A DNA stretch of 64,000 nucleotides from Marsupella aquatica (taxonomy: Eukaryota; Plantae; Marchantiophyta): positions 3,758,738 through 3,822,737 of the forward strand of contig OZ316896.1 in the NCBI GenBank assembly GCA_973895155.1, read 5' to 3'. The translations under genes and the position numbers were made by a program. A model generated the notes under the pieces. The model saw only the letters and a program-made list of their open reading frames with translations. It was not told where the DNA came from and made no database searches. Of the stretch, positions 1 to 64,000 are shown piece after piece. The stretch's first letter is position 1; the number at the start of each line of letters is the position of its first letter.

Positions 1-1959
1 CACGCCTCGGAAGCTATCCTCTTGACCTCCTCCTGAATTATTGTCAGTTGAGCCATCTTTGGAGTGAGGTGCAGTGTAAAGCTTAAGATTATCAGCATCC
101 TCACTGTAGGACAGCACCTTGCCCTGACCCATATTGAACTCGGAGGACTTCCCATTTTTCCTGCGGGAGGTTTTCACTGGACTTATCCTGCCACTACGAT
201 CCGAATCTCCATCCCCATTTCCCAAATACTCGCTTCGTCCCCCTCGTTGGAAGTATGCTGCCTCCTCTTCAATTTCATGTAAGCGCTCTCCTTTAACGTG
301 TGCACCCAATTTCCAGCCGTGCATTTTGTCCCCACTTCCACCATATCCAGGCTGCTGTGGGGAAGGGCCTGAGCTGTGCAGCTGATACGGAGAGGTATGG
401 GGATTGCACTTGTCTGGTAATCCTGGGGTTGCTGCTGCCCCTCCATCCCTATCCTGCAAACTACCCAATTCTTTCAAAGCTTCGCCAAATTGCTCCTGGA
501 GTCTGAAGGTGGTCCATGCTGCTTCGTCTCTTCTCACTGACTCTGCTCCGTCTTCCACCTCCGCGTCTCTTAACCTCCCCCCTCCACCTCCCCTCTCTGC
601 TGTGTATGTATCTTGCGAATCAAGGGGCCCCAAGCCGGATTCTGGCGATTGTTCTTTTCTGTCTCTCTTCTCTGCTTTTGAAGCATGATGAGATGGATAC
701 CGCCCGGGGGATGTTCTGCGAGGACAAGAACCTCCCTTTGACATGGTTTTGGTATTTACGTTCCTGGTTTCGTCGTCGTCCTCCCTTCTGGGACTGGACA
801 TTTGAAGTGGATCAGGGCACATTAGTCTGTCTTCACTGGACAGGGTGTTTGAGAATTCCGGCTCGTCATCTGAGCCTATTTGATGATCTCCAGGGCTTGA
901 ACAGTTGTCATATCTCGTTGGGAGATGAATCGTTGCTTTGGAAGACGTTTTTCCAGCTCCAATTGAGGAAACCAGTCCCAGAGCTTTCAGTCGTGGCATT
1001 TCTCTGTGCGATTTTGCTCGGAATGGCGAGCTTTCCCTAGACAGAGACGCTACTTTCATTGCTGCCAATTTTTCCCTCTCCTTCGCTCGGCGAGGGCTCT
1101 CACCGCCCAAGCATTCGGAGACATTCCTCAGACGTTGGAGAATGGGAGTAGATTTGCTCCGAGGATGAGGTGATGGTTTGCTTGCAAAAGCGTAAGTGTC
1201 CTGCATTTTGGAATTGGTTACGTTGTTCTCCTGCCCTGCTGTCTTGGGGGGCGAGGAGGACTCAGCACGCTGATGTCGTTGATGATGTTGCAGTCTTCTT
1301 ATTTTGTTCTGTGAATTGGCTAAGGATGCACGAAAATCTGCTGCAATCCTCGGAGAACTTCGTCTTGGGGACCCGTTTCTTTGCTTTTTGAGTGGAGTAC
1401 TGTCCGCAGACCTAGTTCTGGCGCGTGGATTGTTCTCTATCCTTGTCGGAGTGGTGCTCCCTCCACTGTTCCTCTGCTGCTGAACTCTAGGAGGTGCACT
1501 CTCTCCAATTTTCTGTGATCTCAACGAGCTACTCTCTCGGTGCTTGAGTCCTTGTCCTTGCTGAAGTTTACCAGGAGGGGTTTGAGTACCCGTCCTCTTG
1601 TTCGGAAAGGGATTATTGCTGTCACCTGTCGTGTTGCTGTTATGGTTATTCAATCCTTTTCCATTAGTAATTCCGGGGGGTTGGCGATTGATGGTGATTT
1701 TGCTTTCCTCGATCTCGGTTATGCGCTTCTTGGCATTATGTAGATGCAAGTGGAGCTCTAGAATGGTTTTCTCTTCCTTTCTCTCGGGGTAGAGAGGGTG
1801 ACCAGGGATGGTGGACAACACGAGAGTTTCGAAAGCCCTCAAGTGCTGCAGTTCATCAGCAAGTAGGTGGGACTTCTTAGACAATGCCGCTTTTTTCAAG
1901 CATAGACGGGCATTCCGGCAGTAGAAGTTTATGGGTAGAATTGCCCCATCCATGCTCAT
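1..1959 (-). CDS. Partial CDS (runs off the left edge): N-terminal USP8-dimerisation/AMSH-type MIT domain followed by about 560 aa of low-complexity S/R/P/G-rich sequence
   Basis: I read the minus frame codon by codon: ATG at 1959-1957, an upstream in-frame stop at 1963-1965, and no stop down to base 1 (653 codons). The ORF track omits it, presumably because it has no stop in the window. The N-terminus MSMDGAILPINFYCRNARLCLKKAALSKKSHLLADELQHLRAFETLVLSTIPGHPLY fits the AMSH N-terminal pattern IPxxxYxRxAxxxLxxA...LxxxxxLvxxTIPxHxxY. Confidence 0.75.
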   Translation of the reverse strand, partial: MSMDGAILPINFYCRNARLCLKKAALSKKSHLLADELQHLRAFETLVLSTIPGHPLYPERKEEKTILELHLHLHNAKKRITEIEESKITINRQPPGITNGKGLNNHNSNTTGDSNNPFPNKRTGTQTPPGKLQQGQGLKHRESSSLRSQKIGESAPPRVQQQRNSGGSTTPTRIENNPRARTRSADSTPLKKQRNGSPRRSSPRIAADFRASLANSQNKIRRLQHHQRHQRAESSSPPKTAGQENNVTNSKMQDTYAFASKPSPHPRSKSTPILQRLRNVSECLGGESPRRAKEREKLAAMKVASLSRESSPFRAKSHREMPRLKALGLVSSIGAGKTSSKATIHLPTRYDNCSSPGDHQIGSDDEPEFSNTLSSEDRLMCPDPLQMSSPRREDDDETRNVNTKTMSKGGSCPRRTSPGRYPSHHASKAEKRDRKEQSPESGLGPLDSQDTYTAERGGGGGRLRDAEVEDGAESVRRDEAAWTTFRLQEQFGEALKELGSLQDRDGGAAATPGLPDKCNPHTSPYQLHSSGPSPQQPGYGGSGDKMHGWKLGAHVKGERLHEIEEEAAYFQRGGRSEYLGNGDGDSDRSGRISPVKTSRRKNGKSSEFNMGQGKVLSYSEDADNLKLYTAPHSKDGSTDNNSGGGQEDSFRGV

Positions 1960-3083
1960 GCTTCACCTTTTTACCCTTCTTCATGTACGGAGGCTGCTGC
2001 TGCTTGTGCTTTCAATCCTCTAGTGAATACGTCTCCTCGAGTTCTCCTGGTGCAAGCAAAAGGCAGTTGACATTCAACGCGAATGCTTATGAGATGGGTC
2101 CGGACGAACCGAGGGATGGGCGTAGCAAAGCAGTGCTGCAACAAACCTGGAGGCATTCCAGTCCCACTAGATATTGCGCTAGTGCTGGAAGAGCAAAACA
2201 GGAGAGTTTTGTGGTTGCACATTGCATCACACTTAGAAACAACCAGTGGCCAGGTGTTTTGGTCATTCACATGCTTTCCAAACCCGTGCAGATTTATAAT
2301 AAGAGAGCAGAGCAGCACTCCTTCCCACTGTCATTTCAATGCCCTTCAAGCCACCAAAAACATTCTTTCAATCCCACACCTACCATACAACTGCACTGGA
2401 AGAACTTAAAGGGAAATGAAGACTACGGAGAGCCCCTTTTATTCCCTTCTCGACATCAGAGAACAAAGAGTCGAAGACATATCAGAACACTAATACGAAC
2501 TGCATAAAACTGTGAATGCACTGCGTGAAACGTCTGAACTCAATTGCAAAACAGCCATCTCAATCCACTGAATACACAACTTCTGCGGAATTCGAAAGTG
2601 GTTCGAAAAGCACAAGATAGGTTGGAAAATCGCGAAATGTACCTCTCTACTGTCCTCCAATTCGGCACTTCATCGGGAAGTACAGGAACCTCGTAATCAA
2701 TTGATCCACGAACTTCTCCATCCCGCAATCTCTCTCAAGCCGTGTCGGAAAAACAATCATCCACTTCCACTTTCACTTCCACTCCGACTCCGACTCCCAC
2801 AGCAGAGCAAGCCGGCGACAGTTCGGGTTCGTTGGAAAGCGACGAAAAGCCGGAGGCAGGAGTGCGTCAATCCTCGTCGGCGGAGGTGGACGTGGAGGAG
2901 GAAAGGGCGGAGGAGCGAGAGGAGGAATGGCCCCGCCGCATATCCAACAACAGCAACAGACTACGGAACTCAGTGAGAGGGGGACTTCCTCGTCGACGCA
3001 TTGCCTCCGCCCCCCAAAGACTTCGTAACCGTTGTCCGTCTGAAGGTAGTTACCCTCTTAATTTGTCTTACGCACACAGCCTT

Positions 3084-3355
3084 TCCGCGCGATTCACTAA
3101 TCAAATCAGCCCAATTACCGAGACGCTGCTAATCGCAAATACTTTTGTGATTTTTCTCTGTGTATTTTCCGTGCGATTCACTAATCAATCAGCCCAATTA
3201 GCGAGACGCTGCTAATCGCAAATATACGTTTGTGATTTTTCTCTTTGTATTTTCCGTGCAAATTCACTAATCAAATCATCCCAATTAGCGTCCAATGAGC
3301 AAGACGCTGTTAATTGCAAATACTTTTGTGATTTTTTTCTTTGTATTTTGAGTGC
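3084..3355. repeat. Tandem repeat, about 84-bp unit, 3 diverged copies
   Basis: The unit ttccgYgcRattcactaatcaaatcagcccaattascgagacgctgctaatcgcaaatacttttgtgattttt...tgtattt occurs three times. Confidence 0.85.
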
Positions 3356-5529
3356 ATATATTTTACATGTGGTCTCCCTTCTTCTGAGGAGTGGATTATG
3401 CAAGAAATGTAAAACCCAAATATAATTTTACCATATGAAACAAAATAATAAATTGTTTCACCACAGTTTTAACTTTGTTCATGTTTTTTGGCCAATTGTA
3501 TAGGAACCACTTGTTGCATGGCCTTTTAACATCTCTCTTCTATTTTAGAGATAGTGCTCCCATGGATCACATGTTGGTAGTCCATGTGAATCTGGGGCCC
3601 ATAACTTGATGATCATGAGTCTTAAAATAGTTTTTAGTTTTGCACTTGCAAGGCAACAAGAAAAGGAGGAGACACAAAAATTCACAAGCCCTAATATCTC
3701 GTATTAGCTCAATGGAATAAGTTCACCCCTCAGTTCACCCCTCAGTTCACAATGAAAAACTCTAGTGAACCAAAATGGCCAAGAATTCACTGTCACTTTG
3801 ATGGAAGTGTAGCTCACATACTACTCTCCCACTTTCTTGAAACCAAAACCATTTGAGTTTATGAATATCAAGTTATTATAATTATCTCAAATTTTGGGAA
3901 ATGTGGTCCACGGGTTTTCAAATTCCTGCTAATCCTAATGCCCTTTGCGGTTTTTGCTTGGAATATATTTTCTTTGATATGAAGCAGTGACAACCCCATG
4001 AGAAGGGGAAAACAAGCAGCCCAAAAAAGGACACAGCCCATTGCTGGGGCCAGAACCACAACAGAAAACCTGAACAAAAAAGCCATGACTGAGGCGCCTT
4101 TCTGGGAGAACCACCCTCCGCCAAAGGCCCTCAGTGGCTTTTCTCTTCTTGATTTTCCTCTTTGCAACTATTTAAAGGGCATTCTTGGAGAAGAATGCAC
4201 ACTCCAGATTTGGGTTGGCTCAATATTGAGCTTCTCCTCTACTTGATCTCAAAATAGTTAAAATATTAAAACCTCTTAGGCCTTTAAGTGTATGAAGGTT
4301 CTATCACCAGGAGCATTATCAGCAATAACAGCCCCTCAAACTTGAGCTGAAGCTCTCATTTTGGGGGGCAACTGAAGATATAATTATGGCAAACTGGACT
4401 AGTTTATTCATGGGCAATACTAGCACCTCAAAACTGGAGCTAAAGCCCTCATTTAACACTTAAAGCCAAGACCCTCAAGTAGCATAGAGCATACCAGAGA
4501 GGCTTCTCAATCCATAGGGAGGGGAAGGTAAGGCGATCAAGAATACACTACTTCAAAATCATGGTGACATGAAAGATTGCCCCCTCATGACTTGAGTATT
4601 CCAAAAAGTAAACATGTGTTGCAAAACATCAGTTTTCTTGCTTTCAAGCTTCTAGTTCAGGCTGCCTGGCTTGCGTTTGGCTCTACCGCACCTGAGCAGG
4701 TTCAAGTGATTTGTCTGCCATGTTGGACCTCACATGAAGCGGGATTGGAGTTATTGCCTAATGCAAGTAAATGGGAATTTTGTTAGCAAGGAGAGTGGTG
4801 TTAGCGAGACACTATACATTAGTACTTTCAATTGCTTTTTGCTTTTTGCTCAGAAGAGTCTCAAAAATCCTGAATTTTCTTCCTCTATTGGGGACCTGAT
4901 CCTGTTCTCCCTTGGATTCTATACTCATGCATCGGCGGCACCTTCAATTTGGATGGATCTGTTAATATTAAAATCCCGAGGTTTCTGGTCAATATCATCT
5001 AGCTTGCCTAAAGCTCTCTCTACCCATGGGTGCCGACCAGATTTCAGCGATGTCAAGGACTTGTGCCATCGAGCGGGACAGGATCATGCTGTCCATGGGT
5101 TGCCGGTAAGACGAAGCTCATGAGAAGAAATCGTGAACAAGTCGACAACTGTTGGTGAGCAGTCACATTTGTGTAAGTCGATTCGGCTGTGAATTCAATT
5201 CAATTCGCACTCATAGTAGAGTCAAATCTGATACAAAAGTTTGTAATCTTACTCCATGTTTTAAGTACAATCCGTGTAGCGATTGTCTAAACATTCCATT
5301 CGCGGTAAGACTAAAGTTAAATCTCATCGACAACTCCCTAATTGGACGTATGGCATCATCAAGTCCGTGTCATCCTGTCAACTGGGAATTGATCGAGTTC
5401 CAGTCGCATCAGACCTGATAGGGAATCCTCGTCACTGCAATTCTGCAATGGTGATGAATTATTGTCAAAACCCATTCGCCGAGCACCGACCACCTAACAA
5501 AGCATTCGATTCGATGACACACTCTGCTC

Positions 5530-6520
5530 TCATGCCAAACCAACCATCTTTAGTGAGTCAGCCCACAATCGATCCTCCTTCTCTTCGTCGTAAGCATGGT
5601 TTGCATATCCAGGATCGATATCCTTATGACCCTCCTTCACCGGAATGCTAACCTGCACATCCTCCAAATACTTGCCGCCCTTCCCCTCCCACTCCTTCCC
5701 CACAGCCGCCCAAACAGTCGTCGCAGCCCCCTGTTCCGTGCTCTTTATAACAGCATCGATCCCGGGCGAAGTCTTCCACCCTTCCAGCACCTCCTCTGAT
5801 AAATGTCTGCTGAGCGATGTCCAGATACCCCCCGGGTTCAGGCTCGTCGCGTGGAGGCCCTGCAACCCGAAATGCCGATCAATGTAATTGGCCATATAGA
5901 TGTTTGCCGTCTTGCTTTGCCCGTATGCGAGATAGGGACTGTAGTCTCCTGTTTTGAAATTGTAGTCGTTGAAGCGGACGACGCCAAAGCGGTGGCCGGA
6001 TGATGCAACAACGACGACACGCGAGTTGAACCCCGGCGTGGAAGAGGCGAGCAGGCTGGGTTTGAGGAGGTTGAACAGCAGGAAGTGGCCGAGATGATTG
6101 GTGCCGAATTGAGTTTCGAATCCATCCACAGTCGTGGTGCCGGGGGCGGGTATGGCCATCACGCCTGCGTTGCAGATGAGGACGTTGATCGGTTCTTTGG
6201 CGGATTTGGATAGGAACTCTGCTGCTGCCGCTCGAACACTCTCCAGGGAGGAGAGGTCCATGAACAGCAGCTCGACGCGGCCCGGCTCGAGCCGTCTTAC
6301 CCTTCTCAATGTCTCGTACCCCGCAGTACACCGTTGCTCCTGTGGCGGCGATGGCACGGGCAGTCTCCACGCCAATTCCTGAGGAGCAGCCGGTTATTAG
6401 AAAGGTTTTGTTCTTCAATTTGCCTTCCAGTCCTTCGTCCTGAACGATTTGCAGAGCTGTAGGTCGGGCGTCGCCTGGTCCCTGAGGGTTCTCATGGACT
6501 GCTGCGTATTTGGATGCCAT
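5530..6520 (-). pseudogene. Short-chain dehydrogenase/reductase (retinol-dehydrogenase/WWOX-like, fungal type), intronless, single frameshift near 6290
   Basis: ORF 5879..6520 gives the N-terminus (GPGDARPTALQIV...LITGCSSGIG, TGxxxGIG motif). ORF 5530..6375 gives the rest (DLSSLESV, CNAGVMA, DGFETQFGTNHLGHF, YGQSK catalytic YxxxK). The frames switch at minus-strand aagacgG|CTCGAGccg, where a few residues are missing between KGKTA and LEPGRV. Confidence 0.85.
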
Positions 6521-9500
6521 GGTCGGAGGACGAACCAGAACCGCAGCTGGATTGGACGAAGTTTATGGTATGCCTGCTCTGTGGTAAGCACTGTCATGCA
6601 ATTCTGCATGTGGACTTGGGGAGTTTGGAGAAAGATGCATCGAACACTTATACTCTCTCGATCTGCCCCCTTTTTCTTAGAGGTTGGTACTGAGGAAGGT
6701 CCTCGGACGAGCCATGCCGCCTCGATCTAATTATGCTTTGTTGCAGATCAAACCGTCCTCGAGCCGGCCGATCATTTGTTCATACCAAAGGAACTGACGA
6801 TAAACTAAGCTCTAAAATTTATCATTCGAGATTTGCACCATGATGTGTGCTGGTGCCCATCATCGTCTGATTGTCGGGGCGGGCGAAAAAAACATAATCA
6901 TGTTCCTTCTACAACCCTGTCTTCCGTAGAACTCCGCTGTGGTTTTTTGGTTTCGGTCGACGAAGGAGTATTTTCACACAGAACTTCCACAATCTTAGTT
7001 CGGTCAAAGAATTGCGTTGCACAGCAACATCGTGAAATACTGAAATGTCGAGAAAGCTCCGGAATACTCTCTACTGATTTGCACGCAGGGACAGAATCAA
7101 TGGCGGGTCACGTGAGCTGAGCAACTCGGGTGACGAGATGTAAGTACGTCTGCAGTGGTCCATCCAGCACAGCTGACACCAGAATTGCAGAAGTCAAGCA
7201 AGACCGAAGACAGACATTATTTATAATAGTGCCCATCTCGAATCCTGTCTCATGTGGGTTGGAGCCGCCGAGTCGTCACCCTTGTCCATCATTCTGGTGA
7301 TGGTGGCTGGACGAGTCTTCCCCCTGACCCCTTGCAGCATGGCTCGTTAGTTTGGAGGAGTCCATTCAAGCTGTTTGCTTCTTATGAATCTGAGCCGATC
7401 TGAGCCCAATAGGGGGTGTCAAAGTTCTGGTGCGGGCTGTATTTTTTTTGTACATATCACCCTTAAAGGGTATATATTTTGGTAGCCCATAATGATTGAT
7501 TTTATCCTGATTGTAAGAGTATTTTTTTGTCCTGCTCAATTACAACTGTGCTTTGACATGCCCTAATCTCCTCCCCCTCCCGGCATGAGGGAGCACGAGG
7601 GTGTGGGTGTGGGACAGGCCTGCAGAATGGATTTCTGGCAAATCCAACTGTCACAGAAAAACGATCCCATAGAAGGAATGGCCCTGCCCTGTTTGCTTTT
7701 TGTGTGTAGATTGATAATGTATCGTTAGAGTTTTCAGTAACATGGTCAATCCTGAGTGAATCAACCACTAATTTCATTTGAATTGCGGGTGAGGTGATGT
7801 TTTAACTCAGCTTCAATGAGTCACTTCTGTCTCTTGCTGTCTGGACTTCTTGGATGACAAAATGTACTCAATGAATTGTCCCTTTGGTCAACAGGACCGT
7901 CGACATCTACCATTAAACTAAACCGCAGAGCTTGCTTACTGCTCTGTTCTGGCATTAGCGGTGCTTGCAGTATGTCCGTATTTCGCAGATTGCACTCCAT
8001 AGACTCCACAACTAATGCACTTCGTTTCTGTCTATCCTCCAGCTGAAAACAAGCCTTGAAGGTGAAACCCTTCCATTGTCGCAAGCGAAGCAGAAAATGC
8101 GCATCTCCTGCTTGTAACAAGATCAAGCCACCCAGAATCGTCCAAAGTTCTCCATGGTAGATTTGACAACGTATCAAGCAGTGTCCAAGACTTGCCTTTA
8201 CTGTAAATTTCATAGCAGCCGTCTTGACAATTAGATTCTCATCGAATTGCTGCAGACTGTATTGTCTTTTTTCCTTCGTTCATGCCAATACCTGGCGCAA
8301 TCTTATGTTAAGTTTTCAGCGATTCGTGATGGTCCCGTAGTCCGATTCGAGGCTCGTCGGGAGCAGACCGAGGACAAGTATTAGAGCATTGACTAACAAG
8401 GCTATTGTCTTTTACCAATCGTCGTCTCTATATCGACACGCAAAGTGGACAGTCTAGCATCATGACGCTGCAACAGAGACTCAGCTCCCAGTTACAGTTT
8501 CGAGCTTGAGGACAGCTGGGAGCAAATTTCTTCTTTGCTTTGTAAAGGTGAGATCAAACTCCCATATTTGTCTCTCATGCGGTAACTACAGTAGCTGGGA
8601 CCTCCCCAGCCCTTATGGCAATCAAGAAATCGAAATCGACACAAAGTCTCGGACCTACTGTATCGTATGGAGTTTTTTGGATAAGAATGGACCCGTGTTC
8701 TGAGAATCCCTTGCTTCTCGCAATCTGATGGTTGTTCATCCGTACTTGGACAGCAAATTTTCCTGTGAACCAATTGCAGTCCTTTTCGCTAATTGACTTC
8801 TTTGACCAGACATGAAACAACTCTCCAAGAGTCTACGTCCCCGACTTTTAAGTTCTCCTGGGGATGACCAAGACAACCAGATCGAAGCTTGAGCTATTTT
8901 CAAAAGCCATGGGTTCCCTGCATAAAATGGTTCACCTATGACTGCTGCTATATAAATGAGCTCTCCATTCTACCTCGCAACCTCAAAGTCTCTTTCAGCT
9001 TACCCAAAAACTCACTTTGAGAGGGAGATCTAGTTGTCGAGCAAAGGGCTTTCTTTGTTACCATGGAGGGGACTATTGATCTTAGTCAAGGAAATCTATC
9101 AAGTTCCGCTCACAGCCAGGACAGGTTCTGAGTGGCGTTTCCTATGCTTGTTTCTTTTCTTCATCCTGTTGGAATTTCTGTCAATCAACCACGCTCCCTC
9201 GTGGACTGCGCTCACATCTGCTCCCTCCCTGTTCCTGTAAACTATTGAAGTGACAGTGTCTCTGTACGTAATTCCGTTGGAGCAAAATACTCAGGTGTTA
9301 GATCCGGAAGGTCACACAGGAAGGGAGACAATCATCACGTGTAATCTTCATTTCCACCTTGTGAATCGGGCTTGTCTCGGTTCAAAGTTATTAATTGATG
9401 TGCTAAAAATAACTGCATCCACCCCGAAAATTGAACATCAAGCATCACTCGTGACCGACAGAGAACTATTAGTCTTGCCAAACGCTCATCCTCTTTACTG

Positions 9501-10118
9501 TAAGCACATCTCACTCCTTTCTGCTTACTCCTTGTTTTGTAACACAACCGTTCATAAACTTGGGGTCCTTGTAACAAAATAGAATCAGAAACACAGCAAA
9601 GATTCAACCACGTTATTCGAAACATAAAAGCTTGGGGAATATTGCCTAGAATCTGATATGGACCCCTGTATCACATTGCACAAGATACGCTTTAAGCGGA
9701 AAACAGGGCGATATGCTAAAGATGAGGGAGAGGCACTTCAAAAAGATAGAATTACAGAGGTCGTATGAGCTTCGTATCTCAACAAACAGTTCCATTGATG
9801 TCTGGCCCATCGAAACGAGCGGCAACATATCAATGGAATATGTCAAAGGGTTTATATCTGATGTACAAATTGGCAACTACAGTAATAGTCGGGAATATAT
9901 CAAGCGTACGAACTATGTAAAGGCAATGAGCTATATGCCCATACGAACAATTGGGAATATCATGCCATGCTCAAGACCTGCAACTGTGGAAAGGCATTCT
10001 GTGTTGTGCTTCTTGACTAGAAAGTCACTCGGACTGCATCTTCGGGCCCAGGAACAGGGAGTCACGTATTGCCAGATGCACATGTGGTGCATCACATCCT
10101 GTATCCCGTTCACCCAGA

Positions 10119-11988
10119 TCAAAAATAAAGATGGAATTGATTCTCCAACTGACGCTTCAAGTTGCTGTAAAGGGCAAAGAGCGAATACTGTTGCAGCTTC
10201 TCGAGCTCATACCAAGTGTTCAGCGAATCTTGATACTTGTCAGTGCCTGAAAAAGTTAACTGGATAGTTAAGCTGCAATCTACTCTAGTCTTGAAGTCTC
10301 CTGTGTTGCAAAGAGAGGCCTTCACTGCACACTGTTCACCATTCAAACAAACGAAGGTCGTACTCTTGCCCTGACACGATGCACACTTATCATTCTTCCA
10401 TAAGATATTCATCAGCCTTCCCTTGTCGAAATTCATTACCTGCATTCAGGAGAAAAAGTCATAAATGTAATGGCATGGGTCACCTTCTTGGGCTGCCAAA
10501 AACGATCACGTCGGAAAACCACATTGCCAAGATCCCATCGTCACTACGAACATCAAACAAGGTTTGTATGGATGAATAAAATGTAAGAACCCAGAAAGTA
10601 TAAGCCCAAACTGCTCTCGAGACTAGGAGACATTGGCTAAGATAAGTCCACCGGGACAATGTAAGATTCAAATTCTACTAATCGTATAAATGTGCAAGAG
10701 AAGCATACCATTGACAGACTGGTGACATGGTAAGACGCATTGGCGAGAAATACTGGCTTAGAGAGAGCAGCATATTGCCTGCCAGCATAAACGACTCCAA
10801 ATCCACCATAGTTCTCCTGTATAGCACCGAGGCACACACCGTCCGTGTGGGACGTATAAGCAAGAAGTTCGAGTGGTTGCCATTCAAGATATTCCGTTGC
10901 TTTCTTCTATAGTATATAGAGGGCAGTCATGTAAACATCTTCAATAGAGATACGAGTGAGACGACGAGACGGGCTTTCGCCAGACAAAAGCTCCACTAGT
11001 CTACTTGTTAATTGCCCTCGAGTATCCGCGGCGCAATGGCAGAAGGTACAGCTGAAGAGATTGAGAATACTGAGCATGCGTAGAGTACTTTGAACTCTCC
11101 AATACTAAATTCATTATCTCAACGTAGGAATCCTGTTGATAGGTACCCCAGTGAACACCCGGAGTTAGACCCTTCATAAATCTATAACTAATTAGGAAAC
11201 AACGGTGCTCAACGCGATCCAGAACAGGAAACGACAAGATGGGTATTCACCATTGAGGCAAGATAGTATTGAATACTGCTTGTCTCTAGAGTCGATGAAT
11301 TAATCTCCGCGTACCTTGGTTGTACTACTACACCTTTGCTTCTGCAAATGGAATGATGGTCTCTCTGTGGACCTTCCCTATGTGAGCTCATTTCTACTGA
11401 ATTTCAAATTTTCGTTGATTCCGGGGCTCATTCATAAGTCGTGTAGCTAGTGAACGATTCCTTCATTGTCCGGTGAGCGGACTGATCACGCAAATAGCGA
11501 TAGTAAAATATAAAGAGAGTAGCCACGAAGTACAGCCAGAACCAATTCTGAAGTAGTTCTTCATCCGAAATACTGCACGAGGATACTTAGAGCTAATGGC
11601 GGCCATCCCTAGAGCTCTATACGGAGTTTAGAAAAAAATTCGAAGAGCGACAAGAAAGCAGAGGGGAATGAGCAATCACCGGGTTGAAAGCCGTAATGTT
11701 GATCACGAGGAGACTGATCTCGTCGACTTTAGGGCGGAAAACGGCCAATTGACCACCTTGCAGGCCGGTGAGCAGCTTATCGCAGGGGGAGAGCTGGACG
11801 TTTTTGTTGTAGAAGGATGCGTTCGCCGAAAAAGCCATCCCGAAAGTGAATCCATCATCTCGTTGCACCGTCGTGTCTAAACACGGTCTATAGATTTTAT
11901 TGTTGTCACCAGCCACTCCAAGCACTCTGAACGCAACAGCGATAACGAAGAGGCCCCAAACACTCGAGCTAGCCTGGCACCGGGCCAT
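10119..11988 (-). CDS. Conserved plant secreted protein, Expp1-like; exons 11988-11680, 10816-10709, 10439-10119
   Basis: Signal peptide, then DNNKIYRPCLDTTVQRDDGFTFGMAFS...QLSPCD...LAVFRPKVDEISLL; exon 2 ENYGGFGVVYAGRQYAA; exon 3 ...VDCSLTIQLTFSGTDK...LNTWYE...QYSLFALYSNL. Both introns are GT-AG and phase 0. Confidence 0.9.
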
Positions 11989-12964
11989 TTTCCCGTTCGC
12001 TCGCTCCCTTCTCATGATTTGACTCAGGCACTAACAAAACTCCTTTCTGATAAACACACCACGCTACCGTCCGCAATGGTTCCTGAGCTCGGATTCAACT
12101 TGACCGCAGAGTTGCGAAACCAATCACATGCACTCTGTGAGTGTGCTTCCTCCTCTTGCTGCGATAGCGCCAATGCTAGTCCTATGCGGCCTTACTTCTC
12201 CCGATCCCGATCAAACCTGTAAAACTATCTCCGCAACTCTCTATACCTGACCGGAAACAATTGCGCATTACGTCGTCGATGCAACAAGTACTTACCTCCT
12301 CCTCCAGAGATAGGGCATTCCTTTCCTGCTACTCACTACCAACCTCAAAACACCGGACCATCGATCGAAATTCCTCAATCTCGTCCAGGAAGCTATTTCG
12401 AGCTCGTCCGCCTCCTAATCCGGCGTCAAGAACCGATCCTGTACCTCCGAAACAGAACCAATAATGCCTGCCCCACCCTTCCTCCTCTGATGTCCGGACA
12501 AGCGCGCGCCTAAGGAACCACCGCGGGCCAAACAAGGCAGACGCAAAGCTACGCCAGAGGCAGCAGTAGCATTTAGACACGAACGAAAAGCATCGTTCCC
12601 TCCTCGACCGTGGCAGGATGAGCGAAACACCAATGGCGGAAAGGAATGGGAAAAGCAAACTACAGTACAATAATGCAAGCAAAGCCAAGCATTATCCAAT
12701 CCAATGCAATGCAGTAATCTGATAATGGAGCAACGTAACTATGCCGCAGGAAGCGCTGGGGCGGGAGCAACGAGCATTCCTCCCTTCCTCGTCGAGCGAG
12801 GCGAAGCAAGACGAGAGACACACGAAAATGTAGGGGAGGAAACCCAATCCGGAAAAAGGGGGCAACGGCAATCGTTGAGCAAAGTACTGTTAAAGCTCAA
12901 TGATCTCGCGAAGAGAACGATTTTGAAATGCAGTCTACTGTACAGCAGTAGTATAGGAGCCCCT

Positions 12965-13775
12965 TGCTTCGAGGTCCGATCGGGATTGGCTGGGAATGAG
13001 CTCGTATAGAGTACTCCTTACCTTCAGGGTGGTTCGGGAGACATGGGTTGGGATCACCAGAGCCTCGCAACTAGCAATTGTAGTACTCCTTACCTTCGGG
13101 GTCCGTTCGGGAGAGGGAGGGGCTGGCTGGGAACAGAGTACGCCTTTCCTTCAGGGTGGTTCGGGAGAGGGCACAGGTTGGGACGAGCACTGCCTTGCAA
13201 CGAGCAAGCATAGAGTCCTTTCCTTTGGGGTTCGTTTGGGAGAGGACTGATTCAGGTCAGGGCTAGCTGGGAACAAGCTGGTATAGAGTACTCCTTTCCT
13301 TCAGGGTGGTTTGGGAGAGGACATGGGTTGGGATCGGCACTGCCTGGCAACGAGCAAACTGTATAGTACTTCGTTCCTTTGGGGTCCGTTTGGGAGAGGA
13401 CGGATTCAGGTCAGGGCTAGCTGGGAACAAGCTCGTATAGAGTCCTTTCCTTCAGGGTGGTTTGGGAGAGGGCATGGGTTGGGATCGGCACTGCCTCGCA
13501 ACAAGCAAGTATAGTACTTCTTTCCTTTGGGGTCCGTTTGGGAGAGGATGGATTCAGGTCGGGGCAAGCTCCTTACCTTCAGGGTGGTTCGGGAGAAGGC
13601 ACAGGTTGGGATCGGCACTGCCTCGCAACAAGCAAGTATAGTACTCCTTTCCTTTGGGGTCCGTTCGGGAAAGGGGAGAGTACTCTATACTAGCTAGTAT
13701 AGAGTACTCGTTTCCTTCACGGTGGTTCGGGAGAGGGCATGGATTGGGATCAGCACTGGCTGACAACGAGCTAGT
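12965..13775. repeat. G-rich minisatellite, about 75-bp monomers alternating as an A/B dimer of about 154 bp
   Basis: Alternating units gtatagagtactcctttccttcagggtggtttgggagagg... and gtatagtact..cctttggggtccgtttgggagagg...; the dimer period is seen at 13281 and 13435. Confidence 0.85.
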
Positions 13776-14066
13776 AGGGCATCTCAAATATGTTTGATTT
13801 TTAGCTTTGATAGCATTTGGGACTATTGCAGGTTTGGGCAACTGTCATGACCGGTCGGGCGCCTCATCTAAGGCTCGACAAATTACACATGGAAGTTCTG
13901 TAAGACATCCAAAATTTTGAAGGAAACCCAATCGCATAAAGTGTGACGTGACTCCACTCATAAATCAGTACTCAAGAAAATTATCGCTCAGTTGTACCCT
14001 ATTGCCGTTGGCCCAAGCACCTCGCAGGCAGCCCATGAGGTGCCATAATTTTATGTATGAGATACC

Positions 14067-14746
14067 CTAGGGCCTGTTGAGCATAGACGACAATTGCAAC
14101 AACAAGCCCATGAACCATCTAACGCACAAGAGTCAACATAGAGAGATACGTGGTTCACCTCACATGAGGCTACGTCCACAGGAACACACATGAGCTTTAC
14201 TGCACTCTAGGCCGACCGGCCATACCAAGCATCCACAGCGCAAGCTCTCTCTATCTCTCAACTAGCTCCATAACAATGAGCCTAAGTTCCCACTCTCCAA
14301 GCAAACACCGCTTGGTTATAGAGTGTGCACAGTATGACTAACCTAACCAAGTCTGCAATTAAGGTTGGCCTTAACTACGGTACAATCGTAACTCTAGACC
14401 TAACTAAGAGTAAATCCTAACAGGGCCAGGTTCCATGGGCCAGGGGTAGGGAGTACGATCACTCCCTCTAACACCCCTTGGGCCCAAATACACCGTATGC
14501 CAAGGTGACATAATATTTTTAATGTATGATTTTTGACTTATGAGCCAATGAGAATACCCTATATTGTTCATATGCAGGGCAGGGGGTACCGCTAAAGTTT
14601 AACAGGGATTGTGAGGGAAAATCATACTCTCTATTACAGTATTTGCACACTCCTCAGTCCATGCAAAAGCTGCAATCTTATTGACTTAAAAAAGTTATGA
14701 CTGTATCCGTACTCCTTACTCCCAGTCTCATGAACCTAGCCCCTAG
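14067..14746. mobile_element. Degenerate MITE-like element with about 40-bp imperfect terminal inverted repeats, left repeat split by a solo LTR
   Basis: Left end with the LTR removed: ctagggccaggttccatgggccaggggtagggagtacg. Reverse complement of 14702-14746: ctaggggctaggttcatgagactgggagtaaggagtacg. No target-site duplication recognised. Confidence 0.5.
14075..14422. mobile_element. Solo LTR (348 bp), probably Copia-type
   Basis: TGTT...AACA termini with a perfect 5-bp target-site duplication GGGCC (14070-14074 and 14423-14427). It contains gatacgtggttcacc...ggctacgtccac, a motif I associate with plant Copia LTRs. Confidence 0.85.
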
Positions 14747-15270
14747 TGTAGTATTCTTTTCCTTCAGGGCCCGTATGGGAGAGTGAATGGATCTGGGTCA
14801 CACTAGCTGGCAACAACCTAGAATAGTACTCTTTCTGTTGGGGTGGTTTAGGAGAGGGCACGGATTGGCATTGGCATTGGCTGGCAACAAGCTAGTTTGG
14901 TACTCTTTTCCGTTGGGGTCCATTCAGAAGGCCGGAACAATCAGGATCAGGGCTAGCTGGCAACGAGCTAGAATACTACTCCATTTCCATTGGGGTTGGT
15001 TTGGGAGAGGGTCAGGATTGGAGTTGGCTGGCAACTAGCTAGTATAGTACTCTTTTCTTTCCGGGGTCCATTTGGGAGATGGGACCGATTAGGATCGGCA
15101 CTGGCTGCCCATGAGCTAGAATAGTACTCCTTTTGATCGGGGTGGTTTGGGAGAGGGCATGAATTGGGATGAGCACTTGCTCGCAACAAGCTACTATAGT
15201 ACTCTTTTTCTTAGAGGTCTTATCAGGAGAAAACATTGATTGAGATTGGGGCTAGCTGGCAACAAGTTGG
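14747..15270. repeat. Second, more diverged block of the same G-rich minisatellite, same orientation
   Basis: Repeated tagtactc...ggggtgg/tcc.tttgggagagg...gctggcaac.agctag monomers. Confidence 0.8.
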
Positions 15271-17082
15271 AGGCATGGAGATCAACCCAATGGAGACCCA
15301 TACCAAGGTTTGCTTTTTTCCCCCAAAAGTAGCCTTAGGGTGGCTTCTTGTGAGTTTTTTCACCAAAGTAAATTGGAGGATCACTTAGTGTACAAGATAT
15401 ACTAGGCTCTTGACCAAAAATCTTTTTGACATGAAGTTCAATATATGCAAATGGCTTGAATGAAGAAGCCAAAGTGAAAATGTTTGGACCATCTTTGGAT
15501 GAGGTGGTCTGAGTATGGACCACCTAAGAAGGCCATCCGGCACCTGTTACAATTCTCTGACCATCCCACCCTCTACCTGTTGGCTACTATACCCATAGTC
15601 TGCCCATAGCTTCCCATATCTTTCAAGCATGTATCCCTCTATTCCATAGCCCTCTAGCCCATAGCCCTGAGTCCCATAATTTTATGCATTTTCAAGAGCA
15701 AATGACTTTTATCAGACAGAAAGAGAAAATCACCTAGAACACGGTGAAGAGTTTTACTTGCTATCATGAAGGGTATGCTTTTGATTTTCTTTACCCCAAG
15801 TGCCAAATACACAAAAACATAGCACCAACCCCTACGCGCACAATGTGGACATGAAGGGAAAGCAAAACAACTCCAAAGAGGACAAGTACCAAACATTGAA
15901 TAAAAATGGCAGATGCAACCCCCAAACCAGAAAAGGAAAGAGATGGAAATTTTATTGGTTGACAAATTCAGTGCCTGTTTACTATTGAAGCTTTCAATTG
16001 TGCAGGCTCCTCACATAAGAAGCATTCACGAGACTCCTACTCCTGTTTTGGTAGAGACAAAGCAGGTGTGGCCAGATTTTCCCTGCCAGATTTTCTTTCC
16101 TGATAGACAGTAGAGAAGGAAAGTATCGCCTCAACTATGGTACTTAACTCATTGAGCAGATAAGCCCACACAATATGCTCTCAGTTTCCATTCTTACTAG
16201 CCTCCAGGCCACACATGCTATTCAATCTAAGGTTTCTGGCAGATGGCACCATTGTTGAATGACTCTGTTCATTACACTTTGTTTGAATAGATGTGTCTAA
16301 GAGGTCGAGTGGCATTGTAAGTGTTTGTCTGGTTTTAAGTCCAAAGTTGTCTGACATTTGCTGGTTTATCTGCAGGCCAACTTCAAGGACAAGCAAGAAA
16401 AGAAGGGATGCAGGAATTATGGGTTTCAAATCACAGTCAAATCGTCAAGCTAGAGAGCGAGTCTTTGCTAGGCATCGTCAGTTATTAAGATCTACTTGTG
16501 TGTTTAATTGTCAACAGGGACCGAAATCATATCTATATCATTCAACATTTCTTTGTCAGTTGCCCTTCGGAATTCAACAGTTCATCCTTAGTTGCCTATG
16601 TGTGCATAGTGTGTTTGCTCCAAGCTTCTATGAATTTTTGCGGTTTTTTGAGCATCTTTGTATTCTTTGCGTTACTTGAGGAAGTAATGCTCTTCATTAG
16701 TAACACACCAGTTGAAGTTGGAGTTTAGGGTATAGGGTATGTGCTGAATTCTAAGTTTAATTGGCATTTTGTTCGAGTGGGTGTTATTGGCAACCATTAA
16801 CTGGCAATCTGGCAGGAACTTTGAGATTATGCAATTGGGCTGTGTAATGAGCCTGGTCTCACTGGGGCTACACTCGAGGGTTTCACTTCCACAAAAATGG
16901 CATATCACGTGCGACAAAGTGTAGGGTCATTTTATTGGTTCGAAGGGAAGACTTAAGAATTTTTTAAGAAGAACAATAGGATCTTTTAAATCCAATTTTG
17001 GGACTTATAAGAACATTAGGGTCCTTATAACCAAAATTTTGGAATATTTTGAGAATATTCAGACTTTATAGGGGTATCATTA

Positions 17083-17770
17083 TGGCATTTGTAGTAGTAT
17101 ATGGAGTCATGGAATACCGATTTGGACCCGGGTTTGGACCTTGCAGTTGATTTCCAGTTGTCTTTCATCCACATTGTAGAGGGTGTTCAAAACCCAATGC
17201 TTACTTTGGCAATCATTCAACATAAAAAAGGCTATAGAGAGAAACGAAGCAAACTCAATGGTGACAATGAGAAATTAAATTTCTTTCTTACATTTTAGGG
17301 GGTCCGAGGCCTAAAAACGTTGCAGGTGATGGAGAGGCATCCATATAGTGAGACCCCCGAGGGGCTGCAAAACATGTTCTTCAGAACAATTCTGTTTTTA
17401 ATCATATTACAAAGCAACATATCTAATATGAGTCCCGCTCATTGGGGTGCAGTCTGAGTAGTGCCTGTGCAGGAAAAAGTTTAGGTACAGTTTCACTACC
17501 CATGTTGCTTCTAGCGTATGTATCTTGATAATTGTTAATAGAACGAGGTGAATTTGAATGTTCTCATATCTTCTTCATTCTGGCATTTGTAGTAGTATAC
17601 GGAGTCGTGGAATACCGATTTGGACCCGGGTTTGGACCTTGTAGTTGATTTCCAGTTGTCTTTCATCCACATTGTAGAGGGTGTTCAAAACCCAAAGCTT
17701 ACTTTGGCAATCATTCAACATCAAAAAAGGCTAGAGAGAACCGAAGCAAACTCAAGGGCGACAATGAGAA
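17083..17770. repeat. Dispersed direct duplication of about 190 bp (17083-17273 and 17581-17770) in an AT-rich, TE-like region
   Basis: Both copies read tggcatttgtagtagtata.ggagtc.tggaataccgatttggacccggg...acaatgagaa with few mismatches. Confidence 0.85.
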
Positions 17771-20700
17771 TCTGCAAGAGTTGGAAAGAGCACAGGATAA
17801 ACAAGAACAAAAGAGTAAGCTACATGTGCCAAAGATGCTCTTCTATGCGATGATCAAGCAGAAAGCACTAGTTGCAGAAGCTGAACAAGGAAATTACACA
17901 AGTCACACTTGTACATTTTACCTCCTTTATTTCATTCTTTCCACATCGAACACCTTTGTAACATAAAATATGAAAAATCATAGATCCCATTGTGTCTGCC
18001 ATTTTACCACAACTATATCTGTTCTATCAACTATTGAACTTTTCTGATCAATATTGTAACGGACATTATTTCCGTTACAAAAAAATTGGACATATCAATC
18101 AAAGTTTTTGTTGAGGGACCCGATATGTTTTGTAATTTATGGATATGATCCATTTTTTAATGCATTGGAAAGGCTCAGTTGTTAATTGTATCGGAAAGGA
18201 AGATATCTAAAGCCAAGAGTATGGCATTTTGTCATTTTGTGATAATGGGAGTTTCCAATTCTAAAAGAATAGGATACCAATTGTTTGCAAAAATTGAGCA
18301 TTGAGAATCAACTTAATATGTACTAGTGTCAAACAAAAATTCAAGACCGGTGAGAAGTTTTCGAGCAAAAAAGAGAAGAGTTTAGGGTTTTAACTTAGTG
18401 GACTTACATTTGATCGTTGTAATTCTGAATGGGCATTGTGATCAAATTAAAACCCACATATGCACAGAATGCGTGTAAAGAGCAGGTAGTACGAAGGCTT
18501 TCAATTTTGGCAAGTTATATTGTGACTAGCCCAATGCCTGTGCTTTGCACAAAAGATATTGAGGTGAAAAAAAAGATGTCAGGTGAGAAAAAGATGTCGA
18601 GATGAAAAATATGTTGATGAGAGAAAAAGATTGTAGCTTGGGCAGGCATTTATTTTGAAGGGTGTGTATGGATAGATCTGATGGTGTAGAAAAACAATGT
18701 TTTGATTAAGGTCTAAGATCTATTCCCATTTTTTATGAGTTTGGAAAAGAACTATCCCATCTTTTTGGTGGGATAGGGTATTATATGGGAGACGCTCCTT
18801 CCCCCTTTCATTACCTCAAAGATACATTACAAAGGAAAATCAAATTTTAGCTTTTTGAGAAAGAATAAAAAACAAAACTACACAAAAATCCTTCCCACTA
18901 ATAAATATATTGTTCAAAATTATAGACACCCATTTGGAGAGTATTACTCTACTTCCTTCCAATAATACAAATGTTATAGCATGTAATGATTGAGTACACT
19001 ATTGAATATTCATATGTGACAAAAAAATTGTGCTATTCTTAACTTGTACTCGGTAGGTGTTCACTCCCAATTATTATCACCTAGGTAGCACCTACAGTAG
19101 GTACTTTATTGTCTTGTTTGTTTGGTTATACTCATTTGTAACTCATCAAAGGTGAGAATAAACTATAACATAAATCCAATGATAAGCAAGTGTTCCCACC
19201 AAATCTCATTTTGTAAACGGACAGTTATGGACAACTTTTGGCGGGATCAAGTATTATAGTTGTAGACAAGGATCCAATTGTCCGACGTCACCCTGACCAA
19301 ACACAAGATATAAGTTCAGAACTAAGAAAACAGGCAACACAAATATTGAAACAACTGACAAGGCAACTCAAGGCATCAGTCAAACTAAAACGCAGACATG
19401 GACAGAATTGTAAGAGCAAGCTATATACAGCAAGGATACTTGCAATTTTGGCAATTTTGACAAGCATAACAAAAGAAACAAAATGTTGCCAATTGACAGA
19501 AATAATTTGGCGGATCCATTTGTGTCCATACCAAATGAGTTGGGGACAGCTTGAATGGAGCACGTCTAGTGAAAGGCTGTGTAGAGACAAATGACAACAA
19601 ACACTTTTCGTTATACACTCTTGGTATAAATAATTAGCTCAGGGTACGGATGTTGTGACATATTTTTCAGTGGATATGTCTATTGAATAAAAGTAATACA
19701 TGTTGACACAGTTTTTCAATAAATATGTCACTCGAAGCAAACCTTTGTCACAGTTATAGTGAGCGTTTGCGAATTCTTATATATAATGTTATTCTAACAA
19801 AGAATAACCACCACCTGTCGAACATGAGATGCATGAACATATGCCAAACACACCAGGCACATCAATTACTGTAATTTTTTAGTTGGGAAGCCAATTTTTG
19901 TTCCGTTGAGGAACTTCATAAAAACAAAATAAGAAAAAGAAATTGAGGGTTTATGAAAAACAAGCAAAGCATGAGAGTTGAAACCGAGTTAACACAGTAC
20001 AAGTACATCGTAGCTGAGTACAGTCACCCAATTTCCTTGGTGAGCTGTTTTATATCGAGATTTAATGCGAGTTATTACACTCTCATAACTCTCATCCTTC
20101 CAACTCTGCAAACCAAATGAACCCAACTGGCTCTGCTGATTTGATTTACATCCCACCTTGCTAATCAACACATGATTACAAGATGGAGACCACGCCATTT
20201 GAATATTGGCAGGTATAGAGAACTTCAAAAGAGATTTAACCTTATTCCATGACCTGCAAATCCCCTTCCCACAAATTTGAACCAGCCAAAATATTATTTA
20301 TTTGATTATTTTCTTGACCGCCAGATATCTCTAGATTTAAATATCTCTTTAAGGATGACCATTAGATTCATTCTGGCTAATGGGACTTGTGATTAGGTGG
20401 AGCAATGAGACAGAAAATAGTGACCTCCGGTTAGATGGAACAGTGGCTAATGAGAGTGACTAATGAGACAGAAAAATACTAGAATTTTAGGCAAAACTGG
20501 ATAAAGTTTTTTGGGGAGGTGTAATTTGGTGAATTTTCGCCACTAAAAAAAACGGCGCTCCCTACACATTACACTGTTAATTCCTTCCCACTTTTATCAT
20601 CCAGTTGAAGACGGCGGCCGTGTCGTAAGGAAGGCAGTTTGTCTGGATCCCTGGCCGTTCCCCGCTTCCCCGTTCCCGCAATCAAAACCGCTCCCAGCCG

Positions 20701-23672
20701 TTTTGAGGAATTACGAGGCGTTGGCCGCAGAGAAAGGGCGGGAGCTTCGGTTCATGGCTTGTCGAGCTCCGAGCTCGGATCTCCAATGAATTCAATGAAT
20801 CCGGCGTCGAACAGTGTCACAGTGAGTCCGCCACCAAAGGAATCGGGGCGTGTAATCGTAGTGAATGCGCCACCACCACAGCCCCGGAGTCCGGAGTGAC
20901 TGAATGCTGCGGGCCCTTTGTACTGTCGATCAGTCGATGTGCTTTGTGAATTGGCGTCTTGGCGACACTGGCTCGAAGGAATTGATGGATTCATCATTCC
21001 CTCAATCTCTCGCTTGGGACCTTCGATGGATACATTGATTGCAGTCGTAATGAAGACCGGTATGACGTGACGATACAGCGCTTGTACGAGACTACGAGAG
21101 TAGCGTGGTGTAAGAGATGGAGTCCATCTCGATAATGGAATCAGTTATCGCGTCGTCACTGACAGAAGTAAAGCTTTCGAACAGTACCGTAACAGATAGA
21201 ACGATTTTGTACGCTCAGCTTGTATTTGGACGTATAAGTATTTGTAACAACAAGGCTCACACAGCGGCCATACCATAATCACTGAATAAATGTTCGTTCA
21301 GTCGGTCAATCATCCATCATATGAATCTTATGTCAAGCGTGGGCCATTTCTGACAAGGAGATCGTCATTTCTACCTGGATCCTCTGGTACGTTAAGAGAC
21401 GGGGCCGTCTCGTTCATTTAAGTCGCTGCTGCGTTACAATTTGCTCATGCAGTCATGCCGCTGTTGGCATGGATAATGGAATTCACTGTTAACGACGTCC
21501 CAGCTGAGAGATTGCATTCAGTATCAGGTCCCAAATACTGTAGTCCTCACGAATTCCAGATGCGCTGGAGCTCTTTCCGCGACAACATTTATTTCGTTAA
21601 TTCCAGAGGATCGATTACTGGATTTCGTTTTCTTGTCGTTGAAATGATGTGGTCGCCGCCGGAAGTCTGATATCAATGTGAAGCAGCAGGAGCCAGGAAG
21701 GCTTCTGTGACTACTCCTGGCCTTCCGGAGGATTCCTCCAAGACAGAAAGATGCCTAGTCTGACTCTGTCAGTTGAAGAGGTGGAGTGGATCGATCCCCC
21801 TTCACGAGTCTCCGGTATAACTACTTCATACCAATCGAAGTTCAAGTTAGCCTTCCCATTAGTACATTACGGACCTCTCCTACATTGTCTGCTGTAATTT
21901 TCACTTTCACTTCGTTAGTCCAGATGCACTCTCACCGTTTCCGTATGGAAGCGATCAATTTCCGTCCGCATCAGAAAAATGGCTCGTTGTCAAGTCACAT
22001 CAGTAACAGAGGTCGGATGCTGCGTCTGTTGTCGTCAAGGTGAAATCGACAGGTGAACACGATGTGCTGGATTCTTGATTCGCTCTGCTTTCTTGAATAG
22101 CCGTTTCTTGATTTGCCCTGTCATTTGCTTCTAGTTTGATTGCCTTCGCAAACGCCTTCCAGGTGAGTCACTTTTTGCTAGCATTGCACATCGTTGTGAT
22201 GATCACTCAGCCTTGCATTCCTCATTTGGATAGAGGAAACTTCTCGCATACTTAATAGTCGCGTGCTGCCTTCTTACTCATATTAAGTGGCCACATGTGT
22301 GCATTACCTACGAATTGTCCTCCCGTCGAGCAATTGCTTTTCTCTTTCTTCATGCGTGGTCATTCCGCAGACGCTACAATAACTTAGGAGAACGACATCT
22401 TGACCGTAAATTTTGATCGCGTCCTTGCTTCAGAGGTAAACGCTCGTGACAGAAGTCAAGACATTATCAAATATTTTCCCGTGGAAGAAATCTAAATCAG
22501 GCAAGAATCCCGCCAATTGTACTTGTCCCTCGGTCCGTGAATTAAATTGCACGAAGCTGGTTTATGCACAGAAAATTGATCAGCTGTTCACGGATTCTGC
22601 GCCTAATATGTGCCGTGTATAGCTGTACAGTCCCTGTGCAGCCCTGCAATGGGAGGGTGAGTCGCTCCTGCAGTTTTTACGAAGCCGTGGCAATTCTTGA
22701 TTTCAGGTATAAATTCTTGCTCAGCTCATTGATGATAATGACCAGTTCATCACTCTTAACTCGGAGGAAGAGCGTCGTACGTTTTTGGACGCCCCATTGT
22801 CATCAATAGCAGTATGAATATCCTGCAGCTTGCCGGCTCCTGCGAACGTACATACCCCTTTCGTCAATCTTCCCTTATTACGTCGCTGTCCTTCCTGTTG
22901 CCCTCTCAATCTCTCATCCTCTTCTTTCCGGAGGTGTATGGAACAGACTGGATCAATTCATCGTCAACATGAAATAGTTTCACTGCCGCCAGTCGATGGA
23001 ATCCTTTTTCTGCTGTCTTCAGCGTCGATGTGCATCCCGTTGAGATACTAGCATGCCTATGATCTGCCACCCCTTGCAGTGCGTCAGTAGTGTCCGCAGT
23101 TTCGACTGCAGTCCGACTGCTCTGCCGGTCTTCCAAATGTCGACAAACGTTGGGCTCATTTTGGTCTTCGGTTCCCTATATTCTGATTAGATTTGTTGCA
23201 GGAAGTGAGTTGCCGAGGGCACGTGAGGAAAATCAACCAGCTTACACCTAATCCACTTGTCCTTCTCGGCCGGTGGCCATTTTGTCAACTGGCCCGTTCG
23301 GACCATGTCAAGTCCTGCCGTCTTCAACGCAGGATGTTCCGACTATCGTCAATTCACGCGGTCCTCTATGTCGGACGGTCCGTCTCGAACTGCATCAGCC
23401 ATTGTTGGACCGGTTTCATGATTCTGTCATGATTCTATCATGGTAACATTGTTCGCGACTTGACGATGAGTAGAATTCAGTCTTAATTATCCCTCTCGTT
23501 TTCTACTTGATTCTGTGTCCTGGGTATTGGCAGAAGACTAGAGGTTGTCATGTACTTTCTTGCTTGCGCTTGGGGCGTTTCGACTTCTGGTACTTGCAAT
23601 TTGAAATAGCAATCCCATGCGTCATTGATAGAAATGAGGATATCTCATGTATTTGCTTACTTGCATTTGCAG

Positions 23673-26600
23673 CCCTTAGACTTGAAGGACTCGGAATTTG
23701 AACAAACCTCGTCACCGGTAGAAACGTCGCCGTTGCGATCAGTTCGTATGCCTGTGCGGATGATGTGAAGTATTCTACCGTTCACTGTTCCTGATTCACT
23801 GGTTTTATGCAATGGAACTACCTTGGGCACTCCCTAAGAATCATGACGAGCACTGGCATGCATCGGTCGCATATACTCAACCCGCATTTGACCAATCAGG
23901 GAGATGCATATTGTCTTCTGCGACGGCAGATGTCACTTCTAAGGACTCGCCTTGGCCGCTACCAGTGGGACAGTATGAACGCGCCCGGGCGTCAGTATTG
24001 ACTCGGAAACCGAAAGTGGATTGGTCTGGAAAAAGCATTTATCACACTTACTCAATTTGCTTTGAGGTAGTCGAAGTAGGGCTGGATCCCGTGCAGCAGA
24101 TGGCGTCTGATTTTGCTCTCGTTACGCCACGGGCTCTGGATTTAGAGGTGGCTCAAATGTCAGTTAATCTGTTCTTGCCATGGCAAGCTTCTGTGAGAGC
24201 CAACGTGACCGAATGCGGACGGGTAACACTGGATGCTGGCCAGGTCAGCTTGCTGTCTCGTGATGTGGACCTCGGGTCGTCTGAGCATCCACCACTACCA
24301 TTCATTCCGTCGAATCAGATGAGACGTATAAATTGCTTCACGATTTGGAAAGGAATTCTGCTCGATCGTTATTTCTCAATAGGTGCTGCACTAGTGTCCA
24401 CGTAGGATGACCTCAACGAATTTTGCTTACTTCGTGAGATTGATATTCATTTTTCTACGTGGAATAAACTGGCAGGTTGATCTTGTGAAACGATTTAATA
24501 CATGGCTGTTCGATGTCGTTTTGGGGAAGCCGCCAATTGCAACTGGAGCCGTGCCGAAGTCCAATTTCGTGGACAGTCCGAAAGGCTATTACGTACTTCC
24601 TCTGCAACCCAACAGCAGCATTAGACCGGCCGAATTCGATTGGGAAACTATAATTTCTTCTTTGACATCAGGTTTGATTTACAGAAAGAAAGTCCAATTT
24701 TTTGGAGGCTTCGCCAAGCTAGAAGCCGGAGACATCGACTGCGACCGTGCAGCTCTGAAGCAGGGCGAAATCAGAATGAGGAATGGGAAATTTACAGAAG
24801 AGGATTTAGATGATGCCATGATCACGGGTGCTCACAACGGCATGCCTTGCTATCTGATAGCGATATCCAAGCATATCAATGGCTCAAGTGACTTTCCTTG
24901 TGCAGAGAGCACTGGGAGCCTAACCTATGCGGATTACTACTCTTCGAAGTAAGTCACATTCTTTCATCACCATCATGTTTCTCTGATTGTGTAGGAATCC
25001 TGCCTGTTTTGTGTTCTTAGGCTGTTCTTTCTGGGGTTTCTCTTAAGAATTTGAGAGTCATTAGTTTTAATGGATAGGGGAGGGGCCTTCGATGAGTCCA
25101 GTTGGTTCTATCACTGGGCGTCACTCACATCAGGTGCATTTTATGTTGGAGGGAAACTGAGTACTTTGTAAGGTCGTTAACACTGCTTGTTTCTTTGTTT
25201 CTGGAGATGCGGGTATCGTCTTCAGTGCGAGAGTCAATCATTTCTTAAAGTTCGTCGGCTTTCACGCGCTGCCAATTATTTAAAACGCCAGGAAGCCGAT
25301 ACTGCCAGGGGTATTCTCTTTCATTCCAACAGTTTAGTCTACTCCATGTGATGGGAAGCTGGAAGTTTCGACAGCGCGTGGGGATTTGTCTAGTAATTAC
25401 AAGAAACTCCATATTTCTCAGACGTGTATCTCTCATGTACTCTCCGTTTCCGCTTTTATTTCCGCATGGAGGCCGTGTTGACATTCGAGACTCTTTCCAA
25501 TGTCCCAAGGGAAGGTGGCGCCAAGGGCGAATGAAACGTTGGAACTACCGCCAGAGATTTGTTCAGTCCATGTGGGTGTCAAGGGGAAGCTATTGAGGGG
25601 TGCCATGCGCCTTCCATCTGTTCTGTTCAGCCTGGAGACAGCGTTGTTGGCAGCTGAGCTCCGTGACAATATTGGAGTGCCCATATCTTGCTTCAAGGTA
25701 TATTACGTCATCATAGGATATAAGCTATTTGCCTTCACAGTTGCTCCCTCATGATCAATGGTCTACCTGATACGTTCCTTATGTTCCTTCGATCTTGTTG
25801 GCATGCATTCTGGCGATCTCTATGCTTAATTTTCCTGTGTAACGTACACGTTGAATACGTCTGCGGCGTGCCTGGTCCTTTCATTTAGTGTTTTCAGCGA
25901 AGTTCTCGCTATTTCTCGGACTAATTCCGCTTCCATGCTAGAGATGACCTGCACTTCGATGCTGTTTTCAATCCTGAAGAAGCTTACGTGAATTGCTCAG
26001 GTTCAGACAGGTCCAGTTTCGGTTGGGGACATCAATGGAAAATTCAGCTCCTCATTAGCTTCTCGTAGATGTCTCTTAGCCGTTAAATTCCCACAACTTG
26101 AGAAGTGATTGCGTCCGCCCGATGTTGTTGCCTCGTCTATTAACTTACAAAAGTTTTTCTAAGATAGCTGGCAGTAAATTTTGCCTTAGGCCGAGAACTC
26201 GTTCTTCTTTTCTACATTAGAGTTCATCTATAAGATTATTTCAAAGGTCTCCATGTCTCTTGGTCCTGCAGGTGCTCGAAGCTCTTACTTCCAGAGCTTG
26301 TCAGGCAGACATATCATATGAGACTTTGGAGCTTCTCGGCGATAGTATACTGAAGCTCACTGGCTGCACCTACCTCTTTCTGAAAGAATCATTCAAAACC
26401 GACGCGCAGCTCGGTGCAACCCTCTATGAGCGAGTTAGGAATAAGACGCTATATTATCTTGCTCGTCCTCGCAACCTCGCAAGGTACGCGTTGGTGGAGC
26501 CTTTCGGTCCCGGTTTCTGGGTCCCCCCGGGTCTGGTAAGAGTCGAGGCTGAAGATTTCTGTTGCCCGGAGAAGGAACAGAGGCGAAAATTTCAGCTCGT

Positions 26601-28540
26601 TCCCTGCAAGACGCTAGCTGATATCGTGGAGGCCCTTCTGGGGGCCTACCTCATGGAAGGCGGCCTTGACAAGGCCTTACGAGCTATGGCTTGGCTACGT
26701 ATTCCTATCAAATTTCCAACTTCATTACCGGAAACAGTGACAGCATCACTGTTCCGGACAACGAGTTCTATAGAATTATGTGAATTGATTAACGTGGACG
26801 AGCTTGAATGCAAGCTTGGTTACAGTTTTAGAAACAAGAATTTTCTTGCCGGCGCTTTGAAGTGCGAATTCCAGGATTGCCCTGAGAATTCACTGTTCAA
26901 GCGACTGGTGTTCTTAGGCGACGGTATTGTCGACTTTGTGATAACTCGTCACTTGATAAGATCATATCCAGATCAAGATGAAGGGAAGCTCAGCGAACTC
27001 AAACAAGCTATACGAAATAGCGAGAATTTAGCTGGAGTTGCTGTCCTACATGGTCTCCATAAGCATCTACGGAAAGTTTCACCGTCACTGGACCAACCTA
27101 TCGCGGAATACATTAGATCTTTCTGGAAAGAGGGAGGGAAGGCATTCGGCTTGTCGACTCTATGCGCTCCCAGGGTACATTACATTGAACCTCATACCAG
27201 TAGATTTCGTTGGGATTGTACAGTATCGTAGAAAGAGCAATGTTGGAACTACGATTCATACCACAGGCTTATACCATAATTGATGGTCGTTCGGTTCGTT
27301 TTTCCTGGTAAACTTCTCGGGCAATGTTGTGTCTTTGACGGATCTGGATTTCTCATCGTGCAGGGTCTCGGAGACTTACTGCAAACATTAGCATCTGCAA
27401 TATACATAGACTCCAATCTCGACATCGAATTGGTTTGGCGGGTGTGTGATCGGTTGAACTTTTTGAGTTGCGTATTTTTGGAGTTGCGTCAACCGTTCAG
27501 GCTATGAGCTTATCTCGATGCTGTGTCGGATGCTATTGTGAGTGTACTATTGAAGGGCTAAAAAGGGGTTCGATTTCTCTAGGTAGGTATACATTTGCTC
27601 ACTATGAAACCGAGATCAAGGATTTTCTATCATGATCGGTTCGAGTCTGCAGACCTTACTACACGACTTCTTTTCTCTCCCCTTGAAAAGAACCGCTGGT
27701 GTACCCACTTGATCTCGGCTTCGTTGTGAACGAATGGGCTATTCATTCAGAAAAATAGAAACCTGTTTAAACCATTGCGAGCCCTTTGCCAGAGATAAAA
27801 TGGTCAATGAGTTCTAACATTCGCATCCAGTCCGCCCAGAGTAAGGCCTCATAGACATAATTTGTATGGATGACCTACGATCATGCCTTCTTTATAGATC
27901 TTATGGTCCCGGTGGTAAGTACCATTGACGAGATTGATGGGGAAGACAGTACTGTAGCTAAGCCGTACGAGTTAGAAATTCTTAGTTAATGGCAATCTTT
28001 CAGGAGTCTATTTAGTTGTCATTACCTTCAACAACTGAGTATAACGGGAAATGCAGGTACTTAGGCCCTTGCTGGAGCCTTTAGCTACTCCACTCACCGT
28101 CACCTTGCACCCTATCAAGCAACTCGAAACCATGTGTGTTGAAAAGGGGTGGTCGTTGAAGATCCATGTGAACCACTTGGAAAAGTATGTGCAAGCGGAA
28201 GTGTGGATCAATGAATTGGTGATGGGCAATTCGCAAAACGAGGACAAAAAAGTTGCTCGCAGGCTGGCGGCATCGATGGTATTGTTCAGGCGGCTTTCCA
28301 ATTTGGCTTAGGGCATGAGAATACCCTTTTCTACTGAGATTTAAGATGCGCTCAGATATGTCACTCGCCTCGAGTGTCTTGTGTTCTTTAGCGCAGGTCT
28401 GTTAGTTCTTCAATGCATCATCACAGGTAATTGTCATTTCGTGAGCCCATACTGATTTATTGTTTATCGACCTTCATGCGTCGCAGGCTCTGCAGGGTAT
28501 CTCTCATCAAAATAGTGTCCAACCTGTTGAAGCCTGCTAA
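23673..28540 (+). CDS. Dicer-like protein, helicase not detected: platform-PAZ-connector-RNase IIIa-RNase IIIb (degenerate site)-dsRBD. Exons 23673-23745(?), 23930-24243, 24476-24948, 25207-25310, 25510-25697, 26272-27174, 27364-27441, 28057-28278, 28487-28540; 5' end unresolved
   Basis: All junctions are GT-AG and phase-consistent. Platform: YSICF..D....SDFALV...LDLEVAQMSVNLFL and YYVLPL...DW. PAZ: HNG..Y.I......NGSSDFP...TYADYYSSK|CGYRL..ESQSFL. Connector: ELPPEIC...LPSVL. RNase IIIa: SYETLELLGDS...KTLADIVEALLGAY. RNase IIIb: LGYSFRNK...KRLVFLGDG...GDLLQTLASAI. dsRBD: HPIKQLETMC...KKVARRLAASM|AL. Confidence 0.9.
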
Positions 28541-28782
28541 TGAGTGGAGCGTTGGAGCCAACATTTTATGAGTTGACCAATGAAATCACCAATTTCTAGG
28601 ACATTGAAATTCTGCATGCACCGGCTCTGAAGTGAACATGACGAGCTACCGTAGAACAGGCAGATGTAGAGGTCTTTCTATTTTGAGTGGGATAGAGGCA
28701 ACTGAAGCTTAGAGAGCTTCGTCCGTTCCGAGGGGCAATTTTTTGAACGCTCAGTAGCTCAGTTTGTCGTAGGATGGCCCAC

Positions 28783-29000
28783 AACTGAAACCTGGAGCCG
28801 AAACAGCTCGCCCAGGTGGCAAGATCATAATGAATTGTCCAGAAAGTCTTGAAAGGCCGATCCGATAAGATGTATAGATGTATCTTCTGGCCAGAACTGA
28901 ACCCTGGAGCCGAAACAACCTTCATCCAGGTGGCAAGATCATACTGAATTGTCGACCAAAGTTTTGAAAAGGCCGATAAGTTGTATAGATGTATCTGCTG
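28783..29000. repeat. Tandem duplication, about 112 bp x2
   Basis: aactgaa.cctggagccgaaaca...ccaggtggcaagatcata.tgaattgtc...tgtatagatgtatct occurs twice. Confidence 0.8.
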
Positions 29001-29275
29001 ATTCTAGCAGACCCTTTTTCACAGCTCCAGTTGGGCTCGAAAATTTCCCGAGTATGAGGGCTTCGCCGCCATCTCTCACTACAATGTTTAGCGGTCACTT
29101 TCTTCCGACATTACTTTTCCCTACGACTCTGCTTCCATTGTTGGAAAACTAACCCGGCCCTGGCATTTAAAAGCTGACCTTCACGAGTGTTGGAGTCCCC
29201 GTAGTGCCTACGGCAACTCCACATTTTTTCCTTCTTCTGGATGACACCTCTCGAAACAGAGTATAGGGACCATCC

Positions 29276-29429
29276 TTGTAAACCATATCACAAGCAGTGG
29301 TGGAATCTTCGACATTGCAAGAGACCCCGGGAAGCTAAGTATGGGATCATTGTAACCATTATCACAAGCAGTGGTGGAATCTTCGACATTGCAAGAGATC
29401 CCGGGAAGCTAAGTATGGGATCATTGTAA
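29276..29429. repeat. Tandem duplication, about 74 bp x2
   Basis: ttgtaa.ccat.atcacaagcagtggtggaatcttcgacattgcaagaga.cccgggaagctaagtatgggatca occurs twice. Confidence 0.85.
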
Positions 29430-29700
29430 GCTTCGACACCAATTGTCACATAACAGGGCCACTGTATGAGACCGCTAGAAGGAAGGTATGGAATGGAATC
29501 CTTATAAACACAAGTATGCCCCCATTTTCACGATGTATAGGACATCGTAGTCACGCAGATTCTTGACATCTACACTCGATAAATCTCACCAAATTCTACA
29601 TTCAAAGCCTATTTCAGGCACTTTGTGTTTCAAGAATGTCAACAGGAACGATTTTTTCTACCCTCCTATGTACACCTCCTCCCCGACTCTGGCATAGACA

Positions 29701-29876
29701 ACCTGCCTTCGTTCTACTCATCCACATGGACTCTTTCGGGTTGACAACGAGTTTGAAAAACACAACTTCCATGACCATAAAACTAGGAACCTGCCTTCGT
29801 TCTACTCATCCACATGGACTCTTTCGGGTTGACAACAATTTTGAAAAACAGAACTTCCATGACCATAAAACTAGGT
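29701..29876. repeat. Tandem duplication, about 88 bp x2
   Basis: acctgccttcgttctactcatccacatggactctttcgggttgacaac...ccatgaccataaaactagg occurs twice, near-identical. Confidence 0.9.
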
Positions 29877-32383
29877 CCACAATTTCCATTTGGATTTTTT
29901 TGGGCACTATTTATGAATAACACAACTTCCAGAACCGCCCTTACACTCCACCACTTTACGAGTTGTTGTGGGTTTTATGCATGGGTCTTAGTGTAAACTA
30001 CAAAAATGCCCAACATTTTGCAATAGGTGGTAACGACATCACACCAATCAATTTACTTGAATATAATTTATTTAGTCATCGGGTAATATATATGTGGAGT
30101 TTATATACAAAATTGTTATATGATAGGTTTTGTGGCCCCAAGTCAGGTAGTGGCAGTTTGTGTGTTGGAGGCGGACCCAATAATGACAATTGAAGAGTTA
30201 TTGCGGGTGTATTTCTGATGGCCCACCATTCAAAGGGCCTGACTAAGTACAGAATCCATCTTAGTGTGTGGTATGTTAAGTCCTGAAAATGCTGGAGGCG
30301 CCCAGGGAGTTCCTACTTTGGAACCCAGATGGACCACAAAACAAAAGCCTTCGTTTACCCTTGAATAGTACTTTTCAAATGTAAAAACAACCACATTGCT
30401 TGGGCGAAAAGTCATCTGGTCCATGTGGGCTGTAAGATTCACGGAGTGGTTCATCCGACCATCGTTTTCCTGTGGATGCACTTGTTTGCTTGGTACACTG
30501 AAAGCCTTTCATGACTTTTCTCTTTGTATATTCAAGTGCATTAATTCTTCATAATGCATCCCTTTTTTTTGAGGAGGAGATTATACAAAACACCATAAAT
30601 ATAGTAAAAGTAAAAATTAAATATAGTTTTACCATACACAAAAAATTAAATTAAATTTAGTCAAGATCTCAAGATGATAATCAAATTACGAACAAAAAAT
30701 CTATGAATAGAATCTAATATAACTCAAGAACATATATTTTTTGCCAATTCCATAGCAACCATTTCTTGGATAACCGTTTAATCTGAATTTTCTATTTGAG
30801 GGATTCACTTTTTCTTGTTTGTTACCAAAAAGTCACTCAAGTTTTTACTTACATTAATATCCTAGTTATGGGCATTATGGAATAATGCCTTCAAAACTCG
30901 GACTACTGCCCTCATGCCCTGAAAAATGTGTGCTATATATAAGTGCACAATCCCAGCAAGACATCATTTATGCACTTTTTCAATGTGCATGGTCTGCACT
31001 ATCCAATAAATGCAGCACTATCTAAAAAATGCGTGAAAAATCATTGTATGCACTATGCTAGAAGTGCATGGGACATCATTTAGGCACTGCTGTCTGCACT
31101 ATCTAAATAAGTGCATGAGAAATCACTTATGCACTTGTTGTGTCGTGGGGTCACACACATGACTCCTCCTCATTCACCAAGCTCGTATTTGACATTTGAA
31201 CGCAAACTTATTAATATTTCAACTTGAACTAAACAACAATATATTGGCACTCAATAACAAATGTATAATAAATTGTAAACTTGCATTCAACTAGATAATG
31301 CATGAAGCTACTTTATACTTTTTGTAGTAAGTTGTTTGCCGCACTTATCAATATTTTGACTCGAACTAAACAACAAATTATTGGCACTTAATAACAAATG
31401 TATAATTGTAAACATTAGCCCTTCTTTGAACGTGAAAGGAGTACAATACAATTATCGTCTAAATGTATATTGTATTCACATGATAAAAAAATCATCATAT
31501 ATGTTATCATTTTAATATTCATTCATAACATACTATATTCTTTTCTATAGACATCTCTTGCTCTATGCACATATGTTATGGTGGGAGCATAGAACATATT
31601 TTTTTTATGAAAATAAAAATTATGACAAAATGCATACATAATTATCATTTGACATATATCATAATCATGAGTTTTGAGGTTTGGGGCTTTATAAATAAAC
31701 ATGAGCCATGGAATTACTCTAGCCTATAGTTAGCCTTTATAAATAAGGTGCATATTTATCACTTAAACACGTGCACTAATCCACGGAATGCACTTATACA
31801 CGTTCGCTAAGGCTTCGCACAGCAATCTGAGCTCTAACACTCTGTATCGTTTCGTTCAAGTTCTTCGCAACCTTGTCGAAGGAAGCCTTTTTCTCGAGTT
31901 CTTCCCGCAAAGAAATCTTAGCTCGATCGATCTACTCACACTCTGTTTCGGGTTCGTTCGCCACGAGGTTAGGTTTAAGCATTTTGTCCAAACTCGGCAC
32001 AGAAATCTTAGCTTTTCAAGCATTCAGGGGTCTTTGAATTTGACTTACTAAGATTTCTGTCGTGATGGCTCGTGGAGTTCACTTGAATGTGTCTGCGGCA
32101 ATCGGAACTCTTGGTTATCATGGTGTAACAGGCAACGGAAACGAATGAAGAATTCCACCCTGTTCCTTCCCCTGTCCCCTGCGATTTTCTCCTGCGGACA
32201 AGGGCCCTGCAGACGGACGGATGGACAATACTTTTGTTAGGGAGAGTGCTCACTTCGCTTGGGAATTTCTTCGGGACTGATTCGGCGGATTCGTTGGACG
32301 ATTTGAGCTAGGGTTGGAGGTTTTTGAAAAGTGATTTTAGTGGCAACGAAAGAACTGTAGGGAGGGGCGAAGGTATAGCAGCG

Positions 32384-35300
32384 ATGGCGCAGAAGAGGAC
32401 GGCGAGGAGGTCAGAGCTTGCCGATGATGAAGCTGACGTTCCTCTGCAGGCTGTTCTGCTGGCAGACAGTTTCGCTCAACAATTCCGTCCTATCACCGAC
32501 GAGCGCCCCAAGGTCTAGCCCGCCACTTCTCTGTGTGGGTGTTTTTGCAAGTGAAATTGTCCATATGTCGTCAATTGTGGTGTTTAGAGATAACTGAGCA
32601 GCATGATTTCTGTTTTTCACCTAGCCACGAAAATCATTGAGTAACGTTCCCTTTGTCTACAGGTGCTCCTGCCTCTCGTGAATGTGCCAATGATTGACTA
32701 CGCTCTTGAGTGGTTAGCGTCTGCGGGGGTTGCTGAAGTCTTTGTCTTCTGCTGCGCCCACGCCAAACAAGTGACGAGTTACCTGGAACAGTCGAACTGG
32801 TCGTCACAACCGAACTTCAATTTGGCCACCATTGAGTCGAGGGACTGCGTGAGCGCCGGGGATGCCCTCCGTGTCATTGATCAACGCAATGTGGTAAGCA
32901 AGACCATTTTTAAGTGTAACCATTACCTACCTCTAATTCCTGCCTCAGTGCACAAAACAAGTTCAGGTTCGAGTTGCCAACAGAAACTATCACAGAGCTC
33001 ACATGACAAGGTTTTAAAAGAGAAGAGGTCTATGCACGTGGAGGCTATCTCAGTTATTCCCCCCTGAATATCGGTTTTGTTTTGTGTCGTTGTACTACCT
33101 CCTAGAATCCTCTGTGGATTAGCAATTTTGGTATTTTCCCTTTTTCGGATTGTTGTGGTGGCTCCTAGAATCGTCTCTGGATTAGCAACTTTTGGTCTTC
33201 TCCACGTGTCTCCTTTCTGCCCCACAACACCACAGCACTGAGACCACACCACCCATTCCAGGGAAAATCCTGACTCGTCATCCCGGTAGTTTTTCCATAG
33301 TTTGGTCGATGGGATGAAAGTTTATCTCACTCGCCTGTGTCTGATGAACTCTTCCTGTTCAGATCCGTGGAGATTTTGTCCTTATAACTGGCGACACTGT
33401 CTGCAACATGTCATTGAAAGAGGTGTTGAAAGAGCATCAGGAAAGAAGTAAGAAGGACAAGATGGCAGTGATGACAATGGTAATTAGAAGGTCAAAGCCT
33501 TTGCCTTTGCTTCATCAAACACGCCTGGGTAATGAGGAGCTACTTTTGGTCATCGACCCTTCGAGTAAGCAGTTGTTGCATTATGATACACTGAAGGAGG
33601 CAAGCGGGAGTGGGACCGCAAGGCAGCAGTCACTTGCAAGGCAGGTGGTACTGGAACGATCATTACTGGAGGATAGACCAGCAGTGCAACTTCGTGCTGA
33701 TATTCAGGTGTTTAAATTTTCCCTAATAAGACTCGAAGTTTTAATGTATTATGGATTCTAGTCGGTGATTGTCGAACATTCCCGTATACTCTTTCACGTG
33801 GGTCAATCAATCACGGATAGTTGTTCTTGAGGGGGAACATACGTGCTTAATGAGAGAAGTTCAGGCTAAAATTTGGATTCACCGTTTAATATCATTCTTA
33901 CTTAGGCAAACAAGCATTAGGAGTCAAGCATTACATGAATGGCAAGTAACTTGTCTGATCATGGCTCGGTCGTTGTTTTGAAGAGCTTGTATTTCAATGA
34001 TAATGAACCCTTCCCTGTCCTTCACTGCCCCTTTCGGCACTACCCTCTTCGCTTAGTCAAATACAAACAACACGGTTCAAAAGAGTGCTGGCTTTGTCAT
34101 GGAAGTCGTTTGATTTGATTTATCAGAGGTTTGTCAAACAAGAGATGGAATTTCCTCATGTACTTTATTTCCAGGCTTGGCATGTGTGACAAAGAAGATC
34201 AGAAAGCAATCAATTGAACTTCTAGTAACATTGTGCCGAATTTTGCAGGATTGTCACATTGATATCTGCTCTCCAGAAGTTCTTGCGTTGTTGACAGACA
34301 ATTTTGATTATCAGCACTTGCGCCGTGATTTCGTGAAAGGACTGCTTAGTGATGAGGTACGGAATTTTCTCCTAGCTGGTGATTGTAGTCTATTTCACAG
34401 TGACAATTGTCTTTGACGGGATGATAATTTTCATTCTTTGAGCATTGAACTCTCTGGTTATCTGGAAATTTATTCGTAGTGAAAGGTTTTAGGGGGCCCA
34501 CCAGTTTGATTTGGGAGGGTTCAGAGGTGTCGGTTCTATTTCAGTGTACATCTTGCAAGGTCGTAGCCAATTTTTGAATCTGGAAATTGACCTCATCTGC
34601 GATTTGTTTGAGCAGGTGATGGGAAACAAAATACACACTTTTGAAATATTCGGGCATTATGCCGCTCGCGTCGACAATATGCGTGCTTATGATGTGATTA
34701 GCAAGGATATCATTGAAAGGTGGACATACCCCATGGTACCAGATATTCGGTTTTCCAGCCCAGGCAAAGGAATGAAGGTCGGACGACGCAATGTGTACAC
34801 AGAAGATGGTAATAATCTATCCCAAAGATATCCAATCTGGCTATGGGGATAATCATAGCTGTTGGCAATATGGAATTCCTCTACTCCGCTCATCGCCTGC
34901 ATCTTTACAAGCAGTGCCTGGAACGTGATTGTAAGAGGAGTCTTCTCACGTAACATTCTCCTAGGCATTAGGGTAGATATCTGACTTATCGTCATGTCTG
35001 TCCACGACAGGGGTTGCTGTAGCACAGACTGCTAGCGTAGGTCCAAGTACCGTGATTGGTACTGCGACAGCCATTGGGGAGAACAGTAGAATTCGGAATT
35101 CTGTTATCGGACGAGGGTGCACCATAGGAAAAAATGTGCTAATTGAAGGAAGCCATGTGTGGAACAATGTGACCATCGGTGACAATGCACAAATTCATTC
35201 CTCGGTAATTTGCGATGGTGCCATAGTGAAGTCGAGGGCCATTCTTGAACCTGGAGTTGTCTTGTCTTTCAAGGTCAGAACTTCTTATACACATTCAATC

Positions 35301-38300
35301 ATTTTCTCATCGTTTTCTCATCGTTATCTATGTGTTGTCCCGAAACACTTTCCTAGAGTCCAGGTTTGACGGTATCATTGCTTTTTTTTGTGTACTTTTA
35401 TGTGCTATCAGAAAGTTAACTCCAAGCGAACAGATGCATTCTCTCCACTTCAATTCAGTTTCAGCAAGTACACAGTAGAAATTTAATTAGAAGATACATT
35501 CCTTTCCATATAAGCCATGACGTACATCCACATCAAATCAACTGTGGTAACGCCTTATTGCAGGTTATTATTGGAGAAAATTTTACAGTCCCAGCGTACT
35601 CCAAAATTTCTCTCATTCATCAAAGCCCTGAGGAAGACAGCAGTGACGAAGAGCTAGAATATGGAGAAGCTGATCGTGGGGACGTTGCTGAAAGCCCTCC
35701 TAGTCCCCTTCATGGTAAGTGTTTCTCAAAGATCAACTTTGAAACAATTACTGCACATGCAGCGTCAAGAATCAACTGCGTTTGTGCTTAAAATGACCCA
35801 GTTGAGACTTGCATGGCAGAAGCACAAGGCTGAACCGTGTCCTTTGATAGCTTCACAATTTCATGTTGAAGCTACTCTTTCAATAATAAAACATGTTTCA
35901 AACTTGGAGGGGGTTAAAAACTCACCCGTGAACTTGCTGAAGGTAGACGCTAGGGCCTCCTTAGCTACCACATACTTGCCTAGCTATGTATTATTAAAGC
36001 GGTTTTCATCTTCTTTCCACTGTCTTTTAGGTGTTCATAAATGTAAGAGCAAAGGAGAATTCCCTGCAGATTGAGTTCAATTACAATCTTAACCTTTCTG
36101 TGTTGTCTAACATAGTTCTTTACATAATCTTTTCAGTCTTATCATTTGAAACGTCGGTCAACGAGAGATGTATCGAATGGTCTTAACATCCTGTAACGCT
36201 GTTGTCGATGTTTTGTTATGTTATAGATGGTGAGGTAATCAATGGCTCTCCCGGTCATGTGGGCATTGAGCATCCTGAGGGACCAAGCTGGGAACCATCA
36301 GAGGTAAGGATTGAACAGTTTTAGTAATGCTGGGCTCGAAGAACCTCTTCATCTGCTGGATTAGCTAAGTTCTGCGTCAAGTATGAAGCTTGGCCATATC
36401 AAGTTTGTGTTTACTGGATATGCTTCTGGAATAGAAATGGAACAATGCAGACCAAACTCAAAATTTGATGCCCGATTGTCCCATCAGACTCAGATACTAG
36501 TCATAATTATTCAGCGTCTCGCTGCTGTGTTGTCAACGTCATCGTACACTAGTGTATTAAAGTTACTGGTTAAAGAAGCCTTGTATCTCTGACAGGTTGG
36601 AGTAGGAGGTATTGGAAGCAAGTGGTCCAGTGGCCAAGAGGAAGAGTGGAGGCATTCAGTCGCTCCTATCCCTAAGGAGAAAATACAAGAGGTTGCAGCA
36701 CGGGAAGAGAAAGGTGAAGTAGAAGACGCTGCCGAAGACCTCCTGATTCTTCCTAGCAATGACAAGGCTGCGGAACTTGAAGTTGATGAGGAGGAAGCAG
36801 ATGAAGAGGACGATGACTCGTACTTCCAAAGAGAGGTTAATCGAGCATTTCTTGCTTAGAGATTTCATTCAGTTTCTATGTTTTCCTGGAAACCAAGTCT
36901 TCATCGATTTCGGTCCCTGATTTGATTGGGTTGTCTTGACCCCTTGTTCGCACTAATGCTAGATATGCCTGGGAATCGCTTCCTGTTTGGTCGTCTATAA
37001 ACTGCTTCATTGTTCAGGTGTGGTCTAATCTAATGTATATTCCTGACTAATTTTCCTTGAAAAGTCTTGCTGAAAAGTTTATCGACAAACTGGTATGCGT
37101 TTGAAGGTGGAGGACACGTTTAGAAGAGCTGTTACTGGCGAGTCTGGGACGCAGCAAGATCATGTTGTGATTGAAGTCAATGCCCTTAAGTAATTCATCT
37201 CGGACCCTATCGCGTTCGTCTAGTTACTTTCTTCTCTGTTGTCCTCTTTTCACACTTTAATAGTTCCATGGTCCAAGCTGATTATTTTTAGCAGTGGAGG
37301 CTGAATGATAAGGAGATGTTCTGGATATGTTTGTTTTCTCAACAAAATTTATTCCCCTAGTACAGCACTCTGTCAGTTCCGTTCTACACAGGAAGTTTGC
37401 TCGGAGGGTAATATGGGCTGTCAACGTCAGATGTTGTGCCAAACTTTGTATATCTTCTTGTATTGGACTTATGTGGATATTTGGTTCAAACTCGCAGGTT
37501 GGCATATAACCGGTCATTTTCGGATTGCGCTGGAGCAATGTTTAGTGCTTTATTGAATCTTGCATTTGAAAACCCCCATACAACTTCAAGTAAATCACTT
37601 TTCCTTGTTTGAACTACTTCCATGGTGAATTGCAACGTGCATAGCATGGGCCGCAGATTTTGACGGCTCAGTACTTCATTTTCTACAATGAAGTTCTTGG
37701 AGTAGGAAACCTGGATCGGTGAATTTGCTAGGCGGAGGGGATTGAACCTAAGGCATCCGAATTCATGTGAATGTTTACAGAGGAATTGCTGCAAAACACA
37801 AAAGAAGTGGTTTTAGAGTGGGGATCGTTGCTTCGTCGATTTTTGCATCATCAAGATGATGAAGTAAGCGAAGTGCATTCTCATCCAGTTGGTTGGTTGA
37901 GTAGTCATCCTTAGAGTGACGTGTTTTCAATTGGACATAGATACTGGTATTCTGCTTATCAGCAACTCAGGGTGGTGTTTGAACTGTGTGCTAGATGGAA
38001 GTACTGCTTAAGTTTGAGGAAATCTGCTTATCTGACAACAAGGAGTTCGCCCCCATTTTCTCTTTGGTAAGGTTCAGAGGTGAATTTTGTTCTTCCACGG
38101 TTTTCGTAAAACCGTTGTGTTTTATCGATTTTCGTTTTCTGGGAAACTGACGGAAAGCACACGGGGGGCTACCAGATCCTTCAGGAGGTCTATGACAAAG
38201 AGATCATAACAGAAGATGCCATCCTTTCCTGGGCTTCAGAGAAAGAAGGTGGGGATGAGGTAGACAAATTGTTTGTCAAACAATGCGAGAAATTTATACA

Positions 38301-38876
38301 GGTACAAAAATCAAGTATCGCCTCTGAAGGGTTGTATGCAGAATGTATTTGTGCTTTTGCTCAGCAACTGGGCAAGCTCATTGGTAAAATCCGTCGTTCA
38401 TTCTGTGTTTTGCGGGAAATTTAAACAAACTAGAAGCTTTGGAGAGTTGAAATCAAGCAATGTACTAAAAGTGTACAAGGAACACTCTGAATAAGGTCCG
38501 TAAACATTGATAAGCAACTGGACTGATCTACGGAGAAAGCGTCCCGAGTCTCAACTCGTACGGGAGAGAGGAGCTCAGACTTGAGACTAAGCTTGAATCT
38601 TTGCAGCCCTGATAATTTTCTGATATCAACACTGATTATTCTGAGCACAACTCTTTAGAGGAGAAAGTCTGCTTAATTGTGAAGCTACTTAGTCCTGTCC
38701 AAGGTGAAACCAAGCGAAGCTTCAGTAGTGCATAAATGAGAGCTGGATATGGCGTTCAGTGGACGGCCTCAAAGGAATAACTCTTCAATACTTGTTGTTC
38801 TCACTCTTTATCCTGCTGTCTTTTTTCTCAGTGGCTCCAGGTTGCTGAAGAAGATGACAGTGATGATGACACTTGA
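32384..38876 (+). CDS. EIF2B5: Translation initiation factor eIF2B subunit epsilon (about 15 exons: 32384-32512, 32663-32893, 33363-33707, 34249-34356, 34616-34808, 35011-35273, 35564-35714, 36227-36303, 36596-36835, 37107-37189, four more in 37498-38301, 38832-38876)
   Basis: [34 protein letters not shown]; [20 protein letters not shown]; WTYPMVPD; hexapeptide repeats ([14 protein letters not shown]); W2 domain ending [24 protein letters not shown]. Junctions are GT-AG. Confidence 0.95.
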
Positions 38877-40149
38877 GGGAGCCCAGAGTTGCATCTGACG
38901 TACTTTCTCTGCTAGTTACCGGTGAATGCCATCCCATTCTGGAGGCCCTGTAAGGATGTCAATCATCATGTCAAGGTAAAGATTTACTGGATAAATGCTG
39001 TCCCAGATGGTTAAAATGAGAGGCAGTTGCTCAAAGCGTTTTGAAAAGTGAATTTTGGAGGTCTATTGCTGAAGAATGGAAGACTAGTTTCCCCATTTGT
39101 GAGAGCATGCGTAGAGATCTGGATGTGTTGTTACTATCAATATCCTGGCCTCTCTTCCATATGCTGGGTTGTCAGCTGTAGTAGGAATACTTTCAGATGC
39201 TTGTTGTGACTCCTTAAGGGAAGCTTCGGCTCTGTCCAACTTTGAAGTTTGCTCTGATCACGAAGTTTTGTTTCTTCCTCAGGTATTGGACTTTGACGAG
39301 GGCAGAGTCCTTATCACATACACTAAATAGATGAAAGTGCATCGGGACTTGGAGCATGATAACGTCTCCAAAGAGTCCCCTCGCTTCTTGAGGCATTGGA
39401 AGCGACCTGATCCTAGCTCATAGTAATGTCATAAGGCACTGCAATTATTTCAAAATGCTTATGCTGTCGATGATTGTTCATTCATGGAAGAATCTCTCCA
39501 CCACTTAATTCATTACTCCTCTCATATTCTGACGACAGGCACGTGAGGAACAAAGGCGAGGTTTTCAATAAGCAGCCATCGTCGCTGGGAACTTGCTTTT
39601 CAGATCACAGATTTTTTCATACATAGATGCATTTGTTCCAAAGCTCCTTCACAAAATGCTGGATCCATTCGCGATCTGTAAGTCAGGTCTACTACATCAC
39701 TGATAGCCCTTTATTTGCGTACCCAAGAGTGGCATCAAGGAAATTAGCAGAGAATTTCCCACCTCGCCATGTCAATTCTACACTCCCCAAAGGTAGATCT
39801 TGATCGTTTCGCTATGGTTGCTTTCATCGCTATACTTCCTACCAACAAGTTATCCCTGCTAGTTTCACAAGCACTAAAAGGACACGCCAAAAGATTAGAA
39901 GTCGAGTCCGATTTATGTATAGACTCGCCATTTGGATTACTTCACATTTCTGTGTCTGCACTTTTGAGTAGTTACAGCAAACTGAAAATAAATGTCAAGA
40001 GATTAGAAGTCTGAACTGTTGAGGAATTACAGCAAACTAAAAGTACACGCCAAGACATTAGAAGTCGAGTATGTAATTATGTATAAACTCGCCATTTGGA
40101 CTACTCCATAACTCTGTGTCTGGACTGTTGAGGAGTCATAGCATCAAAC

Positions 40150-43100
40150 TGTCAACTCCATAGATGCACAAGAATGCGGACACGATAACGAGAGACTAAA
40201 AGAGTATGTGATTTGAATATGCAGAAGTGTAAATTTCATAATGCCCAAAACAAAGCTGAAGTGGAATACATATGAGACTTGGGGTGGACCTCAGTCCTTA
40301 TCCCACGGTTGTCTTGAGGCAGCCATGTGGCAACGGTAAAAGACTAACAAAGTGGCTTACTGTAAGAATGTCACTAGTGTATGTAAACTGCAGACCAACA
40401 GACACCTGAAGAAATGGGAAGAAGTTTTGACTAGCACAAACAGAAAGGGTAACTTTGACACACCCCCCTGCTCGCCCAAAACAGAGGACCCTTGATGTTT
40501 GAATCCTCCTGTTGATGGAAAGCGTGGACACCCCCCAGAAGAAACATCTCGGATTCTGTCAATGTAGAGCGTATACACCCCCAGATAGAACATTGCATAT
40601 TCCTGTTGGAAGAGACTTGTAGGCCATAAGAGCTGCTTCGCCTAATATTTGACACATAGTTGCGAGAACATGGGAAAGAGGAAAACCTCCATATTCGTAC
40701 ACCTGAGCAATATCCTTCCTCGCTATCAGCCTGTAGAGCACAGCTCTGACAGAGGTCAACATTGTGTTGCACAAAACAATATTAAGCAATGGGTTTTTCA
40801 TTGCAATTATTGAGCTTCAAAACTCCATGTGGCAGGCAAGAACAAAATCCTCAAACCCACGTAGCTTTCGTCAGATGATCTATTGCATCTGAATGTACTT
40901 GAATGCGGTAAGCAAATGTGGTCGTGGTAAGCACATGTGATGATATATTGCATCTGAATGTACTTGATTGTGGTAAGCAAATGTGATCGTGGTAAGCACA
41001 TGTGATGATATATTGCATCTGAATGTACTTGATTGTGGTAAGCAAATGTGATTGTGGTAAGCACATGGGATGATCTATTGCATCTGAATGTACTGTCTTG
41101 ATTGTGGTAAGCAAATGTGATCATGGTAAGCACATGCGATGATCTATTGCATCTGAATGTACTTCATTGTGGTAAGCAATGTGATTGTGGTAAGCACATG
41201 CAATGATCTATTGCATCTGAATGTACTTCATTGTGGTAAGCAATGTGATTGCAGTAAGCAAATGTGATCGTGGTCCGTAATTGTTGGTGTACAATGTTTG
41301 TTGAGAGTGAGAGATGACTATCACCAGCGGCAACTTGACAAACAGGCGACACATTAGGTCGGACCGTAAGTACTTTGAGACCATTGACTTTCCGTGCTGC
41401 AGCAAACTTCTCGCCACTAGTTTGAACAGCAAATTTAGACTGCCATCCATATCCACCGGCAATGCCATCCCACTTCAAACACTCGCAACTTCCCCGGCCT
41501 CCCAACGGACGCAAAGATGCAGACCGGCCAAGCCAATGCTCCACAGCAACGCAACACCAACAACAGACCTTTCTGTGGCCACTCTTCTCACCGATTGGGA
41601 CCAAATTGAACTCCAGTCCCATGGAGCCAAGGCGGAGAAATCTTGGGACAATTCGAGAGAGAGGTTACAATCTTGGACCGGACTGATACGGAAATGCATC
41701 TGCAAGAAGCAGACTAGGCAAGTGAAAGAGAATTCTCTGTAGCACAAACAACAAGAATGATAGACATTTTAGATTTTTGTGGTCGCTCCTTCACTGACCG
41801 GACCCAAATTGAAACACGGCAAGACAAAACGCAAAGAAATCTTGTCACAATTCAAGAGCGAGGTAAGAACCCTTGACTAGACTGTAGTTGAAACGTAGAG
41901 GGAATACTCCATAGAGGTTCGGGTAGGAAAGTCTTTTCTCTTGAAAAAAGAGGGACGCAGGGGCAGGAGACCTGAAGCACTCATCTAGAGCTTGGCCTGA
42001 CAAACACTCCTCCTGAATCACTTATTGACACCAAGGTATACATAAAGGAGACGAATAGCATAGATGCTTAATGTTGGCATGTAGCGAACAAGACGAACAG
42101 ACTCATCAGATCGAAGAAGTAAAAAATGCAAGTTTCCCAACCAGGTGAGACAACCAAACCCGCTCCAATGTTAATCGTGAGTGGTTCATCAACGTAGTCC
42201 TCAAAGTATCACGACAATTACACACAATGTGGTTAGCGCCAGAGTCAAAAATACACATAGCTTTTGTTAGATGATCTGTGGCCTCCAAATGTACTTGATG
42301 AGAGAATTGAGCGAAGGTAAACACATCAAGATATGGAGAAGTCAATGTGGATACTTGGCTGAGGGTAGATGTCTGAATTGCATCGTGCTTTTCAAGTGCT
42401 CCTGAATCTTGAAGCGTTGGATGTTCCCGATCTGGTTGGCTCCACCACTTGTCCTTAGCTTCCTTTGGATCAATTTTAAAGCTGGCGCCGACACATTGAT
42501 TGACTGCATCCAAACAGCGACTAGAGATTGCGCGCCTCCATCTCCTCTCCTAGATACTCAAGCCTGGCTATGAACTGATATTCTTTCTCATCAGTTTCCT
42601 TGACTACTGCTATATTTGTTCATTGATGGAAAGAGTAGCAGTTCCATCGATGAACTTCCACGAGCCAGAGGATTGAGACAAGTATTTTCCATGATTCGTA
42701 ATTGACTCCACCTTACAACTTTTAAAATGAGTGTGAAGAATGGTGGAATGATGCGACATGGTGAGAATTTTTAAAACACTTCTACAGACTGAGAGAAAAG
42801 ACTGTGTAGCTCAAAGAGTGTGTTGTGCAAAAATGCAATCTATTAAATAGAATTAAGGCCCATAACCTGTCAACTCCATAGATGCACAAGAACACAGACA
42901 CGAGAACAAGAGACTAAAAGAGTACGTGATTTGAATATGCAGAAGTGTAAATTTCATAATGCCCGAAACAAAGCCGGAGCGGAATACATATGAGACTCGG
43001 GGTGGACCTCAGTCCTTATCCCACCGTTGTCTCGAGGCAGCCATGTCGCAACGGTAAAAGACTAACAAAGTGGCTTACTGTAAGAATGTCACTAGTGTAT

Positions 43101-43178
43101 GTAAACTGTAGACTAACAGACACCTGGAGAAATGGGAAGAAGTTTTGACTAGCACAAACAGAAAGGGTAACTTTGACA
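40150..43178 (-). mobile_element. Degenerate non-autonomous Ty1/Copia LTR retrotransposon; LTRs 40150-40460 and 42868-43178
   Basis: 311-bp LTRs with TGTCAA...TTGACA ends and about 17 mismatches by my count. Target-site duplication CAAAC on both sides. Polypurine tract caggggggtg next to the left LTR. Primer-binding site GGTTATGGGCC (42867-42857). Gag relic KL*GGVNYESWK near 42700 and protease relic CIFDSGANH near 42240. No RT or integrase recognised. Confidence 0.93.
40874..41274. repeat. Tandem repeat inside the Copia element, about 65-bp unit x6, with about 20-bp sub-repeats
   Basis: gatgatctattgcatctgaatgtacttgattgtggtaagcaaatgtgatcgtggtaagcacatgt starts at about 40874, 40939, 41004, 41069, 41138 and 41202. 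Confidence 0.92.
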
Positions 43179-46100
43179 CAAACCCTCTCAAAATGGGCAA
43201 GGTGGCTATGCCTGCAGGGGCCAAGAAACTTTGTCCCCGTACCTGCACATGAAAAAGCAAAAGCCTACCATTTGCAAATAACGAACAACTCTTGATGATG
43301 TGAAAGAACAATGTATAAAACACAAAGTAAATATGTTGTACCTGCACATCAAAAAGCAACAGCCTATGATTTATCTGGCTATGTAAAACAAACAACATTC
43401 AATGATATAAGAAAACAATGGGGTTTATCCTGGCATTGAAAATTTCTCCAACTTGTGAGCATTGGCCACGGCACAATTACAGACTTATTGATTGATTGCA
43501 ATGTTCTTGACAACAGAGACAAGAAGTGTGAGAATCTATACGATGGAGAGCTCTTACAAGTGTTGCTTGCTAGACTTGTCAGTGGTTACATATAATCGAA
43601 GTCCAATTAATCTGGCACAATGTCTTTATGATAGTTTACGCAGCCTCAAATCTTTTTGGCGATATGTAGTAGAAAATGGCACTGCATGGAGGATGAGCGT
43701 AGTTCCTTAACCCTGACCTGGGGTCTTGCTACTGACCTTCTCCCCTGGTAGCCTTACTCACTGGCTTTGCAAGACACCCACTAGCTCCTTGAGATCATGT
43801 GCACTTCTCTAGCTACTGTAGTGTCCTTAGCCCAACATGGGTCCTGCTACTGACTGTCTCCTCTGGTAGCCCTTGTCACTCGCTCCTTTAGATCACATGC
43901 GGATCTCAAGCTATGGTCCATTGCCCATGGGCATGCAACAAAAGCTCTATTGATGGGCCGTAAAAATTGCACACCAGGAACACCCACCTTGTGGTGCACT
44001 ACTAATTGGAAGCCAACCAGCCTTCTCTATGCTCTGCTTGAATGCACCAGTGCTCATGTGCTACTCTCTTCCCGTGGCCTTGCGTGAGTAGTGACAAATT
44101 TCAGCTGATTGTGGCTGATGCCTTGTGTTAATTTCAGAGCATAACTTTCCATCCTTGGAGCAGCTTGGTCACTTATTTCTGGCCCTGATCCCATATCTAG
44201 TTGGGATCATAACTCTCAGCCCATGACTCTGTTAGCCTTGTTGTTAGCAATGCTACACACAACACCATGGATGTTCAGGGCAACCCGGAGCTCATGATGG
44301 TGCTATCAACAACAACTCATGACCATCTTTTAAAGATGCCTTCTTGGCATAAGGGGGTATTGCAAATGAATGGGTCCGCAACAAAGAGCTTTACAGATAT
44401 GATTGATTGTTTCCTATAGTTGATAATCTGATTATGGACCCCCATGGGAAGCTCCTTCCCAAATTCTTGGATGCAAGTGCAGCCACATCAGCATTATTTG
44501 TCACAAACAAGAACCCTTAGTTATGCAAGAAGAACCAAATTTGACTATTCGTGTTTGAGGCAAAGCAAAGAAAAATAGTTAGACCATGTAATTGTAAAAA
44601 CAATGGAAAACTAAAAAGTAACATTTCAAGTAAACAAAGAAAGGGTAAAATAGGGGTGAGAAAATAAGCTTTGGATGAGTTGTGATTGATATATATCAGT
44701 GTTTTCTGATAATTTGTTTCAATTTTCTATTTAAATTACAGACTTTTGAAATAATGACAAGTAGAAAGAAACTCTTCAACTACTTTAACATTTACCAACT
44801 GAAGGTAGCATAAGAAACCCAATAAACTTTTCAACTTCTGTAACATTTACCAAGGTAACTTATGAAACCCTTTGGCTATTATGGATAAACTAAGGAGTAA
44901 CAATGAAGCAAAAGTAGAAATCACCATAACTAATATGGGTAGAGGAATACCAAGGGACTCTAAGAGCTTTCAACTACTATGGACAAATTAAGTAATATTT
45001 TGCATGAACCATATGCCTGGAATGTTACTAACATGTATTGTAGACATAGAGGTACCAAGGGAAAAGTTTTGCATGGAGAATTACCCTTAGTATTACCATG
45101 AATGTACTCCTATTTGTCTTCAATGAAATTGTCCTAACTACCTTTAAAATTCACTTCATTTAGAATCATCCATTTAATATTTTCCTCTCATCTATCTATT
45201 CCAATGTGCAAGTCTTCATGGCTCCAAATAGTTTAATAAAACAAGCTTACATAACCAAGGGGTCCTCGAACTAGTTGAAAGTAAGAGATATCATCTTTCC
45301 AACTGAAGGAAGGAAGACAAATTGTCACTGCAGAGGGCGACCCAGAGGGTAATAAATTATAGTTTGATCATAGAGTCAAGCAAAGGACCATGGGTAACAA
45401 AACTAACCTGAGTTCTAAAGTCAAGTCCTGATGGTGTGACTAAAACAACCTAAAGGATAATTAATACTTCTATCCACTAAACATTTATTGTATCACTTCA
45501 AACAAAACTTAGCTGTCCATTTCCATAGTGGCAAACCCCCAAAATGGCCTAAGCTTGATTTCCTCAGAATTCTCTTTCGAAAACTGAATTCCATTTTCTC
45601 AAAATTCACTTTTCTCAGAATTTGCATAAATTGTGCCAATTTTGACAAAACCAGACAAAGTTGAAAGTATGGCGTCTAAGGGAGCAGGGGCAGGCAGGTG
45701 GAGTTAGGAGGCAAACTAAGGCTCATGGGGAGTAACATGGAGTCCCATGTTGGGAAAAGTCTTGACACAGCCTGAACTAACCTTTTTCTAATGAAAAATG
45801 TTTAATAAAGGGGGAGGAAGAACAGATTGACTAGCATGTTTTGCCCCATTGAATTGAAAATATTTGACTAAAGGAGAAAACCAAATAATACAAAGCGTGT
45901 CAAACTGCATCAGACCGCATCCGCATCCACTCCTCTGGTTTGAAAGAATTGTGAGAACAATAGGGCAGTTGTTTCTCTGCTTTGAAACCTCCAATTGAAA
46001 GTAAGAAATATCATTTTTCCAAGCCAGGAAAGTAAGAAATATCAATCATCATCTTGGAGTCAATTGGATGATCATGGGTAACTCATAGTCACTCCAAGAA

Positions 46101-48144
46101 ATGAAAAGAAGATAGTAGTACCATTTTAAGCAAAAATTTACTTAGAATTAAAAGACTCCTACTCACAATCCTGGCAATTGGTTTTTGTATTGGGAGGGTT
46201 TTTGGATTACTATAAACTATGCACACAAAATTACAATAATCCATCCTATCATTTTTTATATTGCTGGGTGTTTTCGAGGCAGGGGGACGGTTCTGATCAT
46301 TGTACCATGCTTTCAATGTTTTCCATTGCCGCGGTTGTTTTGTACTAGTGTGGGTAAATGGAACCTATCAATGGATTGTTTTTTGAATTGCCACTAAAGG
46401 ATGTTTTGTGTGTCCCTCCCAATGCCTTGATGTTTCAATCCACGTTGCAGCTTTACAGTACAGTCCTGCCATGTAACTGTAATACCTCGTACCTCTGATG
46501 AGTCCACCCGACCGCCTCAGACCTTGCTCACCACGTACAAGTCTATTGAATTCACTGCACACAATTCCATCAAATCATCAATGAATCCCTTTGCAGCTAC
46601 TCTGAAGTTGAGAGAAGCTGTGAGCTGCAACCGTACTCTTCAGTTTGACCCTTCCTTCCAACCACCCACAGAACCTTCCATGATTTAGGATCATGACGAC
46701 ATTGACGAGATCCAGGACGAGATCGAACGATGAAAACAACCGTCTGAACAATATTCGCTGCATGTCCAGAAAGATTATTGCGTAACATTTGTTGCACTTA
46801 AGCTAGAGTTCTGGATCGAGGTAAGAAACGATCGAGCGGTTTGGAACGTATTTTTCTTGAGTAATTGAATGAATCTTTCGTTGAGATATTGTCGCCATTT
46901 TTTATATGTAACAAGTCAACAAATCTGATCGAGCAGACACTCAGTTCTTTAATTTAGACAAATGATTCGTGTGATTTCAGTTTCGTGTCTGTAGTAGATG
47001 CGTAAATCATGAATGTGCCTTCGGTAATGGCCTCAAGCACAGAATATTCGCACTAAGTTCTCTAAGTTATGGGTGATAACCGTGTACAGAATGAAGGCTT
47101 CCCTGTTTTACATCTATTGCTTCATAAATAATCAGCCAAAAGGCTCATCTAAGAAAAGAGAAATCATGTGACGGTTTAACAATTTAGAGCTTCATCAGGA
47201 ATCTGTTACTTAGATATCTACACATGGTTTCATTGTAAGTTACGAAAGCAATAAATCCTTTGATGTTGATGGCCGACTGAAGGATAGAATTGGCTGCAAA
47301 GGTTTCCACCTGCATGCAGTGAACAGCAGCAGACGTGCGGTACTCTCTCATTGCTAGCTGGTTTAGTTACACAGATAGGCTTCAATTCTACGCATTTTGT
47401 CGGCCAACGATCCATATCGATCCGCGGTGGGGTTTGTTCCCCCATTGGAGTTGGTGCCAGGCCGGTCGGAGCTTCAATTCTGGTGTTGCATGTTCTGCCT
47501 GGATTGGAAAACAATTTCAGAACTGATGATATCATTGCTTGAACTGGAAGTCCTGTCGGCCTGGCCTTCCAGACGTACCATGATGTAACAGGATGAAATA
47601 ATTCAAGATTCGGGAACTTGATGCTCGACGCGTACACACCTGGGAAGTGACAAGTCGCTGGTACAATTAATGGACATACTAGCTAGAAGTCGAAGATGTT
47701 TCCGAGCTCAAAGGCTGTCCGGATATAATTTGACACTACAAATGCACGTGCGGAGCTCGCTCCGGGTGGACGTCCTCTGCCCACAGCTGAGCATCATACG
47801 TTGAAGCTCCCAATTGTTGTGTAGCTGTTAGGTACATTCCGCTATGCCATATGTTCAACGGTTGTAGTCGTGAGCACAAACTTTGGGGTTTGTCTTTGTT
47901 CGATCGCAAACTGGGTTTTACTTTCTTCGTCGTCCAATTGACATCACACACTGTCATGTGTAATTAAGGCGCGGATCATACGGCTACTGAAGGAAGATTG
48001 GCAAAACGGCAAAATTAGATCTCTGCATGGCTTGTTGAGCCCATAGTAGGTTGACTGTTATAGAATACTCGCTGTCAGTAATGCAATAGGGATAGAGCCA
48101 GCTCGAGCACAACATTTTATGCCACACCCTGACACGGATCCAAA

Positions 48145-51100
48145 ATGGTGAACCAAGGCGATACTAGTGCGAAGGAAGGGCTGGGGATGTCAAAGAATGG
48201 GCACTCTCAAGGTATAAGTGATCAACAGGCTCTTGCAGATCATGACAGTCGGGTCAAGTTGGAATCAGTCGAGAAGAAACGTGAAGGAGGTGGCTGGATA
48301 ACCACTCCCTTCATATTTGGTAATCATACACTCACCTCTACCTGAACACTGCAATTGTCACTGTTTTTCACTTCGAATCCTGACTATCTCTGAAACGATT
48401 GTTCACTGACTGTCACTGAAAGATCGTTTCAGAGGCAGTCAGGATACGAAGCAGAAAACAATTTAGCTTTGTCAGCGACCTGATGTGAAGTCTACATAGC
48501 CATGAAACAGGTCAGATTTTGCGTCATTCTAAACAGGACAGTTGCCAATATATATATGGATCAACTCAAATCACTCCAATGCTAGGATAACAATTGCTTT
48601 TCGATTTGTTGAATGAAACTCGTAGGGTGCGAGGCGGCGGAGGGTCTTGCCGGTTTTGGAGCCCGCGCGAACTTGATCAGCTTCTTGACACAACTAATGC
48701 ATTTGAGGACGTTGGCGGCTGCAACACTTCTAAATGGTCTTTCAGCTATGACAGCGGTCTGTTCTTTGCTTGGCGCATTTGTTGCCGATGCGTACTTGGG
48801 CCGATTCACAACAATCGCTCTTGGTTCCTGGATAAACATAGCGGTGAGGGCTCCACATTACTGAACTGTCCTCAATTCGTTGTATACAGATTTCAACAGA
48901 CGAGTTTCGAGTGCACGGTTGTTCAATCCTACACGCTCACGATATCAACCCTTCTGTAGGGCGAGTTGAAATTTTCTGAGCTGGAACTAACAGCTTTCTT
49001 TATAAGTTAGTAGACTAACGTAGTCGGAAGAACCGCAGGGGTTATTTACATTGACGATCATAGCATGGCACAAGACGCTGCATCCGCCAGCATGCACAGT
49101 CGTGGAGTCCAATGCAGGAGCCTGCCAGAAAGCCTCGAATCTGCAGTTGGGAATTCTCTACCTTGCTTTTGCACTGATGGCATTGGGATCAGGCGGGATT
49201 CGTCCGTGTGTAGCCCCCTTTGGAGCCAGCCAGTTCGATCAGACCCACCCGGAGGAGAGGAAGCAGCTGAAGCACTACTTCAACTGGTACGGTACCTTCA
49301 TACTGGCACCCTACGTGCCTCATTTGCAAATTTGTTGTGAGAAGATTCGAACATAGTTTTCGCTAAGCTAAAAAATTCCATCTCAAGCACAAAAGTCTCT
49401 TGAGCGTACTTCACCTCGGTTGTAGGATGTGTTCCTTGATTATCTCAAACTGGGCTGGAATCGTTGACTCCTAGGTACTTCTTTACGGTATCATTTGCAA
49501 TGCTCTTGGGGAGCACAATTATCGTGTACATTCAAGACAACATCGGATGGGCGCTCGGCTTTGGAATTCCAACCATGGCCGTCTTTCTGTCGATTGTATT
49601 CTTCTTTGGAGGAATGCGCCTGTACAGGTAATCGACAAACTCCGTAATTGTTGATTACCGGGTTCATGTCAGCCATTTGGGCAGCTTTTGCGACATATAG
49701 GCAAATCGAGGTTAGACGTACTAGCACAAGTGTCGATCTGCAGTATGACTATACGGTCGCTTTAGTTTCAAAGCATCTTCAAAGTTTAATCTCAGTACTA
49801 GAGCAGCAGAATTGAACTGCCAGTTCGTTTTCTGTCAGTAGTGAATGTGGCAAATCGACATTGCTGGCAGCTGCTCGGTTTGCATGCGTTGAAGTCGGAC
49901 AAGATTGCACGATGCTGATTAAAATCACTTTATCTATTGGTTTTATCTGAATAATCATAACATGAATGCGATCGGGAATGCGATTTCTGAAGACTGGATG
50001 CTGCCAATGGCATGGGTGGGTCGTTGCACTGGGAAGTTAGCTGGCTTTAGATCACAGCATGCAGCACGTAATCAAAAATCCACATCCCGTCAGAGAGTTT
50101 CCACACCAATTTTCAAACTAAGCTTATACTCGATTCCTCGTGCATGATGTGCTACTAACTTCGTTAAATCCGTTACTTTATACTTCAAATATCGGTAAGA
50201 ATAGAATACTAAACCAAGTGTTTCTCCCCGGGAAGAAAATTACCATTTTGTTAGATCTGTAAACACCCTTAGTTAGGAGAATGTCATTCGATTGATTCAG
50301 GAACTTCCTCAATTTCCTTAATGATAGTTTTCCATTAGCTTGGTACCATAACGAAAGTTTTCCATCAGCGAGCTGCGTACAGTCACTATACTTTTCCACT
50401 CGCTTCTAGAGTCTCTACCTAGCTGTTAAAAATATATAAAAAATACACTTCGACAATAAGGCGGAATTGCTCTGAAGGCCAGTCCCCCAGCATCGCCCCC
50501 CCCTCAGAAAAAACAACAAAGACGGAGGGGTCTTACTAGATAACATGAATCCTGGGTGCTCATTAATGTGAAGTTTCCTTCCCTGCACTTCACTAGCAGT
50601 AACTTTGTTTGTAAGCTTTGTGAGGTTCGTTAGCAATATTAAAAATCAGAATTTGCTAGCTTTTGTAGTGGACTGTAGTGGACATGACGGCTTACTGCAA
50701 ACTTGAGGGATGATGATCGAGCGAGAGCCTTTCTGTAATCTCACACGTAATACATAATTTCATGCGCTACGGTCACTACAGGTACAACCCTCCTCGAGGT
50801 AGCCCATTCACCAGAATGGCACAGGTCGTCGTCGCCGCAATTCGGAAGAGGAAGCTGGCAGTGCCAGAGGATCCGACGAGGCTCTACCACGGCGGTACCA
50901 ATATAAATGGAGGCGAGAGCGAGGACCTCGAGAAACCAAGTAGCGACGACGACGAAGCTGCAGTCGAACCCGTTACGGAGCTGAATCATTCTGTAAATGA
51001 TGCGAAGTCGCCAATTATCATCCGAATGAATCTAGCAGGAGGTGGACAAGCCCCAGTGACAGACGTTTGCACTGCTCCAGGTGAGCAGAAATTGGACGCG

Positions 51101-53255
51101 GCGGCTGATGAAGAAAAGAAGCTCGAAGTGAAGAAGATTAATGCAGACACATTCAAAGCGGAGAAGACGGATGAGAATTTGATTGAGAAACAGAATGGGC
51201 ATGAGAAAGTATACGACAAGGAGAATCATGCTGCAGAGGAGCACTTGGAAAACAGCCGCGAGGCAATGACGGTGGGGTCTCACTATGGAATTGAAGGCGA
51301 CGACAGTGCCATCGTGCTACGTCACAGCGACCAGTTTCGGTAGATTCTCTTGAAATGAGTGTAGCTCTTTCTTAGCTTGTGTCAGTTGTTTCAATAGTCT
51401 TAAATTACTTGTCTCCTTAATTGCTTGCACTTCTAAGGGATTTCTCTAGTTGTTGGTAGAAGCTTTTCTACAGACCGCAGAAATGACATGAATGCCTATG
51501 AGAGATCACTCGAAAAACAATACTAAGTACGGGTGTTCGGATATATTCCCTGATTTGGTCCCAAAATACCCACGACAAATAGTCGGTAAGCATACTCCAG
51601 ATCGTGAAATCAATCACTAGGCAATCACTTTGTTATTGTACAACATTGAGCAAAAAAGTAAAATCTCAAAAAGATCGAAATCTAGTTCAGAAGCACAAAT
51701 ATCACGAATTTCATCGTGAAAAATAACGATTCAAACAGCAGGAGAAAGCTGGGTCAGAACTAATGTAAAAGATTCAAACAAGAATGGGAAAACAGAGACA
51801 TGAATAGTTACGGCCACTCCTTCCTCATCGGGCAAGGATTCTTGATTCTTGAAATCGAGTCTCCATATTATGACTAATTCTTTTTTCATTAATCACTGCG
51901 AAAACAAAGAGGACGTGATTTCCTTTCCTTTCCTTAGTGTTTTAAACTTTTCTCGTTTACATCTAGACGTACAGGTTCCTCTACTTTACTTCTGAAAACC
52001 TCGCATCATAGGGTAGCACTCGTCCTTATGAATTTATGATAAACACATGTCACCGCGCGCGAATCTGTTCCCCACCTACGAACCATCGATTTATAACTTG
52101 GATGTAGTACACATTGAAGCTTTGCATATCCTGCTTGACTTACTTAATCAGACAGCAAATTTCATCCTTTAAATGCAGGTTCTTTGATAAAGCGGCCATT
52201 GCGGTATCGCAGGACTGGTGCAATTCGTATGGAAACGAAGGCCAGATCCTAAAATCCAGGTTAAATTCATGGAGTCTGTGTTCAGTCCATCACGTGGAAG
52301 AGCTGAAGTGCATGGTGAGGCTGGCACCGATGTGGGTCACGGTTATACCAATGGCCTTGGCCATGACTGCGGAAAGGACTTACGGAGTGGAGGTATATTA
52401 CTCGTCCACCGATCACTCCCCATACCTGCAATCTGAGCGAGTTGCTGTGCATTCTCATTTACCCAACTGAAGGCGATGATATAGCTTGCAAGCTGGTTAT
52501 GCATGACTCAAAGTTCGATATAATTGAACGACGACTTCCATTTTTGAGTTCAATCTCGAGCTACGTACAAAATTGTTTGAAATGTGCAGCAAGCGAGGAC
52601 TATGGACCGCCACTTGGGGCATTTTGTCATCCCTGCAGCGAGCTTTTCAATATTCTCAACCATCACAGTGCTTATCTGGTTACCCATCTACGACAAGAAA
52701 ATAACCCCGATCTTGAGGAGATACACCGGCAAAGAGAGAGGAATCACCTTCCTGCAAAAAATAGCAGTGGGGATGGTTCTCCAAATTTTGGGTCATCTCG
52801 TAATAACACTAGTAGAGCACAAGAGAAGAGGGGCTGCTCATCACTATGAGCTCGTTGACAAGCCACACAATACGATCCCAATCTCTGCATTTTGGCTATT
52901 GCCGCAGCATGTCATTAATGGCCTGGCTGAGAGCTTTATAATGGTTGGGCACATCGAGTTTTTCTATTACATGCTGCCGGAGCATTTGACAACCACTGGC
53001 TCTGCTCTCTTCCTGACAGCCACCACCATCGGCGCAAGTTTGAATACGGCCCTTCTGCAGGTTGTTGAAAAGGTTACCACATGGCGCGGCCATCCGGGGT
53101 GGCTGGACAACAACATCAACAAAGCTCACCTGGACTACTTCTATGGGCTTTTGACGGTCGCGCTTGTTCTGGACTTGGTGCTCTACCTCGTGGTGGCCCG
53201 TTGGTACAAGCGACAACGGCATCTCAACCAGATTATGGATCAATCAAGCATGTAG
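48145..53255 (+). CDS. NRT1/PTR family (NPF) transporter; exons 48145-48319, 48626-48843, 49039-49286, 49475-49627, 50782-51339, 52179-52392, 52590-53255
   Basis: GGWITTPFIFG; LLGAFVADAYLGRFTTI; LGSGGIRPCVAPFGASQFD; YFNWY; VYIQDNIGWALGFGIP; GSPFTRMAQVVVAA; FFDKAA; LCSVHHVEELK; QARTMDR; SAFWLLPQ; WLDNNINKAHLDYFY. Junctions are GT-AG and phase-consistent. Confidence 0.95.
48362..48460. other. Imperfect hairpin of about 49 bp in NPF intron 1
   Basis: tgtttttcacttcgaatcctgactatctctgaaacgattgttcactgac pairs with gtcactgaaagatcgtttcagaggcagtcaggatacgaagcagaaaaca. Confidence 0.8.
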
Positions 53256-54180
53256 TTACCGAAGCAAACTCTTGCAAGCATTTGACACACTGCATTCATC
53301 GTAATTGTCTACAGAGATACGAATTTTCTACAATCAGGAGTGAAAGCTGAGTTGAAAGTACGTACAGAGAGTGCACGTGTTTCCATCACAGATGCGAAGT
53401 GTGATCTCTTTTCACATCATAGTTCTTGTAACTACTCCTTTGTAATACAAATTTCCTTGAGCGCCTCCGTCGAAAACAACTTAATTTGAAACGTTCCTCG
53501 TGTACGTGCTTTCAACTTCATGGCACGGCAGGATGAGGTATTGAGGAAGTCTTTTGTACCACTGAAAATCTGGACTGAACATCTCTACGCCAGCGACAAG
53601 GCTTTTAATTTGGACATGACAACCAAACAAGAAACCAATGGAAACCAACGAAACCGGCATCTTGCCAAGTCATATTTGAGTGACAGCTAGACGAGGTATG
53701 GCACGTTGAGTAGTCCCTCCCTCGTCGAATTAATTCGTTGCCCGGCCCTGATTTTGGAAAATGAATCAAAACACTTTTGAGTTTCTCAGTAGTTTTACCA
53801 CACAACAGCAGAATATATATTGAAGGATTCCATAATAGAGAGTACAAACTCAGCATCGTGTCAAATATATAGACTCTAGAGCATTCGACAGGCCTCTAGT
53901 CCTGACACGATTTACGGATCAGATTTGTAAACTAAAACGATCTAAGAGCCAAGAACAAGCTTTTGTAGGGTGTATAGATTAAGAAGGTCAGACCTCCACC
54001 CCATTATTTAGACATTGTAGAATTGGCCCAATTACATCTCAATGGTACTAAACAAAGCTAAGTTGTAGGACCACAACACTTAATTCGGAGCGTTTTCCAA
54101 AGTGCCTCACACATACATATAGGACCTAACTTCGAGCGCAAATTAAGCCTTTTTCCCATCTCCGGGTCATGCATACACAC

Positions 54181-54888
54181 TTAAGCAAACGATGTCAAGA
54201 TGGCAGATAAATTGGCCACCTGGGCCTCAGAGATGAAGAATGCTTTGGCGAGGAGCTCAGGATCAATGCCGGTCCCAAACAGCCCTACAGGCATTAGCTG
54301 AATACCAGGGTTTTGCCCATTCAACACATTGATGCTCACAGCATGCTTTGTACCCTTGTTAAGCTGGAAGTGCAGCAGGCCTCTTGGAAAGATGAACGCC
54401 TCTCCTGGCTTGACGATCTTCGCGTAGAGCTTGTTGGGGACTGCGGCGTTGTCGCTGTTGGTGACGAATCCCGTGTAGATCTCTCCCTCTAGACAGAAGA
54501 GTATCTCGGTGGCCAAGTTGTGGCTGTGCGGCATTATGATGCCACCGGGATTGATGTCCAAGCGAGCAAGGCCCAATCCCAGGGTGTTGAGGGCCGGCCA
54601 CTCATTGACGAAAGCAAATGTTGCGTCGCCCTGAATGGGACTCCCAGTGAGATTTGCAGCCGTCGCCAGCCCAGCGTACGCAAAGTCCTCAGTGGTCACG
54701 AGTTCTGGTGCAATGCATGGGTAGCCGTTCACTCGAGGGCCACCAGCTTTCAAATCCGCGACACAAAAGTCTTGAAGTGGGTCTGGATCACTGGCTTGGA
54801 TGTGGTCGAAGCTTACTGCCGCCAGAAGAAGAGCAGTGAAGAGAACTTTGACATTAACAGGCACAGCCATGATTGAATCTAGCTGCAT
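54181..54888 (-). CDS. Germin-like protein (cupin), intronless; start ATG at 54888 or 54870
   Basis: Signal peptide; SDPDPLQDFCVAD...VNGYPC; PALNTLG; metal ligands PHSHNLATE and FPRGLLHFQ. The ORF-track start at 54894 is a TTG. Confidence 0.95.
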   Translation of the reverse strand: MQLDSIMAVPVNVKVLFTALLLAAVSFDHIQASDPDPLQDFCVADLKAGGPRVNGYPCIAPELVTTEDFAYAGLATAANLTGSPIQGDATFAFVNEWPALNTLGLGLARLDINPGGIIMPHSHNLATEILFCLEGEIYTGFVTNSDNAAVPNKLYAKIVKPGEAFIFPRGLLHFQLNKGTKHAVSINVLNGQNPGIQLMPVGLFGTGIDPELLAKAFFISEAQVANLSAILTSFA

Positions 54889-57517
54889 GTCCAAATTTCA
54901 CGAAGTCTAGAACTACTTATGTGGTGGAGGACGTGGGCGCGCAGGAAAGGATCGAGCACGGGATCGAGCACTACAAACTCTTCGACACAAAGGATCGATC
55001 CGTAACTTGAATCACAGGTCTGGTCACTGAGGTTCTGCGGTCAGATCCCTCCTCTGGGACTGCTAAGCACAGGCTCAATGCTTGAACAATGGAGTGAACC
55101 GAATATATATTAACGTCAATGCAGGCAAGTCACTGCCGCGATAGCCAGCTGACTAGATATATACAATCTGCCAAGCGATGCATCTGGTATTTAAAGCTGA
55201 ATCTCAATCACTTGCTACCGTACCTGAAAAACACCCTCTCCAGATCTCCAGCTTCCCATACCCAGTCCATCAAGTACGTTCCTCATGTATTGTGAGGTAC
55301 GTACGGATTATGTGGCAATTTTTAACCAGTTCCGTATCAAGATCGAGTGTGGATTCTATCTCCACTTAAAACCCCCTTTTTCTGTGGGTGCATAGGCCGG
55401 GGAAGGGTTCTGAGAAAGAGCTTTGACAAACGTTACCTCTCCATGGTGGGACGCGGAGTACCCAAAATGTCAATGACCGTGTTTCTTTCATGAGTTCAGG
55501 CGATGGTTCGTGTACTTTCGGATGATTGGTCGTTTCGAGTACGTATCTCTTTTGACTCTCATATATAACAGCCCTGGAGAGTTACTTTTCGGCAGGCTGG
55601 GGTTGGAAGCAAGTACATGCGTGGGACTGAAGGTATTGGGCTATTACTATAGAGGTTTTGTGCAATTCAAGTTTTTTCGGGGGCCCACATGCACTTTGCA
55701 CACCACCTTTTCCTCCCCTGGTTTGCACGCTCTTCCATGCGCAGAGAATCTGAGCGAGGAGGAGCTGATTCATGGAGACACATACTAAGAGTCAACTATG
55801 AGTACGTCATTTTGTTAGTCAGAATGAGGCAGGACAGGTTTTCACAAATGAGGATACTACTACCCTCCAGGAAGAAACTAAAGGGTGAAGCCTGGATGGA
55901 CCTGGCCCCTGAACCATGCAATTACGATAACCTTGCCTACTTTACAGTGATCAGGATAGGACCTCATGCGCCAAACTAGCTGCCTAATCGAGTGGCGGAT
56001 ATCTTGAAACAGTTTGGCTTTTGACACTCGTACCATAAATTTGTTAATGTCATTGGAGTCGAACGAAAATGGTTTGTTGGGAAGCTCATTCCATACATTT
56101 CTAATGAGCTAAAGTGGCTCTTGAGACGTTGAGCAGTTACGGATAAACTTAGCTCTAAGTATCATCCGGGGTATCATCACCTTCAGTCAACGTACTTAGA
56201 TTTTGGCAAATGTATGTTTTAAGCGTTAGTGTCATACTGTATGTCATCCACGTGAATTTCAGAGTTTGGACGCGGAAAGTCTATCCGATGAAATCTGCAA
56301 ATCATGAGGTCAATCTGGGCATCATTTTTGCAGAAACCCAGGCCCTGTCCTACAACTCGGACAAAAGTAAAAAGTGTCGTTACCTTAAACCAAAATAAAA
56401 TAATGAAACCAACCCAGGAGCTTTGACATTTGGTACAGTGAATTTTCATAGATGGCAATCAACCGCTTGGATGCAAGCATGTGTCCAATCCCGGAGACAT
56501 GGCAAAATTGGACCCAATCAAGGGGGCTGGGGCAACCAAGAGCCAAAAAGCCAAAAAGCCCAAGGGACCCAGGAAGAGACCCAGGGCACAAACAACCAGC
56601 ACCAGAAAACCTGCAACCCTACAGGCAAAATGTAGGGCCTGGTATAGCTCCGTCGTGAACTGCATAGGAGGGTCGAGGAGTGGAATCTGGCTATACGCCC
56701 TAGCACCAACTGCCTCATACAACTACAATTTTTGTGTTGTCTCTCACGTCATTTCAAGAGCCGTTTTACGTCGTCTCAAACGACGAAGATTGGGGCACGT
56801 CACTAACTGTGCTCCACATGACGTTGTTGTACATCCTCAAACGGTGGTCTTTACCAAACCCCCTATGATGTCAAAAGCAATTACGACAAACCTCGTGCCT
56901 ATATTACAACAAACCTCGTGTCTCAATCACCCTGACAAAGCATAGTGAATGCCTGAGCTCTCTGGAGTGGAACAGAAACCCACTGTCTAAAAAAAACCTT
57001 AAAAGGACCTGAATTGCGATTGATTGGCATTTTCCCTGACGGAGCTGGTACTTCCTTCCCAGCGGAAGTCCAGCAACTTTGCAAAATGGGGACACTCAAG
57101 AGTTTGGTGCAAGTGTCTGACCGTGATTGCATCATTCAGGCATATCTAGAGCAGGGAAACTTGAGCAACTCCAGATCTTGATGCGAAAGAAGGTTCCCTT
57201 CATGCAGCTGGCAGCATCACTGAGCCATGGCCAGTCACAAGGCAAAATGGTCCCCACTCAGGTAGGACAATCATTCTCCAGTAGTTTGACATTTTTCCAT
57301 GGTAGTTAATAAAGAAGTAGAGACACTTTCGCAGGTCATTTGAAATTTTGAATGTTGGAAAAATTCACCACTTCGCAATATCCAAGCACCTTGCAATCTA
57401 CACATTTTACTGTCATCAAGCTTCCATAAAGCCACATATATATATTTCGCTGCGAAAGGACAAGAGGCGCCCAAACGGGAGACAGATCGCGAAGACAATC
57501 TGAATTAGCAGGTCAGC

Positions 57518-57792
57518 CGATCGATGGCTTTCCACTCGGCCAATTTCCGATCCCTGCCCATGCACGGGCTGTACACATTGGAAATCCTTGGTTAATGATT
57601 CACCACGCAGATTCTGCGAAATACTAGCTATGGGTAGGTTAAATTTAAACAGATCATCCTCTGCGACGCTTTCAATTCTATTTATGAAATTGGTCCTGTT
57701 TTTACAGCACGGAATGCGACTGCTTTGTGCCAAGCTTAATGTCATCTATCCATGCACGAGCGGAATTTGGCCGAGTGGAAAGCCATCGATCG
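57518..57792. other. 32-bp inverted repeat (1 mismatch) closing a 275-nt fold-back
   Basis: cgatcgatggctttccactcggccaatttccg (57518-57549) versus cggaatttggccgagtggaaagccatcgatcg (57761-57792). Confidence 0.85.
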
Positions 57793-58637
57793 CCTGAATA
57801 TGCAGTCACTCCAATATGCACTCCAGTGAGAAGCTTTAAATTGGCAGAGGATATAGACAGTGACAAATCGTGAATGTACAGTAAAGAAGCTCAATCATCC
57901 TATGATCACCTGAATCCCCGACTTTTCATATGTCTATATCCATGTAGGTTGCCTCCATGGTTGGTATGGAAGTTTCCTATGATCACTTTTCAATGAAGAT
58001 GTTTGATCGAGTAAGACATTTTGGTCGGGACTCTCGGGGTGTGCAGATCAACCGCTTGTTACGACTTACACTTCACAGCCTCTCCATGTACACAGTCATC
58101 CAGACCGTTTTTTCACTGAAAGGGTGAATTTGTTTCAGTGGGTGAAGTATGGAACAGGCCAGGAGACGTCATCAAGCAACTTTCGGCATAGCCTCTTGGT
58201 ATCCACAGTACTGAGTTGGTAATTGGAAATACTTTTCTGTATAGCCTTATCGAGGATTCGTACAAAATTTCGTTTTTTATCTAGTGAGATCTTGACATGT
58301 CTGATATAAATAATCAATTCAAGGATCAACTCACTCCAGAGCTAGTGTGTGCACATGCACAGGAAAAGGTTTCACTTAATACGAAGAAAACATTTGTTCG
58401 CAGGGCGCACCCAAGTGCAGACTAGAAGCCGCGCAAACTGATTTTGCAAACTGCTCTTGAAGATTCAGGCAGGACAGCCCAGCTGGTGCCAGGCAGGAGC
58501 CAGAGCTTCGAGGCGATCTTCAACCGGAAAGTATCGCTAGATACCGTAGCTCAGGTCCCCAGATTAGGAATCTGTCTCAACGTCATTTGCCCGACGAAGA
58601 ACTGGAGCAACATCTCCGTCAGAATTCAAATCAGGAT

Positions 58638-59363
58638 TCATGCAAAGCATCGAAGAGTTCTTTTTGTTAGAGAACAGGAGCCACAATTGTCCTCACTCAG
58701 CACTTTCCAGAAACGGATGCTAATCCCACCATCTTCCAATTTCGCAATGCTCTCGTGCAGATCAAGTATGGCGTAGCAATTGGCCGCCGGATGCCCCGTC
58801 ACTTTGTTTAAACCCTTCCTGAGCCAAATGTAAATGAAATTGGTGACGGCATTAAACAGGTAGGAAGAAGTGGTGATGATTACAACACCGCTCTTGCACA
58901 GGTCCTTAGGTACCAAATGACTTCTAATCATCTCTACTGCCCTCTGTGCTGCGAAGATCTCTGCTGTCTCCGTGGTCTGCTGTGCCTCTTTGGGAAGATG
59001 GCCAAAGGAATTGAAAGGGGAATCTGGCCCGTGATAAATGCTAAACGCGGGTAGGGTATCTCTATCCTGGTCTGTCCTAATTATTGCGTCGAGCACACCA
59101 TCGATGAATATCGCGACTGGCTCGAGGTGGCGATCGCCATAACGTACGTTGGCAATCATCCGAGAAAGCTTCTCGCCGTAACGGTCGTAACACACAAGTT
59201 CGGCCGGCCTAAAACCGCGGAGCTCGCTGGTCACAGGATCTAAGATACACCAAACCTGATTGCGAATTTGATATTCATTTTCGAACATCAGCTGTTTAAG
59301 TGAAGGTGAGTGGAGCGCGTAGTCAACCGGGTCGAACATCCGCAAAGCGTTTGAAATTTGCAT
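58638..59363 (-). CDS. RNase H1-fold protein of the fungal (Dikarya-like) type, intronless, with an incomplete DEDD site
   Basis: AIFIDG...AFSIYHGPDSPFNSFGHLP...QTTETAEIFAA..A...VVIITTSSYL..AVT.FIY.W...G....G.PAAN...L...I..LE..GISIRFWKV..EDN follows the RNase H1 motif order. The G(I/V)xVxFWxVxRExN-type tail is what I recognise from fungal RNase H-like proteins. Confidence 0.8.
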   Translation of the reverse strand: MQISNALRMFDPVDYALHSPSLKQLMFENEYQIRNQVWCILDPVTSELRGFRPAELVCYDRYGEKLSRMIANVRYGDRHLEPVAIFIDGVLDAIIRTDQDRDTLPAFSIYHGPDSPFNSFGHLPKEAQQTTETAEIFAAQRAVEMIRSHLVPKDLCKSGVVIITTSSYLFNAVTNFIYIWLRKGLNKVTGHPAANCYAILDLHESIAKLEDGGISIRFWKVLSEDNCGSCSLTKRTLRCFA

Positions 59364-59394
59364 TGAGATTGCTCAGGTGTTTTTGTTGAAGGGC

Positions 59395-59466
59395 AACCTT
59401 CTGATAATGCGACGTTGTGCGACTTTGTGAAGCAGAAAACGAGCTACGTCGCATTATCAGAAGGTT
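59395..59466. other. Perfect 21-bp inverted repeat with a 30-nt loop
   Basis: aaccttctgataatgcgacgt (59395-59415) and acgtcgcattatcagaaggtt (59446-59466). Confidence 0.9.
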
Positions 59467-60210
59467 TGTCGTTATTGGGTTGCTGCGGACAACACGTACT
59501 AGAGACGTGAGATTCGAAATTAAGGAAGAAAATCCAACATCCGAGACTGAGTGTCTCTAAATCAAAAGGAAAAACAACTCAGGTCAAATGCAGCTCAACT
59601 CTCCACGAAAGCCATGTTGAATGTTGTGTTACTAATGTACTTGGTAAACCTGTGATGATCAATTAACCTGCCTCAGTTATGTGCCCTACATAAACATATC
59701 TATATTCGATTCTCACAGAAAGTTGGGCCGGTACAAGTGCCTTCCTAGATTCTCATCGAAGATTTAGACGAACGTCAACAGTTTTCATTTAGGAGCAGCT
59801 GTGTGACATGGTGATTCAACGAGCTTAAACTTTGTATATAGCCCGTGGAGCCCTACATGATTGTAGATTTCGATACACTTACTCACGACGAACAGTCTCG
59901 CAAAACCGTTGTTTTGCCCGGTATCCATTTCCCAAGCTCCTTGTTCTAATCTAATCCTGGTGGTAGGGAAGGGAGCGACGAGAGAAAAAAGGACAAGGAT
60001 ACAAACTCAACCGCCTAGCTGATCGAATAAATCACAGCAAAATCGTACCATTCAGTGGAGGCACGGTCGATTCAACACCGCAAAGACCGAAACGGGCTCA
60101 GACAAGTCCTTCGAAGATTGAATCAGAAACAAATTAACTCATTTTCTCAATCGGGACCGGGGCGCATTGTCTCACTCTATCTTCCCGCAATACTAGCGAC
60201 CCAGCAAGCC

Positions 60211-60686
60211 TGTGATCGTTCTCAATAGAGCGAACATAACAATTTTACACACATCAATTGACTGAGACTACACATCGAGAATAGATGGTGTACAGATTGT
60301 CCTCTTTATTTTCCCCGTATTCTCCGTGAAGAGAATCGAACAGAAAGCTTAAGAAATGAACTCAGATCAATACCGCAGAGGGAGGGAGAGATGAACCTTA
60401 ATACCTCACATCCCCGCGGATAAATGAGACAATTCAAATACAGAGAATTGAACGTGAACTCCTTACAACGGAAAACCGAGAACTCTTAAAACACTGACAC
60501 GTGGTGAGTTCAACGACTTACACCCGCGGCAGTTTACATGAGTAAAGTAAAACCGGAAACTCTTAAGAAATGACACGAGGAGTGCAGACAATCACCCGCG
60601 GCATTTTACATGAGAAATAAGTAACCGAAGAAACTCTAACGACAGATAGCAGTCGATCAGAAGAGAAGACAGATCATCCTGTCACA
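60211..60686. mobile_element. Solo LTR (476 bp)
   Basis: TGTGA...TCACA inverted termini with a perfect 5-bp target-site duplication AAGCC (60206-60210 and 60687-60691); short internal repeats (cccgcgg...catgag). Confidence 0.85.
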
Positions 60687-61256
60687 AAGCCTGATCAAAA
60701 TCACACTTCAATCACGCATTAAACTCACATCTCTCACAGCACTGCACTGGTCTCATGCCCTGGATGCACATGACTGTAACAGCCATCGGTTGATATACAA
60801 GGGACTCGAGAATCACTGACTCATGCACTGCGACGATAGATATACTGAAGGTTTGGAAAGTCATAGAAACCACCAACATCGGAAGGGTATCGACTTGATC
60901 ACACCTTTCTATAATCTTCGCTGCATAGGAAGACCAACCCACCACACTTGGAGCATAAACGCGTATCGAGAGATCTGTAAGACATATATAGAGATAAAGA
61001 AAAAGTACTAAGAAGATCGACTTTTCGGGTGAGCCGATCGCCTCTCTTTCTAGCGTAACGCATGACTGAGGAAGCCAGGCCAAAGTGATCAGGAGCCGAA
61101 AGGTCGGTGATAGGTGCAAAACTGTTTTGGAACCATTGAACCTTAACGTTCCGACCAAGGTCATGATGGTGGCGCTCTAGAAACGTCAAAAGCGCGGTTC
61201 CCATTTCCAGTGGATAGTGCAGTAAACGCGAAATAGAGCACAGGTGTAACACTATA

Positions 61257-61323
61257 TGATCAAGCCATAACTGTGATCAAGCTAGCTCGCGAAATAGAGC
61301 TCGACACAATTATGGCTTGATCA
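61257..61323. other. 19-bp inverted repeat (1 mismatch) with an inner stem
   Basis: tgatcaagccataactgtg and cacaattatggcttgatca, with inner agctc..gagct. Confidence 0.75.
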
Positions 61324-62249
61324 CAAAAGTGAGTTACTCCACATGAGTGGGCCTTCGGTAGCAGAGACTGGTGCACGACCAATCTCTGGCACAACAGCAT
61401 GCCGCCTCAGAGGGCAAATCATCAGGCTGGAAGAAAGGGGAATTTGGGTTGTACTTCGATCAAATGAATGCGTCCGAACTCCGCAAGCTCGTACAGTCAT
61501 TCGGAACACACTTGGGAGCAAGAGTCTCCAGTTCATCGAGAATCAGTAAAGATCGAGTTCCATATGGATTCAGGGGAATGAATTGAAAAAATCAAAACAA
61601 GTAAATGGGCAGCTTTCGCTAGAGGAGATCAAGGTACGAAATGTGGTGAAAATTAACCAACACTAAACTGGCTAAAAGATTCACACAATCGATGAGGGCA
61701 TGAAGGGCTGATACCAAGGCACGGCTTCAAGGTTTTGACGTTATCGCAAGGGACAATGTCAGAGGGGGATACTCACACATGTTTGATTTGAAAGTTCCTC
61801 AAATTGATCACGAAACTAGGCCGGTCATTGTTTTGCTAGAGACGGTTACAAGATCGAGCATGCAAGCTGCATGAAGTTCATGAAATTGGGAACGCAACAG
61901 CAAAATTCTGCATCACGATCTATAATTTGGAGCACAACATTGAAGTACCGTGGAGTGTGCTGCTGAAGGCAAGTCTTGAATGCAGTGTGAATGTTCGTAT
62001 GCCAGAAAGCATTCATCTTTGGGAGAAATAACTCTTCCAAGTTTAATATAATAAACTAAAGATTTTCAAATGAAGGATACAGTGAGATCAAATCATGAAT
62101 GCTTGACAAACGCGGCATGTCCTAAACCATCATTTCTCTGTGAAGTTATAATTGGTTTGGCTTAGATTATGTAGCTCCTGCTGTTTGTTATATTTCTCTC
62201 TTCCCTTGTCCTAAAGGCTGATAGAAGCTTGGTGCTCTTCTGCGAGTCA

Positions 62250-62323
62250 CAGCGAGTACTAGGAATAGAACTGAGGCTGATAGAAGCTTGGTGCTGCCTC
62301 AGTTCTATTCCCAGTACTCGCTG
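62250..62323. other. 28-bp inverted repeat (1 mismatch, G:U on the minus strand) with an 18-nt loop
   Basis: cagcgagtactaggaatagaactgaggc (62250-62277) and gcctcagttctattcccagtactcgctg (62296-62323). Confidence 0.9.
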
Positions 62324-63001
62324 CCCCTGCTTCTACAACATTAATTTCTCAGGAAACTTCGCCCATTTCACTTGTGTACCTACTTCCTCTTTTGAGGGCT
62401 GAAGGTGTTTGATTTTCAAAGATAAATTCCAGTGTCCGGCACATTGTTTTTCGGATTCCAAATTGATCATTCTCACTACACAGCAAGAATTTCGGGGGTA
62501 TCGTGCTCCAAATTTATTGAGAAGCTTACATGCGGCATTGTAAGCATGCTTGGCATTTATTGCAGTCAAGGTCCAAAATTGGCACAAATTGTGGCCAAAA
62601 TTGACTGATTTGCCCCCATTTCCCCTTAGGAGGGTTGATAGTGGTGAGCTTGTATATGACTGAGTTCTACGAATCGAGCTAGAACTGGCAGGTTTTCTCC
62701 ACGACATGCTCCCAAAAAATGGCGTCCTACATGACATTGTTCACAGCCGAAGGACATTGAAATCGCCGACTTTGGACGACTCTAAAAAATGGGAGGATCG
62801 GCCAGAGCGGGCTAAGACAACGATAATGTTGCAATGCCTCACCCTGCAAATGAAATTGCACCACCTCTTCGACCTGTAAGAGCTCCACGATTGCGTAAAC
62901 GATTTCGAGGAATTGGAACTTCCCTGCAAAAGAATTGCAACTCCAGTTCACGGAAGAATGGTGATTGATCCTGACTGCAACCAGCTGAGCCAATGCTGAC
63001 A

Positions 63002-63534
63002 CTATCTCAGCTTTCTAAGAATTGATTGCCTATCTATTTTTGAAGAATTCGCCTGGGACGCCCTCCGCTTTCTGTTGGAAGTAAGAGCTCCACTGCGATT
63101 CCGAGTGGAGTTCCGCTTCCGTGAACTTGTCGCCTGCACATGTGGAAGACACTACATCAGTCCCAAGCGGAAATCAATTATCACATTGCACAATCGAAGA
63201 GCTAGATTGAAGACTAGCACGATGAGGCGAGAACATGGCGAAACGAAAGACCTCCGAATGAGTTTACTACGTAATCAGCTGCTGTGAATCTGGCATTGTA
63301 AGCGTCATGACGTCCAATCCATCTGTGCGAAATCCCCTGGGACCGCCAAGGCAGAGAGCAAGAACTTACATCGGTCGAGAACAAATGCGTAATCTCCTTC
63401 AGCGGCATCCTGGACAACGGTCGAGACGGGACACCAGCTCTCCGCTGGACACTGGATTGCTCCGACAGCACGCTCATGTTTTCATCGTTCTCCCACCTCA
63501 TGCCTTCTAGTGTTGGCATCACTGATCGCGCCAT
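63002..63534 (-). CDS. Small 98-aa basic protein with DEN-box-like, D-box-like and terminal LR motifs (candidate APC/C regulator); exons 63534-63370 and 63133-63002
   Basis: MARSVMPTLEGMRWENDENM...PLSRMPLKEITHLFSTD|ATSSRKR...RKRR...QSILRKLR*. The donor is GTAAGT, the acceptor TGCAG, and the intron phase 0. Confidence 0.6.
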
Positions 63535-64000
63535 AGCCCCAGACAGATCTTGTTGAAGGAGGTGATCCCGCTCACCTTGCTGGATATCGAATCCTGGAGG
63601 CTGCCTTCTCTCTAGGGAGACTGAGCTTTGTTCTCTCCGCCTGAGGTCGCCTCAATCGCGTTCTACAGAAGGAAGGGCCGAATGTTTCCTTCCACGCTCT
63701 AGATTGCAGACTTAAATTCAAGGCGATCACGAGGTCAGAGATAAGCTTCTCAGGCGACTCCTCTAGGCTCTGCGCATGAATTGAAGCATCTGCTGGGAAC
63801 AATAAATCTCACGAGTCCACAGCACCCTAGGACATCCAAACTCAAGGGAGCGCGGGCTTGGACAATCCAACGGGAAGTACTTTCGGATGTTCTCAAGATG
63901 TTCTCATCAAACGTCCGCAGAGAAATGCAGATAGGATTTGAGGCTCGTCGAGCGCTGCAAGTGACCGGTCAATGGCGAAACTGAAATGCGCCGGTTGGGA

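Follow-up and report, generated by a model that had tools for sequence, protein, structure and literature searches.

The closest described relatives of the gene analyzed here are the MINIMAL DICER-LIKE (mDCL) proteins, a published family with knockouts in moss and Marchantia (Csicsely 2025, PMC13738684, PMC10721683). The Marchantia protein, Mp6g09830, appears as MpDCL1b in one study (Csicsely 2025) and as MpMDCL in another (PMC13738684), and the Physcomitrium protein is UniRef A0A096W0X2 (771 aa). Canonical plant DCL1-DCL4 share with mDCL the platform, PAZ, connector, two RNase III folds and dsRBD, but mDCL has a single dsRBD, has lost its second active site and lacks the helicase and DUF283. 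The need for moss mDCL in producing 23-nt siRNAs is reportedly supported by the Coruh 2015 abstract. In one review, moss mDCL is likewise reported as required for 23-nt siRNAs in a DCL3-dependent manner, while a second review gives the opposite moss phenotype, with 23 nt up and 24 nt down (PMC10721683). The puzzle is that this Dicer, according to the reports, acts on a single size class and yet needs another Dicer. In Marchantia knockouts, most of the changed loci were of the 24-nt class (136/217), with 90 down and 46 up in Mpdcl1b under control conditions (Csicsely 2025). Among 23-nt loci, 13 were up and 4 down in control plants and 50 up and 5 down under salt (Csicsely 2025), so the 23-nt loss is not seen in this locus table and the sign is contrary to the moss report, although these figures are locus counts by dominant size and a weak test of such a loss. 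Effects under control conditions were small, whereas salt gave 403 loci up and 111 down over all classes; 21-, 23- and 24-nt loci were gained in the salt-treated mutant relative to salt-treated wild type, and the authors proposed that MpDCL1b regulates MpDCL1a indirectly (Csicsely 2025). No cleavage assay on any mDCL was found in the literature searched.

Human DICER1 mutated at E1705 or E1813 loses cutting of the 5p arm and keeps 3p cutting. These RNase IIIb hotspots are the same two positions as V612 and Q707 of the protein described below, but they are somatic disease mutations, whereas the mDCL loss is a lineage-wide natural state. Another analogue is the engineered Arabidopsis DCL3 mutant E1329Q, which cuts the 3'-overhang strand only, to 23 nt (PMC8846587, Loffer 2022), and gives a 24-nt product with a 2-nt overhang (PMC8846587). 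Both the residue and the substitution are identical to Q707, and domain A is intact in both; the difference is that E1329Q is an artificial mutant of full-length DCL3 with its helicase, while mDCL forms a separate clade. In the trypanosome editosome, the active RNase III proteins KREN1-3 are proposed to pair with the degenerate KREPB4-8 (PMC5416837), resembling mDCL in joining an active RNase III domain to a degenerate one; these are separate proteins acting in mRNA editing without a PAZ ruler, unlike mDCL.

The window is a 64,000-nt stretch of contig OZ316896.1 of the liverwort Marsupella aquatica, and it carries an mDCL gene of 8 exons on the + strand, running from ATG 23812 to TAA 28540 and encoding 817 aa (Table 1). 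As claimed in the original prediction, the splice sites and frame are intact: all 7 introns of this model, predicted from DNA, are GT-AG, as is the first donor (24244), and no stop interrupts the frame. The predicted start at 23673 did not hold. The segment 23673-23745 was rejected as a coding exon, matching 0 orthologues in tblastn searches, and translation most probably begins at ATG 23812, judging from alignment: this is the first ATG in the open frame 23764-24405, residues 1-161 of the Calypogeia orthologue (P0001) align to 23812-24276 (tblastn), and the exon 1 boundary coincides with the end of the Marchantia exon product P0024. Exon 5 carries two Ribonuclease_3 stretches (Pfam, E 7.9e-26), and its borders are identical to those of the Marchantia exon product P0025; where testable, the Marchantia gene has the same exon borders. 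Single-exon Pfam searches missed the PAZ domain, whose sequence is divided among three exons, but in P0001 PAZ scores above the cut-off at residues 255-363, where the window protein aligns. The exon 7 dsRBD aligns to that of Arabidopsis DCL1 with a Pfam match under the cut-off, and its predicted fold is helix, three strands, helix. The window protein is 80% identical to the Calypogeia protein over 820 columns and 62% identical to the Marchantia protein; full-length liverwort orthologues have 818-820 aa, with one shorter model of 720 aa. The gene appears preserved under selection, as had been proposed. The helicase was also correctly predicted to be missing, as tblastn with five full-length Dicers found no helicase exon across the whole window. 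Measured against a canonical two-strand Dicer, the protein has the platform, PAZ, the RNase IIIa acids, an RNase IIIb fold and one dsRBD, and lacks the full set of IIIb acids, the helicase and DUF283.

Table 1. Coding exons and catalytic positions of the Marsupella aquatica mDCL gene (positions in the 64,000-nt window; exons from the predicted gene model)
Feature	Position	Strand	Remarks
First exon of the original prediction	23673..23745	+	AG/GT borders; probably non-coding (5' leader or nothing)
Coding exon 1	23812..24243	+	start codon; N-terminal tail followed by the platform
Coding exon 2	24476..24948	+	platform, PAZ start; tblastn 77% to P0001 144-305
Coding exon 3	25207..25310	+	PAZ; tblastn to P0001 305-340; GT-AG borders
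Coding exon 4	25510..25697	+	PAZ end, connector helix; tblastn 89% to P0001 338-403
Coding exon 5	26272..27174	+	whole RNase IIIa, larger part of RNase IIIb
RNase IIIa first acidic pair, E419 and D423	26329-31 (E419), 26341-43 (D423)	+	intact
RNase IIIa N456	26440-42	+	intact
RNase IIIa K512, D516, E519	26608-10 (K512), 26620-22 (D516), 26629-31 (E519)	+	intact
RNase IIIb V612, GTG	26908-10	+	replaces first catalytic Glu
RNase IIIb S649, AGC	27019-21	+	replaces conserved Asn
RNase IIIb R700, AGG	27172-74	+	replaces conserved Lys (human K1806)
Coding exon 6	27364..27441	+	RNase IIIb end; tblastn to P0001; GT-AG borders
RNase IIIb Q707, CAA	27382-84	+	replaces last catalytic Glu; family-wide lesion
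Coding exon 7	28057..28278	+	single dsRBD; 91% to P0001
Coding exon 8 and stop codon	28487..28540	+	match to P0001 C-terminus (tblastn)

Every motif and codon named in the original prediction was found in its place. All four catalytic acids of RNase IIIa (E419, D423, D516 and E519) are present, while RNase IIIb has lost two of its four, both glutamates (V612 and Q707), and keeps D616 and D704. The proposed correspondence with human DICER1 was borne out by an alignment counted by hand, with V612 at E1705 and Q707 at E1813. In the DCL3 structure 7vg2, Q707 aligns with E1370 and E519 with E1187, which after subtraction of a 41-residue length difference are DCL3 E1329 and E1146.

A tree built without the 12 catalytic columns placed a clade of 19 rows, including P. 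patens mDCL and Mp6g09830 (rows P0211 and P0022), on one side of a branch with support 99/99, and by this phylogeny the window gene is the leafy-liverwort orthologue of Mp6g09830 and Physcomitrium mDCL. The three share one architecture, one clade and the same IIIb Gln, but IIIb of the window protein has decayed further (Val, Ser, Arg). Modelled with AF2, the Calypogeia orthologue (pLDDT 75, pTM 0.77) matches whole Dicer cores, best of all DCL3 7vg2 (Z 27.6, rmsd 5.5, 676 aligned), and is predicted to adopt the normal one-chain arrangement; by sequence score, mDCL is closer to DCL1 (346 bits) than to DCL3 (272 bits). RTL proteins have an RNase III domain and a dsRBD without PAZ, and identity with this group was ruled out by the platform and PAZ.

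We compared 15 complete mDCL members, spanning liverworts, mosses, lycophytes and ferns but with no orthologue named as coming from a hornwort, with the 159-167 other Dicers that have a residue in the column concerned. The last IIIb Glu is kept in 0/15 members against 158/161 control Dicers, a difference beyond chance, its place being taken by Gln in 10, Ser in 2, Pro in 2 and Lys in 1. At the first IIIb Glu, 7/15 keep the residue and 8/15 have V, G, S or A; Val612 is common to the window gene and Calypogeia only. The IIIb Asn is kept in 3/15 members versus 153/167 controls, with Ser649 common to the window gene and two mosses, and the IIIb Lys in 5/15 versus 151/159, with Arg700 common to the window gene and 8 others. 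Both IIIb Asp are mostly retained (14/15 and 13/15), and three of the four IIIb acids remain in the Physcomitrium, Ceratodon, lycophyte and Marchantia proteins, while Sphagnum has lost all four. The IIIa E, D, N, D and E are retained in 15/15 members, although the Asp conservation carries little weight because the IIIb Asp are mostly kept as well, and the 15 members are kin and so do not represent 15 independent events. Outside the catalytic sites, the two scaffolds are nearly equally conserved, with a mean identity of 0.49 for IIIb and 0.52 for IIIa. The IIIa Lys (K512 position) is Arg in 8/15 members versus Lys in 165/166 controls, which may mean a weaker IIIa in Marchantiales and ferns. Fern PAZ domains are divergent, and the Selaginella model lacks most of PAZ. 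Orthologues retaining both IIIb glutamates would have refuted the original prediction, but 0/15 members retain both. In this comparison, only the lesion at the Glu-to-Gln position is ancient and family-wide, the other three changes being lineage-specific; as tip states, Val612, Ser649 and Arg700 look like later drift within an already dead site, so the four changes do not form the single selected package once proposed.

Nor does the gene mark an undescribed small-RNA pathway, as had been suggested, since the family is already known under three names. The new part seems to be the family-wide damage of the RNase IIIb site, which appears unreported: published mDCL accounts describe two RNase III domains and leave the lost glutamate unmentioned (PMC10721683, PMC13738684, Csicsely 2025), and no earlier report of a dead mDCL IIIb site was found in the open-access text searched.

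We put at about 0.5 the probability that mDCL is a one-strand nickase, likely acting alongside DCL3 where short precursors of heterochromatic siRNAs are processed, a reading that draws on the sequence comparison and on the DCL3 mutant. Nicking had been predicted from the sequence, and E1329Q provides a direct analogue in its favor (PMC8846587). Of the separate parts, the mDCL IIIb site is very probably dead and the IIIa site probably active, and the overall chance that mDCL acts in the 23/24-nt pathway is roughly even. The platform and PAZ would grip the duplex end, the dead IIIb would persist as a folding and RNA-binding partner of IIIa, and IIIa would cleave only the 3'-overhang strand, at a set length measured from that end. 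If mDCL behaves like DCL3 E1329Q, a 1-nt overhang would yield a 23-nt product and a 2-nt overhang a 24-nt product, with the other strand uncut; a 23-nt liverwort product is among the least certain points. The nick could fall in Pol IV-RDR2 duplexes before DCL3 acts, or DCL3 products could be trimmed afterwards, and the DCL3 dependence of mDCL is not accounted for by nickase anatomy alone. More tentatively, a one-bladed Dicer found from liverworts to ferns, and probably in Ginkgo, might be a ruler-guided nickase beside DCL3 that sets siRNA strand length (23 vs 24 nt) and so guide/passenger choice, a task left to DCL3 alone in flowering plants. A family-wide dead IIIb makes for a sharp biochemical prediction with DCL3 E1329Q as a ready positive control, and knockouts and small-RNA data already exist for two model plants. 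If true, mDCL would be an ancient Dicer that naturally cuts a single strand, its odd part in small-RNA silencing would be explained, the knockouts in moss and Marchantia would read differently, and the finding would bear on the origin of guide/passenger asymmetry in RNA-directed DNA methylation.

The same protein could be a dsRNA-binding regulator that cuts barely or not at all, holding duplex ends and competing with or repositioning DCL1a/DCL3, thereby shifting product sizes and levels. The small control effects in Marchantia, the excess of gained over lost loci under salt, the suggested indirect regulation of MpDCL1a and the IIIa Lys-to-Arg change all fit such a role; we nevertheless consider it rather unlikely, as 15/15 members keep the IIIa Glu, Asn and Glu while their IIIb counterparts are altered in 8/15, 12/15 and 15/15, and a pure binder would be expected to relax both sites. 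Alternatively, mDCL may be a turnover nickase that attacks dsRNA or the precursors of small RNAs from either end, destroying them and damping silencing under stress. RTL-type RNases of flowering plants have a comparable turnover role, the anatomy is identical to that of the nickase proposed above, and the loci gained in the salt-treated knockout agree with it, but the 23-nt siRNA requirement reported for moss suggests production and not removal, and the 24-nt loci of the control knockout went mostly down, making this reading unlikely.

That mDCL still cuts both strands as a Dicer, whether by residual IIIb activity or by IIIa-IIIa pairing of two molecules, is compatible with the proteins that keep three of four IIIb acids, but a single Glu-to-Gln change in DCL3 ends domain B cutting (PMC8846587), the acids are depleted further in Sphagnum and the window gene, and the conserved IIIb scaffold and one-chain model also speak against this reading; we regard it as very unlikely. 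A decaying duplicate or sequence error in the window genome is close to refuted. Among the 40 of 289 entries listed for related DNA samples, 10 of at least 23 exonic variants change a residue, as decay would have it, but the frame and the identity to Calypogeia are preserved, the lesion is common to all 15 members and orthologue knockouts show phenotypes. The changed IIIb codons are not an assembly error: all four are covered by contigs of DNA runs X1 and X2 with no alternative letter, runs X4 and X5 cover part of them, also with no difference, and an X3 contig over 26414-27456 shows 0 differences from the window, where one of runs X1-X5 may itself be the source of the window.

The gene of interest lies on the plus strand of the window and has eight exons with GT-AG introns, running from an ATG at 23812 to a TAA at 28540 and encoding 817 amino acids; the start at 23673 given in the original prediction is not supported, as the Calypogeia orthologue starts at the ATG at 23812. 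The motifs and codons described there were all found, with E419, D423, N456, K512, D516 and E519 in RNase IIIa and V612, D616, S649, R700, D704 and Q707 in RNase IIIb. The four changed IIIb codons had no alternative letter in contigs from two other DNA runs, X1 and X2, which span all four, while X4 and X5 contigs span part of them and an X3 contig matches window 26414-27456 exactly, although one of the runs X1-X5 may itself be the source of the window. The helicase is indeed missing, as no helicase exon was found anywhere in the window using five full-length Dicers as queries. A 30-base stretch with AG/GT borders in the last intron (28398-28427), missing from the Calypogeia protein, is possibly an alternative exon.

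A search with the large exon gave, among the 20 matches listed, four close relatives of 720-820 aa, from Calypogeia fissa, Marchantia paleacea, Riccia fluitans and R. sorocarpa, and the complete protein shares 80% identity with its Calypogeia counterpart and 62% with M. polymorpha MARPO_0016s0027, which makes a leafy liverwort the probable source. Further searching found relatives in Sphagnum, Ceratodon, Physcomitrium (a cluster that includes an entry labelled "Minimal dicer", P0211), Diphasiastrum, Selaginella, two Adiantum, Ceratopteris, Ginkgo and others. In a 42-row tree with the 12 catalytic columns left out, the minimal Dicer-like (mDCL) proteins formed a single clade of 19 rows with 99/99 support, a 74-row FastTree agreed, and the window protein belongs to this clade. 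Mapoly0016s0027 corresponds to Mp6g09830, called MpDCL1b in the supplement of PMC11799827 and MpMDCL in PMC13738684. Comparisons can be confused by the name MpDCL1b, which also denotes Mp7g16380 in PMC13738684 and, in PMC9291395, a protein with the complete DCL1 domain layout. Ginkgo P0070 (Gb_37867) fell inside the mDCL clade beside the ferns (95/95), unlike the absence of the class from seed plants stated in PMC11799827; it retains the IIIa acids, has Asp for the IIIa Asn and for the first IIIb Glu, and its gene model ends ahead of the last RNase III motif.

The two RNase III sites were compared in an alignment of 223 proteins, using one complete mDCL member per species (n = 15: 13 named species, the window and one other) and the other 171 proteins as controls. 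Isoforms and near-copies, whose states were the same at every covered site, were dropped, as were four partial members without the last motif (P0064, P0070, P0093 and P0129). The IIIa E, D, N, D and E were present in 15/15 mDCL proteins, and at the IIIa Lys position 7 of them have K and 8 have R, against K in 165/166 controls. The predicted IIIb loss held across orthologues for the last Glu, absent from all 15 (Q in 10, S in 2, P in 2, K in 1) and present in 158/161 controls, but was incomplete elsewhere: the first Glu persists in 7/15 (controls 162/166), the Asn in 3/15 (153/167) and the Lys in 5/15 (151/159), counts that do not represent independent events, as the sequences are related. Substitutes for the first Glu (V, G, S or A) differ by lineage, and most members retain the IIIb Asp pair (14/15 and 13/15), with all four IIIb acids lost in Sphagnum. 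Outside the catalytic sites, IIIb and IIIa are about equally conserved in mDCL (identity 0.49 vs 0.52), with 0.54 vs 0.52 in canonical plant Dicers. The simplest reading would be that the last IIIb Glu was lost once, early, and that the other IIIb catalytic residues then drifted while the IIIb fold was kept and IIIa held fixed. Liverwort mDCL also lacks the usual Glu-Gly motif ahead of the IIIa Asn helix (26386-26400) and has Glu-Gly in IIIb where most Dicers have Pro-Gly (26977-26997); mosses have neither change. Outside the clade, the 608-aa DCL1-related P0095 carries Gln at the last IIIb Glu position and retains its IIIa Glu residues, and may be another, separate one-bladed Dicer.

With the Calypogeia orthologue as a stand-in for the window protein, an AF2 model was built from 24 sequences (pLDDT 75, pTM 0.77); its residues 46-812 match Dicer cores, the best being DCL3 (7vg2). 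DCL1 and liverwort mDCL share a His, a Phe and a Tyr-Tyr in PAZ, which we take to be pocket residues, while PAZ is divergent in fern and Selaginella mDCL. In the alignment to 7vg2, the IIIa Glu of the orthologue corresponds to E1187 and its IIIb Gln to E1370; subtracting the 41 residues by which this chain exceeds the 1580-aa DCL3 gives E1146 and E1329, the two residues changed to Gln by Loffer 2022 (PMC8846587). The mDCL change is therefore the E1329Q substitution at the same site, natural here and engineered in DCL3, where cutting was confined to the 3′-overhang strand and gave 23 nt, or 24 nt when the overhang was 2 nt long (PMC8846587). By hand count, V612 and Q707 correspond to E1705 and E1813 of human DICER1. 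Judged by its residues, the window protein is not a canonical two-strand Dicer and, by analogy with DCL3 E1329Q, is most likely a natural one-strand nickase. From this change and the reports on moss 23-nt siRNAs, we infer an enzyme that would be anchored at the duplex end, cut with IIIa alone and act with DCL3 in the 23/24-nt pathway. The closest natural precedent is the pairing of active and degenerate RNase III proposed for trypanosome editosomes (PMC5416837).

Part of the small-RNA evidence counts against this reading. The direction in the Coruh 2015 moss abstract reportedly agrees with mDCL being needed for 23-nt siRNAs. The size shift described for the moss mdcl mutant in PMC10721683 is in the opposite direction. 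The Marchantia Mpdcl1b knockout shows normal growth and is salt-tolerant, with 24-nt loci making up most of the changes (PMC11799827); in Table S8, 23-nt loci were 13 up/4 down and 24-nt loci 46 up/90 down in the control, and 50 up/5 down and 225 up/72 down in salt. This table shows no loss of the 23-nt class, although any size shift inside loci would be hidden by such totals. Given the change of the IIIa Lys to Arg and the divergent fern and Selaginella PAZ, mDCL may be weak or non-cutting in some lineages, and no mDCL cleavage assay was found in the literature searched. Existing mutants and assays would allow a direct test of the nickase reading; the gene is known and its activity a prediction. 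The mDCL family, the lack of a helicase in it and the knockouts have already been published, which contradicts the suggestion of an undescribed pathway. No mention of the dead IIIb site was found in the literature searched, including the available parts of PMC11799827 and its preprint, PMC13738684, PMC10721683, PMC9291395 and bioRxiv 2022.01.18.476847, although Coruh 2015, figures or closed supplements could contain it; a whole family that is half-dead would surprise specialists.

Elsewhere in the window, a short-chain dehydrogenase split across two frames is perhaps fungal in style and may represent a frameshift, a small intron or a transferred gene. The gene next downstream of mDCL had no Pfam match in the one exon scanned, and we take it to resemble translation factor eIF2B epsilon.

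Other features of the window
Feature	Position	Strand	Basis or remark
Short-chain dehydrogenase	5530-6562	-	Pfam adh_short, split across two frames
End of high-copy repeat	20500-20553		Very high contig depth and numerous loose ends in each of the four runs
Three short head-to-tail duplications, 3′ of mDCL gene	about 28780-29000, 29277-29430, 29699-29876		By eye
Intron-containing gene, next downstream of mDCL gene	about 32400-35400	+	
POT/NRT1 transporter	50717-53255	+	Pfam
Germin-like cupin	54181-54897	-	Pfam
RNase H-like open frame	58638-59372	-	Pfam
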